A stretch of 64,000 nucleotides of DNA, taken from positions 620,001 through 684,000 of the forward strand of contig NEEC01000010.1 of NCBI GenBank assembly GCA_002189035.1. Reading direction: 5' to 3'. The first letter of the stretch is position 1, and every line of letters starts with the position of its first letter. The notes below the pieces were generated by a model. The model had not been told where the DNA came from and did not search any database. It worked only from the letters and a program-made list of their open reading frames with translations. The stretch comes from Utricularia gibba. Its lineage: Eukaryota > Plantae > Magnoliophyta. The translations under genes and the position numbers were made by a program. Shown here in pieces: positions 1 through 64,000 of the stretch.

Positions 1-169
1 ACAAGGAAGAGATTTTAGATTTTTCTATCACTCAATAAATGGACAACAATAATGTTATCAAGATGTGTTTAGAGTTCGAAGCAACTAAAAATGAAATTGT
101 GCAACTGAGAGATACTATCTACCAATATGAAACAAGATATCTTATGCTCATTCCTCAAGATGTTGATAC

Positions 170-790
170 ATCGAAACCTATGAAATTGATCATTCTTGAT
201 ATTAATGGTCTACTTGATGATGTGGTGTTCATGGACAAATGGTGAGTGATTGGAAGACAAGATTGCATCATTGAACATCGAGCAATTAGCATAATACATT
301 TTACATCTCTAACTGTATGTGTAATAATGATGTCTATTTTTCATTACAATTTATATCATATCAAATTATATCAAATTTCTAGATTGATAAATGGAAACAT
401 TCGATGTTGCATTTTGATCCTCATGAAAAAAAATAAGTTGAAACATTTATAACTTCATTTTCCTTGCTTCTATTATATTAAAACATTCGCCACTTTTTTT
501 TATGTAGTACACTTGTACGTAAAGTAATCAATTATATTATGGTGAGTTGCAGTTATTGAAAACTTGTATTTTGTTAAGGAATAAGTCAATGTAATGATAT
601 GGGAATATGTATTGACTGGAGCTTCAACACCATTAAATCTAAAGACTTGCGATGCATTTGGAATGATGCTATAACGTTCAAATATCATTGCAATACAATT
701 GATACATTGTTAATCGATGGCTCATTGGAGAAATCACTTCTAAATCAGGTAATACACTTTTTTTTTTATAGAACTAATATTAATTCATCT
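170..790 (+). pseudogene. Degenerate NLI-interacting-factor/FCP1-like (HAD) phosphatase-domain gene fragment
   Basis: KLIILDINGLL (HAD motif I-like) at ~180-215, then LVFC*GISQC, IKSKDLRCIWND and TLLIDGSLEKSLLN, resembling plant FCP1-homology proteins. Contains in-frame stops. Confidence 0.6.
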
Positions 791-984
791 ATGTTAACTT
801 ATTTTTATCATATTCAATAGGTGACCAATGTAATATTTTTCTTTTCTTACAAGATAATGCAATATTGAGTGATGAATACATTCGATTGTAGAATGTTATA
901 TGTAAATCTGTTGTGTTATGAATGTTTTATTCTCTAGACCAATTATTTTATATAAATAATCGTTTTAATCTATTATATGTAAAT

Positions 985-1008
985 TATATATATATATATA
1001 TATATATA
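985..1008. repeat. (TA)12 microsatellite
   Basis: Run of tatatata... read directly from the sequence. Confidence 0.95.
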
Positions 1009-1473
1009 ATTAATTATACAAATATTTATATATAATTTAAATGGAAGAATTTGTATTTATCTTTTGCGTTTGTAAATTATTTAAGTATTCAATATTATAA
1101 GTTATGTTTTATAGCATTTTGTATTTTAGTATGCAATTAAATACATAAATTAATAAAATTAGGTTGATTTTGAACATGATAATTTTAAAGAAATGCATCA
1201 CTGTAATTGTAGTCTTGGAGAAATACCGCATTTCTTTGAAGTTGTAATATTAAGGATGGTAAAATTGCAAACCATTTTGAAGGAATACGAGGTTTGTATT
1301 TTGGAATTTTTCACTCTTTATTTTTCTGGGCAACTAGCGGCATGGTGTCAGCGGTGGCTGACACAAGCACCCAAATGTTCACAAATAAGTACACTACACA
1401 GACGGCTGTAGGGTAGGCTGGTCAACGAGGCATTTGACCACACCCTTCCCTCGCTGTTTCGCCGGTTTACAGT

Positions 1474-3713
1474 TCACTGGCTGCTGCAGAAGTCCAAGAA
1501 TCCCATGAATTCGTGGTGGCTGATCATCACCACACTCCTCTCTATTCCAATCACACCTGAAACCAGTCCCAAGGCATGAATAATAACACACGTATGACTA
1601 ATCCGAGGATAGATACTGTTCTGCCTTCTTACCCATTGTCAAGGCGCTGGCGAAGATCACTCCGGCCAGGATGAACACGATGACGGAGGCTCTCTTCAGG
1701 ACTGCCACCATCTTCCTTACCAAGCACTGCCCCCAGAATCCAGCTAACATTGAAACGCCCATCATGTACAGGGCTGCATGCATGCATCATCCGGGATTAG
1801 ACTTCTTCTACTCATCAATACCATTTCCTCCTCATAACAAAACACGTACCAAAGTGGATTGGAAACCTCTTGAGCAGATAAAACTCCACCACGGATAAAG
1901 ATGACGAGAACATCATCACAAAGGTCGCTGTTGCACTAGCCACCTGATGATACCGACACAAACTTTAGTGAAAGGCTTCTTTTTTATTTGTAATGGGAAG
2001 CAAGAGTACCTGAGGGATTACTCCAATCTCGAGCAAGAGGGGCCGAGGATGAAACCTCCACCGGACCCGAGTAAACCTCCTACTGTGCCTCCTATGATGC
2101 CACAAAGGGCACAGAATGTGAGATTCGCTAAGCTCCAGTCTATGGCCGCCTCACATATCTGTTCTTGGTTCCCAGCCATCCTTACTCTCTTGCTTTCTTT
2201 GTAAAGTTTGATGAATTCATAAAAGAACAGAACCAGTGCCACAGGGAACTGAAACACATATCAAACACAACCAGTTATTACAACTACAACTCAATCAGAC
2301 GATTCAGCACAAGTTGGGAAACTTCACCTGTGACAAAGTGAGGACCCAATACGATGTACTGCAACTTTTTGTTTCATTCTATACGCATATTAAGAGGAAA
2401 ACCAGTCAACTACTATAGACAAATGTTGACGGAGAGAGAGGTACTTGCCTTGACAACTTGAAGAAGCAAAAAGCAAACCCACACAAGGAGAAGCACCAAG
2501 CACCTCTTGATATCAAGGTTACACTTGATACTTTGCTGGAATTCCGGAAAAACGGTTAATGGACCCAAGATCACTACAGACGAAGTTCGTCAAATAAAAA
2601 GTATCCTCACCCATGGTGTTTTCTCTTCATTTGAACACAAAGGCTTGTATTCAGTGTCAATGGCCACTGCAACATACAAATGAAAGCTAACACATCACAA
2701 TTTGTTTTGAGTTTGGAAAAGCAGCTGAAACGTTATGCTCACTTACATTCTCCTTTAGAGTTTGCATACGCTAGTTTCTCTTCTGCGGCTTTCTGAAACC
2801 ATTGAAGCACGGAATTGGGAAATTGTGAACAGTGACTAATATTTGACATCAAACAGAGGAATCCATTCTCACCTTCAAAAGTGTTTCTTCCTTCCACATG
2901 TCAATGGCCTTTACCAGGGATCTGGATGAAGTCCCTGTCGCCACAACAGAGACACAATTAACGTCAGCTTATTTCTCAGACTGAATTAAGGTGTCGAAAG
3001 TTAAATAATTGATACCCATGAACAGGATTATGATGAAGACAGTGATGAGCCAATAAGGGAAGATAACACTCAAGGCAACGCCAAGAGTGATACCGAGCAT
3101 GAGCATCGGCTGAAAAAGAAGTGCCAAATTGTAGTCAATAATGGGAGCATCCCTACAAGGATGGGGCACTCTCAAATTGTACCAAAATGAGGATGCAGAT
3201 GCACTCATTATCATACCTGCAAACAGGGAGGAACATGATTATGTATTTTCGAATAATATTTTCAAAAAGTTATGATCTTACACTTGGAAATGGCCGCGGC
3301 AGACTTGGCATCGAATCCCACAATTAAATTTAGCATTGGAACAAAAAGCCCACCACCACCAACTCCACCCACAGTTCCACATGCCGAACCAAGAAATCCA
3401 ATCAAACTCGCCAGAGCGATTCTCCAACTAAACTCCAATTCCTGAAAAAAAAAAATCACCCAAAAAAGAACATACTTCAGCCAGACAACAGCGCCACCTC
3501 ACGAGAGTGAGAGAGGAAGGTGACGGCGATGCTTACGGGCCAAACTTTTGGCTCAGATCCAAAATTGTAGTTCAAAACCGTGGAATTCGGGAACAGACGC
3601 AACCATGGTTGTGTATGATGAGTCCCCTTCGAGAAATCATCGACGAAATACGCTGATAAAACCGCCAAGGAGAAAGCTGTGAGCAGATATACCACCAACT
3701 TTGCTACTGCCAT
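1474..3713 (-). CDS. Sulfite exporter TauE/SafE family membrane protein (multi-exon)
   Basis: ATG 3713 ([11 protein letters not shown]...). Exon 1 3537-3713, exon 2 3282-3441 with [16 protein letters not shown]. Later exons carry [18 protein letters not shown] and [14 protein letters not shown]. Last exon [30 protein letters not shown] at 1474-1476. The introns I checked are GT-AG. Confidence 0.93.
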
Positions 3714-3860
3714 CCGATAGGAAGCGACGAACAAAAAAGAAGGGTCCTTGGGGTTAAGAAGCACCACAAATGCGCTGCAGGAGCACAAAAACGCAGAGGG
3801 AGAGGCGGAGCGAAATGCAGTTGGGTTGGATTCACAGCGCCACTAGAATCGGGGTTAAGT

Positions 3861-3977
3861 TATTTATAGATGATATTGTTGTTCCCATTCAAAAACAATG
3901 AAAGGAATCTTTTTACCGGGATGTTAAGAGTAACAGCCTGCGAATGCCAGTCCAAGGCCAAGCTGTCCGCACGTGGC
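3861..3977 (-). promoter_or_regulatory. TATA box (3861-3868) and G-box/ABRE CACGTGGC (3970-3977) upstream of the TauE gene
   Basis: Minus-strand TATAAATA ~150 bp above the ATG; CACGTG palindrome ~260 bp above it. Confidence 0.55.
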
Positions 3978-4949
3978 ACAAACGCATATTACAAACTTTC
4001 AAATTTTACAATCTGGAAGATTAATTGCAGGTGCATAAGAAGTTAAAGTTGAATTAACTAATAATGAATACTAAACTAAAGCTGGCGCAGTGGCTACCGC
4101 TACCGGTACTGATTGGCTGGCTGATGCCTAACGGAATGGCATTTGGCAATGCACCGTACTGCCAAATAATCCCCTCAGAAGAAAGAAGGGAGTCGGAGTC
4201 GGAGTCGGATTCGGATCGGTTAAATAAAGACAGAAATACGTCCAGCGCATTATACCTTGTAGGTTTATAGAAATCAATCCCCAAAATATTCGAAATATAA
4301 AAAAAGTACAGGAATATCCATGTGGTGTGATAAACTTGAAGAGAAGGCCAATTCGCATACGTCGCTTCCAGCGGACAGATTTGAACGGAGGCCCATCCAA
4401 TGCTTCGCCCCCGCCGCCGCTGCTGGTTAGCCCGTCCACATCAATTGTCCCTTTTCTTATGCATAATCATGAAGATGAGCAATACCTCTTTTTCGCAAAA
4501 TGCTAGTTTTTTATTATCTTAATTATTCACCTTATTCACCATTTATTTTCATTCAAACTTGTTCTCCCTCTTAACCCATGCTTTTCGATGTTATTAATAT
4601 CCATACCAAATTAAAGTCATAAAATTGAGATAAATGAAGAAGACGAAAGCAAAAATTGGGAGAGAAGAAGAGTAAATCGATTTTTTTAAATTCGTTTAAA
4701 AAAATTAAAGGATTTTGTGGCCAATTTTGGAGTTTGTGGATATGGTAGACATAGTGAAGGATTTTGACACTAAAGTAGCCAACTGCATTATTATTATAAA
4801 ACAAATACTTATCCAATTTTAGTATCAGGCTATTGGGCTTTTTTGGACCGAGCCCAATTAATTTTAACGGCCTTAGGCTTAGGGTCGAAAAGCCCTAAAA
4901 TTATCAGGCCTTTAATGTATAGCCCAAGTTGGTAATTTTATAATTGTAT

Positions 4950-5380
4950 GAAAACCATTGAAATAATAAAAACTATATATATTTAAAAAAATTGGATAAT
5001 TTTAGATTTTTAAAATAAATGATACTAAAAAAAATAGAAAAAACAATGAAAATATTAGTTTTGAATCAAAATTCCACTAATACACAAGTTTATCACCATA
5101 CTTATGTAAGTTAATGTCAAGAATTGATTTGCTTGCATAATTTCTAAGCATGTTGGTATAAAGTAATGTTACTCAATAAATATTATATCATCTATCATTT
5201 AATTGAAATATAAAATTAATTATGTCATCAGACATATTTTAATTCATATGATAATCCATATTATTACTACATTTGATTTTAACTCCTTATAGTTCACACT
5301 CTTGTATATAGGTTAAGCCAAATGTGCTTCAATAATGATATGCAGTTGAGCCCTTATCTCAGATACTTTAGACAAATCTT
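4950..5380 (-). mobile_element. Remnant 3' end (3' non-coding region, PPT, LTR start) of an Athila-like element, minus strand
   Basis: Minus strand reads AAGTATGG|TGATAAACTTGTGTATTAGTGGAATTTT at 5095. A similar LTR start is on + at ~27585. 5130-5380 matches the dispersed repeat at ~16430, ~26760 and ~54200. Boundaries approximate. Confidence 0.45.
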
Positions 5381-5399
5381 ATATTATCCCATATGCTCT

Positions 5400-5904
5400 T
5401 AAGATTTAGTGATAATCAAGAACACATTGGCAAGAATGATATTATGTAAAAATAAAATAACCCTACACTACATCGCAAGATGTTCCATTAAACACAGCTC
5501 TATCCAACTCAACAAAACATACTTCTCTTGGTTATTCAAGGCCTTTAGGATCAAATCTCTACCATTTCTAACAAACTTGACTCTACCCTCTCCATCGCCT
5601 CACATTCTGACCCATTCCATGACGTAAGTATCCTCTACTACACTTGAAGATGAGGACATCTCCAAAGTTAAGTATGGGTGATGAGTTTATACATTTATGC
5701 TCTTTTTAGTAATACTTTTTATTTTATTATGGTCATGCATTAGGACTTTTGTAGTAATTTTTGTCTATTTGCTTTTTTTATATTTCATTTGTAAAACCAT
5801 CCCCATTATATTTAACATGAGGCAAAGAGAGGCAAAAATAATAATGAGAATAGAGGTAAGGAAAGCCAAAGAAGAATATACACACCTTGCAATAGGTATT
5901 AAAA
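5400..5904 (+). mobile_element. Older Athila-like 3' end (gtaagt...gaggac...ttaagtatggg, then TGATGAG LTR start at 5679), interrupted by the younger element
   Basis: Motif order resembles 13175-13230 and 14420-14450 of the main element. Possible remainder at 14989-15121 ending TTTTATCA. Confidence 0.4.
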
Positions 5905-7035
5905 AGATAAGTGATTTTCTGTCACTTATATTTGTGCTTTTTAGGATTTACTTAAATGGGTTTTGCATTCTTTTTATCCCACTTTCCTTATATTTTTAGA
6001 CGAATTTTATATCTTTCATACCACTAGGATTTTCGAGCTACTTTGATGGAGGAAAAGATTCAGTCTATCTGGATGAAGACTCGGTCAAAGATTCTCGGAT
6101 AAGATAAGATTCGCATCTTATCTTAGAAAATTTGGATCTTATCCTAGAAGATTTGTATCAAATCTTCGAAGATCCAGATAGAAGATTTTATGTGAGCCCG
6201 TCAAGAAAGCCCGACAAGTCCCCACCATTATATACAGATCCAAACTCAAAGATCACAAGATGAGTCAAGGGGTGGACGACCAAAGAGTCAATTTAGGGTT
6301 TAGAGTTGAGTTTAGCATGTTTTTGATGTCTTCCCTTTCGTTTTTCATCAACTTTTGTTGTTTAGAGTCAAGCATGCACGTGTGAGCGCTTGCGGCTGAG
6401 GATCTGCTGTGAAGCCCTGCTTGCGCAAGTCCTGCGCGCGCGACTGTCTTACTATGTTTTTAAGCATTTAATTTGAGGTCTGATTCTGTTTTTCGCAACA
6501 TTTTCTTTACCAACGTGATCTTTAGTACCATATAGCCCTAAGAAAGTGTGGAAGAATCAAAGGTTGGCCTCAAGCACCTAAGGAGAAGGGCTCAATCGGA
6601 CATTGTTGGTAAGGCACATTCTGTCTAATCTGTCTGCGAGGTGTGAGGTGTAGGGGTTAGATTTGGGTTTGGGGAAAAATGGGTTATCTCAAGAGATGAA
6701 ATGGCTCTGGTGGCTTGGTTGATTTTATAATCCCACGAAACAAGGGACGGTGCTATAATGGTCACCGAGTAGCACTATTTTAGCATAACACCCCCAAAGC
6801 TTCCACAAACAGGTCAATTCTCAAGGTTTGCACACATGCAAGGGCGAGTTTCAAGTAAGGTGGATCTTAGATCCAAGGCCACTTTTCTTATTGTTTTTAA
6901 AAACCAAATCTTTCTTTTGTTTTCAATCTTCTTAAAGTCTTTGTTTTGAAGAGAAAATTCTAATAACAATTCCCTGTAGATACGATCTTATTTTATTACT
7001 TTGATGGTTTCTGTACACTTGCAAAATTACCATCA
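5905..7035 (+). repeat. 5' LTR of the Athila element
   Basis: Begins aGATAAGTGA (3' LTR: TGATAACTGA), ends TACCATCA. Contains an 11-bp-stem hairpin TAAGATAAGAT-tcgc-ATCTTATCTTA at 6100-6125. Confidence 0.9.
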
Positions 7036-7041
7036 AGTTTT

Positions 7042-7059
7042 TGGCGCCGTTTTCGGGGA
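7042..7059 (+). other. Primer binding site (tRNA-Asp type)
   Basis: TGGCGCCGTTTTCGGGGA 6 nt after the LTR; two mismatches to the Athila-type consensus TGGCGCCGTTGCCGGGGA. Confidence 0.85.
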
Positions 7060-7179
7060 ATTGTATTCCTTTGGAATTTCTTTTCTGATTTTGTTTCTGA
7101 CTATTTCTTATTTTTCTGTTATTTTCGAGACATTCTATTTAGTGCACTTGCGCAAGCAATTGCTTTTAATTAGTGTTGC

Positions 7180-9916
7180 ATGTGCACGTACAGGGCTTCA
7201 ATCGAGCTGTACCCGCTGGACCTGGAAATTGACCAGACCTATCGGAGAATTAGGTCGGAAAATCGTCAAGCGCAAGCGCAACGCAGGGAAACCATGTCTA
7301 GAAGGTATTTTGGACATGAGGAGGACTATCTGGTGATGTCCGAACCAGATAGCGAACGAGCACGGACGCCAAGACACTAGCCAAACAGGGCAACTGGATC
7401 AGCCTTGCTGATAAATAAAAGAACAGGTATAGGCAGATCTGCTGCTGATCGTGCAGGGTCATATCGAAGGCATAGCGATGGATTTGATCAAGAGCTTGCA
7501 CAGGGACGCTTAGCAGCAAGATTGGGATCAAATCGAGGTGTGGAACCTCTCTGAGAAGGGCCCAAGGCACATTATCAGACCTAGGACGAACCAACAGGGC
7601 ACTGGAACGTGGTCTAGGAAGGCAAAGGCACGCAGGCGCAAATGAAAATTGTTTACAATCAACGTTTGCACAAGGATGGCAAGAAAACAGGGTTTTTGAA
7701 CCTCAACATCAGGACGAGCAGAACAGCAACCCACGAACTGCAAGGCGAGGAGTGAACTCTCCTCCAAGGTGGGAAGGAGAAGACCGTTGGGCTTACAATG
7801 GAGCAAACCAACGTGACAACCAAAGTCCTCATCACGAGCAAAGGTATGAATTTGTAGGAAATCCTGAAAGGGAAAATCATGGAAGACAAAGGCAGATGCT
7901 CAGGAGGAATGTGCGTGCTGAAGAAACATCTAGCGAAGAGGAAGGACCAGACCCAGCATGTAAGGAACCACCTGTGCAAGCGAGGAACCATCGCGCAGGA
8001 AGAGATAAGTATGTGCGCATGGAGCAGAATCCTAACAGATTTGTTGTTGATCCCTAGGATGAAATCCCTTTAGGTGATAACTTTCGACACACAAGGAAGC
8101 CTGGTCCCATTGTTGCACCAGCCATCAATGTGCGGAGATTCCAACTCCAACCCTCGCTGATCACCATGGTGCAACAAAGCCCATTTTGTGGAGAACCCGA
8201 TGAGGATCCCGAATAACACATTGCAATTTTTCTCAGGTATTGTGACATGGTGGCAGAGAGTCTCTGATGAAATCCCTTTAAACTCTCTGCCACCCAACCT
8301 TATTTACACTTGGAAAGAATAGGAGGATGCATTTTTGGACAAATATTTTGAACCCACGAAGTACTCTAACACCAGGTTTGAGATCATAAATTTTTCACAA
8401 GATGAAGGTCAAGGAATAGCAGCAGTTTGGGAGAAATTTAAGGAAATAACACGAGTCACGGATAAGCATGGACTCAGCCCCGCTGCTATGATCATGTGCT
8501 TTCATGATGGACTGACTGCGCAAGCAAAGGGACTGCTGAATGCAAGTGTTGGACCCCTGGACCAGGTAAGTCCTAGAAGGGCCTGGGAACTAATTGATGA
8601 GTTTGCAAAACGACAAGCACGATGGTCTCAACCAGCAAGGAATTCGAAAACTGGAGTTCGGGACAACCCATGTGACACTACCGTCTCAAAGATTTCTGAA
8701 ACATTGCAAAAATTAGACGATAAAATCAGCAAACTCCAGCCTGTCATTGCTCAAGTCCAAAAAGCCTCAGAGAAGACAGATAGTGAGGCAGAAGAAGAAG
8801 GTACGAATGTTAATTTTGGGAATTTTTAGGAAAAAACTTGCGCAAGGAGCTTCTATGCCTGCGCAAGGGAACATTTGGGGAAATCGGGGCAACACTTGGT
8901 AGAACTAGAATCAGAACCAACAGCAGCCTCAACGACCATTCTTGCGAGATACGCTCAATCAATTCATGGAGAAATAGGAAGGGCTGAACCAAGGAATGTT
9001 GGAGCAAATCAAACAAGTAAATGGACTGGTGGTTGAACAACTTAAGCAAATAAGAGGAGAAATTTTGGACCAAAAGACAAGGGTGAATGAGATGAATGAG
9101 TGTCTGGAGCAACTTGGGATAAGAACTCGCATCCTAGACAGTCGGATGAGTAATGTTGCTCAAACCCACAAGGCTTCGAGGCTCCCAAGTCAACCAGAGA
9201 AGAATCCTGCTGAATGTAAGGCTGTAGCAACGAGAAGTGGGATGCAGAGTGCAACAGCAGCAGCCCCTGCACAAGCAGACGAATTGCTGGATGTTCCAGT
9301 GTACGTGTCCCCACCTTCTTATAATCCTCCAATTCCTTATCCATAGAGACAGGCCAAATCATCAGTGGATCAACAATATTCCAAATTTCTGGAGATGTTG
9401 ATAACTCTTCATGTGAACATCTCATTCACTGATGTGATGTTGCAAATGTCCATTTATGCGAAATTCTTGAAGGATATTTTGGCCAATCAAAGGAAGATTG
9501 AGAATGATGGTGTTATTGAATTATCTAAGCAATGCAACAAGGTTCTTACATAGGGGCTGATTCAAAAGCATGCAGATCCTAGAATTTTTTCAGTCTCTTG
9601 TATCATTGGAAGAAGCAATTTTGAGAAGTGCTTATATGATCTTGGGTCAAGTATCAGCTTGATGCCTTATTCTTTATTCAAAGCACTGAATCTTGAGGAG
9701 CTAAGAACCAGGAAAATTCAGCTGGTATTTTCTGATAAATCCATGAAGAATCCTGAAGGAGTGGTAGAAAACGTGCCGGCAAAAATTGGAAAATATTTTG
9801 TTCCTTGTGATTTTGTTGTTTTGGATATGGCACTTGATGTGGAGGTGCCAATCATTTTCAAGAGACCCTTTATGGCAACCACAGGAACCTTAATTGATGT
9901 TAGAGCAAGGAATTGA
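7180..9916 (+). pseudogene. Athila gag and aspartic protease (disrupted)
   Basis: N-terminal LYPLDLEIDQTYRRIR; PAINVRRFQLQPSLITMVQ; Retrotrans_gag-like AVWEKFKE...FHDGLT; protease LYDLGSSISLMP and DFVVLDM. Several stops, frameshifts and small deletions. Confidence 0.85.
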
Positions 9917-12900
9917 CACTCAGATTTGGAGAAGAAGAACTGGAGTTCAATGTTGATCAGGCAATGAAGCGATTTGACTGCGACGAGCTTGCGCAAGGGG
10001 AAGCGGAAGATGCTGTTACGCAAGAACATGCACAAGCAGTTTTTCTGTGCGAAATTCAGGAAGTAAATCTTCTACAGGATGAAAAAGAAGACACTCCGGA
10101 TGACACACCAATGATGGCTCGGCTAACAAAGAAGGAACTTGATGCTGGAGAAAAAATTGAGTTGAAGAAGCTGCCACTATCAATGAGTTACGAATTTCTT
10201 GAGGATGATCACATTTACCCCGTGATTTTTAATGCAGAATTGAATGAATACCACACCCAAATGATGCTGGATGTCTTGCGCAAGCACAGACAAGCCATTG
10301 GGTACACCTTGGATGACTTGAAAGGGCTTGACCCTCAATTCTGCACCCATCGGATTTATTTGGAAGCTGAGGCAAGACCAATTGTGCAACCACAAAGGCG
10401 GGCGAATCCTATGCTAAAGGAGGTGATTAAAAACAAAATTTTGAAATTGTTAGATGCTGATATCAGCTACTCTATTTTAGACAGCCAATGGGTTAGCCCT
10501 ATGCATTGCGTACCAAAGAAAGGAGGCATGACAGTGATGCAAAACGAGAAGGGAGACCTCATTCCCTTGCGCAAGGTCACTAGCTGGAGGATGTGTAATG
10601 ATTTTCGAAAACTCAATGATGCCACCAGAAAGGATCATTATCCATTGCCATTTATTGATCAAATTTTGAAAAGGTTAAGTAACCAAGCTTTCTATTGTTA
10701 CCTGGTTGGTTATTTCGAATATTTTCATATTCCAATTCATCCGGAAGATCAACACAAGACCACATTTACTTGTCCTTTTGGCACCTTTGCATACAAGAGA
10801 ATGCCATTCGGTTTGTGCAATGCTCCTGGAATATTTCAGCGTTGCATGACAGCTATTTTTACAGAACACGTGGAGAAGATCATGGAGGTATTTATGGATG
10901 ATATATCTATTTATGTGACTGATTTCGATTCATGTTTGCAGAACTTAGGCATCATTTTGGAGAGGTGTATTGAGTGCAACCTGGTACTCAATTGGGAGAA
11001 GTGTCATTTTATGGTTGAAGAAGGCATTGTGCTTGGACATCACATTTCTTCCAAAGGCATTCAAGTGGATCCAGCAAAAATCGAGGTGTTTGAAAAATTA
11101 CCAGCACCAACTACGGTAAAAGGGATCAGAAGCTTCTGCAGGATTTTATAGGAGGTTTATTGCTAATTTTTCTCACATTTCTCGCCCACTAACAACGATG
11201 CTTGCGCAAGACGTGGATTTTTGTTTTGAACTGATGTAGAATGTGTGCACGCCTTCAACACGCTGAAGCAAGCTCTTATTACTGCACTCATTCTTCAACC
11301 ACCAGATTGGACCTTGCCATTTGAACTGATGTGTGATGCAAGTGATTGTGCTGTAGGAGCTGTTCTTGGACAGAAAAAAGACAAGGTAATTCATGTGATT
11401 TATTATGCCAGCAAAACTCTCAATGCAGCCCAAAGGAACTACACAACCATAGAAAAGGAGTTGCTGGCAATTGTTTTTGCCATTGAAAAATTCAGGTCCT
11501 ACTTGCTGGGTGCAAAGGTAATTGTTCATACGGATCACACTACCTTGAAATATCTTTTGAGCAAGCAGGAATCAAACCCCAGGTTGATAAGATGGATACT
11601 ACTTCTCCAAGAATTTGATCTGGAAATTCGTGACAAGAAGGGCAAGGAAAATGGAATAGCTGATCATTTGTCACGCTTACAGCTTGAAACAAGTGTGGGG
11701 GAGTTACCCATTGATGACTCTTTCCCCATAGAACGTATCCTTGCTGTTCAAGATGAAAATTTGCCATGGTATGCTGATTTTGTCAATTATCTTGTTGGAG
11801 GAGTCTTGCCCCAGAATCTAAACTACAACCAGCGGAAGCGCTTCCTTGCGCAAGCAAAGCATTATTTCTGGGAAGAACCTATGCTTTTCAAACGTTGTGC
11901 TGATGGAATTATCAGAAGATGCCTACCACCAGAGGAGGTAACAGACGTTATTTAGCACTATCATTCATCACCATATGGAGGGCATGCAGCAACATCAAAA
12001 ACACTCTTCAAAATTCTTCAATCTGGATTTTATTGGCCCACCATGAATCATGATATGAGGGCATTTGTTCAAGCATGCAAACCATGTCAGCATGCGGGTT
12101 CTATTTCCAGGAGAGATGAAAGACCCATGACATATATCCTGGAGGTAGAGATTTTCGATGTTTGGTGGCTGGATTTTATGGGACCCTTTCCATCTTCTTA
12201 TGGCAACACTCAAATTCTCGTGGCGGTGGATTATGTCTCAAAATAGGCAGAAGCTATTGCAGTTCCAGCAGCTGATGGAAGAGCCATAATTAAGCTCTTC
12301 AAACAGATCATTCTACCCCGGTTTGGAGCCCCAAGATACGTCATAAGTGATGGAGGAAAACAATTCATTGAAAGAGAATTCTGGAAGCTCTTGCGCAAGT
12401 ATGGAGTAGGACACAAGGTATCAACTCCATATCACCCACAAACCTGCAGACAAGTGAAGGTAACTAACAGGGAATTGAAGAGGATTCTGGAGCGTACGGT
12501 GGCCAAAACCCGCAAGGATTGGGCAACCGAATTGATAGATGCTCTATGGGCTTATCGCACAGCGTATAAGACTCCCTTAGGGACCTCCCCTTATCGTTTG
12601 GTGTATGGAAAAGCTTGTCACTTGCCTGTGGAATTAGAGCATTTGGATGCCAAAGCTGCTAGAGAGCAAATGATCTTGCAACTCCAAGAGCTGGATGAGC
12701 TAAGGAACAAACGAAGGCTTGACATGACAATTATTTGCGCAAGGACTTGGTAGAAAGTGACCCAATTTTGTTATTTAATTCTCGTTTTCGTTTATTTTTA
12801 GGAAAGCTTAAGTCTAGATGGCATGGACCATACACCATCAAGAAAATCTACCCCAGTGCAGTAGCTCTCATCACTCATACTGACCATGGAGAATTTACGG

Positions 12901-12930
12901 TAAATATTCAAAGATTGAAATAGTTTCATG
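9913..12930 (+). pseudogene. Athila pol: reverse transcriptase, RNase H, integrase (disrupted)
   Basis: WVSPMHCVPKKGG, FRKLNDATRKDHYPLPFIDQ, YKRMPFGLCNAP, FMDDISI (RT); [32 protein letters not shown] (RH); HSSPYGGH...[45 protein letters not shown] (INT). Confidence 0.95.
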
Positions 12931-14436
12931 AAGGGGTAAAATCTTCCATGGACACGTTTCATGTTCCAGTGGATCTCTCCAACCACCCCCCACCTTGATG
13001 AGAAAGCACCTGTGGTTTGCTTGTCGCCACACAAAAACAAGCGATTTCCCTTTTAGTTATTCTATTTTCGATTTTCTCTTGTATTGTTTTTCTTTTCTTC
13101 TTTCTCCTCAATAAGTGCAGGTGCAATGGATACTTTCGAGGAAAAATCCCACACTATTTGACACATGATGAAAGGTAAGTGTTTCTACCCATCTTGAGGA
13201 CAATATGTCATTTAAGTGTGGGGGGGGGGGATAGTTTACTTTTTAGATTGTTTTTTTTTTACCTTTAATAATTTTTTTCGAAATTTGACATATATTTCAT
13301 TGATGAACTCCTTGCATTTTATGTTTTGCTGGAACCTAGGCATCTGTTTTTGGTATTTTTTTTCGAGATAGTTGCTGTAAATTAGAATTTTGGTATGCCT
13401 GTTGTTATGTTGTTTCTTGGCATGCTGTTTAATTTCTGTCCCTTGCGCAAGCTACATAGCCCTAGTTTCTTGGTGAGGAGACCATTTCCTTTTCATTATG
13501 AGTGACTTGAATGCAGAATGATCATAGACTTGCTCTTGTGCATATTGCTGAGTTTTTTTTACAGGTCTTGTGCAAAAGGATTGAGGCACTAGGATTTGTC
13601 TTGTTTTATCCCAATATCCCACCTTGAATCCACTTAGTGAGCTCCACTTGGCCTGAAACCTTTTATTTGGGTCACCACATTAGAAGCCAAATACGTTTTG
13701 ACAATTATAGCCTACATCAATTTCTCTTGACCCAAGGAATGAGCATCTAGAAAATAGTTTTGTTCGTTTGCTTGCGCAAGTTGCTGAACCAAGAACTCTA
13801 TTACAAAGAAGAAAAGTTGAGAGCAATTTTCAATTCACTGATGAAGCTCTATCTCAACAATTTATGAAAAGATTTTCAATAACATCCTATCCAAGAGAGA
13901 GTTGATTCCCAAAAAAAGAAAGAGAAAAAAAAAGAAAAAGAGAAGAAGATGATGAGAAGAAGAGAGAAAAGAGGCTGAAAGGTTGGAACAAGCCACAAAA
14001 CTGAAAAAGGAGTTTCTTGGAGTACGAAAATCAAAGGACAAGCATGACATAACTGTTTGATGGATGCTCACTCCTTATTACCTATGAAATGGAGACTCCG
14101 GCCAAATTTCCCACCTATCCCAAGCTGCTGCCGCACTACAACCTGAGAAAAAGACCTCATGATTGCGCAAGCTTGCTGAAACCAGTGGATCACTTGCGCA
14201 AGTTTATTGACTCGCCTACATTTAGGTATTGAGTGAACCTTTTTATTTTACCCTCTTATGGATTTCTCTTCTTGAGCATATTGAGTGACACCTATGAGGA
14301 GAAGCCACATGCAAGGGGAGCTAGTGTATGGTATGCCATTGAGCAACTTATGCATATTGTTGCCTTAACTCTATTTGCAAGTTACTATTTTGAAGGAAAG
14401 TGCCTTGAACAATTGCTTGAGGACAAGCAAACATTT

Positions 14437-14450
14437 AAGTGTGGGGGAGT
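14437..14450 (+). other. Polypurine tract (a second PPT-like tract lies at 13214-13230)
   Basis: AAGTGTGGGGGAGT directly before TGATAAC; internal copy AAGTGTG followed by a G run. Confidence 0.8.
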
Positions 14451-14988
14451 TGATAACTGATTTTGTGTCGCTTATATTTGTGCTTTTTAGGACTCACTTA
14501 AATGGGTTTTTGCATTCTTTTTATCCCACTTCTTTATATTTTTAGGAGAATTTTATATCTTTCATACCACTTTGATCTTTTTGGAGGGAACGTGTGTTTT
14601 GTGATTTTTCAGGATAATTTTGGCATAATTTGGGGGATTTTCGAGCTACTTTGATGGAGTCAAAGATTCAGTCTATCTGGATGAACACTCGGTCAAAGAT
14701 TCTTGGATAAAATAAGATTCATATCTTATCTTAGAAAATTTGGATCTCATCGTAGAATATTTGTATCAAATCTTCAAAGATTCGGATAGAAGATTTTATG
14801 TGAGCCCATCAATAAAGCCTGACAAGTCCCCACCATTATATAAAAATCCAAACGCAAAGATCAAAAGGTGAGTCAAGGGGTGGACGACCAAAGAGTCAAT
14901 TTAGGGTTTAGATTTATATCAATTCCCTATGAATACGATCTTATTTTATTATTTCGATGGTTTCTGTACACTTCCAGAATTACCATCA
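14451..14988 (+). repeat. 3' LTR of the Athila element (internally deleted)
   Basis: TG...CA. Lacks ~660 bp equivalent to ~6305-6965 of the 5' LTR. Confidence 0.9.
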
Positions 14989-16429
14989 ATCCCCATTAGG
15001 ATCAGTTATTAAGTTTAAGTTTTATTTTCCATTTTAGTATCTTTAACACTCTTATAAACCCATAATAATTTATAATAGTTTTTGAAAAGTCACTTTTCAT
15101 ACAACTCAATTTCTTTTTATCAACATTTGTGCTGTCTTAATTGTATTTTACTTTTATAATTAAAATTTATTGACGAGAATTTTTAGGAGAGAAGATTCTC
15201 ATCTTTTGTTGGACATATTTAATTAGGTTAGATTATATCTTATATATATTATTTAAATCTTTTAAAATTATCTTTAAATAATTATTTAAGTCTCAAAATC
15301 ATGTATCAAATCTTCATTCTTGGAGTTCCCATTCACTGAATTTTGTGCAATTTTAAACTCACAAATTGTTAGATTTTTATTTCTTTTCAAATTGATTGGT
15401 AAATGTTGTAAAAATCTATAAAATATATTTTCTCATAAAAAAGTAAATAAATATAAAATATATAAATTCAAGTGAAGTTCAAGATAAAATGAATAATAAA
15501 GTAGGTAAAAAAATTTTAATGATATAAAAACATGTTTTGTAATGATCTAAAATTAGTTATCACTTTGCATGACAAAAAACTATAGCTATGGAAGATTTCC
15601 ATATTATATTTGAATCATTTTTCTATTATTTCAATGTTTCAAAAAATACAAGTATAAAAATGAGCCGAATTGGTGAGAATAATGAAGTTGAATAAAAGTA
15701 AAATCAGAAAAAAAATATATTAAAGTAATCATATAAAATTGATGAAGATAAAGTAATATTACTTGTTAATTATGCATTCTTTTTGTTATATTATGTTTTA
15801 TGTGGACTTAAAACTTCATTTCTATAAATTGTTTTATTTTTAATTCATCATTGATAAATGATTTTTTGTTATTCTAAAACATGTTTTTACATCAATGTTT
15901 TGAATTATTTTTACCTAATTTGTATGCTATTTTCTCAAAAAAAAATTATTGATTTAACATATTTTGTATTAATTTGATATTTTACAAAGTAAATTGTATT
16001 TTTTTATTTTTAATACATTTTTTTAGATAAGTTAAGAAAAAAATCAAAACCCAACAATTTATAGTTTTGAGATTGCATGAATTTGAGTCCGAGGAGGTCC
16101 ATAAATGAATATTTGATGCAAAATTTGAAGATTGAATAAGGATTTAATAATAATCTTACAAAATTTAAATAGAAAATAAATTGAAGATATGATACAAGCA
16201 AATCATGCAAATCTAACAAAATATTCATATTTTATTTCTGATAAATATTCCATTCCCTTAATCATTAGATATGTATTTTGATTATTTTTTTCATATATAT
16301 TTTTCATGTTAAGATTTAAATATATACATGTATGCACCTACTGTTAAGGAAAGTTTTGCTTGCTTACATTTCTATTTGTGTGATTATTCTACGTTCTCCA
16401 AAGTTTGATTTCATTTTTTGCAATATTTG

Positions 16430-16740
16430 TTTTGTTAACGTATTCTTGATCACTATAAACCTCTAAGGTAATATAGAAGAATTAGAGATTGGACTAAAAT
16501 ACTAAAATGGAATGGTTCAATTAGACATTATTGTCAAGATACATTCAGTTTAATCATGTTTGCAAGGGTGTGAGTTATAGAGATTGAAATTAAATATAGG
16601 AAAAATATTAATCACAGGAGATAAAAATGATCATAATGATGTGGTTAATTATATAATTTTATGAAACGAGAAACAATGTTACAACAATTATCGAGTAGGA
16701 CTAACTTAGGATAACATTTTCAGAACTTATTCAAATGAGT
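16430..16740 (+). repeat. Degenerate dispersed repeat (other copies ~5130-5380 on -, ~26760-26870, ~54200-54500)
   Basis: Shared blocks CAAGGGT(G/A)TGA, ATTATCAT, GTTAATT(A/T)TATAAT, ACAATTAT(C/T)GAGTAG recognised by eye. Confidence 0.5.
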
Positions 16741-17224
16741 TATTTATAAAGATTTACAGAACAAACTTTTATATAATAGAAAAATTTGATACAAAGCTAT
16801 TTTTATATATTATTTTAAAATCTTTATTTTTATTATTATTGTCATTAATTTTGAATTTTTTAACATAAATCCAAATGATCAATTATTTATTAAAATGATT
16901 TTATTTATTATTTTAACAGATTTTATGTATTTTTAGAATTGACATCAATTATAAAATTATTCATGACATTTATATAATAATATTAATATTAATTAAATAT
17001 AATAAAATCATTTAAAAAGTTATCGAAACTAATTAGATAATAAAATAAATACTTTATTCTTGATTTAATATAAAGTTATATATCATCCTTGACAAATATG
17101 GTACTACCCACGATATGCCTTTTTCTTAGTGGTGTGGATTTTGTTACATTTCGATGCATGGCTCTTTTATCCAACAACCAGGAGTTTTATCAGTAAGCCT
17201 GTAACGAACCTAGAATCTTGTGCA

Positions 17225-19879
17225 TTACCAGTAATCTTTACATGAGCACTCACCAGCGGCAAAGCAGTGAAACCCGGAAGCATCTCGTACATGTATCTCC
17301 CTTTTGCTGACAACTGATGCGAACCTAAAAAAAGAATGGCAATCCCCACAGAGACGGACGTTCTTCATCACCTTCACCGGTCTTCCTGGCTGGTTCTTGA
17401 TGATTGCAAAAGTGACAGCCAGCTTTGCGCTGTGGTACATCAAGAAATTCGTCTTCTGATACTCTTCCACTTCATGGAGGACAAAGCTTGTGTCTGGTTC
17501 ATAACCAGCCTTCATGCATTCTAAGAACAAAATGCTCAGTGCGCTGTTGATGTCTTTTGATTCAGGGTGACGATTGTCTCTGGCAAAGAAGGAATGGACC
17601 TCATTTTGATGTATTGTCCAGCTTCGAGCCGGGAACTTGCGGAATCCTTTGTCCTTCATTTCTCTTTTGACGAGTTCAGAGTAATCCCACTGCCCCCATG
17701 CGGAGTACAGATTTGATTTCAGTATGTAGGCTGATGGCTCCTGTGGCTCAATACTTAGTATTTTCCTGATGGTCCTTTTACCTACTGTGCTATTCTTGTG
17801 AAGGTTGCAACTTTCGAGCAAGGCTTTCCAAACAGATGGCTTCGGCTCGAATGGCATGCTCCTGATGATTCCCTCAGCTTCTTCCAGCAGACCCCATTTA
17901 CCAAATACACCAACTAAAGAGGCATAATGATCTGAACTAGGAACAAGGTTATAGGAGGACTTCATGGAGAGAGAGAATTCATGGCACTGTCGAACCAAGT
18001 TTGACTTGGTGTGCTTATACCCGGTAATAATCAAGGAGCACGTAATAGCATCGGGATGCTGTCCTCTTTCCTTCATTTTACTCCACATGTTCAAGGCCTC
18101 GTCACCCCGCCTACTCAGGATGTAACCAGTCAGCAAACAATTCCATGAAACCGTATCAGGAAAGGATACACTGTTGAAGATCTTAGTTGCCTCTTCCATG
18201 CCACCGCACTTGGAATACATGCTTATCAAACCATTCCCGACTCCTGTATTGAAAAAGAAACCGTTTTTCAGCACATAACAATGAAGCTGCTCACCAAGGT
18301 TCTGAAACCCCAAATCTCCACACACTCCAAGAATCGAAGCCGAGGCAACTTCATCCATGGGCTGGTCTTTGTGTTCCCAAAGCCTCATCAAAGAAATAGC
18401 TTTATCGAGCTCCATGTTTCGAGCATACCCAGAAATCATAGCAGTCATTGTCACTGGGCAACTCTGTTGAAGCCGATGAAATATCTTTTCAGCATCATCT
18501 ATCCTCCCACACCTGGTGCACGTATCAAGTAATGTTGCTGCAATCTTTTCATCAGCGCAACAACCAAGCTTCAGAACAAATGCATGAATCTGTTCACTAT
18601 ACTGCAAATCCCCCAACCGACCACAGGCACGCAAGACACTAGTTATAGTAGACTCATTTAACTCCAAACCCTCCAACATCTTATGGAAATACCTCAATGC
18701 TCGGGAACCATCACCATCGCAACAAAGTCCGGCCAAAAGAGTGTTGAAGGAGATGGCATTCTTCTCAGGCATTCGATCAAAGATATCCACAGCCAAATCA
18801 ACTTTTCCAAACCTCATGTATGCTTTAAGCAATTCAGTCCACGTGAAAACATCTTTAACGGGCATACTGCTAAACAAAGTCTCAACATCATCAATGCATC
18901 CGCACTCAGCATAAAACTCAATAAGCGCATTCCTCACACTCAAATTTCTCTCATAGCCAATTTTATGTGCAAGTCCATGAATTGCCAAGCCTTTTTTCAC
19001 AGAAAAACACTTCGCACTTGCAACAAGGAGACTTGAAAGTGTAAAGTGGTCACATCCATAATCTTCGAATGTCAACATATCATGAAAGAGTTCAAATGCG
19101 CTATAGTAGAATCCACACTTAACCAAACAAGAAAGCACAGTGTTCCAAGACGCAACATCTCTATTGGGAATATCTGCGAACAGATTAGTGACAAAATCCA
19201 GGCGATCGCACTCGCTGTATAATGCCAACACTGCATTGGCAACATACGCACATGCCACATAACCCGTCTTAACTACAAAGGCGTGGACTTGGGAACCCAA
19301 TTCTAAGTCCCTTGAGCGCATACAAGCAGTCAGTAGGGCAACTAGAGTATAGCCGTTGGGTTCAACGCCAGAGTCCCTCATTTGAAAAAATAGCTTCACA
19401 GCATCATTCTCTCTTCGTGATTTTGCAAAGCCAGAAATCATAGCAGTAAATGAAACAACATCTGGGTCGGGAATCGAATTGAAAACTTTCTCGCTATAGG
19501 CTAAGTGACCCAACCCGACATATGATGTGATGAGACAATTCCACAAGCGAATACATTCTTCACTCTTGATAATTGAAGCATGAATTGCTTTACTGAGCTG
19601 AGCATCGCTGTGTTGGGCAGACAGCTTCAGTAAGCGGAAAATTTCAGAGTTGGATAGCGAACGGGATTTATCTAAAGCATCCGGACTAGAAGGACGTTGA
19701 ATGGGTGGCCCCTTGGATAAAGGGAATGATGGGTTAAGATAAGGCTGTACTTGGGAATGGAGAGGAAGGGCTTTAACGTGGGAAACTTTAGAAGGTCGAA
19801 AAGGTTTCCGCTTCCCGCCGGAGAATAATAGACCAGAGTCGGCAGACTGGTAATACGGTTGGGTAAGGGCCGCCGCCAT
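17225..19879 (-). CDS. EMB175: PLS-E-DYW pentatricopeptide repeat protein, 884 aa, intronless; At5g03800/EMB175-like, probably plastid-targeted
   Basis: Uninterrupted ORF with PLS repeats, E domain and terminal CSCKDYW. Segments RDVASWNTV, KDVFTWTE, YILKSNLYSA and YHSAKLAVT match my recollection of At5g03800. Confidence 0.9.
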   Translation of the reverse strand: MAAALTQPYYQSADSGLLFSGGKRKPFRPSKVSHVKALPLHSQVQPYLNPSFPLSKGPPIQRPSSPDALDKSRSLSNSEIFRLLKLSAQHSDAQLSKAIHASIIKSEECIRLWNCLITSYVGLGHLAYSEKVFNSIPDPDVVSFTAMISGFAKSRRENDAVKLFFQMRDSGVEPNGYTLVALLTACMRSRDLELGSQVHAFVVKTGYVACAYVANAVLALYSECDRLDFVTNLFADIPNRDVASWNTVLSCLVKCGFYYSAFELFHDMLTFEDYGCDHFTLSSLLVASAKCFSVKKGLAIHGLAHKIGYERNLSVRNALIEFYAECGCIDDVETLFSSMPVKDVFTWTELLKAYMRFGKVDLAVDIFDRMPEKNAISFNTLLAGLCCDGDGSRALRYFHKMLEGLELNESTITSVLRACGRLGDLQYSEQIHAFVLKLGCCADEKIAATLLDTCTRCGRIDDAEKIFHRLQQSCPVTMTAMISGYARNMELDKAISLMRLWEHKDQPMDEVASASILGVCGDLGFQNLGEQLHCYVLKNGFFFNTGVGNGLISMYSKCGGMEEATKIFNSVSFPDTVSWNCLLTGYILSRRGDEALNMWSKMKERGQHPDAITCSLIITGYKHTKSNLVRQCHEFSLSMKSSYNLVPSSDHYASLVGVFGKWGLLEEAEGIIRSMPFEPKPSVWKALLESCNLHKNSTVGKRTIRKILSIEPQEPSAYILKSNLYSAWGQWDYSELVKREMKDKGFRKFPARSWTIHQNEVHSFFARDNRHPESKDINSALSILFLECMKAGYEPDTSFVLHEVEEYQKTNFLMYHSAKLAVTFAIIKNQPGRPVKVMKNVRLCGDCHSFFRFASVVSKREIHVRDASGFHCFAAGECSCKDYW

Positions 19880-19990
19880 AGACTCAGGCGCCGAGCATCG
19901 TAATAAACCTCCGGCTTTTAACGGGATGTCGTCGTATTACACCATCCATTAGCTTCGTCTCTTGCCGGCAGGGGCGGCGAGGGCCGTTTC

Positions 19991-20050
19991 AGGCCCATAC
20001 TGTTGGGCCTGCAACTACTACAGCTTTAAAAATCCATTGTTGGGCTGGGC
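19991..20050. promoter_or_regulatory. Site II elements (GGCCCA/TGGGCC/TGGGCT) upstream of the PPR gene
   Basis: AGGCCCAtactgtTGGGCCT (inverted pair) and TGGGCTGGGCT. Confidence 0.55.
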
Positions 20051-20771
20051 TACAGTGTTTGAACAGAAAGGGGAGAGGAGGGTGGTCACTCTACTCCATT
20101 TAGGGGGTTGCTTTGCTTCCTTTTCTACGGCTAATGCCTAACCTATCGCACTAATTACAATTATCTACTTAATTAGTTGTGAATGAATCCTGATTAACAT
20201 CTTTGGTGTGCACAATTCCCGAGTACACCCCTAGTGAGGAGGAGGAGAAGGGCAGTCTTGGTGGGGGCATTTTGGGGAATTCATGGAGCCTCCCCAAACG
20301 GCATATGCATCGGTGTTAAGCATGTGGGAAGTGGGCGACTTGTTTTGGATGCCAACTTAAGTCTAAAGAAAGCCGGCTTGTTATCATTTACCAAAAATCA
20401 ACTCCGCCAACTGGCCTCGCACCTTCAAATCTTTTTCTTCTTTTTTATTTTTATTTTCAAAATTTTGAAATAAATCCTTTTGTTGTATGGCATAAGTGTG
20501 GAAAACCCACCTGCCTGCTTTCCCTTTCTTCAGATCCAGCGACTCCAACTCACAGCGATGGTGAGCCATCCCTCCACCATTCCATTTAATCCCTTTCTTT
20601 CCCTTCATGCTTCTTCCTTGTTTCTGAAGCACTCCCTCTCTGTTTCTCTGCAGGTCCCAGTTGTGATGCATAGGGTCGCACAATAGTAAGTCAGTTGCTT
20701 TTCTTGATTCTCTTACCGAAAATGGATTTGATACCGGCATGTGCTCTTTTTTCCGGTGGGTCAAGAGTGAG

Positions 20772-21651
20772 ATGGTGGCGCCGCCGCCGTGGCTGGAACG
20801 GCTGCTGACCACCGGATTCTTCCACGTTTGTCGGAATCACCTCAACTCTTCCCGAAACGAATGCAATATGTTTTGTTTGGATTGTGATGCGGATTCCTTC
20901 TGCTACTACTGCCGCAACGCGAATCACAAGGATCATCAAGTCATTCAGGTTTAGGATTCGATTCCAAAAGACTTCCCCTTTTTCACCCGGCATCGTTGTT
21001 ATTTGGAAGTCTTGTTGCTTTTGTGGGTGAAGATACGGCGCTCATCGTACCACGACGTGGTGAGGGTATCGGAGATCCAGAAGGTTCTAGACATCAGCGG
21101 CGTGCAGACGTATGTGATCAACAGCGCCAGGGTTTTGTTCCTGAACGAGAGACCTCAGCCCAAGGGCTCCAAACCTCCTCCTCCTTCTTCACACGTTTGT
21201 GAAATCTGCAGAAGAACCCTACTCGACACATTCTGCTTCTGCTCCCTTGGGTGCAAGGTAAAACAAGAAAACCGTGAGTTTGTAACAGTTCTGGTACTCT
21301 TTTGAAATTATCCCATGGTTTCACCTTTCCATCGGAGTTCGGGGAGAAAGGATCCGGTCGGTTCTCATGGTAGTGAAAAAAAAAAAAAAAATGGCCCGAC
21401 CCACCTTCAGTACCCGTAGTTGCCTTCTTTCGTGTCAATCAACTCTCCACCATTGATTCACATCTGTGAAGCTCTCTCATTTGCACTTATTATATTCTTA
21501 GTTTGCAGGAACAAAAGCGAGTGTGGGCGGGAGCTCTTCGCCGGATTGCAGACCGAGGCAGCAGCAGGAGGAAGAAGGTTCGGGCTCCTGTTCGAGGTCC
21601 ACGGCCAGAAGACGCAAAGGCATTCCGCAGCGGGCACCTTTTAGGTCCTGA
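20772..21651 (+). CDS. PLATZ zinc-dependent transcription factor (3 exons: 20772-20948, 21033-21257, 21502-21651)
   Basis: PPWLERLL, C-x2-H...[46 protein letters not shown], terminal [14 protein letters not shown]. Phase-0 GT-AG introns. An upstream exon cannot be excluded. Confidence 0.9.
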
Positions 21652-22729
21652 CCTCGGAATATTATTATTACATTCTTAAAGGAATTTATTGTAAGAAATT
21701 GTGACTACATGAAAGTCAAATCAGCATTTTTTTACGGGGTGTTTAAGACAAATGGGGGCAATAATTAGTGGAAGGGAGATAGATGCATGTAATTAAGAAA
21801 TGAAAGCAATGCTTAATGGATTCCACTTCTTCTCACATGGGGAGTTGGAATAAAGAAGAGCAGGCCATAATTAATTTATGTTATCTAGGGATACTTAGTT
21901 CTCATCAATCTAATTACACATTTTATTCTCCTCCCACATTTTCTAACTCCCGCTCTCTCTCTTTATTTTTCTTACATATTTTGCGCGCTCTCTGAACTTA
22001 GATTCTGACAAATTTATCCAAATTCATTTCTCAAATTATTTTTATTAATATTTTACATTATTTATATAATTTTTTGATAATATAACTTTTTAAATGTTTT
22101 TTTAGCAATATTCCATTTTTATATCATTACTGATAAATCACCTTATAATATCTTTTTTGAAATTTAACTTTTTCATGGTTTACTAATAATTACTTTAATT
22201 ATTTATTTTAATATCTTAAATATATATTTATTTGTAATTTAATTTATTCAAGAAATATGGATGGTATTATCAATAAAATAAAATTGCATATTCAATATTT
22301 ATTTAATTTTATTTTTATGAAAAAAAATTCTTTACATATTGCAATCAATAATTTTTGGGGTTCTTCATTTTGAGTGTGATTTGTAAGTTTGTGTATTTTT
22401 TACAATAAAGAAAAATAAAAACAATGTATTGATTATAAAAATGTGTAAATGAGAGTCAATTCCACTTATTCCCAAAAATTATTTCACTAAAAGATGATGC
22501 CAGGGCTTCCCTATGATGGTAAAGTATAAAGCATTTTTTAAATCACCATGAACTATAACTAGGAAAATAATGAGCACTTTGTGCCTTAAGATGCTTAGTT
22601 CACTTACAACAAAATGTGGAGAGCCAAAGTGTAAGTAGTATGTAATCTTTCTTCTTCTTTGCTTGTTAATATATTTGATAAATGATATTTTTGCTTTTAT
22701 TTTTGAATTTCCCAGATTGGAAAAAGGGG

Positions 22730-24230
22730 ATGCAATTAGCCCTTGCAGCAAAAAAACAAACTAGTGCTTGTGGATGGAATGGTAAAGCAACCAAACTCAC
22801 ACAATGCTGATTATGGAAAATGGTATAGGGTAGATGCCCTGGTTCGTTAATGGTTGCATAACGCTATTTCCCTAGAATTAGTGTCTACCTTTAAGAGTTT
22901 TGGAAGCACAAAGAAGACATGGAAAGTTCTTGACAAATACTATGGTAAGACGAATTCTTCATTGATGTGTGATATGCAGCAAGACTTGTCAAACTTCATT
23001 CAAGGAACAAGATCATTGTCTGAACACTTTACTCACGCTAGGTCATTGTTTAATGCCATTGATGCCTATATTTTTCTTATTCCACATGAACAACTTGCAA
23101 AAAATGTGTGGTTATGAGACTTGATATGCATCTTGGTCACTTTCTCCATGGACTTAATGATATATATCATGTTACCAATAACCACATTCTCACAATGGAA
23201 CCAATGCCTAGTCTAGACAAAACTTACTCATTATTGTTGAAAGTGGATGAGTCTAAACCAAGTAAACTGTTGGATGTTGAAATAGCATTGACAATCAAGG
23301 ATAGTACAACTATTCACCCAAAGCAAGAATTGAGAATGAAGCTTCAAAAAGGGTGGAGACCAATAACAAGTTTTGTGCCAAGTGCATTAAAAAGGAGATG
23401 ATAATGTTGAGTGTTATGCATGGATAAGTAAAAGGCCTTTATAATGGTTCAAATTGATGAGGAAAAAAGGCAAAACCATCCCTTCCCATTTTGAGCTTGT
23501 AGCTGCTGTGGGAGAAGACACATAAGGTTTTGAATATTTATTACCATAGATAATCTCTAATGACTTTGTCTTGTAGATGTCATAGGAACTCAAAAAAATT
23601 CTAGAAAAGCTCAAAATGGCAGATTTCGGAGAATTTTCAGGTATTACCTTTCCTTTTGCTTTTACATATCAATCTTGGATCATTAATACAAATGCAACAT
23701 CTCATATATGCTATGATCACTCCTTATTCACCGAAATGCAACCTTTGTCTCCTCTCATTTCCTTGTCTCATCCAAATAGCACTAGTCATCTAGTAACACA
23801 TTGTGGTATAATACCTATACATTCAACATTGCTTATCTATAATGTTTTATTTGTGCCTCAATCTAGTATAATTTGATTTCAGTTCAAAAAAATTGTTATT
23901 CTCATTCTTCTCAAACAATCTTCATTGGTTTTTGCTACATTTTGCAGGATAGAGTGTCTAAAAAGGTGTTAAGGTCTATTTATTTCCGCTTCATTAAAAA
24001 CACTTCAAAAAAAGTACTTCAAAAGTTGATAGAAGTGGGTATGAAACTGCTTCAAAAAAATTGAAGTGCTTCAATGTTTCTGCTTCAAAAAAAGCAGAAG
24101 CTGTTTCTATTTTCAATAAAAATCAATTCAAAACCACTTAATTTGAAGTAGAAGCTGAAATAAACAGACCTTTAGTTGTTGAGCGAAAACATGGAAATCT
24201 TTATCTCTTAGATCACAAGTTCTTTTTGCC
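22730..24230 (+). pseudogene. Ty1/copia gag-protease-(pre-integrase) remnant
   Basis: ALAAKNK..LVDG..P, WLHNAIS, SWIINTNATSHIC (copia protease WIxDTGATxH) and GNLYLLD. Many stops; no LTRs identified. Confidence 0.75.
23972..24171. mobile_element. 200-bp Tourist/PIF-Harbinger-type MITE
   Basis: 21-bp TIRs (AGGTCTATTTATTTCCGCTTC / GAAGCTGAAATAAACAGACCT, 2 mismatches). TTA TSD at 23969-23971 and 24172-24174. Internal GCTTCAAAAAA repeats. Confidence 0.88.
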
Positions 24231-25055
24231 AAATGTCTTCAACCTTTACCAAACAGTAGTGACTAATAGTATGAAGCATTGCTAAATTTTTTTTTTTGAG
24301 TTTGCCAATGTTTTGTTCAAAAATTCTGCAAATTTTAGTGGTTTAGCTAAAATTTAGATTTAAACTTATTGTGGCATGGTTGGGATACCAAGGCCAAATT
24401 TATGTCATTCCTATGGCTTTTGAAATCTATACCTTGTGATATTTGTCAATTTACCAAATTTAACAAACTACCATTTTTTGTGAGTTTCTCTAAAGCGTCC
24501 AAACTATTAGCACTTTTGTATTGTGACTTTTAAAGACTATATAAAACTTGAACAATCATTGGAGCACATGTTTCCTAACCATAATGGTGTACGCACCGCC
24601 CTAAATTTGAAGAGTCCATAATTTTTGAATCATTTGAGAAGTATTAGAATTGACTACCACTTTTCAGATTTTTGTTTGCTTTCAGCTTTTAGTATTTTTT
24701 GTGTTTTAGAATCAAGCATGTACATGAAAACACTTGCAACTAATGATCCTTGATGAGGTTTTGTTTGCACAAATCCAATTGTATGTATGTGATTGTTTTA
24801 CAATATTTTTTTATATTCAAATTGAGGTTTCATTTTATCTTACATAATATTTTGCTTGTTATATATTTTTTATTGCTACCAAACCCTAAGACATGTAAGA
24901 AAATTTAAGATTTTACCGAAGTAGATTAGAAAAAATATTCAATTATCGAGATTATAAAACTCAATGTATCAATAGAGTAATTTTATCTTCTATGATAATC
25001 TATGTTTTCCTCATATTCATTGTCAAAATATATTTAATCGATTATGTTTGTGAGT

Positions 25056-26690
25056 AGGGATGGAGCTATGAGGGAGTGGAGGGGGAAGGGGGTAGATAAT
25101 GGTTGTCGTTTTTAAAATGACATACTTGATTTAATTTCTATTTTTTAATGAGTATTGTATACTCTCAATATTGAATATCTATGAATTTTATTTGTCTTTA
25201 CATTGTGTAGGATTTTTATCATAAATCAAGTTAGGGTTGATATTATTTTCAAAGAAAGAAAGTCTAAAATAAAATGATGATTCTTCTAATCATCATGATA
25301 TTGTTATTGGAACTAATAGCACTTAATGTGATGAAGGTGAAGATATTTGCATCCTACAAATACTCAAATCAAATTGAAAGAGATCTTGGAAAATGTAAGA
25401 TGATATCACAATGCCTAATAAAAAAAATGGATGAGATTCAATGAGTTTATTGGAAACTTGGACCTTTTCAAATTGATTTGCCTAATTTGAAAAATAAAGG
25501 TTGGAAATTTTTTAGTACTTGGTATAAACTAAATATGCTTTTGGAGATGATAAGATACATAAATATATTTAATAGTAAAGTTATTGCTATTATCATTGAA
25601 AATGTTCCTAAAAATGGATCATATACTTCTTCTATAATTTAGAAAGAGATATTTTCTCTCAATGCAAGTAAAATTCAATTATTCATATGCTTAGAGATTC
25701 TTGCTTTGAAATTTTTATATTATGAATGAAACTCGAAATGAATCATAATATGATTTCTCTCTATGCATGTAGGGAGCAAGTGGCAATTGTGTTACAATTT
25801 GTAAATGGTGATGGTTTTGTTCAAAAAAGATTCTTTGATATTGTATATAAAAAATACTCAATCTACGATGTTAAAGAAAGAGATATGTAATTTTCTATCT
25901 GATCATAATATGAGCTTACAAGATATTCGAGTACAAGAATACGATGATGCTAGTAATATACATGGAGAGTGGAACAATTTGCAAACTTTGTTCTTTGATG
26001 AATGTCCTCATACATATTGTATTCATTGCATTCCTCATATATTACATTAGTATTGATAGAGACAACAAAGAGTATCATCCCTATTGAAAATTTCTTTTCA
26101 TATTGGGTTCCCATTTTAAATCTCTTGTTAGACTAATTGAAATGTTTGATCCAATTATTCATGTGTTAGAAGATATAACAAGCGATGAGCGCTTTGTTTC
26201 ATCAACATCATCAACTAAAGGAGCTTGCGAGATAATATTGTCTCTTGAATTTGTGTTTATCTTTCATTTTATGATAGAACTATTAGGTAGGACAAAAGAT
26301 TTATGTAGAATATTACAGTATTGAGATCAAGATATCTTAAATGCTATTGATTTAATTGAACATGCTAAAGAAATCATTCATGGTTTCCAAAGAAAATGGA
26401 TGGAATGAATTATTATAAAATGAGAATAAGTTTTGTATGACTCAAGATATAGATATTCTTGATATGAATGTTATTTGTCAATCAAGTAAAAGTTGTCCTT
26501 GAAAATCTTGTTCTATTACATTTGAATATTAGTATCAGTTTAAGTTATTTACATGCATTATAGACTGCATTAGTATTCAACCTTGAACCCTAAAGGTAGT
26601 TATGAATCATGGGATTTCCTCAAAATTTATCAATTAGTTAAAAATTTCTATCTAGGTGATGTTATAGATCAAGACAAGATACATTTCAGA
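25056..26690 (+). mobile_element. hAT transposase remnant (ZMYM1/DUF4371 type)
   Basis: LKKEICNFLSDHNMSLQDIRVQEYDDASNIHGEWNNLQTLFFDECPHTYCIHC resembles RGQGYDGASNMRGEWNGLQ..YVHC. FHFMIELLGRTKDLCRILQ. TIR-like AGGGATGGAGCTA at 25056; right end not found. Confidence 0.75.
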
Positions 26691-28080
26691 TACTAAATGG
26701 AGTCTAAACCATAGATTACAATCGTTGGCCCTCTACAAAATCCTGCCTACATAGAGCTAAGCATCGAATTATGAGAAAAACATGAATTATCATGGAAGAT
26801 AAAATTACTTTGGTGATATGGTTAGTTTTATAATCTCAGTAAATGAGAGATAATGCTATAAGGGTTACCTAATATTAAATGCGTCGAAAATCAACATTGT
26901 ACGATAAAGATGAAAAAGGATAAAAAGAGATAAAAAAAACACCCAATGACAAGAGTCAAAGTCAAAAGACGGCATAAAGATGGAGGAATAAACTGGAAAA
27001 ATCGGTTACAGAACCTAAATCAGGCTACAAGGAGCTTCTCACCACAAATTGGTCTACAAGCAATAAATCGGCTACACGTTAAGAAGAGGATAGAAAAGAG
27101 ATAGTGTCAGCCTCCAGCCGTTCGAAGGTAGTCTGAAAGGACCAACCTACAAGAATTCAGAGCAAAAGATGGTTATTTATCAATGAAGACTACCAACAAG
27201 ATCAAGCAAATTCCATCAAGTAAAGCAGTTGATCCTCTCAGAATCGATTGAGTAGGTCTCCCTTATAAATATGAGCTCAATTTATGAGAAAAGAGTTTCT
27301 TCCTTTTTCGCAACCTATAGAATTCGCTCCTCTTCTTCTACAGTGAAACCTTCTTTTCTAGTGAGCTCCATAGTTTCATGGTTTTTCGACACGAATTATA
27401 GATTCAAACTAATCAAAAATAAAATCTAGGTTAAGTAAATCTAATTATAGATTTACCCTCTTGGAAATTGACGAATCATCCTATATCTGATTTCTAACCA
27501 CAATAAGTAATATTACTTAAAAATGGCATTTTTAAAAAATTACGTACACAAGTTGATTATTGTGATTTACCAACACATCGGGCAAGTTTGTGTACTAGTG
27601 GAGTTTTGATCAAGTCATTATTTTATATCTGTTAAGTGTCATTTTTTCACTATGTTTTAGGTTGTTTTTATGTCTAAATGTGATTAAAGTTGTTTAGTTA
27701 AGAGTTTATAATATAAGATTTAGGTTTTTATCTAGTATAGAGTACTTTTCCTAAATCTTGTATTTTATCTAATATTTTGTCTAGTTTTCTTCAAGTTTTT
27801 TTAGAGGCGCACATGTGACAGGAAGTGAGAGAAAGAAGGTGATAGATGGTGACAAAATGCATCTTCTCAAATTGACATCTTCTGATTTTATCAGTGGCGG
27901 CCGTTTAGGACAGACTGAAAAGTAGCCGAATTGCGGCAATAGCAAGGCAGACGGCAGTTATCTGAATGCAAAATCACAATGTGTACAACAGGCACAGAAA
28001 GCAGTCGACACATGCTGAGCTCAGAATTCGGTCAAGCTCAACTCACCTACAAATAGTGGAAGGGACGGGAACTCCAAGCC

Positions 28081-29365
28081 TGTTGCGTGTCGTTTCCTCA
28101 ACAAATTTTAAATATTTAAAAGGTAAAACACAAAAGAGCATAGTACGAATATCGATCTCAGGGAGTTGTTTTTCGTGAAAAGTGTTTTGTAAGAAACTTC
28201 TACAAAATGTCACGGTTTTGTAAAAGGAGATTTGTGAAATGCAGAAAGAAAAGTTACAACCTAGGTGATAGGCCTTAACTACGAGACACAGTTCCTGGGA
28301 ATGAGATTCCATCTCCTACCTTTGTCTATTCTCGCCTCGATTTTCACTGATTTCTTTCGAATAGCTGATTTTAGGAGCAAAGAATAGTCTAATATCCCTT
28401 CCACTCTGATTGACAAGGAGGCAAGGGAATAGCCTCATGTGATTCCCCCTTGGACGATTAAGAAGACAAGAGGATTGCCTTTGATTGCCTTCAAAACCGA
28501 ATTGCGCGCGTGTGCCCAGCTGTTGCCAATAGCCAATGGTAGGCTTGAGGTCACAACCTATCCACTGTCGCGGTACCTAGGCCACAAACAATCCGCTACT
28601 TCCCTCCAACCAGTAGGGTTGGAGTTGGTGCTCTTCACCTTGATTTTCACCAAAATTCATGAGGAGTGGCCAGCTACTCATGGACCTAAACTAGGAGTCA
28701 TTACAGAAAGACTGCAACAAGATGCGTGAAAGTATGTGAAATCCAATATGAATTCAGCGAAGAACAGAGTGTATTGCTCAAGACTTGGAAGGAAACTTCA
28801 TCTTCTCTCATAAACTAAAAGGTTTTAGCCACAAAGGATCATGAAAACAGAAATGAAATTGGAAACTAAGTGTTCTTCCTCCTTGAAAGGGAGGAAGAAC
28901 TCAAAAGTCCTAAGTCTAGAAAGGAAATGGCAAAAGTCTAAGAGTAAGTGTTCCAAGTTGCTTTTAGATCACTCCCCATGTGCATTAACTCTTTTGGGTC
29001 CCCTTCCTATCATTCCTTCTATCTTGCGTGCAAGTTAGCACCACTAGCTTTCCTTTGCGTGCAAGTTAGCATCCAATCATTTCTGCAGACTCTGACATGC
29101 CGTAAGTCAGGGGCCTTGACCAATGTCAGTCTTCCGCCCACAATTATTTCAAGTCACCTAAAAGACACGAAAAGTGAGAGTCTAACCTCCTGCAACACTC
29201 CATGACTACCTCCGTACATGTCTTGGTCAAACTGTGCAAAAAAGACAAAGAAAACCTAATAAATAACTTATCAATATAATTCCTAATTGTGCGACTTAAT
29301 ACATAATTAATACATAATTAACACATAATAATACCTAATAAATAACTAATAAATAACACTTAACA
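28081..29365. mobile_element. 1285-bp solo LTR inserted in the 5' Tat LTR
   Basis: TGTTG...TAACA termini. Perfect TSD AAGCC at 28076-28080 and 29366-29370. The empty site ACTCCAAGCCCTCCAACC is present in the 3' LTR. Confidence 0.92.
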
Positions 29366-30129
29366 AAGCCCTCCAACCTATATTTTCTCTCCTCTAACGT
29401 CTAGTGAAAACCATTTTTCCGGCGAGCTCCGACAACTCCCTAGTTTTTCCGTTCTCCGACGATTTCCACGTAAAAAATCTTTGTCTCTCTCTATTTCTGT
29501 TAACCGCATCAAGCAAAGCATTTGAACCGCGACTGGATATGGCGCGTCCGGCTGTATTTGTGACCCAAAAATCGGCTCCCGTTAGAATACCAATTTTTTA
29601 TTAAACCCATGCATCCATCATACGGATAAGCCCTGGTACAATTTGGGCACCGGCTTCCATAAGCCGTTCGTGCAAGCCCCGAGAAAGCCTAGTAAAGTTC
29701 TTGATGCCGAATCTCGAGACGGTAAGCGCACCCGAAGCAGATCTGGCTATGTCCCGAAAGCATAAATATTTGGCCAGAAGAGGGCCAATTCGGATTGGGG
29801 ATGTAACTTAGCCCAAGAGGGGTTCCGAGTTACATCCTTAGCAGCGGTCTCGCACGCGTAAGAAACGACTTAGGAAAAAAAGCCCAGCCAAGTGACTGGC
29901 AAATCACGCCTTTGACAAATCGGAAAAATCGATGAAGGCAAGGGCAATATGCAAAAAGCTAACTGGAAGAAAAAACCCCGAATCGGGGACAAAAACATCC
30001 ATCTCCAAAGAGAGAAACTAAGATTCAGGAAGGGGTTCTGTTGAGGGGCCAACAAGCCCTTTGAGCCTCACTCTCACCTTGACTTCGTTCTCTCACTGAA
30101 TCCTTGCCCAAATCAGCGCTATTAGGCAC

Positions 30130-32265
30130 TCCAGATCTACTTCAAACCCGAATTTCGGGGCTTGACATGCCCGCGATCACATCCAGCATGTTTTCATCCC
30201 TCGTCAGAGGGTTGATCCTATTGAAGCAACGATAGGTGATCGATAGCTCAAATTCCTGGCTGAATTGACGCCTTTGCCAGCACAAGAGTAGGCCGATTAG
30301 ATCTCCAGTGTAGATATTGGATAGCTCGGAGAAGCAAGCCAAGTTGACGAAGTCGTCCAAAAGCCCCTATCGAGATGCTTCTTGATTAAGCAATTCAGCT
30401 TCCAAAGCCAAAACACGGTCTCTGGCATGCTTTAACTCTGCCTCCACCTCCTTGAACCTCACTTTGAAGCTCTCCTTTTTGGAGTAGGCATCATTGATCG
30501 CCTTCCCCATTTCGTCGATCACGTTCTGCAACTCTTCCTCCCATCGAGTACACTTTCCGAGAACAGTCCTCAGCGAACTCCCTTCCCCTTCTAGTAACTT
30601 TATCTTGGCGTTTTGAGCCGCCACATGAGCTTGAAGCCGAGAAGCCTCCTCCGAATGAGACCCAATCTCCTTCGCCATCCCCTTGCCAAAGGTTAAAGCA
30701 TAGGAAGAAACCACCAAGTAAGAGATTGATTGTATACAACTCCGAGAAAGGAAGAGAAGAATACCTGCCAGATCCCCTTAAGTATAATGTCTCGCTGAAC
30801 CCCTGAGAGACTCGGGGTCACTTCCTCTAGAGCCCTTTGCAACTTGGGAGGAACCGAAGACGGGGAAGGGCGGGATCTTCCCTTAACTCCATTGGAGGAG
30901 GAGAATCCCTCCGTGTCTCGTTAGAAGGGGCATATGTAGAGGCACCAGCCGAAAAGGCCCGTGCCGAGAATCAAAACTCCGACAGGCTCAGGAGAAGGGA
31001 AAAGTTTTCCCTTTCCCTTTCCAGTTGGGGGAGGAGGTTGTTCCCGAGTTCCGAAAACCTCAATGACTTGATCCCCCTCCGAGGAGTGATCGGCAGCATC
31101 CGAGTGAACTTCAGATGAGTCGGCCTAGAAGAGAAGTTAAAAGGTTAGAAACGGAGATCCGTAGCAACGGATCACAAAAACCAAGCAAACCTGCACATAG
31201 GGGGCCGCGTCTGATTCCTGCATCCGGCGCATCTCGGTAGAAAAATGTGCCATCACCGAATCCTCCAAAGCAATTCTCCTTGCCATCTTCTCAACTGCAC
31301 AGCAGATCAAAACATATGACGATAACAGCAAGGGTCTCATGGCTAGGAGAACATTAAGGGCTACCTTTCCGTTTTTTCGAGGGTTTCTGAGTGTAGACTT
31401 TATCCTCTTTTTCTTTGGAGCTAAGGGCTGAGCGGAAGGCTCGGGAACAAAATCGGTGGAAACAGGGATAACTGGATCAGCAACGGAAGGGGCATCTGAA
31501 TTAGGATTCAGATTGGAGGGAGATTGAAGAAGATGCTGGAACTCCAATTCGGATCCCTCATGGATAATAAAATCTGTCCACTGACTATCTCGGTTGCGAC
31601 CTTGAACACCACAGCTTATCAAAGATTCCCGAGAAAGCATTAAGGCTCGGGACTCAAACTTGGCAGTGCATCCACCAAGTTTCCAGTATACATCCCTACG
31701 AGACTCGTTAGAGGGACGAAAACAACCGAAGAGCTTCACTTTGAAAGGAGTGGAGTATTTAATCGGAAAGTTCCATCTTGCCCCTAACGAAGGAGCAACC
31801 CAAATAAAAGAGACCACCAATTATGATGGGTATCGGGAGCTTTTAAAACGAAATTGGGGTGGTCCTCAAATCGGTGAAATTGAAAGTGGGAAAAACCGTG
31901 CATTGGGCATTTGGCTTTGCGGACTGCAACTTTGAAGAGTCGGAAAAAATCTACTAGTGTCATATTTGGATCTAGGCCTACCGAATAAAAGAGGAAAGTG
32001 GTAAAACAGAATATCGAGTGGGGAAAGGAAAAAGAGCGGTACGACAAACATGTTCAAACATTGGATGATAGGGGGGGTGGAGGGGAAAGCGAAGACCGCT
32101 TTCCAGATAAGCTATGGGAATCGGAAGATTGAAACGGGGAAGGGGTCGTTCTCCCGTTCCCCAAGGTATCTGGCTATCCCTGGCTTGACTGATGATGTAC
32201 TCATCTGGGATCGAGTATTTAGACCGAATAGCGGAGATGTTCAATTCACTGGATTTCCTACCCAT
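30130..32265 (-). pseudogene. Antisense extra ORF of the Tat element: Transposase_28-like domain, NLS-like motif, coiled coil; frameshifted
   Basis: ATG 32265; IRSKYSIPDEY, YLESGLRFPLHP, PKKKRIK, GKGKGK, C-terminal heptad-rich segment. Two phase-0 GT-AG introns. 3' end approximate. Confidence 0.75.
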
Positions 32266-32523
32266 CTCGGACAAAGAGAATTGGGAATGAGGGGAGCTCA
32301 GAACGAAAAAAGCCCTAGGAGAAAACGGAGGCCCAGAAGGGTACCCGAATCCCTGAAACTGAGCGAAAAAGAAGAAGAATAGACTAGTACCTGAGAAAAC
32401 TGTGATTTCTGGTAGGTTTCATGGTCGCAAATGCGACGGACGAGTGCGAGAGGACGTGAGAAAACACAGGAATCTCGTAGGTGAACAGAGAAAGCAAAAG
32501 GGAGAAATGGCGGGAGTAGCATG

Positions 32524-32531
32524 TATTTATA
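32524..32531 (-). promoter_or_regulatory. TATA box of the antisense ORF
   Basis: Minus strand CCTATAAATAC followed by a pyrimidine-rich patch, ~260 bp above the ATG. Confidence 0.55.
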
Positions 32532-34767
32532 GGAGAGATATTCGGAAGACAAATGGCACGTCGTTTGATGTACCCAAAATGAGCGGAAAAAAATGTGGAG
32601 CGCTCAGGAGATGATGCGTGGCATAGAGGTTGGTTTAAATCGGATTGGAACTTATTCATGGGGATCAGCATGCCTGATAGTGATGTAGTAGTGATTCTGA
32701 TTCACCGATTTACCCCGAGGGGCCAATATCGATAAATCAGAGAGGCTAAATGATGCGGTCTAAATCGGACTTGGTTAGTCGATCTCTGAAAAGTAGCCAA
32801 AAGGTGTTGTGGCACCCTGGTGCAGGCCGACAAAACGATAATTGTTAGGGTTTGTCAGCGGCGGCTGTTTTGAACAGATTGAAAAGTAACCGAATTATGG
32901 CAATAGCAGGGCAGGCGGCGGTTATCTGAATGCAGAACCACTATGTGTACAACAAGCACAGAAAGTAGCCAACACATGTAGAGCTCAGAATTCGGTTAGG
33001 CTCAACTCACCTACAAATGTGAGAGACATGATAGTGGAAGGGATGGGAACTCCAAGCCCTCCAACCTGTATTTTCCCTCCTCTTACGTCTAGTGAAAACC
33101 ATTTTTCCGACGAGCTCCGACAGCTCCGTGGTTTTTCCGTTCTCCGAAGGTTTCCACGTAAAAAATCCTTGTCTCTCTCTATTTCTGTTAACCACATCAA
33201 GCAAAGCATTTAAACCGCGACCGGATACGGCGCATCCGACCGTATTTGTGACCCGAAAATTCGTGTCCCATCAGAATACCGATTTTTGCCCTCAACAGTA
33301 CAAGTGTGAGAACATAAGCTTCCTTGCAAGCCACTCCAAGTCACAGTAGGACTAACGAGACACGAAAAGTCAAACTTTCATTGAAGTTTAGTTTAGTTTA
33401 GACGAGGAGATATGAATTCGAGTGTTAGTTTAGACTTTATTTGTTTCTCTAGAGGATTTTCCTCTAGCTTATCTCTGAAACTTTATTTTCATTTCCTTAG
33501 TTTGTATGACCGTTCATGACTAGAAACTTCCGTTTCTAGGTTGGGATACTCAAAAATCTATGTTTCATTAGTTTATCTTTATCTCTTCTTTGAATCTAAA
33601 CGGGTTTCATATATCTTTACATGACTATGTTACAGTCTTTCTATAACAATCTCTTTATTCAAGATTTATCGTTAGCTGATCACTACCTACGAGTTTTGAA
33701 GAGGATCAAGATGGAGAGCACCAACTCATTTCCTTTTGCCAGGAGAGAGACAATGTTTTATCTATGACCGTACCTCATGATCAATGCACAGATTGTCACG
33801 TCGTTTTGACTCATTGGGTCATTGGCAGCACTCGGGTATACGCGCGCAATTCAGCTGTGAGGGTACGCTGGCAGGACCTCTTATCTTCAACTCCATGTAC
33901 TTGATACTTATACTACGCTTTTGTGTTTTACGAGTTTTAAAAATATTAAATTTTTTTGCGGAAACAACCCGCATCAATATCTTATAAAATATGTAAATAA
34001 TCAATTGCTTATGAGGATGATCTTTTTTATTAATTCAATAGCTTATATGCATTTGCATAATTGTCATTAATCTTTATCTCCATGACACTATTACACATGG
34101 TAAATAGAAAAATGACACAATATATGATAAAATATCAATTATTTTCAATAGTTGAGATAAAATAATAATAGATTTATAAATTAGTATAATATGAAAACTT
34201 GTAAAAAATACAATATTTTACCCATTTATTTTAAAAGCAAGAGTGTTATGCTACTAATTATTGTATTTTGTAAAGTAAAATAAAAGAGTTACTATTTTGA
34301 AAAACAAATAAAAAATTAATTTATTTTTTCAATTAAATTAAAAGCTAAATTATTTGGTAAATTATCTAAAGAATTAAAATATTTTGGAAAGTAAATAAAA
34401 AGTTGAGGTATTCTAAAAATTATGCTAATTTTCTCTTTTTGAGGCCAATAACAATTAATAAAAAATAAAAGAAAAACAAGAGTTGTGAGTTGAGATTGAA
34501 ATCCACCATTTATCGATAATTTTTTTATGTGTATAGTTTACAAGTCGAGTGAATTGCAATTTGAATAATGCCGCTTTCACATGAAATATGACATTTTTCG
34601 TTTTGTGGGTAAATGTTAATACACCTGAGTTGGAATTGGAAAGGGAGAGGCGAGGCCCCCTTTGATCTGGACCTGGCCTGGTACGAGAGGGAAGGCAAAC
34701 ACCGAACAGCTGGATTCTCTAGCACTTGAATCCCAAGGGCCACTCGTTTCAACTGGAGCCGCATCCG

Positions 34768-36420
34768 ATGGCTGCTAAATTGTACACCATGCCCCTCAAT
34801 CTCCGGCGTCCGTCGATCTCGCTTTCAGCGCGATTCAACGATAAATCTTCGTCTCCCCTGAAACGGAGGCCCGAATTCTTCATCCCACGGAAACGATGCC
34901 GGATGATCACTCCAATTGTATCTTCCTCAAACCCACCTCACTTCGGCCATTTCTCTCCGGATTCCAAATTGATCAACGATGAGCTCAAGCCCACGTCGCC
35001 GGAGGAAAGAAATTTCTCCGGGTTGGAGATGGCGTGTTTGTGGGTAGGACTTGTTGTGGGTGTCCCCACTTATTACCTAGCCGGCAGCCTCGTTGACCTC
35101 GGAATGGCGTGGTGGCAGGGGATCGCTACCGTCGTCGGTGCCAACGTACTTCTTCTGGTACCGTTAATCCTTACGGGTCAGCCAGGAACAAAGTATGGAA
35201 TCTCGTTTCCAGTTTTGGCTAGGTCGTCGTTTGGGGTACGTGGTGCTCATGTTCCAACTATTCTCAGAGCTCTAGTAGGGTGTGGATGGTACGGGATAGA
35301 AACATGGATTGGGGGAGAAGCAATTTTTCTTCTCCTCCCTAAAATCGCTAAACAATCAGTGGTGGCGCAACAGATTTCTTGGCTGGGAACTTCGCCTCTT
35401 GAGTTTCTGTGTTTCATCGTGTTTTGGTTTGCTCAATTGGTGATTGTTTGGAATGGCATAGATGGGATCAGGGAGATGGAGAAGTACTCTGCTCCAGTAT
35501 TGGTTCTTCTTACTGCTTCTTTACTCAGCTGGGCATTTTTCCGGGCAGGTGGGTTCAGCCATATGCTTGCACTCTCATCCAGGCTTTCCAGATCTGAGTT
35601 TTGGGCAGTTTTCTTCCCTTCTCTCACGGCGAATATAAGTTTCTGGGCCACCGTCGCTCTCAACATCCCCGATTTCACCCGCTTCGCCAAGAGCCAGAAA
35701 GATCAAATCTTTGGCCAAATTGGTCTGCCGATTTTCATGGGAGCTTTCACATTCGTCGGATTAGCAGTAACGTCTTCGACAAAGGTGATATTCGGTCGTG
35801 TGATTTCGAACCCAATTCAACTCCTCGGAGAAATCGGCGGAACTTGGGTACTTATCCTGGCGATTCTGGGCATAAGCCTTGCCGTGATCAGCACCAACAT
35901 CGCGGCCAATGTGGTGGCGCCGGCTAACGCACTCGTGAATCTCAGCCCCTCCATGTTCACATTCCGACGAGGAGCCCTCCTCACCGCCATCGTGGGGATC
36001 ATCTTCCAGCCATGGAGACTCCTCCAATCGAGCGAAAGCTTCGTGTACACGTGGCTAGTGGGATACTCGGCGCTCTTGGGGCCGATAATGGGTATCGTTT
36101 TGGCGGATTACTACTTCATCCAAAGGGCAGATTTGAACCTCGGCGACTTGTACACGGCTAGTCCAAGAGGAGGTTATTTTTACTCCGGTGGATACAATTT
36201 CGCGGCGTTGGTGTCGCTGCTGGCCGGAATACTGCCGGTGATCCCAGGGTTCTTGAGAAAAGTGGAGATTTTGAGCTCGGTTTCCGATTTGTTCGCTGTG
36301 ATTTACGACAACGCCTGGTTTGTTACCTTCTTCACAGCAGGGGTGCTACATTTGATCATCTCCTGGCTCCTCAGAAGAAGGAGAGCACTCCCTCCGGCAA
36401 CAGCTACTGCTATCGAGTAG
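34768..36420 (+). CDS. NCS1: Purine-uracil permease NCS1 (nucleobase:cation symporter 1), plastid transit peptide, 550 aa, intronless
   Basis: S/R-rich N-terminus; [70 protein letters not shown]; many transmembrane segments. Confidence 0.95.
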
Positions 36421-36948
36421 TTAAGCAATTGCGCAGTGGAGTGCAGTGCAACATTCCTCCCCAGATTTGTACATATCATTTTTTGATGCATATGTAACTT
36501 AAAATTGGAGGGAATTGGAGGATGAGTGTACAACATATTTAAAATAAATGATATCAAAACGAAAATGTGGGTTTAACATATAGATATTCGGGTAATGTCA
36601 TATTCATTATCAACAATTTTGTATCAATTTTAAAATATATGTTTACATTATTTTTTAAGGTTGTTTTTACTTTTTTTATATTTTCTTTTCTCATTACTTT
36701 TTAATAATTATGTATCTTTTACTAATTTTTGAAAAAAAAAGTTTTACGGAATTTTAAGATACTTTCACTTAAATTTGGAAAGCAATCATTAATCCATAAT
36801 TTATTAGTTTGAGAGCGCATGAATGGAACCTAAGAAGAAGTACAAAGATGTACTTTTGATCAAATAATCAAGGCCTGATAACAGTGTGAAGATAATATTA
36901 AAATATTTAGATAATAGATTTAAATAGAATATAAATAAAATATCTCAT

Positions 36949-39900
36949 TGATAACACGTAATTTTAATAGTTTTAAGTTAAAAAATGAATGTTGTTACTG
37001 TGTGAAATTAAGATTTTGTTAATTACTTTGATGTTTTTGCAACTAGTAGCTCGGTTTTAAGTGTTTTATTTTAGATTGAAACTAAATCTTAGATTTTGTT
37101 CCAATTTTTTACTTAATCATTTTCCTTAGAATAATGCAACCTGTTTTTGACAAATGAAATTTCAAGGAGCCAAAAGTATACAGTACAAGAGTAGAATGAT
37201 GGAGAAAAAAGTTGGGAAAAAAAGTCAAAAATGAAGTATAAATTACCAAATTCGGAGATGCCAAAAAGAAAATTTTTGGAGAGAGAATGAGCTTCTAGCT
37301 AAAGAGGGGAATTTGGAGAAAAATCGTAGAAAAATCAAAGAAGGGCAAAGAAGAAGGGGTATGAAAAACTAGAAACTTAGCTATACTCAAAGATTTTCTC
37401 ATCAGAAATACTACTTCTAGTTAGGAATAGATCGCAAATGATATTTAAGCATTCCACATGGAAACTATTTCAATTTCTTGCTATCAAGATGTAATATGAA
37501 CATGCTGCTGATGTTAAGCACCACATGCTGTCTTGGGATCAAAAGGAAAAAGAGATAGTGATATTCACAAAACCCTAAAATAGATCATACTCATAGTTCA
37601 TTGATAAACTAGAATAAATCCAGGAAAGAGAGATAGTGATATTTATCCTAAAATAAACATAACTAGAGGTAGAATAAAAGTTAGGAAAAACAAAAGATTT
37701 GGATAGACTTGAACTCCTGTTTGTTTAGTAATTAAATTTTGGTTTTAGTAGATTAAGGATGGTGATGAGCATATTTTTGGTTTGGGTAGACATTATTTCT
37801 TTTTAGATAAAAATTTGATTTACTTGTTTTACTGCATTGAATTGTAGAATTGCAATAGTCCTACCTTAAACTTAATTTTCTATCGTGATAAAAATATAAT
37901 ACGTCAATCTCCATGCAACAAGTGCCATGTTCTTTGTGTTCGATCCTAATTCCACCATACTCATTTATTTGATGTATGATTGAATATTAATTTTATAAAT
38001 TTATTTGATATGTGATAACACATATTTTTGAGTGATTGAGTATAGGGAAATGACTCATATTGTGCTACAAAAATTAAGTTTTATTGCCTAGTTCTATATT
38101 TTTGCGCATAGTACTGTAGATGTGCTATTTTAGTCTTAGTTGTAGATTTAGTCCCAATTTTACTTCTAATAGTTTTCTTTGAGCAATGCAGCACATGTGG
38201 GCAACACAAATCCCAAGGAGCTGGATATGAACAATGTAGTAGCAAAGGATGAGGCAAAAGTCTGAAAACGATTACACACAAAATCCAAAGAAGAGAAAAA
38301 GTGGGATTTTGGACAAAAAGGGGGGACAAGATGGAGAGAGAAAAATATCTCCCCCATTGGAGCACACGACACAATTTTCTGGAGAAGGTTTCTGGGGAAG
38401 GAGGAAGACGAACCAGGAACGAAGCTGATGTTTGAAGACTATTTTCTGTTTCAAAAGAATATTACTATTAGCTAAGTGTAGTTAGCTACATTTTCTAGTT
38501 TTCTGTTGACATTTTAAATTCCTTACTTGTTTACTTTCTGATATTCGATTGTAAGATGAGTATAATGTGGATGATGTTTTCTTTTCTATTTTTATTTACC
38601 TTAACCATAAGTGGTTATGCATTTAGGGGTGCCTTAGGGTGAAAAGAGGAGAATTGTGCTACTCAATCTTTAGACCTAATCAATCATAAGTTACGCTACT
38701 TCCTTAACAAACCAGGATAGATACAGAAGGGGAAGTAGTGAAACCCAATTAACAACTCTAATTAGAGGTAGACCATAGAGAGAAAACAAGAGTTCGCGTA
38801 GACCTAGACTTTGTTGTTAGTTGATTGATCTATGGTTTGTGTGAGCTTGTTTAGTGATAAGCATATATCTCATAGGAGTCTCAATGCATCACCCCTTTCA
38901 CCTTAGAAACAATCGAGTTCAGAAGTTTGTTACTTTTCTTTATAGTATTTTACCGCAACTTCGCCTTAGTCCTAATTAAGACCAAATCTATCAACGTGAC
39001 ACTGATTGCATGCATTGACTTTCACATAGCAATCACCTAGCTTATTGTGTTCGACCCTAATCCACTATGCTCATATTTTTCATATAATTTGATTTGAATT
39101 AGGTTTATAAATTTTATTTGATAGGAGAAATTTGTATTTTAATGATGTGCATAATTTTTCGTTTATCAAACCCCTTGTAGTTTAGTAAGGAAGCACACTT
39201 CTAAGGAGTCAAATCTTGAGGAACCAAAAAGATCACACATGGTAGATCCTATTTCTAGGACAGATGTAAGAAAATGAAGATAAAAAGAAGAAAAGTTGGA
39301 AAAAGAAGGGGAAAGAGGAGAAGAGCAAATGGATTCATACAGACTTTGGAAAAACAAGAAGAATACTGAGAGGAAGAAAGAAGAAACTCTAAGAACAAAA
39401 AAGAGACTATGAGAAAGATACAAAATTCAGCTCATCTGAAAATTTAGTCGCAGAAACACTACTAGTCAGGAGTAGTTTAATAGAAAACTTTTCTTTCGTG
39501 TGGAAACTTATTTCGTCGCTATTACTATTTATTTTCTTTTTGATAGACTGCTGCTTGGGGATATGTGGTTGATAATATTTTATGTGATTATATTATTTCT
39601 TCCCAATATTAGTAGTTAAGTAAAATGGTGCTTGGAATTATAAAAGGGTGAGTTTGCTTATTATTCAATAGTCCATACTAACCAAATTATCATACTAATT
39701 TCTTATACAACCCATATAGATCCAAAAAGAAGAAATAGTGAAATGCTTATCTTAAAGAGCCTAATTAGATATATATCAAAAGTTAGGATAAAGAAATGTT
39801 TAGATAGACTTGAACATTTTGTTTTGTTAAAAGGCCAATTTTTAGTTGGAATATGATAGAGATAGTGATGAGAATATTACTTCTGGAAACCTAAGGCATC

Positions 39901-40180
39901 TCATTCCTTCTTTGTAAACCATAATCTGATTTGCTATATTTATTGTATCTATTGTATCTTACCAGTGAATTATATTAATCCTAGCTTAAACTTAATTATC
40001 TCATCATGAAAAAACAGAATGCATTAAACTTAATGGAACAAGCACCTTCTTCTTCGTGTTCGACTCTAATTTCACTGTATGCACATAGTTGCTTGATATT
40101 TAAATGAGAATTAACTTTATAAATTTATTTGATATGGGATTCATCATTTTGAACTAGGACGTGAAATTTTCCGTTTATCA
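36949..40180 (+). repeat. Head-to-tail array of three diverged ~1.0-1.15-kb Athila-like LTRs (A 36949-38012, B 38013-39168, C 39169-40180)
   Basis: A and B start TGATAACAC; B and C end GTTTATCA. All carry GTGTTCGA..CTAAT..CAC and TTATAAATTT(T)ATTTGATA blocks, and a TAGACTT...GTGAT(G/A)AG block. Confidence 0.7.
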
Positions 40181-40879
40181 CCCATTCACTGGATTTCTAG
40201 TTAATTTGAAAGGCAAGTCATCAGTTAACAAAGTATTGTATCTACCATTGAAATGGACTACCCATTAACTAGATTTCTAGTTGATTGAAACATAATCAAA
40301 TACTAATACCCATCTCCATAATTGAAATAAAATCGAATGCGATGACTTCTTTTCAAGAGATAGAATAAAAATTCACAAATACAATTGAATGTGACCAACC
40401 TGTCCAACAAGGATAAAAACAAAAATTGCATACGATAAGTAATTAATACATGTCATAAATATAATTAACAGTTAATGTCTACCATAACTGGTATGCATCC
40501 TCCCAAATTCGATCAAAATCCATGCTTAATGGTTCGGGATTTCAGAAAAGTTTTGCAAAATGTTCCAAAAGTGTAATGCCGTCGAATTTGAGATATGAGT
40601 AAGGGTAAAATTGAAAGATGCAAATCATGTTTACATAAATTGACCTCTCTCCCCTTGGTTTATGTCAAGTCCCAATTGGTTTACATATAATGTAAACTGG
40701 TTTATTTTTACCCACTTACAGCTCACTATCAAATGCATTCTAATCTTAAACTTACATCTAAACCTGAGATAGCATACAAATTTTCCTGTTTTTATGATAT
40801 AAAAATTATAAGTTTTTAATTATAATTTAGTTTTTTATTTTATAATTTTAAGTCTAGCAACAACTCTCAAAATCTATGT

Positions 40880-42112
40880 ACTAACGTGTTTTGAGTCTAG
40901 CAGCAACTCTCAAAATCAGGGAAGACACCATAGATTTCATGCAAGCATCATGTTGGAGAAGAAAAGACAGCATAAAAGACGGAGCAATAAGTACACTGTC
41001 ACAGCGATAGTTTACAAGTCAAGGACAGGAGCAATAGAGCTGTCACATGTCGTACATGCCTTGAGAAATGAAGAGGAGAAGATAATTTTGGAGGAGAGTG
41101 AATCACATGGAGAGCTTGGAGAGTTATAGCACACACACAAGGGGCTCCTCCAAGACCACGAACACCGATCAGAACAGGGAGGAAGAAGGGGGATTCTTGC
41201 AAAGAAGACTCTCATCCTTAAGAATACTACCAAGATCAAATTCAGCACTACTATTCCATGCTATGAACAGTAGCACATAAAAATAGAACATTTTATTTAC
41301 TTAGTTTGCTGAAACTTTACTTTCATTGACTGTTTGTTTGACAATGTTGAGAATATTTTCTTCAATTTGTAACTATGAAATCTTATTTTATTTTTCATAT
41401 AAGAGTAGCTAAACCTTAGTGATGCCTTAAGGTGTAGGATGGTGATGTGGGGCTAGAGTTAATAATGCAATTGATCTTTGTTTCTTAGTTTTTGTTTCTG
41501 TCATTTCATGGATAGACCTAAGGGTGGAAACTAGTAGCTTCGCAACTCAAATACTTGATTTAGAGATAGACCAACAAATCAGGCCAATAGCAACAAGTAT
41601 TATTCCGCGGTAGAACAAGTAGAATCGGGTAGACCTATTTTTATATACTTTGTATCCGGGTAGACCCAATTGCGATGTTGGTGATAATATTGGGGACTAT
41701 ATGACCCGAAAACATGATGAATGACTTCGGTAGACTTAGGTTGTTTGGAATTGTGAGTATAGGAACATTGTAAATTAAGTTAGTAACCTTAGCACCACGT
41801 CATCTGCATTACCTTAAGGCATCTTAGTATTACCTAGAACTTAGAACCAGTACTTGTTATTTTCTGATCTACAACTTGAATTTACTTGACATGTTTGTCT
41901 ATTATTGTTACTTCGACATTAGACTAAAACTGAAACCATTCTGTGATCCTGCATAGACTACAACACATAGGAAGCATTCACTCCTTATAATCAACCCCGA
42001 AAACCATTATGCATATTTTCTGAACTTGTATTTTGTGAATAGTAGGGTTTATAAATTTATTTGATATGTAATTCGATTTTATTGCAGCGATATTCAAATT
42101 TTTCATTTATCA
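40880..42112 (+). repeat. Fourth related solo-LTR-like copy (D)
   Basis: Same TTTATAAATTTATTTGATATG block and TTTATCA end. 5' boundary uncertain, near a direct repeat GTCTAGCA.CAACTCTCAAAATC at 40853/40896. Confidence 0.5.
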
Positions 42113-43291
42113 AAACCCTTGAAAAACCTTTAACCATATGCGTCCTAATCATCAATAACTTTTTTTAGGGGAACTCTAGGTTCAGTTTACCTTAGAGTGA
42201 AATCATTTTTCCTTCCTTAGAGTTCTTGTTATTCCTCCTCAACTTTCTTCACTTTCAATCATTAGTACATTTAATGTTACAAAAATACCAAACACCCCAT
42301 AACAAGTAGTAATTGAATTTCTGATTTTCTTACAAAAGACTTGTTCCAGATATTAGAAGTAGAAGATTTTGCATATGAGATTAGAGTGGGAAAGTTCGCA
42401 AACTTAATATCTTGAAATAATCATCTTATTATTTTCTCAATAATTGGTAAAGAATGAGATGATTTTATTTTATTTGTATTATAAAGATGAATTAGGATGG
42501 ATGATCTAAACAATTATTTTATTAAATTAGCATTCCAAACTATAAAATTGTGTGTCAAGGTTATTCCGCATCATAAATTAGATTGAATGCAGAATTACTG
42601 CAAAAGCTTAAAAAACAATGGGTATGCAATGCAAGGAAACACATGTGCTGCAAATTAAAAATCCAGTGTAGAGGGCAACAAAATAAACTCAAATAAGGAC
42701 TCATTGATATGGAACGTAAAGAGTTAAATATATTTTAGATGTGAACTATAAAAGGAATTGATATGACGTGCATGATATCATTCAAGACTTTCACACTGAA
42801 ACAAGAAGGTTGAATTTAGATTATACAAATGATTATTGAAAGATGCTATTAAAATATCATAATTTTAGTTTAATTTTGTAAAATACCACAAGTTTTAGAA
42901 AGAGAATTATCAAATCTCATTAATTCAATATCAAATTATTATATAATATAAAATTTACATACATTTTTAATAAATATTAAAATTAAATAATTAATCTTAT
43001 TTATATATATTATAATTATAATTTTTTTTCTTTAGAAAATGGTTAAGATGACGAGAGACATCCAACCTCTCCTCTCGGGCGCCACTTGTTACCACAAGCA
43101 CAACCATAGCACAGCCACTAATAGGCAGCGTCCAAAGAATCTTGAACATTGACTCTATATCGTTCATTAATGCATAATATCATGATTTAATTAAATTATG
43201 GTATTTTACAAAACTAAACACATAATAAGGGTGAAGAAATCGCTAGCCAGTGGAAGGAACATGGGGATGGTGCTGTCAGAGCAGCATTTAC

Positions 43292-46200
43292 CAATGATTT
43301 AAAAACCGATACTAGGGATGAAACGTTCAAGAGAAAGGTTCGTTTTTTTAAAGGTCTGACCGTTGAAAAAATGGTGACGAAACGAAAATAAACATTCAAG
43401 ATCTAAATGAAATGCAAATAAAACTAATGTTTCAAAATCACATAAACATCAAAATAACATCTTTGAAATCAAATGAAATCATTAAATCAAATTCTAGGCT
43501 TGTGTCTCTTCATCATTGCTCTCATATCCAAATTCCAAAGTAACATCTTCAATTGTTAAATATGTAAATGATAATAAGTTCAAGTTACATAAAATGGAAA
43601 TAGGTGCAATATTTTCTTCATCTACCATACTAGATTACAATTCTTGATAAACACATTCTTCATTATCATCAAAAAAAGAAGAATCTTTTTTATGTTGTGT
43701 TTCAGTTTCACATACCCATACTTCTCCACTTTCTTCCTCCTCTTCTACTATCCATGTATCAAATTTAGCAATAAAATCCAGATCTATAGGTTCAAAGGTT
43801 TTAACCTCATCACTCCACCTAAGAAAATAAAATGTGACAAAAAATCATTAAACAATAAAAGTACCTCTCTTGTAGACGTTGGTTGTAGTGCACAGAAACC
43901 AAATCATTCAAAAGACAATGTTCTAATTTATTTCTCTTCTTAGTATGAATATGCTCAAAAATACTCCAATTCCTTTTATAATCAAAAGAAGAACTTGTTT
44001 ACCTCATTATTTTGATAGCTAAATGTTGAAGTTCTGGGATGCTTGAGCCAAAATGCTTCCATCATTGATCTGTAAAATATAATTGCTATGAATAATTTAA
44101 TATCTTGTGTTTACCTTGTGCTTGCTTCAAAGTTTTAAAATATGGGAATCAAAGTTTTAATTAGAATAAGAAATATCTGGTTTTTGCCAATAATACAATC
44201 ATCTGATTCTTTATTTGCAATTACAACTATCACTTCATCCATAATACTCTTCAATCTTTGTAAATGATCTTTGTTATATTGAAATGCAGGGTTGAGTCAA
44301 TAAACTGTAGCATGTAATTTTTTTCTTAATTGAGAATGTCATCTTTTGTTCATGATTTCCAAATAAGGGGCATAAAGCTGATGTTTATTCAAAAATGTTG
44401 CCTTAATTCTTTCACTAGCTTTGTGCATCCCTTCATAAATATAACCCATGGATGGCTTTTTATTCCCATCTACTACTTTCAGAAGATGAACTAACGGTTT
44501 CATGATCTTTACATCGACTAAACAATCATTTCGAAATTTACAATCAAGCACTATTGAAGAGAAAAACTCTCTAGCAGCATCTTTAGACATTTTTTATGAT
44601 AGAAAATCCTTAAATGTTGTTAAAGCTTATAACTCAAGCTTATGACTATAAAAACTTTCAATAGCAATGAAATTTGTGCCAAATTGTGTAGCATAAAGTC
44701 TAAGAATTTCTGTCCCCCCCCCCCCTCACAATTTGTCAACCAATTCAGCAATATAATATGATCATAGATGAATCTAGAACAAGCTGATCATGTACTCTTC
44801 AATTTGTTCATATCTTTAGTATCAAATTCAAAAATGAGCTGCACAAGGAGATCATGAAATTGTTGCATAATAATCTTCTACAATTCTCACAACTACTATA
44901 AAATTTGCAGTATTATCTATCATCACATGTACTACATTTTCCACTCCAACCCAATTAATAACCTTTATGAACAAGAAAAACAACTTGCTGGCAATCTTAG
45001 AAATACTAGAAGCATCAATTGAGCAATAAAAGACAGTTCCATGAGGACAATAAATCAAAAAGTTAATCAAAGTTCTATGAGACATACCAGTCCATTCATT
45101 TGCCATTATTGTGCAACCAATTTCTGTCCACACAGTTTTAATACTATCTATCCACAATCCAATCTCTTAGCATCTCTAAGCAAAGGAATGCATACCTCAT
45201 AATAACTTGGCATAGTAAAAGCATAACCTAGTGTAATTGCATCTTCAATCATAGTACGAAAACGACGTAATTTGACCACACTATACATGAATCATATAAA
45301 AACTTGACGATTTCAAGTTTTACCTTTCTCACTACTACTTCACTTGTCCAAAAACTTTCCAATGTTTTATGTGATCTATCATCATTGCTTAATTTATTGA
45401 CCACAACTTTATTTTTTATCTTTCTTGGTTTAAAAAAATTTAAAACTGATACTTCATTCTTTCCACTATCTGTTGTAGGAGATTCAAGGCTTACACTATC
45501 ATCAAAATCAAGCTTATATGCATTCATAGTTTCATTATCCAGATTTATAGTAGCACTGGTTGCCTTTTTTTTACCAAAAATTTCAGCCAATGCTTTTTTC
45601 ATTTCATTTCTAACACTAATTGGAGCCTTTTTGCAGGGTGCTAAATCACAAACTTCTCTAGCTAAATATTTTTTCATCCAATTAATCCTTGCACCAGCAT
45701 AACTAAGACCACGTAATAAACAAGTCAGTCTTTTTTTTCCATTAATAGTTGAAAGACTTGTATATTGCCAAGTAATATCATATTTGCCTATTTTTTATGC
45801 TCGTCAACACCAATTGGAGAAGCATCAAAATCCATTACTATTGTAAAAAAAAAAGAAACTAATGATAAATAAATATTTTCAGTAATAATTTTTCACCAAA
45901 CATAAACTTATAACACATTCAATAATCTTGAGTAAAATCATCCAACATAAATACACACAACAAACAAATCATTCTACAACATTAATAATAAAATTAAAAA
46001 CATAACCCCCATGAATAAAAATACCACATATAATAATCAGATGCAACCTAAATTTAATGCTAAATTGCTAATATAAAGTGAAATAATGCAGGATTGGAAG
46101 TACAATTGAAGTGTATTTACATTAATTTACTTAAAATAAACAAAAAATGAACAATGTTCAAGTTCAGTCATTTAAGCAAAAATTCGAAAAGTACTCAAAA

Positions 46201-46449
46201 AATGTATACTAGCCATAGAAGCATCAATATCCTTTATGACTATTTGAAAACCACAAAAAAAAAAAATTGGACCAAAGATCTCACAAATCACGTGAAAAAG
46301 GAGTATAAATAGAGAATCTCACTTCTTTTTTGCCACATGCTCACAAAACCTTTAATCTGCCAACTTTTATTGAAACGTAACCAATATAGAGACCGGTTCC
46401 CATTTTGTCCGATCGGACCGGGCAACTCGGTCCATTTTTTAAACCACCG
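43292..46449 (-). mobile_element. hAT DNA transposon (BED finger/DUF659 type), full length, transposase degenerate
   Basis: TIRs CAATGATTTAAAAA / CGGTGGTTTAAAAA (11/14). 8-bp TSD GCATTTAC (43284-43291) / GCGTTTAC (46450-46457). GCTIMANEWT..LINFLIYCPHGTVF, PLVHLLKVVDGNKKPSMGYIYEGM, KYLAREVCDLAPCKK. Confidence 0.9.
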
Positions 46450-46958
46450 GCGTTTACTAAAGAAACAAGATCACGGCCGGCCCGATGATCGCAAATCCAA
46501 CTGTCAACACACGACGGATTGAGGCAGTTCCTGAATGACGGGTATCGATGCCCCTTTGCGATTATGCAATACGAAGAAACAAACTTAAATGATTACGCAC
46601 TTGGGATTTGCAAATACTTCTCAAGTTGCATATAAGATACAAAAGGACAAGGTTGGCTGGCTACATGAAATTCCTTTTTCCCCACCTGTACTACGGTAAA
46701 CAATCATGTACAACGCAACTGCTCACAACCCTGAAAAGAAAAAGGTAATAGAAATAAGAAACTTGGCACTCCAGATACTTCGAACACAACAATTTCTATA
46801 CATACGCATCTCTGAAACTACTCTCCTATTTTACTCCGGTCCTAGGCACAGTAAATCTTGGAATCCTCCTGATTCAGGGTGGGATCCTTGTAAATAAGAT
46901 CTTAGTCACAGCACTGTGTACGTAGCAAGGAAAATGAAACCAATAAAAAAAAATTGGG

Positions 46959-49900
46959 TCACTCCAAGGGGACATCAGGTTCTTCATCCTGGTTAATAAT
47001 TCGGCATTTTGGAACTCGTTTCTCAAGCATAGAAGTCCCTTTAAAAGTTATCATTTGCCAACACGTTCTTCGGTAATTCGCAAGCTGCACAATGTAAGGA
47101 ACGGCCATGAATTATGGGTATGTATGGCATTACCTTCACCGGATAAGTGTGCAAGAGATCGTTGATGGCTTACTTGTTCTAGTGATATTTTTTCAAATCC
47201 AAATTTCTCTATCCATATTGACCTGGCCTCATCCGTTGCTGGGAGAACAAGGCTTTTCACATCGAGAAATGCCAGCAACTTCTCAACGCAAGAATAAAGT
47301 AATTGAAAGTATCCCTGGAATGCATTTAAAAACTTTCAGCACGTAGTTGCAGCAAACCCACCAGAAGTCTATATACAGACTGCAAAAATGCAAGGGAAAA
47401 CCTGGTGATGTTCATGATGTCATTAACATGCAAACTAGCACAGAATAAAAGGCAGGTACAGCATAACATCTTACGGGAAAATTGATCCAACAACAAACAA
47501 CACAACTTTCTGCAGACAGCATCCCCAACAAGCTTTACTATTCACATTATTATCTATTAGCTGGTTTACCTATTTACACCACCTTGATTGCATCTAACTA
47601 GGTGGATAACAGATTACCTTGCCCTGATCAAGAAGGCGTGTTGCCACCAAAGGTAGTTCGGCAATTTCATCGCCAAAAATTCGAAGAATCCCAGCAGATA
47701 CAACTGTAGAACTGCAGGATTTCAGAAGATCAATTTCTGGATGAACTTTCACCAAATTAGTAAAAGATCAATTTCACATTTGGCCCCAATAAATATATGT
47801 CAATTTTAATCCATGCCCTGAAGCGTCATCTTTACCTCCAAGGCATCACATGTTCACAGTTTAATCCGACACCTATTTTAACAATTATCAGCAACAATAT
47901 CTCGACCATCAACGGCATCTTTTTTGTTTCACTTCTAGTTTCTAAAAGATCCACATTTTTCCCACATCAACAGGTCATATGAGGCCCCTCGAGAACTACT
48001 GAAGATGCATAGAGTGAAACCATGTTTTTAAGTCATAAATATTTTATTATTTAGGGCACAAAGAAAGAATGACCTATATTTTGGGGACTAAGACAGTGAC
48101 CAGTCTAGTTCATACTAATGTCAGTAAAATAATAAAGGAGTCTTACTTCACTGTCAGAATAGCACAATACATTCCACTGAAGTCTTGTCCCCTAATATTT
48201 CTCCTGAAAGCGAGGCAGACAATTTATGACATGCAAAGAGTGCCACATAATGAGATGAACAGGCATAACATGCGTTTAATAATGCAAATGCATACCCATA
48301 AACTAGAGACGGAATGAAATCCCTTCCCGTTTCTGAATCAACAATTGGGTCAAAGCATTCCTGATGAAAAAAAACGGGAACATGATAAATAATATAATAT
48401 ACCATTAACGAAATAGTTTTACTAGCAGGAATTTAAAGTGAATCTTATACGTAAGAACAGAGCCAGAGCGCAAATGCAGGGAGATAGTTGGACAGTAGGA
48501 CTGCAAAAGTGATTGCATCCTAAGGGGAAATACAAAGATTTGGCCCCAGCCAGAAATACCATTTAGTAGCTTGACCAAACAGGCAAAAAGAGCAACTAAA
48601 AAAAATTCACATAATATGCACAAGAGTAAAATTGAAAATACCATGAAAATCACATCAGACGAATTATCTCTTACATGAAATATGGCCACAGCTTGGGATA
48701 ACAAGACTCTGGTTTCATGACAAGAAATTTTTCCGTTCAGAAGCCTCCACCTTATGTCCAGATCAGTAACACTAACTGGATCTTTTCCTGTTTCTTTTTT
48801 TCTTAGAATGTCCAATGATTCATCAGGGAGCTTCTCCTCACCAGCATTCAGCAAACTCTGTAGTGCAGAGTATATCCATTTGCAATTTGCGGAACAGAAC
48901 CATTTTCCTCCTGGAAGTTCCTGAATTTCGAGAGAAAGAGCATATTCAGAAGATGCGGTTAAGGTTTGTAAATTGTTAAATAGGAATCGAAATGGTTTTT
49001 ACCTTTAGATCAGCCAGCTTAAATTTTTTCAGACAGCCAACATGATATTCTTTTTCACACTTCAATATTGAAAGATAGCGTGAGTAGACTGTCCTTCAAA
49101 TTATAATCCCCAGATAATGCAAGAGAGTACCTGATCACAGAGAATAACCGTGCGTGGACCAAAACCTGATTTACTAAAATCATAACCCCTGCAACCAAAG
49201 CAAAAGATCACATGCGTAGAAGTCAGCATAACAGGCAGGCATCATAAAATCAACCTGATTCATTGCAAATGACCATCATAAAAGAACACTGAATAAAGCC
49301 ATGTAACCTGCATATCACACATGCTATGACATCATTCTCTTCGGGGTTCTTGACAATGCGAATGCAACGATTTGCTATTTGTGCTATTGGGTCGACACCA
49401 GATACTCTTCCAGCAGCAACAGCATTGGCGTTCCACATTACAAATCTCTCCCTCTGAAACATATTTTGGCAGTACGTGCAATACCATTTACCACGAGGGA
49501 TGCTTGGCAAGGATGCACATTCTGAATTCAATAATAAAAACGTGAAATGCTCATCACTGCATTGGTATGAAATAACACCAGAATATGTTTCCAAAATCCA
49601 AGAATAACTTATGTATGCCTACTACAAACAAAAAGAGCACAATCCTTGCACCGTTTGGAAATGCAACATAGTGGCTAACAGAATAAGGATTTTCAAAGCA
49701 TATCTTCTCAAAAATGAAATGGGGACAAGAAAAATAATGATACCTTTGTGGAAGGACCTTGGGCAACCATCACAAAGCACCAACTTTCCACCATCTGCAC
49801 AAATGATGCACAAGTCATCATTGTCTTTCGAAGAACTCTTTCGCCCTCTTAGCAAAGAAAGTGCATACTCATGGAGTGACACTCCATTCGAAGTGTAGAT

Positions 49901-52669
49901 ATGCATATAGCTGCAGGAACATGAAAGAAATCAGGATACATAACCATGAATTGCAAACATCCATATACAGTTACAAGACTTAACGGTTTTCTCCGTGAAG
50001 CCCAGCCAGCATGACTTTCGAACTGGGATGGACTAACCTGCCCAGTTGTGGGAGACAAAAGGATTTCAAGCATAAGCTAAAATAAATGAAGATAATTAAA
50101 CACCTTAAATTAAAAAAAATGGCTGGTTACCAAACTGCTACAGCAGTGGCATATTATCCCACTTCCCATTTTATAGCCATCCCGAAGTTTCTACAGAACA
50201 TTAATAGGATCAAAACATTGCAAGCAAAACGAACAACAAGTCCAGCTCTTGTATCACCTTGCCGTTAGAGTAATATGCAACTTCAGTGCCATCTGGCAAC
50301 CCACCATCCTCAAAGACTAACTTGTGCATCCTCTGATCCCTGAGCACATAGAGTACAGATTAGAAGATCAAAATAGATTAAGCAATGAAAAGTCAACATG
50401 AGATCTATGAGTAATATGTTGCTACGAACTTCTTAGTAATCTTCAATACCAACTGCGCAGAGTCTGATGCTGCATCATCTTTCAAGGATTTGAGAACTGA
50501 TTTCGTGCTAGATAACCTGAAAACATAAGTTGGGAAATTTGATGGAAACTCATAGTTACGCAAATATATATGAGAAGAATAGGACCAACTTCTTTAAGAT
50601 CTTCGTGCAAGCATTTTTCTTCATTGTGCCATGCAAGGATGTACTACCATTTGAGGTTGAAGCTAGCGATACTTCAGAGTACGTCAGCAAAGTGCTACTG
50701 GGACACTCCACATGAGAAGCAGACAACGGAAGGCTTTGGGACGTAAAACAAACCAAAATACCCATCATTACAAATTCGAAAATCTAGTTTATCAGTAACC
50801 AGAATGTAAGCAGAAGACAAAGAACCTCTTTCTGATCTTCCATCTGCTCTTTTTCAAGCGACCCAGTAAAGCAGATTTAGGTTTTGTTGTTGTCAAATCT
50901 AAATTCCTGAAAATGCGTAATGTGAACAAACAGAAAAGGGAAATAACGCAATAAAAATAGAAGAAAAAGCCGTCTACACACTTTCTTTTTCTTCCCCTAC
51001 GATCCCTTCGTTGCTGGGCATCATGTACGTCACCACTACTGGGAAATGCTAACCCCATATGCGGCTCCAATGAACTGAAAGCACACCAACACACCCAAAA
51101 AAGCAATGTATCTTAACATGGCAAATCAAAATCCAACACCCACGACATGGCAAAACATAACAAAATTATCAACAGATAGGCCTAGCGAATAAAAAAAATC
51201 ATCACATGCATATATAAAACTCAAAAGTTCAAGGAAAAAGAAAACAAACCAAGCAGATCTGATGAAAAGATACCTGGATTTTACGCATTCCACGTCAAAA
51301 TCAGAATTCGCTATTATCAAGCAAGAGTCACAAAGCAGTTCAATTTTTCCATTTGAAGTAGCAAGAAAAGATCCTAGAAACCGAAACACATTAACGAGCC
51401 ATTAGAAAAAAGTATGGCTTATATACAGGGAAATTATCCAAGTTGGTAAATATTGCAAGTCATTATTTATACTACTCACTTCCACACTTGCCGCAGATGA
51501 CAGACTCCTTCACAGGCCTAGGCCCGACGAAGCATTGTATTATTTCTTCTAATGATTTTGCAGAAGATTTACGGCATTCCTTGACAACGTCTAACAAACT
51601 TTTCCCATTTTCTAAGCATATGTACTGTGATGCACGCCTATATGTTCGACAGGCATGAATCTCAAATTGACACGGTGGAACAACCTGTAAGGAAAAAAAT
51701 GAATTTCTCCCTCAAAAATCTGATGACTGAAATGACTAGAGCACATGTTCGCACACTCACCCTAGTTCCCCGGCACAAAATACAAGTACAGAGTATTCCA
51801 GCATCTTTTATGGTTCCACGCAATGGGAATCCCTAAAAAAAAAATGCACGAACAAGTAATGAAAACATCGCGCTTCTACGATGAGGAGCATGGAGTCATG
51901 TTTTATGATGAAAGTTACTGATAACGAGACATCCAATTTGGATTCAACCTATTGACGGTGTAGCGAGTATTTTACTAAAGGGGAAGATGAAAATGATGAC
52001 AAGAAGGATTTTCGCTAACCCTCTTTCCGCCGTTATAGAAAACAGGGTATCCTTCAAGCAGCCCAGTCTCAAAAAGCTCCCTTACTGTCGCTGGACGTCC
52101 TTTAAAAAGTATTCTTTTAGACACCTTCATCGCTATCTTCCTTGTTTCCCCATTATCAAGCACCGTTACTTGTGGACTCATCACATCCTCCGCCTCCACG
52201 ATCACCGTATCCCTTAAATTGTCAGAATTCCCATCTTGCACCTGGATTCCTCATCCTTGGGCTCAAGCACAGTGCGAGCAATCCTCGTAGGTCCATCTCT
52301 TTCAACCAAAAGCTCTTCCTTTACCTCGATTTCCATCATCTGCCCCTCTTCCTCCTTAATGAATACTTCGGAAGTTAACTGTTCAACCACTTCCCCGCCC
52401 ACATTCCCTCCCATAATATGTACAGCATTGCTACCTAAAATTCTCGAATCATCCTGGAGTTTATCCAATGAACTATCCGCACCTACTCTCGTACTCTTTA
52501 ACCGCTTAGTCCTCGTATAAACAACGAAGCCTTTCGCCTCAGTCGCCCTAACCCTCGACGCATAGTACTGATCCAGCCAATCGGAGTCGTCATAATCGGG
52601 ATCAGGTGACTTGGCCGCTGCCTTCGAGCGACCCGAACATTCGAATTCGGATTCGAAATCGGGCTTCAT
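46959..52669 (-). CDS. PHD-finger/Tify-binding-domain/GNAT acetyltransferase protein (IDM1-related family, At2g36720-like), multi-exon
   Basis: ATG 52669 (MKPDFESE). [61 protein letters not shown], second [41 protein letters not shown]. Last exon ends ...[11 protein letters not shown] 46959-46961. Confidence 0.92.
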
Positions 52670-54744
52670 AGTCCCTTCTCGCCTGCAGCAAACGCTTTCA
52701 GACCTCAACCTCACTCACGGCAACGGCACACGAGACACTGACCGCAACTCCTGGAAGTTGAATGCATTCAACGGGGTTTTATTTCGCGGTGGGATGTCAC
52801 GGGGAACCCTCGGGATAGAGAGAGGAAGACAGCAGTAGCGGTGGCAATATACCTTTGGTTCTCCCAGTTCTGTTTTTCTTTTCTTTTTTCTTTTTATTTC
52901 ATAATCTGACAAATTTACCCAATAAAGCACTATGCTCGCAGTTCAATGATTTGGACGGCTATCATTGGTTAATTTCTGAAAAAAAAATATTTTTTTAGTT
53001 AGTTGAAAAAAAAAATATATAAAAAGGTACGGTAAAATCCAATTCCACTTTATATCCACAACGTTCACCCTCAAATCTTATTTCGGGAATCCAAAGAAAA
53101 ATAAAATACTTTCATTCTATAAAAAAAAAATTAAAAAGAACAACGTGGGCATGCGAATGCATTTAAATACTATTTCATATTCCAATAAATTCATTTTCAA
53201 ATACATTTTACAAAAATACCCTTAAAAATCATCTATTTTTTTCCAAAAAGATGAATATTCCCAAAATCCAATTTAGCAATCTAACATGGCTTTGGAATAC
53301 TTACCATTGGCAAGTTGAGATTTCATTGATAATCTCTTTTTTATTTTGATAAATTTTTCCATATAATTTTCTTGATTTCTCCCTTATCCGGGAAACTTTG
53401 CGAAGATCTATCAGTCGCACTTCTCATTCAATGCCACATATTTTTATATGATATGGGTCAATTATCAGATGATTAAATATTTTGTTTTTGCAGGTTTGAA
53501 ATGCTACCAATTTGAATTACTTTCAATTTAATTTTTATTTCTTATGAATTTACTAATTTGAATGAACATGTGGAGTTGAAGGTTAAATACTTTTATGTTG
53601 ATAAATTTTGTTTGATCCTAATAAGTTATTTTGTATAGTTTCAAAATACGTTTTTATCCACTCTTTAGAATTTTTTTATTTTATTCTCTATGTTTTCATT
53701 AAATTTTATTGATTTTATATCTTTCATACTAATTTAATTTTTTGGAAAACAAATTGTATTTTTTAGATTACTATTATATTTTTGGATTAATTTTGGAAGA
53801 AATTATAAATAAAAAATTTAAAATTTAAATAATGAATGTTCAAAAAGATGTTCATGAATGAAATGATCCGAAATTTAAAATTTAAATAAAAATTTGAAGA
53901 TAATCTTGAAAGATTTAAATAAAAAATAAATAGAGAATTTTATTCCAATACATCAAACAAGCTCAATAGAAAATTCGATCTTATCTTCTATGAATACTAT
54001 CATAAAATTCTTTTGATCATTTTTCTTTTTTATTTTTCAGATTTTTATATTTGTTTTCATGTTAGAGACAAACATGTATATATAAATATTTTTTGCTAAG
54101 AATATATAGTAAAATCTTACTTATGTAAATACTTGTATGTGTGATTATTTTACTATATTTTTTTATATTTAATTTGAATTTTGATTTAATTTTCTCATTG
54201 TTTTTTTGTCAACATGCTATTGATCAATGCAAAACCCAAAGAGAATGTGAGAAAATTCAAATTGGTCTCAAACACCTAAATAAAGTGGTTCAATCAAACA
54301 TAGTTATCAAAGCACATTTGATGTATCTATCTACAAGGGTATGAACTATAAGGGCTAGGATTAAATTTGGGGTAAACATTGATTATCATATGAGGTAAAA
54401 TGATTCTAAGGACATAGTTAATTTTATAATCTTACAAAATGAGAGACGGTATTATAACAATTATTGAGTAGTATTAATACTCAAAATTTATATAAACAAG
54501 TTATTTCCTGATGTTTAAACACATACAAAGAATCAAGTGGAGATTAACCTAATGTAGATACATAATGATAAATTTGTTAGCATCATTTATATAGACTTGG
54601 ATTTTGACTATTAAATGAAAAATATCATCCCCTACTTGTATATGAGACTGTGTCCAATGATTTTTATTGTTCAAGAAAACTAATTTTCAAACTCCATGTA
54701 TATGCGTTATGTAGGATATTTTCTACCACAAAGAATTTGAGTAT

Positions 54745-55925
54745 CCCTTACTAGGGTGCATCCCAACATCCCAGACTTTACAAATCCTAAAAAAGGTACA
54801 TAATGGGGTATACAATGTACATTTTAAAGAGCAATTATTGACCTTAAAAATCATAAGGTATAGCTATCATTAGTCTACCATGGCAAACATAAAAGAGTAT
54901 CTTGAAGTATAAAACCTATCAATATGATCAATTTCGAAAATTGATATTCTTGAACTAATTTGCTTTGACACTAATATAGCGATGTTTTTGGGTCATCACA
55001 ATAGAATACTTCACTCAATGGACCTAGGTAAAGGTCATGACATCTGTCATAAAGAAAACAATGAAGTTATTCCTAAGAAATAATCTCATTTTTGGGTTTA
55101 TAATGTCTAATCTTGGTATAGATAATGGTACATGGTTCACAAGGTCACAAAGTGAAGCATTATGTGACTAGGTGATAATCCACCACAATTATTTTTATAT
55201 GTGATGGGTATAAACCGGATCGGGATAATCGTCCACTAAAAAAGAGTCAAAAGGTGCCCTGATAAATTGACATAGGTCGACAGACCAATGTGTTAGAGTT
55301 TATTAGCAGCGACCATTTTGGACAGTTTGAAAAGTAACCGAATTACGGCAATAACAGAAAAGTTGGTAGTTATCCAAAAGCAGGACTATAGTAAATACAG
55401 TAGGCGTAAAAAGTAGCCGACATCTACAGAATTTAAAATTCGGTCAGACAAACTTCTTCTATAAATATAAGAAACCCTGAAAAAGAAAAGGTTGAACTCC
55501 AAGCCTTTTAACTTGTATTTTTTCTCCTTCCCTATCTAGTGAGACCATTTTATGGCGAGTCCCGACAACTTCGTGATTTTTCCGTTCTCCAACGATTCCC
55601 ATGTTAAAATCCCTATCTTTCTTCTTTTCTATTAACCATATCGCATCACACAAAACGTTGAAACCTTAATCGGATACGATACGTTCGGCTGTATCCCTGA
55701 CCCGAAAATTGGTCCCCACCACAGTACCGATTTTCAACCACAACAATATCTCTCAATACAAAAACAGACAGATTGATTGAGAATTCCAATAAGAATATCC
55801 TTGATGATCTAAAGAAAAACTTGGATAACCTTGAGAGTAATTGGTTAGATTTTGTTCAACAAGTCTTGTAGGAATACATGCTTACCTCAACAACTACTAC
55901 TCGAGAGACATTGTTTATGCTAATG
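54745..55925 (+). pseudogene. Ancient Tat-type integrase remnant, split by a solo LTR
   Basis: PLLGCI..ILKKVHNGVYNVH..KIIRYSYH*STM (zinc-binding region), ITIEYFTQW, and after the LTR NSNKNILDDLKKNLDNLESNWLDFVQQVL*EY...RET, resembling TNKTILxGLKKRL...WVDELPxVLWAYRTT. Confidence 0.65.
55202..55745 (+). mobile_element. 544-bp solo LTR related to the Tat LTRs at 27886 and 32751
   Basis: TGATGGG...CAACA, collinear with 32751-33297 (547 bp). Flanks ATATG/ATATC (4/5 TSD match). Confidence 0.8.
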
Positions 55926-56220
55926 TAAAATTGATCCCCTCAACAACTTGCATTATATAGTGTTATTTGATTGTTAATTATTAATATGATCGAATATAAA
56001 TTTACTATTTATTTTGAACATGTTTGTATATTATCATCAATATTTATTTGTATATGCATTATTTATTTTTTACTACACGTTATTAATCGATTCAAATAAA
56101 AACTAAAAAATAAATTACTAATGATAAAGTGATAGGGAATATTTTACAAACTACGTAAAAAATAAGGTATCTTATAAATTAATTTTTGTAAAATTGGTAT
56201 ATCACCAAAGAAGCCAAATA

Positions 56221-56570
56221 GCCTTCAATGCTCCTAACTTTTAGTTTTTGCATTGTTTGATTTAGCGGAGTTGCTGAAAATGGGAAGAAGGTTCGATTTT
56301 AGTGTGGGTTGTGCAAAAGGTTTGTGATTTATCCTTCAAATTTTCATTTGTTGAGGTTTTGGAGTTTGAAATGGGGCGATGTGGGGGTGCGGCAAAGCAA
56401 CTATAATCTCTTGCTCAAGATCCCGATGATTGCAGATCGCACCATCGATAAAAGCACCCTCCGCAGTTTCTTTTCCAATCTTATTGACGGTGATCTTACC
56501 CCCATCCACAATCGATATAAACATCCTTTCTTCTAGTCAATTTTCCTGCTTCCATCTCAGTTTTTTCTAT
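56221..56570 (+). pseudogene. Partial duplicate of the RabC 5' UTR, exon 1 and start of intron 1
   Basis: Collinear with 62321-62665 (CTTCAATGCTCCTA..., GGAGTTTGAAATGGGG, TTTCCAATCTT.TTGACG.TGATCTTACCCCCA, TCAATTTT.CTGCTTCCA). Frameshifted; splice donor lost. Confidence 0.88.
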
Positions 56571-56840
56571 TCCAATATGTTACCGCATTTTCGGTGCTCA
56601 CTATGCGAGTAACATGTGTAGCACACTCGTTGAACTAGTTTTCACATCTCGATTTGGAAGTTTGGGTCAGGGGCATTTGCAAGAAATGCTTCGATGAATA
56701 CTGCGCTGTGGGGTAAGAAATCTAAAAGATAATAATTACCCTGCTATTCTTACATTTGGATCTTCCTTAGAATGTATCTTTCCTGAGATAATTGACCTTT
56801 TGCTCAGGATTCGTATCGAACTCTTTTGACTAGCCGCAAA

Positions 56841-59800
56841 TTATGACCAAATATGCGTATCATCCATCTTCTTCCGCTTCTTTTTTGCCCTCTTTTGCTT
56901 TTCTTTGTTCAACACTTCCCCAGCTGCGTGTTGTGAGCGGATCTCCAACAATTTGGTTTTTGCCTCCCGAAATGGTGCATCAGATTTTGCAGCCATCAAT
57001 TGCTATAACAATACCACATATTAAATACATGTACAAAAATCAGAATCAAGATGGGGTGAGTTTAATCACCTTTATGTGACTCATTGCTGCCAAATTGTAG
57101 CCTAATGTATCTTTGCATTCCTGTCCATTAAAACAACGAGTGTATTAGCTGAGTTCCAACTATGATTTCCCTGGCAATGGTATAAAAAAAATTATGATTT
57201 TCCTTCCACAAAGGGGATCAATGAGAAATCTTTGTTCCAGTTCAATTTCAGATGACATTTCATTGGTTCTATAGGTGATAGAGACAAAAAGTTGCAGGAT
57301 AAACATAAAAATACAAAATGTTCACTGGTTCTAGACAATTTCACCCAGCAAACAAGCGTGCCACTCCTTAACTGTGAGTGTATAATAGCATAAAACATAA
57401 ACATTCTCATCAGAAAAATTACCCTGACTCTGGCATGTAAGATATCTTTGATAAGAGACAGGAGGGGCCTGGCAGATGGGGTAGAAGTGAGCTGATTGTG
57501 ATGGATCTGAGACAGTACAGTTGCCAAACGACTGACAAGCTCAACCTGGAAAATGGCTCTTTGATTAGAAGACTGGAAAAGGCCACAGCTATCGAGGCAA
57601 ATACCAATTGGCAAAGGACATATAACCTTATCCGGGAAAATGATCCAGTCTTTGAGGTAAGGCAAGAGCCTTAAAGAATCAGAGAACGGAAGAGCCTGAA
57701 CGAAAAGTTTGAGCAGTTTAAGTATGCTTCTTATTCCAAAAGCGTAATAAGGGGAAGCAGGGGTGACAATGGCCCAGCTTTCCAGCACTAACTAGCACTT
57801 CTAGATGACGCCCACCACCAATTAACAAACGCAAGGAAAAAGACAGAAATGAATGCACTCATTTACTAGCAACACAGGGCAGCTTCATTTACGCATGCAA
57901 ACCTTCACAATGAATATTGCCAGAAACTTACTAGCAATGCTTGCTCCAATTCATTGGTGTGAACATTGGATACTGCACGAAGAACATAATCAGATCGAGA
58001 AAGTCCAAGCATTATAGTGCTTAGCCTCAAATTCACAACTTTCCCCTTGGACTGCTCTTCCTGAAAACATCATTACGGATTAAACTTTGCACTAAGAGGC
58101 AGCTATTTTTTCATATTCAACTATTTGCAACGAAGCTTACAACACAAAAACAACTCAAATGAATTTAACAATTCATAGTACAAAATAAATGTTTCAACAA
58201 CCACCTCATATTCAACTGCTATGTCTAGTGCTTCCATTATGGAATCAGCTGCAGTCAGAGACTCTGCTGTTTTTTTCCCAGCTAAGGCAACAACACCTTC
58301 CTCAGGAAGTTCCTCTTTCCTAGGATATTTACTCTCAAATGCATTATCAATATCAGATTCAAACATTTCCTCCAATCTTTTTTCTTTCTCTTCCTGAAAA
58401 ATTCAGCCCATTACTACTGATAAATAGCAGAAGTTCACTAAAATATTGGTATTGGAGATCCTTGTTCTCAAAAGGTGATTTTGAAAAAAATACACACCTC
58501 AATAAAAAATGGCTCTTCTGTGCGATCCCAGCGGCGAAGAGACATATCATTAGATCCCGTTACCAGGAAATCACCACGACTACTGATAGCAATGCACCAG
58601 ATTTCAGAATGATGGCCCTCCAGCGTTAAGAGCAACTCAAATTTATCAGCATCCCAGTACTTAACCATCCGATCTTTTCCAGTAGTGAAAAAGTAATGCG
58701 TGCTCTTCACAAATTTAACACCAGTGATACTGGAAACAATGTGTTACTGAATAAGCGCTGGTGATTAGAATTTAAATTACAAAAGTCAAAAAGATTGATT
58801 ATGTACCTATCAGCGTGAGCAAACAGGGACTTGTGGCAATCACCAAAATCCAGCCCCCAAATCTTCACGTTTTTGTCAGCTGACCCCGTCACAATCAAGT
58901 CACAATCAGATGATATGTCCATGCATAGCACGTTCAGCTTATGGCCATACAAGGAAAGGTAGAACTTCAGAGAATCCAGGAAAAATACCTACATTGAAAA
59001 AGATGCAACAAAAAGAATGAAATCAACATGAAATATCAGGAATGCTACTCATACATTCATAAATTCCATAAAAATAGAACAATAAGAAAATCATTTCGTT
59101 CATTGAGCAGTGAAATATCCAGGTCTGTCTGGTATTAATCGATGACCTGCTGCAGTTTTGAGAACAAAAAAACTTGATAACAAATGGTCATAAAAATAGT
59201 AAGCAGTTCAACCTTCACAGTGAAATCTAACAATGCAACAGCGACATGTTTCTCATCTGGACTAACGGCAATCGCATCAACATCATCATTCATTTCCATT
59301 TTCCTCACCAGGGACACTGTAGGGTGCCTGTTACCCTGTGTAAAGGGTCACGTGATAATGAGAATGATTTCAGTATCAGGAAGCCTAAAGGACTTGAATA
59401 TAAGACAACAAGAATAGCTTTGATAAATTCTAGTTCTTACTTGATCACTTCCATGAACAATTTGATAATCCCAAAGCTTGACAACCTGGTCTGCGCTCCC
59501 TGTGATGAAACCATCTGCCACTGCCACAATAGAACGTACAGCACCACCATGAGCTTTAACTACTTCCACACATATACCGCTACGTACATCAATAATTTCT
59601 AGAGTCCCATCTTTTGTGCCAATGATTGCATACTTATTTCCTGGGACAAAAATACCATACTGCCCAGATCCCGAAATAATGGTTCGGAGACAGTCCCCCG
59701 TGCTAGGATTCCAAATTTTAGTAGAGCTATGACTAGTTGACATCAAAAGAGTATTATCTGAACTAAGGGTGAGACTCCTCGGCTGAGAACGATGTCCTTG

Positions 59801-61344
59801 GAGTTCAATAGAACATGTCTTGGTTGCAGAAGCACTCTCAATTGCATATACTTCGAATAAATTATTGTTTAATGATAACGCTAAAGTTGCTAATGAACCT
59901 TTATGAGAAATGGGACAGAAAGATATAGAACATATTTTCCTCTTAACTCTGATGATATGAAGAGCCCTGAAAACATCATTAACTGTAATAGAGAAATCCC
60001 TTTCCTCTTCAACTACAGCATGATAAACTCCATTACCAGTCGCCTCATTTTTATCTCTCTGAGATTTTTTCTCCTTTCGTAGGATTCTGCGTTTTGCCTT
60101 ATGTTTAGATTCAGAGTCATCCAATACCCGGAAAAGTTCTACCACCGTCCCAGCAACTTGGCATGCCAATAAATTACCAGTCTTGGAAAAGCATAGAGTT
60201 GAAACTCTATCCTTACTCTGACGCTGTAGATCACCAAAGTGTTTCAAGACTATCCATTTCTTCCCCGTCAAAGCAGATTCATTGAGATTAGCAGAATCAG
60301 ATTTGTTAAGTTCAGACTTTTGATCGTTGATCTCATTAACAACCGAATACAATCTAACCTCTGGATCGGCAGATCCTGACACAAGATATCTTTCGTTTGG
60401 GTCAACATCTATAGACCAAATTTCACTATGATGACCACCAACAATCTGAATGCACTGCTGAGTATCAAGATCCCAAACTCTCAAAAATTTGTCCTTTGAT
60501 GAACTCACCAATTTTTTACTGGAATCCAAGAAACGAAGGTCAGTGACCTACAAAAAGGCAGACAGAGGAAAACAAGAGGGTTAAATTGCCAGGGATTAAA
60601 ATTACACAGAAACACAGCAGATCAGTCTTTGGTGACACAATAAAAAATGGATCATCCCCCAGGGTGTACACAGACCTGGTCCCGATGACCTTGAAAGCGA
60701 AAAAGACCAGCTTCAGCAATAGCATCCCATAAAATAATGTCACAGTCTTTGCTCCCGGAAGCTAGTAAAGACCCCTGATTATTGTATCGAAGTATCGTCA
60801 CAGCGCCCCTGTGTCCATTAAATGTTGCTTCACACGTTCCCTTTTCACAGTCCCATATTCTTATACTGCCATCGGAATAGCCACACGCAATCTGCAAACA
60901 TTCGCATTCTAATGGGTACAATAATAACATTAGAGAAGTAAAAAGTGCATCACCATCCTGTATTTCGGTTAAACTCGACAAAAAAACTTGCAGATTCAGC
61001 TTCAGAATCAGAAAAACATTTTAACAGACCAATTCAAAATTCTAGCAGTGTCCCACTATCATACTGAAGAAATACATCACATGACACTTGACGCTATCAC
61101 AAACCACAGAAGACGAAGAGGATGCAATGGAGGAGACAGCAATTGAAGCAGCGCGAGAAGAGGATGAAGGAGATGGAGATAGAGTCCTTGTGCAGATTCC
61201 CTGACGCACGTTCCACACGCCAAGTTTTTCAAGCGCACCCGCCAAAAGTTGCCTCCCAGTACTGTCGTATGTTATGTTACAATCCCTCGAAACTATTACG
61301 CCGAAGGACGCCGCCTGCTCGTACCTCAGGTATGCCTTCACCAT
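56841..61344 (-). CDS. UTP12: U3 snoRNA-associated WD40 protein UTP12/DIP2 (WDR3), multi-exon
   Basis: [17 protein letters not shown] start, many WD40 repeats (GHRGAV, GHRDQV, GHHSEIW, GHRSQPR, GHKLNV), Utp12 C-terminal [20 protein letters not shown]-like KKKRKK. TAA at 56841-56843. Confidence 0.95.
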
Positions 61345-61433
61345 TCTCTTCGTCAGGCAGGTATCCCCGGTGGTGACGTAAATTCCATCAGCCCATTAGA
61401 ATATGGACGTGGTAGCCTGGAGATGACGATGTG

Positions 61434-61580
61434 AGGGTTTTTAGGGTTTTGCAATTTCTGGCTGACTTATAAACCAGTTTACATTTACAATCACAGGCTC
61501 AAACACACACTGGGCTTATTTTATGTTTCAATGAAAGCCCATTCATTCAAACGAAAAACTGCTGATGTGACAGGCCCAAT
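61434..61580. promoter_or_regulatory. Telo-box (AAACCCTA) and site II elements in the UTP12/RabC divergent promoter
   Basis: TTAGGGTTTT at 61440-61449; TGGGCT 61511, AGCCCA 61536, GGCCCA 61573. This combination is typical of ribosome-biogenesis genes. Confidence 0.7.
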
Positions 61581-62468
61581 AACACACAGGAAGTTCCGGT
61601 GCACATCTGTGAGCCAGCTCGCATCACCTAAGCATTCAGCCAGAATCCAAGTCTAATCTGATAAAACCAGCCCAGTGCGAAGAGTTTGGAAGCAGTCATT
61701 TCTGATCGTGCCTATGGTCAACTCCACTTGTTATCCCACTCACCATTGATAACAACAATGTTTTCGGTTGATAACAACAGCCCAGCGCGAGGATGCTCTG
61801 TTTTTGCTGTGTTCATGTTGTGTGTTCTGTTTTTTTGAAAAGGAAGCAGTGCGTTGTTCGTTCATTTTCGCTTGAGCAAAGTATGGTTTTGTCAACATCA
61901 TCATTCGATCAATTACATATACAAACGTAGAAGGTCAGTGACTCCGGTGAGAATCATTTGTTCGATCCAACACTAGGTACTGCAAGTGCAACCTCGAATA
62001 TTCTGGAGTTTTACATCTGGCTAGCTGATGTAGTAGGGCCTTGGAACTGGAACAGTGGAAGCCACCGAGGCCCCAATTTACACCTGTGGAGTGGACAGTG
62101 TCAAACTTTAAACTTTATTACAGGGTGGCCCGTTGCCGTCGGGCCAGGGCCACCGGGAACCAAGAAAACGGTGGAGGAAGCATTCCGATTCTGTAGCAGT
62201 GAGCAGAGAAGACAAGGAAAGAAAAGAACGGCGTAACCGTTGCACCATTTTCTCTATCTATGCAAATAATCAGGATGTCGCTATTGGGCATTTCGATGCC
62301 TTTTCACCGGAAGTAGACAGTCTTCAATGCTCCTAGCTTTTAGATTTTGCATTGCTTGATTTCGCGAGTCGCTGATAAGGGGAAGAAGGTTTGGTTTTAG
62401 TGTGGATTGTGCAAAGGATTTGTGATTTGTCCTTCAAATTTTTTGTTTGTTGGGGTTTGGAGTTTGAA

Positions 62469-63601
62469 ATGGGGAGTTCTGGGTGGGGCAGAGCAATCAC
62501 GACCTCTCGTTCAAGATCTTGATGATCGGAGATTCTGCCGTCGGCAAGAGCACCCTCCTTTTCAGTTTCATTTCCAATCTTGTTGACGATGATCTTACCC
62601 CCACCATCGGTATGAAATTCACTTCTTCTGGTCAATTTTTCTGCTTCCAACTTGAGTGTTTTATTTAAATACGTTATTGTATTTTTGGTGATTCTAAGGT
62701 GTGGATTTCAAGATCAAGTTTCTTACGGTAGGCCACAAAAAATTGAAACTTACAATTTGGGATACTGGTGAGTTTTTTTTAGCTTCTTTGTGTCTTCACT
62801 TGGAAATAGTCATATATGAGACTCTTAATATAGAATCGATTGCCATGTATACATGTCTGTCTCTTGTCAGCTGGACAAGAAAGGTTCAGGACACTGACCA
62901 GTTCTTATTACAGAGGGGCACAAGGGATCATTCTTGGTTAGTTACTTTGTAGAATTCAAAGCCATTTTCTTGCACCCATGTTGTCTTTGTATCCCCATCT
63001 GATGATTTGTTTATGGGTAGTCTATGATGTAACAAGGCGGGATACATTTAAAAACTTGTCCGATATCTGGGCAAAGGAACTAGAACTGTACTCTTCCGGC
63101 AGGGAATGTATCAAGATGCTTGTTGGAAACAAAGTTGACAGGGTTTTTTCCCATCTTCTGTGTCTTCTTTAGTTTCCCCTTTTTTCCAAATGACGACATC
63201 CCGTGTATGCTGTCTCATTTGTATTATCTGATTCAGGAGTCGGATCGAGTAGTAGATAGGGAGGAAGGGCTGGCCCTGGCTAAGGAACTCGGATGTCTGT
63301 TCTTTGAAAGCAGTGCCAAAACTCGAGAAAGTGTTGAGCATTGTTTTGAAAAGCTTCTGATCAAGGTATGAAGAATGCTTGTTCTTGATACAGACAGAGA
63401 TGAATAACATTTACTTCGAATCCTGACACACATGAATCAGTCATACGGCAATGAGGAGTCTCTAAGGTATTATTTTGTTTCTTGTCCTTGTAACGATGAT
63501 GTTAGATAATGGAGGTTCCACGGCTACTTGAAGAAGGGTCTACTGTAAAGAGAAACATCCTGAAACAGAATCACGCCCGGAGCCGTGGCTGCTGCGCGTG
63601 A
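62469..63601 (+). CDS. RABC2: RabC (Rab18-like) small GTPase, 6 exons; start ATG is out of frame in this sequence
   Basis: [49 protein letters not shown]-terminal GCCA*. All GT-AG introns join in frame. Frameshift within codons 5-7. RABC2 versus RABC1 subtype is tentative. Confidence 0.85.
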
Positions 63602-64000
63602 GATGCTGCTCCAGGTGCAGTACACTGTAAATGATTATGTTGTGTTGCTGCAACATGCTTGATGCTGTGCTCCTTTTGATGTTGCTGGAGACCAGTGGAA
63701 TGTGTAAAAATCTGTTGATTCGTTATACTCTCCAAGAATGTGTAATACAGACGACCCATGAATAGATAGTTAAGTTGGATATGCATCATACACACAAATC
63801 AATGGCCTCTAACGATCACACGATTTAAATATATAAAAAAACATGAATTATACTTAAAAAAATAGATTCAATAAATTATTAGTAATATATAAATAATTAT
63901 ATATTTAATTATTTTATTTTTAAATTACGATATAAAATTGCTTGCACCTAACTATATAGCCGCCGGGAATTGGCGCCCTGTAGGAGAAACAGACACCCAC

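What the first reader, a model, noticed from the sequence alone, without database searches (positions are those of the whole stretch)
6420..14202. A 10-bp palindrome, CTTGCGCAAG, marks one retrotransposon from LTR to 3' region
Seen: 12 perfect copies (6420, 7147, 8837, 9988, 10275, 10566, 11201, 11845, 12390, 13442, 13771, 14193) and 3 one-mismatch copies (8858, 12734, 14162) in 9.1 kb, spread over LTR, leader, gag, pol and 3' non-coding DNA. I saw none in the other ~55 kb. An independent-base model at 40% GC expects about 0.005 copies. The copies are dispersed and flanks mostly differ, so they are not a tandem-duplication product. Established: TTGCGCAA is the core of the C/EBP-type bZIP site; VANDAL transposons accumulate short motifs bound by their own VANC anti-silencing proteins; Sirevirus LTRs carry palindromic motifs. 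Inference: this family carries an element-wide recognition signal for a dimeric protein (element-encoded anti-silencing factor, host bZIP, or a packaging/integration factor). I do not know of a description of this motif, but I could not search the literature.
Basis: partly seen in the sequence, partly recalled or inferred. Interest (0 to 1): 0.85.

Follow-up and report, generated by a model that had tools for sequence, protein, structure and literature searches.

The report
Athila retrotransposon's private DNA docking word
A broken plant jumping gene carries one 10-letter palindrome 12 times, even inside its enzyme genes where the protein sequence differs from its relatives to fit it, and many relatives carry their own private words beside an accessory gene whose product, in one relative, is predicted to fold like a known anti-silencing protein, so the word is likely a docking site that would help the element escape silencing.

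Summary
Confirmed: 12 perfect CTTGCGCAAG copies in a decayed Athila-type Ty3/gypsy element (5905-14988), none elsewhere in the window. The word bears marks of selection: all 5 peptide sites in the tested pol frame that could encode it do (at most 2 in 20,000 codon permutations), and in reverse transcriptase the usual PTRT(V) reads PLRK(V). It decays after insertion, so it is kept only in the replicating lineage. None of 102 other Athila-like loci has it, but 16 of 46 long ones have their own enriched word, 14 of 16 with CG, mostly in non-coding clusters before the accessory ORF2. A confident model of one such ORF2 (PF20167) has VANC21 bound to DNA as top structural match (Z 7.8-8.0, 204-207 of 243 residues; next 4.0); a second ORF2 (PF03078) modelled poorly and did not replicate this. 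Best reading: family-specific docking sites for a VANC-like ORF2 supplied in trans, since this copy has no ORF2. Binding and demethylation are untested; bisulfite evidence is mixed. The scan noted similar motif lattices earlier in fungal transposons.

The parts
5905..7035 (+). 5' LTR; holds the copy at 6420
   Evidence: Aligns with the 3' LTR; sister contigs diverge at 5906 and 7035/7036 (loose ends)
7042..7059 (+). Primer-binding site (TGGCGCCG..., Athila type; the tRNA-Asp assignment is recalled)
   Evidence: Sequence directly after the LTR end
7180..8830 (+). Broken gag region with a long hydrophilic N-terminal stretch that holds several degenerate copies (7267, 7495, 7665, 7971, 8515)
   Evidence: PF03732 hit in 8323-8826; translations
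9400..12960 (+). Broken pol (protease region, RT, RNase H, integrase); stops, frameshifts and deletions
   Evidence: RVT_1, RT_RNaseH, rve hits; translations
12960..13230 (+). Short post-pol stretch ending in an internal polypurine tract; ORF2 of relatives lies here but is absent
   Evidence: No ORF2 profile hit in the element; PPT-like tract at 13214
13230..14450 (+). 3' non-coding region with four copies, ending in the terminal polypurine tract
14451..14988 (+). 3' LTR, lacking the part equivalent to 6308-6962; 41 mismatches in 482 aligned columns; no target-site duplication
6420..6429 (.). CTTGCGCAAG, LTR
7147..7156 (.). CTTGCGCAAG, leader
8837..8867 (.). Perfect copy (8837) and one-mismatch copy (8858), gag-pol linker; present in sister copies
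9988..9997 (.). CTTGCGCAAG, protease-RT linker, read as L-A-Q
10275..10284 (.). CTTGCGCAAG just before the RT core, read as L-R-K
10566..10575 (.). CTTGCGCAAG inside RT; IPLRKV where relatives mostly have IPTRTV/IPTRLV
11201..11210 (.). CTTGCGCAAG, RT-RNase H connection, read as L-A-Q
11845..11854 (.). CTTGCGCAAG, integrase N-terminal part, read as L-A-Q
12390..12399 (.). CTTGCGCAAG, integrase core, read as L-R-K
12734..12743 (.). One-mismatch copy, end of integrase
13442..13451 (.). CTTGCGCAAG, 3' non-coding
13771..13780 (.). CTTGCGCAAG, 3' non-coding
14162..14202 (.). One-mismatch copy (14162) and perfect copy (14193), 3' non-coding
53990..54480 (+). Much older relative of the same LTR; the aligned site at 54120-54129 differs from the word only by four C>T/G>A changes

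Best explanation
The palindrome is a family-specific word written 12 times through an Athila element, and it is likely a DNA docking site for the family's accessory ORF2 protein, which is predicted (from a relative's ORF2) to have a VANC21-like fold and would be supplied in trans by intact sister copies to counter methylation silencing. Shown: the word, its spread over coding and non-coding DNA, its sharp 10-base edges, codon and amino-acid choices that fit it, its decay in inserted copies, and different CG-containing words in other Athila families beside ORF2. Inferred: selection in the replicating lineage for a dimeric or symmetric DNA binder (about 0.85); that the binder is ORF2 (about 0.6); that the effect is anti-silencing (about 0.5 overall). 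What sets this family apart is that the sites are single, spread along the whole element and set into RT and integrase, not gathered in non-coding arrays.
For: 5 of 5 compatible peptide sites in the tested pol frame use the word's codons; 20,000 synonymous permutations gave at most 2. At 10566, 83 of 98 relatives keep the R but only 1 has L before and 2 have K after it, and the 97 with a full 10-base match opposite are 5-9 bases from the word. Q at 11201 in 2 of 77, Q at 11845 in 1 of 55, R at 12390 in 3 of 43. Sister contigs keep the word at 8837/8858, varying mainly at the central CG; an old copy has lost it by C>T/G>A changes. 16 of 46 long Athila-like loci exceed the best of 188 Markov simulations, 14 of these 16 words contain CG against 11 of 188 null best words; several are palindromes or spaced palindromes clustered at +2800 to +3800 from the RT start, before ORF2 at about +3550 to +3970. 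ORF2 model pLDDT 87: VANC21-DNA complex is rank 1 by Foldseek (E 1.9, TMq 0.45, others 0.18 or less) and by VIA-align (Z 7.8, rmsd 4.3, 204 aligned, next Z 4.0; Z 8.0, 207 aligned). VANC21 binds a short family-specific motif and causes demethylation (PMC5735166, passages).
Against: This copy has no ORF2 and no intact sister was available, so the family's own ORF2 was never seen. The folded ORF2 (L016, PF20167) is from another Athila subclade; the window's RT groups with PF03078-type elements, whose model was poor (pLDDT 48) and did not list VANC21 among 50 rows; profile comparison of the two ORF2 types found no link. Z 7.8-8.0 is at the level the tool says can be a common arrangement, and Foldseek's E-value is not significant. 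Five loci with an ORF2 hit (L018, L028, L049, L055, L071) show no significant word. In the bisulfite-like run X6 the central CG at the LTR site is retained in 18 contigs, i.e. methylated, and sister copies lose the CG by mutation. VANC motifs are non-coding and not palindromic.
Confidence: 0.5

Rival explanations
1. The word is an enhancer-like site for a host dimeric transcription factor (for example a bZIP), multiplied to drive expression of the element.
For: A 10-base dyad with sharp edges fits a dimer. TTGCGCAA is the C/EBP core (recalled). The copy lacks ORF2, so a host binder needs no helper. In this copy 0 of 12 perfect sites against 6 of 12 imperfect ones have lost the CG (Fisher p 0.014), as lasting occupancy might give.
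Against: No perfect copy lies near the three host genes or elsewhere in the other 55 kb. Each Athila family has a different word, which fits a co-evolving element protein better than one host factor. Plant bZIPs prefer ACGT cores (recalled). Sites deep in RT are poorly placed for a promoter role.
Confidence: 0.2
2. The word works in RNA: self-complementary copies pair between or within genomic RNAs for dimerisation or packaging.
For: Two copies form a 10-bp duplex of -15.3 kcal/mol; all copies but the LTR one lie in the transcribed interior.
Against: The copies are not presented in loops: they are slightly less unpaired than with shuffled flanks (difference -0.10 +/- 0.045). Words of relatives include spaced palindromes and a one-way word (ACTCGACC, 20 of 22 listed hits on one strand) that cannot self-pair well.
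Confidence: 0.1
3. The word is read on the DNA copy by a core element protein (integrase, or the unusually extended Gag) for nuclear import, targeting or family self-recognition, without a role in methylation.
For: Would explain retention in an element lacking ORF2 and sites along the whole length; the gag region has a long extra hydrophilic stretch.
Against: No evidence was gathered that these proteins read internal sequence; clustering before ORF2 in relatives points to ORF2 regulation.
Confidence: 0.12
4. The word is a by-product of mutation or short-patch copying during reverse transcription and has no function.
For: Four of the five compared coding sites sit where the protein is predisposed (L-x-K, L-A-x); palindromes can promote template switching (recalled).
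Against: CG-containing words are destroyed, not made, by the dominant C>T/G>A process here (15 of 16 CGs lost in the old copy; 11 of 15 LTR CGs differ); edges are sharp with no copied flanks; conserved RT residues were changed.
Confidence: 0.08

Closest known systems
VANDAL21/VANC21 anti-silencing system of Arabidopsis (PMC5735166, passages read; PMC10398659, passages; structure 9LNJ/9LNK, listing only)
   Same: Short family-specific word accumulated in many copies in one transposon family; different families have different words; an accessory gene whose predicted fold (for an Athila relative) matches VANC21 over most of the domain.
   Different: Host is an LTR retrotransposon, not a Mutator-like DNA transposon; the word is a perfect CG-centred palindrome; copies are single and dispersed, 5 of 12 inside pol cores, whereas VANC21 motifs are in non-coding tandem repeats and absent from the coding probes; binding and demethylation untested; this copy encodes no such protein.
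Repeated motifs (RM boxes) of Sireviruses (PMC2829016, passages read)
   Same: Family-specific, palindromic, mostly CG-containing short words with divergent flanks, in the LTR and upstream of an extra env-like ORF; function unknown.
   Different: Sireviruses are Ty1/copia; RMs have a CGG-CCG core and cluster in non-coding DNA; the paper calls them Sirevirus-specific among the copia elements studied and reports no such motif for Athila in the passages seen; here the word enters gag and pol.
Athila lineage of Ty3/gypsy with its env-like ORF2 (PF03078, PF20167; PMC11728184, PMC7264820, PMC13547354, passages read)
   Same: PBS, gag-pol order, internal and terminal polypurine tracts, RT in a supported clade with PF03078-bearing elements.
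   Different: ORF2 is missing from this copy. These papers treat ORF2 as env-like or of unknown function; PMC12844716 (passages) lists an epigenetic role for Athila extra ORFs as open; PMC13547354 links VANC to MAIN structurally and predicts oligomers for both VANC and the Athila domain but, in the passages and section 10 read, does not link the two folds.
Retand/Tat extra ORFs and gypsy-encoded plant mobile domains (PMC11963269, PMC5418596, passages read)
   Same: Gypsy accessory proteins with predicted DNA binding next to family-specific repeats; an anti-silencing use of PMD is speculated for MULEs.
   Different: [quoted passage not shown]

Membership tests
Athila lineage (Ty3/gypsy) | LTRs with PBS and gag-PR-RT-RH-INT order | tested here: met
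Athila lineage (Ty3/gypsy) | RT groups with elements that carry the ATHILA ORF2 | tested here: met
   Starred clade of 15 rows (100/98) with L008, L061, L074; the window's branch is long (0.5), 44 of 92 available rows used; PF03078 hits
Athila lineage (Ty3/gypsy) | Extra ORF2 between pol and the 3' non-coding region (typical, recalled as not universal) | tested here: not met
   No hit of two ORF2 profiles in the element; best i-E 0.17 lies outside it
VANC-type sequence-specific anti-silencing system | Short motif accumulated in one transposon family and differing between families | tested here: met
   (0 of 102 other loci hold the word)
VANC-type sequence-specific anti-silencing system | Motifs in non-coding tandem repeats, absent from coding DNA | tested here: not met
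   5 of 12 copies in pol cores, flanks unrelated; relatives do fit: 157 of 173 copies outside the cores, none in RT
VANC-type sequence-specific anti-silencing system | Element family encodes a VANC-fold protein | tested here: inconclusive
   Match for a relative's PF20167 ORF2; poor model for PF03078; none in this copy
VANC-type sequence-specific anti-silencing system | The protein binds the motif | not testable with these tools
   needs EMSA, DAP-seq or ChIP
VANC-type sequence-specific anti-silencing system | Local loss of CG methylation at the motif, broader loss of non-CG methylation | tested here: inconclusive
   Bisulfite-like run X6: CG kept at 6420 in 18 contigs; read as TG at 8837 in 5 contigs, which may be unmethylated or mutated
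Sirevirus RM boxes | Palindromic word with divergent flanks in LTR and before the extra ORF | tested here: met
   LTR copy and 3' copies here; clusters before ORF2 in relatives
Sirevirus RM boxes | Ty1/copia host and CGG-CCG core | tested here: not met
   Gypsy domain order; core is GCGC

The most novel reading that the evidence does not exclude
The 'env-like' ORF2 of Athila, the dominant centromeric and pericentromeric retrotransposons of many plants, is not an envelope but a VANC-fold, sequence-specific anti-silencing protein; every Athila family carries its own CG-containing target word that co-evolves with its ORF2, and this family has pushed the system furthest by writing the word into its reverse transcriptase and integrase genes at the cost of conserved residues, while ORF2-less copies live off the protein in trans.
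Probability: 0.42. Interest if true: 0.9.

Novelty: new variant of a known kind. Interest (0 to 1): 0.72.

Why it matters
Sequence-specific anti-silencing is shown for plant DNA transposons; the papers I read leave it open for LTR retrotransposons and leave the function of Athila ORF2 unknown. If right, this gives ORF2 a job and names candidate target words for about ten families, including one whose ORF2 is 95% identical to an Arabidopsis suecica protein (ACTCGACC, L008), so the idea can be tested at once in a model genus. It would bear on how Athila expands inside heterochromatin and centromeres and would add a large natural set of protein-word pairs for targeted epigenome work. The window's element supplies the clearest sequence evidence that such a word is under selection, because the protein sequence was bent to hold it.

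Tried and rejected
No whole genome is held, so genome-wide counts were not possible. No close family member was found outside the read sets: best RT identity 71% at DNA level among the fetched loci; none of 102 holds the word. IMG/VR gave nothing for the RT and 7 isolated two-copy pattern matches that I did not follow up and took for chance. The two host proteins tried are not in the protein collection by exact sequence; the plant was not identified. Tandem-duplication origin rejected (flanks uninformative). Helical or codon phasing of the 15 sites not seen (resultant 0.03-0.33); even spacing not significant (P 0.063). Loop presentation in RNA not seen. Lasting protection of the CG from mutation: only a weak hint (0 of 12 against 6 of 12), contradicted by sister contigs (8841 C>T 57% of depth in X1, 9% in X5; 8863 G>A 24% in X5). 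No sequence-level link of ORF2 to solved structures or to VANC/PMD Pfam families; no match in the viral structure library (best E 0.32); first Atlas search gave no usable hit. Second ORF2 model uninformative. The ORF2-word association (9 of 12 against 5 of 18) is not used as evidence because the profiles were built mostly from word-bearing loci and loci are related. Literature: ten searches found no description of this word, of family-specific palindromes in Athila, or of an ORF2-VANC fold link; the library lacks most subscription papers, and Sasaki 2022 (EMBO J) and Tanaka 2026 (VANC21 structure) could not be read. Supplements of PMC13547354 were not opened and may hold a structural cluster joining ATHILA and VANC domains.
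Full report
Observation. CTTGCGCAAG occurs 12 times in the window, at exactly the stated places; 100 dinucleotide shuffles gave a mean of 0.05 and at most 1. With one mismatch there are four more: 8858, 12734, 14162 and one outside the element at 56410. It is the most over-represented 10-mer of the element (12 seen, 0.021 expected by an order-2 Markov model). A further 12 two-mismatch sites lie in the 9.1-kb element against 8 in the other 55 kb, so the family probably had more sites than are perfect today. Bases flanking the 12 copies show no common sequence: the word has sharp edges and was not spread by tandem duplication.

The element. It is a decayed Ty3/gypsy element in a flowering-plant window (neighbouring PPR-DYW, NCS1 permease and WDR3-like genes). 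The 5' LTR is 5905-7035, followed by a PBS at 7042; gag, RT, RNase H and integrase are recognisable but broken. The 3' LTR (14451-14988) lacks the part equivalent to 6308-6962, which includes the LTR copy of the word; the LTRs differ at 41 of 482 columns and there is no target-site duplication, so the two LTRs may not date one insertion. Contigs of four public runs of the same organism code cover the whole element at 80-100% likeness and diverge at the LTR ends: it is a multi-copy family. Its RT falls in a supported clade (100/98) with elements that carry the ATHILA ORF2 domain, on a long branch (44 rows chosen from 92). Between pol and an internal polypurine tract there are only about 250 bases, and no ORF2 profile hits the element.

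Signs of selection. In the pol frame tested (9904-11151 and 11230-12639), exactly five peptide sites could encode the word and all five do; 20,000 synonymous-codon permutations gave 0 (19,106), 1 (879) or 2 (15). The word is read in different frames (L-A-Q and L-R-K). At 10566 in RT the element reads IPLRKV; of 98 related loci 83 keep the R, 1 has the L and 2 the K, and the 97 with a full 10-base match opposite are 5-9 bases away from the word; protein homologues agree. At 11201, 11845 and 12390 the Q, Q and R are found in 2 of 77, 1 of 55 and 3 of 43 relatives; at 10275 L-R-K is close to the norm. Against this stands a strong destroying force: 11 of 15 CGs differ between the LTRs, and an old relative of the same LTR at about 53990-54480 has lost 15 of 16 CGs, its aligned site differing from the word by four C>T/G>A changes. 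Sister contigs keep the word at 8837 and 8858; the differences listed inside it are at the central CG, apart from one change in a single contig of run X7. Inference: the word is old, decays once a copy is inserted and silenced, and is therefore maintained by selection on copies that replicate.

Methylation. Run X6 shows C>T and G>A converted ends and is taken to be a bisulfite library. At the LTR site 18 contigs read the word with its CG intact while neighbouring non-CG cytosines are converted, i.e. CG methylated. At 8837 five contigs read TG, which may be an unmethylated CG or a mutated copy (C>T is 9% of depth in X5 and 57% in X1), while a CG 37 bases upstream shows no conversion row. In the window's own copy 0 of 12 perfect sites but 6 of 12 imperfect sites have lost the CG (Fisher p 0.014; three sites with transversions at the CG left out). 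These data are inconclusive, and an old family need not be making its factor today.

Relatives. 102 loci with a related RT were fetched; none is close (at most 71% DNA identity in RT) and none holds the word. Of 46 loci long enough to include LTR/leader or post-pol DNA, 16 have an 8-mer more enriched than the best of 188 Markov simulations, counting only copies with unlike flanks; 14 of the 16 contain CG, against 11 of 188 null best words and 2 of the 30 non-significant loci. The words differ by family and are mostly palindromes or spaced palindromes: ACTCGCCATGGCGAGT (L011 group), AATCGTGTCACGATT (L050, L086), GTGTCGATCGACAC (L061 group), GCGCCTAGGCGC (L091), CGCTAAGCG (L065), CTCGCCCAGCGA (L016), TCTCGCTTAAGCGAGA (L029), and the one-way ACTCGACC (L008, L074). 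The loci are not independent (about ten distinct words), some members of the same RT clusters show no signal (L025, L027, L072, L059), and L067's word may belong to an inserted element. The copies cluster in LTR/leader, inter-domain linkers and above all just before ORF2 (PF20167 or PF03078): 157 of 173 lie outside approximate PR/RT/RH/INT cores and none in RT, against 5 of 12 inside cores for the window. L066, left out of that total, has five CGGGATA in 2 kb of pol at borderline significance and may be a second dispersed case. So the phenomenon is a lineage trait; the window's family is an extreme form.

The candidate reader. The ORF2 core of L016 (97% identical to a Vigna unguiculata protein) gave a confident model (pLDDT 87.1, pTM 0.85). 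Its best match among solved structures is VANC21 bound to its target DNA: rank 1 by Foldseek though not significant (E 1.9, TMq 0.45), Z 7.8, rmsd 4.3, 204 residues aligned among 48,161 chains with the next at Z 4.0, Z 8.0 with 207 aligned on a second look. The tool warns that Z near 8 can be a common arrangement; here the match covers residues 1-229 of 243 and stands well above the rest. No viral envelope or other viral fold matched. The attempt to repeat this with the Arabidopsis-type ORF2 of L008 failed: pLDDT 48, no VANC21 among 50 rows. My profiles did not link the two ORF2 types; the ESM Atlas features did (PF03078 clusters at 0.91), as does a passage in PMC11728184. Five loci have an ORF2 hit but no significant word.

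Mechanism. Most likely: ORF2, made by intact sisters, binds the family word on chromosomal copies and keeps or makes them less methylated, as VANC21 does for VANDAL21 (binding to a nine-base motif and demethylation, PMC5735166 passages; spread of non-CG loss into coding regions, PMC10398659 passages). Spreading single sites through gag and pol would extend that cover along the body, and the shortened post-pol region, where relatives keep their arrays, may have favoured it (inference). Steps shown are the word, its selection signature and the layout in relatives; the binder, its presence in this family and the effect on chromatin are inferred. Rivals are a host dimeric factor (0.2), a core element protein reading the DNA copy (0.12), RNA pairing (0.1; copies are not in loops) and a neutral by-product (0.08).

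Comparison and novelty. It works like, but is not filed as a member of, the VANC system: the motif is not confined to non-coding repeats, and binding is untested. It parallels Sirevirus RM boxes (palindromic, CG-rich, in LTRs and before the env-like ORF; PMC2829016 passages) in a different superfamily. Ten literature searches found neither this word, nor family-specific palindromes in Athila, nor an ORF2-VANC fold link; PMC12844716 (passages) states the question as open, and PMC13547354 (passages and section 10) links VANC to MAIN but not to the Athila domain in what I read; its supplements were not opened. PMC12859917 and PMC11512509 (meeting reports, passages) mention anti-silencing only for DNA transposons; bioRxiv 2024.04.02.587720 was seen as passages. 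Earlier notes of this scan describe similar motif lattices in fungal transposons; they are unchecked and not used as support.

Verdict. Real feature, new variant of a known kind, interest 0.72. The bold reading, that Athila ORF2 is a VANC-like anti-silencing protein with family-specific target words, has probability about 0.42 and is directly testable.

Noticed in passing
window 5450-5904: A decayed piece of another Athila-like element (splice-donor-like GTAAG, internal polypurine tract, T-rich tail) directly upstream of the 5' LTR, alignable to the element's own 13145-13340; suggests a nested or rearranged insertion.
   Followed up: partly
window 13060-13190: Pyrimidine-rich acceptor-like tract, an 11-codon ATG frame and a GTAAG donor-like site where relatives have ORF2: possibly the stump of a deleted ORF2.
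   Followed up: partly
window 7290-8050: About 250 codons of broken hydrophilic sequence ahead of the usual Gag start region, with several degenerate copies of the word.
   Followed up: no
window 53620-55200: Very old Athila-like remnant with near-complete C>T/G>A decay (56 G>A and 42 C>T in about 460 aligned columns).
   Followed up: partly
window 27887-29598, 32751-33300, 55202-55748: Three related LTR-like repeats of another family (69-90% alike), one split by about 1.3 kb of other sequence.
   Followed up: no
window 17225-19879 (-), 34768-36420 (+), 57192-60547 (-): Host genes: PPR protein with E and DYW domains, NCS1-type nucleobase permease, WDR3/Utp12-like protein.
   Followed up: no
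L066, -546 to +1338 from the RT start: Five CGGGATA copies dispersed in pol, two in RT; borderline, a possible second coding-embedded word.
   Followed up: partly
L088-L102, L104-L109: Plant Athila-like RT sequences sit in contigs of bacterial genome records (for example several in one MAG), most likely contamination.
   Followed up: no

Follow-up and report, generated by a model that had tools for sequence, protein, structure and literature searches.

Why should one short CG palindrome recur through the coding sequence of a plant retrotransposon? The question is raised by a locus of Utricularia gibba contained in a window of 64 kb, by which we mean the whole stretch of DNA that was analysed. 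The octamer TTGCGCAA occurs there 14 times within a single decayed Ty3/gypsy LTR retrotransposon of Athila type (approximately positions 5904-14989), 12 of these copies being the full 10-mer CTTGCGCAAG, and not once in the remaining 55 kb. Host genes for a PPR-DYW protein, an NCS1 permease and WDR3/Utp12 identify the window as plant DNA. The element is composed of the following parts.

5904-7036, plus strand: 5' LTR, approximate, from the direct repeats D2, D7 and D10 and the LTR alignment; one motif copy, at 6420
7041-7058, plus strand: primer-binding site, from the sequence, following the LTR terminus (CATCA) and a short spacer rich in T
7190-8900, plus strand: gag region, decayed, with a long N-terminal extension (PF03732 at 8323-8829; translation)
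9390-12998, plus strand: pol, decayed, with protease, RT, RNase H and integrase (PF00078, PF17917/PF17919, PF00665; translation)
12999-14449, plus strand: 3' noncoding region; boxes resembling a polypurine tract at 13196 and 14419
14450-14989, plus strand: 3' LTR, shorter than the 5' LTR (LTR alignment)

The assignment to the Athila lineage is based on several features. LTRs flank gag and pol, and the pol domains follow the order protease, RT, RNase H, integrase, the protease having been recognised by tblastn to control loci. Athila elements are described as having a pentamer at the end of the 5' LTR, then a short AT-rich spacer and the primer-binding site (10.64898/2026.03.20.713144); here CATCA, a T-rich spacer and TGGCGCC were found, the commonest Brassicaceae form being TATCA-ATT. 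Among 80 metagenome loci the best RT match was L001 (66%), which carries PF03078 (ATHILA ORF). In the RT tree, which held no Tat/Ogre rows, the element grouped, without strong support, with the ATHILA-ORF loci at 94/94, below the starred level, and on a long branch. Its RT is divergent throughout, with an end branch of 0.48 against a median of 0.13.

The element is decayed. Its pol reading frame is interrupted by stops and frameshifts, and alignment of the two LTRs over 477 bases shows 41 differences (8.6% divergence). A part of the 5' LTR of about 650 bp (6308-6962), which contains a GCGCGCGCG run and one motif copy, is missing from the 3' LTR, and no target-site duplication was seen around the element; it may therefore be a recombinant. 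An old LTR-like remnant at 54150-54457 shares 68% identity with the 5' LTR over 313 bp and lacks an intact word. In the gag N-terminus, an insertion of about 250 low-complexity residues (7300-8060) had no Pfam match, and several look-alikes of the word with two mismatches lie in or near it (7267, 7495, 7665 and 7971). No accessory ORF was detected in 12999-14449, where the first polypurine-tract-like box lies only some 200 bp beyond the pol stop. A pyrimidine tract with CAG, about 55 bases and then GGTAAG at 13090-13180 look like a small spliced exon; this stretch directly precedes the first of these boxes, in the place that the accessory ORF takes in other Athila elements.

The copies of the word are spread over the whole element, with 7 in pol, 1 in gag, 1 in the 5' LTR, 1 in the leader and 4 in the 3' noncoding region. 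They are listed here without strand.

6420, 7147 and 8837: upstream copies in the LTR, the leader and the gag end (L-A-Q); a copy matching 9 of 10 positions follows at 8858
9988-9997: CTTGCGCAAG, L-A-Q in the variable linker between protease and RT; L-A-Q in 0/33 proteins and 0/29 loci, in a poorly alignable column
10275-10284: CTTGCGCAAG, L-R-K ahead of the RT core; this tripeptide is present in 15/116 proteins and in 9/86 loci, with motif codons in 0/9 of these loci
10566-10575: CTTGCGCAAG, L-R-K in RT, where relatives have T-R-T or T-R-L
11201-11210: CTTGCGCAAG, L-A-Q at the RT end, with Q in place of the K found in 95% of control loci
11845-11854: CTTGCGCAAG, L-A-Q in the interval from RNase H to the zinc finger of integrase; L-A-Q in 0/54 loci
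12390-12399: CTTGCGCAAG, L-R-K in the integrase core; L-R-K in 0/41 loci, L-x-K being common there
12734-12743: TTGCGCAAG (9 of 10), L-R-K in the C-terminal part of integrase; L-R-K in 3/25 loci, with motif codons in none
13442-14202: 3' noncoding copies at 13442, 13771, 14162 (9 of 10) and 14193

The seven pol copies had already been placed correctly by the initial annotation; in the pol frame they read L-A-Q at 9988, 11201 and 11845 and L-R-K at 10276, 10567, 12391 and 12735. At the last of these sites the end of one X2 contig has the full 10-mer. The number of copies is far above that in Markov shuffles of the element, although the motif was left in for training: shuffles of order 2 gave a mean of 0.42 copies and a maximum of 3 in 200, and those of order 3 a mean of 1.46 and a maximum of 6 in 200. 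A check of synonymous codon choice, proposed with the initial annotation, came out in favour of a constraint on the DNA. Five pieces of pol were examined, and in these the motif codons encode all 7 in-frame L-R-K and L-A-Q tripeptides, which has a probability of about 2e-12 under the codon use of pol itself. The eight coding copies use two reading frames, the third being used by none. Other 8-bp palindromes in the element number 34, as expected, and indicate no general excess of palindromes. Tests for regular spacing or periodicity of the copies were not significant (P 0.14, 0.45 and 0.10). Exact extension of sequence sharing into the flanks averaged 0.75 against 0.70 for random sites, with a maximum of 4, and no conversion tracts were found; the conversion-like spread that had been offered as one origin of the copies thus finds no support, since the flanks share nothing beyond chance. 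Because the codon choice is complete, the flanks are unrelated and the palindrome count is ordinary, what has been kept is a specific DNA word and neither a palindrome tendency nor a peptide. Our data show that this word is kept at the DNA level, in two reading frames as well as in noncoding parts. The DNA-level constraint on pol codons, as first suggested, is borne out by these observations and by the presence of both tested sites throughout the family (see below).

DNA uptake sequences, which occur genome-wide in prokaryotes, are likewise under DNA-level selection within reading frames. The initial annotation had compared the pol copies to these and to HIP1 of cyanobacteria, a CG palindrome that is kept in reading frames by selection on the DNA (PMC5861425). 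The likeness holds for a CG palindrome maintained in codons. It is only partial, because in the window the word is confined to one element and not spread over host DNA, whereas the prokaryotic words are genome-wide; furthermore, no periodicity was found here.

It had also been proposed that the word overrides conserved residues of pol, with IPTRTVTGWR given as the usual RT segment. The comparison with relatives supports this pattern. TRT or TRL dominates the column in relatives, and L-R-K at 10567 was present in 0/119 homologous proteins, in 0/96 loci and, for the best 150 hits from 1.84 billion representatives, in 0 of the 130 that could be read (the other 20 were unreadable). The substitutions are T to L at 10567 and T to K at 10573, T being found in 79% and 65% of control loci, respectively. 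K is replaced by Q at 11207 (K in 95% of control loci) and D by Q at 11851 (D in 60%). At 10276 and 12735, by contrast, L-R-K is ordinary, occurring in 9/86 and 3/25 loci, none of which uses the motif codons; here an override does not hold and the tripeptide is not specific to the family, while at the RT site the tripeptide is absent from the relatives compared. The RT motif site presumably lies in the extended fingers loop and not at a catalytic residue. Rare residues were found at 4/18 motif codons against 79/842 elsewhere; this enrichment is not significant (p=0.087) because the RT is divergent and decayed throughout. In these alignments a conserved residue is displaced at some sites only, codon choice being what the word draws on at the rest.

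Other copies of the family could be inspected in the WGS run X5 from the same organism, the contigs of which cover 10258-10612 with a complete difference table of 24 rows at a level of at least 17%. No such difference falls inside either of the two motifs of the RT region (10275 and 10566), where the summed depth is about 600-1450; the base three positions before the RT motif differs in 98%. Thus, two of two sites tested are common to most copies of the family. At base 10582, 94% of the X5 depth differs, so that the S of VTSWR, which had been counted as part of the altered RT pattern, is private to the window copy. In a separate contig comparison, none of the 40 differences listed out of 589 was at a motif. 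A search pattern built on the motif-bearing RT site had 0 matches in metagenome contigs, and the viral collection yielded no relatives of the same family.

The CG core of the word has to be seen against the loss of CpG in the element, with a CpG O/E of 0.49 and 11 of 15 LTR CpGs differing between the LTRs. Sequence from the run X6 has the look of bisulfite conversion. In three of its contigs the terminal 15 letters correspond to window positions 10557-10571, except that each C outside CpG has become T, whereas the C of the motif CpG is retained. Since this C stays C in all three, the motif CpG at 10570 appears to be methylated in the sampled tissue. At most 2 plausible decayed look-alikes of the word were found (7666 and 13568), and only 1 of the 6 other CpGs in 10258-10612 varies at a level of at least 17%. 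On these counts no special protection of the motif CpG from decay was evident. Among the variable C/G positions of the family in this interval, those in CHG contexts are no rarer than those in CpG contexts.

A control set of 100 loci (605 kb) contained TTGCGCAA in 7 scattered copies with at most 2 per locus. Words of their own are found in many of these loci. Among 65 Athila loci of at least 3 kb, a set that leaves out the distant L095, 21 had an over-represented 8-mer, its excess being more extreme than the smallest p given by 65 Markov nulls; not all of the loci are independent, and some include flanking DNA. CG is contained in 16 of the 21 words, several are palindromic or pseudo-palindromic, and sister loci on the tree have related words. 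Examples are as follows.

ACTCGACC: L001 and L076
CGCCCAGCG: L016
GCTAAGCG: L052 and L079
CGTGACAC: L022 and L080
ACGGGCCGT-like: L083 and L087
ATCGACAC: L051

From the 21 of 65 loci it follows that family words are common in Athila elements. What sets the family of the window apart is that its word is written into enzyme domains. In 8 of the 11 loci mapped, 0/89 word copies were located in the span from RT to integrase. In the remaining 3, this span held 8/17 copies, all of them within low-complexity insertions between RNase H and integrase. For cores of at least 2 kb, the best 8-mer excess among 44 control loci had a p of 8e-6, compared to 8e-10 in the window.

In several control loci, CG words that are often pseudo-palindromic are clustered after pol and in or near the LTRs (L001:4603-5308, L016:5931-6641, L052:4045-5117, L079:2592-3080, L022:8955-10228 and L080). 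The clusters of L001 and L016 are located just before the accessory ORF, which begins at 5400 and 6917, respectively. In other places the words read as low-complexity peptide repeats in variable polyprotein linkers (L083:2674-2695, L087:3586-3607, L051:1580-1680 and L001:211-260). The loci L081-L100 come from twenty bacterial genome records with a retrotransposon RT, which in 19 of the records is 52-72% identical to the RT of the window; these RT sequences most likely represent contaminating plant DNA.

The question is then what might read such words. Of the nine post-pol ORFs tested in control loci, 7 were PF20167 or PF03078, the Athila accessory ORF that is absent from the window copy. The PF20167 domain of L016 (L016:7067-7876), folded with a 36-row alignment, gave a model with pLDDT 83.6 and pTM 0.79. 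Among 48,161 solved chains its best match was the VANC21-DNA complex with Z 8.0, the next reaching Z 3.5. The alignment extends over model residues 1-224 with 205 aligned, rmsd 4.2 and 11% identity, and gave Z 8.1 on re-alignment. According to the tool's note, the top hit of a search often reaches a Z of 7 to 8, but this match lies far above the rest and covers the domain. Foldseek likewise ranked VANC21 first, though not significantly (E 0.92, TM 0.39). The PF03078 model of L001 had a pLDDT of 44.6, was unusable and found no match. At the sequence level no link of the accessory proteins to VANC or PMD was detected by PDB sequence, Pfam and atlas searches, and profile comparison of the two accessory alignments added nothing. 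A VANC-like fold of the Athila accessory protein is thus a prediction from one model of another family's protein. Independently of the window, the match of a PF20167 model to VANC21 is a lead in itself.

The motif bound by VANC21 is family-specific and nine bases long, and the protein removes methylation from its own transposon family (Hosaka 2017, PMC5735166). VANC resembles the host PMD fold, and pentamers have been predicted for both VANC and the Athila domain (PMC13547354; 10.1101/2024.09.27.615353). For the Athila accessory ORF a nuclear localisation signal has been reported (PMC11728184, PMC13547354), its function being left open in the sections available of PMC11728184 and PMC12844716; the portions at hand of PMC11728184 and PMC13547354 state neither a VANC-like fold nor a cognate motif for it.

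With a probability of roughly 0.45, we regard the copies of the word as candidate binding sites for a VANC-like accessory factor that were selected among copies of the element. A VANC-like accessory protein would recognise the word and protect the element against silencing. The more sites a copy had, the more often it would have been de-silenced and transposed, and sites would have been fixed wherever pol tolerated them, mostly through codon choice and at a few places through a change of residue. As the window copy is without an accessory ORF, the binder would have been supplied in trans by relatives. The reading is weakened by the lack of the ORF in this copy, by the unusable PF03078 model and by the methylation seen at one motif CpG. 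A wider proposal is put forward more tentatively: Athila 'env-like' proteins might be VANC-fold anti-silencing factors, each paired with a CG word of its own family, and in the family of the window the word might have left the noncoding clusters and entered RT and integrase, altering conserved residues, to form a self-recognition code.

The likeness to the VANC system of VANDAL elements is considerable. In these Mutator-like DNA transposons (PMC5735166; PDB 9lnj/9lnk), too, a short motif is enriched in one family and rare elsewhere, and different families have different motifs (PMC5735166); here, 14 copies in 9 kb stand against 0 in 55 kb of the window and 7 in 605 kb of 100 other loci. By analogy, the word may work like a VANC-type address label. 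The differences are equally clear. VANC motifs have accumulated as tandem repeats of the same orientation in noncoding DNA (PMC5735166), whereas the present copies are single and dispersed with unrelated flanks, 8/14 lying in coding frames. The element is an LTR retrotransposon, its word is a perfect CG palindrome with half of the copies in pol codons, no binder is encoded in the window copy, and the binding is a prediction. Because noncoding tandem arrays and an encoded binder are both lacking, we do not file the element as a member of the VANC system. Family-specific CG palindromic boxes are also found in Sireviruses, which are plant LTR retrotransposons (Bousios 2010, PMC2829016). As in the control Athila loci, these boxes are located before an env-like ORF (PMC2829016). 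Sireviruses differ in belonging to Ty1/copia, in the CGG-CCG core and in clusters in the LTR and pre-ENV regions instead of copies dispersed in RT and integrase (PMC2829016); the element of the window has the gypsy domain order, a different core and one LTR copy only.

Alternatively, the word could be the site of a host DNA-binding protein, either a transcription factor or a PMD-type protein, recruited along the element for its expression or chromatin state. A perfect palindrome suits a dimeric factor, TTGCGCAA is the animal C/EBP core, and the window copy encodes no accessory protein. Among host PMD proteins, MAIL1/MAIN and MAIL2 with the motifs M1M and M2M have a VANC-related fold; the palindromic M2M counters silencing, and MAIL2, for which conservation in eudicots is reported, binds a motif that is palindromic (10.1101/2024.09.27.615353). 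These proteins differ in that they act at host gene promoters, and the M1M-type site is not the word: the printed MAIL1 'DOWN' site is CATGCAGTTT (PMC9899485), the comparison being with this MAIL1-type site only. We consider a host factor unlikely, given that the 55 kb with several host genes are free of the word and that the many different words across Athila families would suit co-evolving element-encoded binders better.

The word might instead act on RNA, its self-complementary 10-mers pairing within a genomic RNA or from one to another and so providing scattered signals for dimerisation or packaging. Retroviral RNA dimers are initiated by GC-rich palindromes, the self-duplex of the 10-mer has -15.3 kcal/mol, and the copies are spread along the whole transcript. 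The 10-mer by itself forms no hairpin, however, and several other Athila words are not self-complementary (ACTCGACC). A CpG core would moreover be paid for by methylation decay and would bring no special gain for RNA pairing, and we judge such a role to be quite improbable.

A neutral drive, in which template switching or conversion copied the word without any function into places that nearly matched it, would account for sites that are many substitutions away from the codons of relatives. It would also fit the 3' copies at 13771 and 14162, which have common downstream letters as after a duplication. Against it stand flanks that share no more than random ones, the ordinary number of other palindromes, the third frame left unused by the coding copies, and the retention of a CpG word in an element that loses CpG; this origin is very unlikely. 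Chance, or selection that acted on L-R-K and L-A-Q as peptides, in favour of which the frequency of L-R-K at two columns could be cited, is excluded by the Markov shuffles, by control cores that come nowhere near the window and by the uniform codon choice, and would have to produce one DNA word in two different peptides and in six noncoding copies.

No report of this word, of a motif-constrained Athila pol or of a link between PF20167 and the VANC fold was found in the literature searched, the coverage of VANC being incomplete, which may affect how new these points are. What the Athila 'env-like' ORF does is a long-standing question. In the cited papers, sequence-specific anti-silencing is established for VANDAL DNA transposons and not for LTR retrotransposons. 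Our results provide a direct test, with named proteins, named candidate words and a structural reason to expect binding. The element of the window is an extreme case, its word constraining catalytic domains as in none of the 44 control cores. Should the proposed pairing of accessory proteins and words hold, it would account for the way in which a lineage that is among the most abundant of plant retrotransposons escapes silencing family by family.
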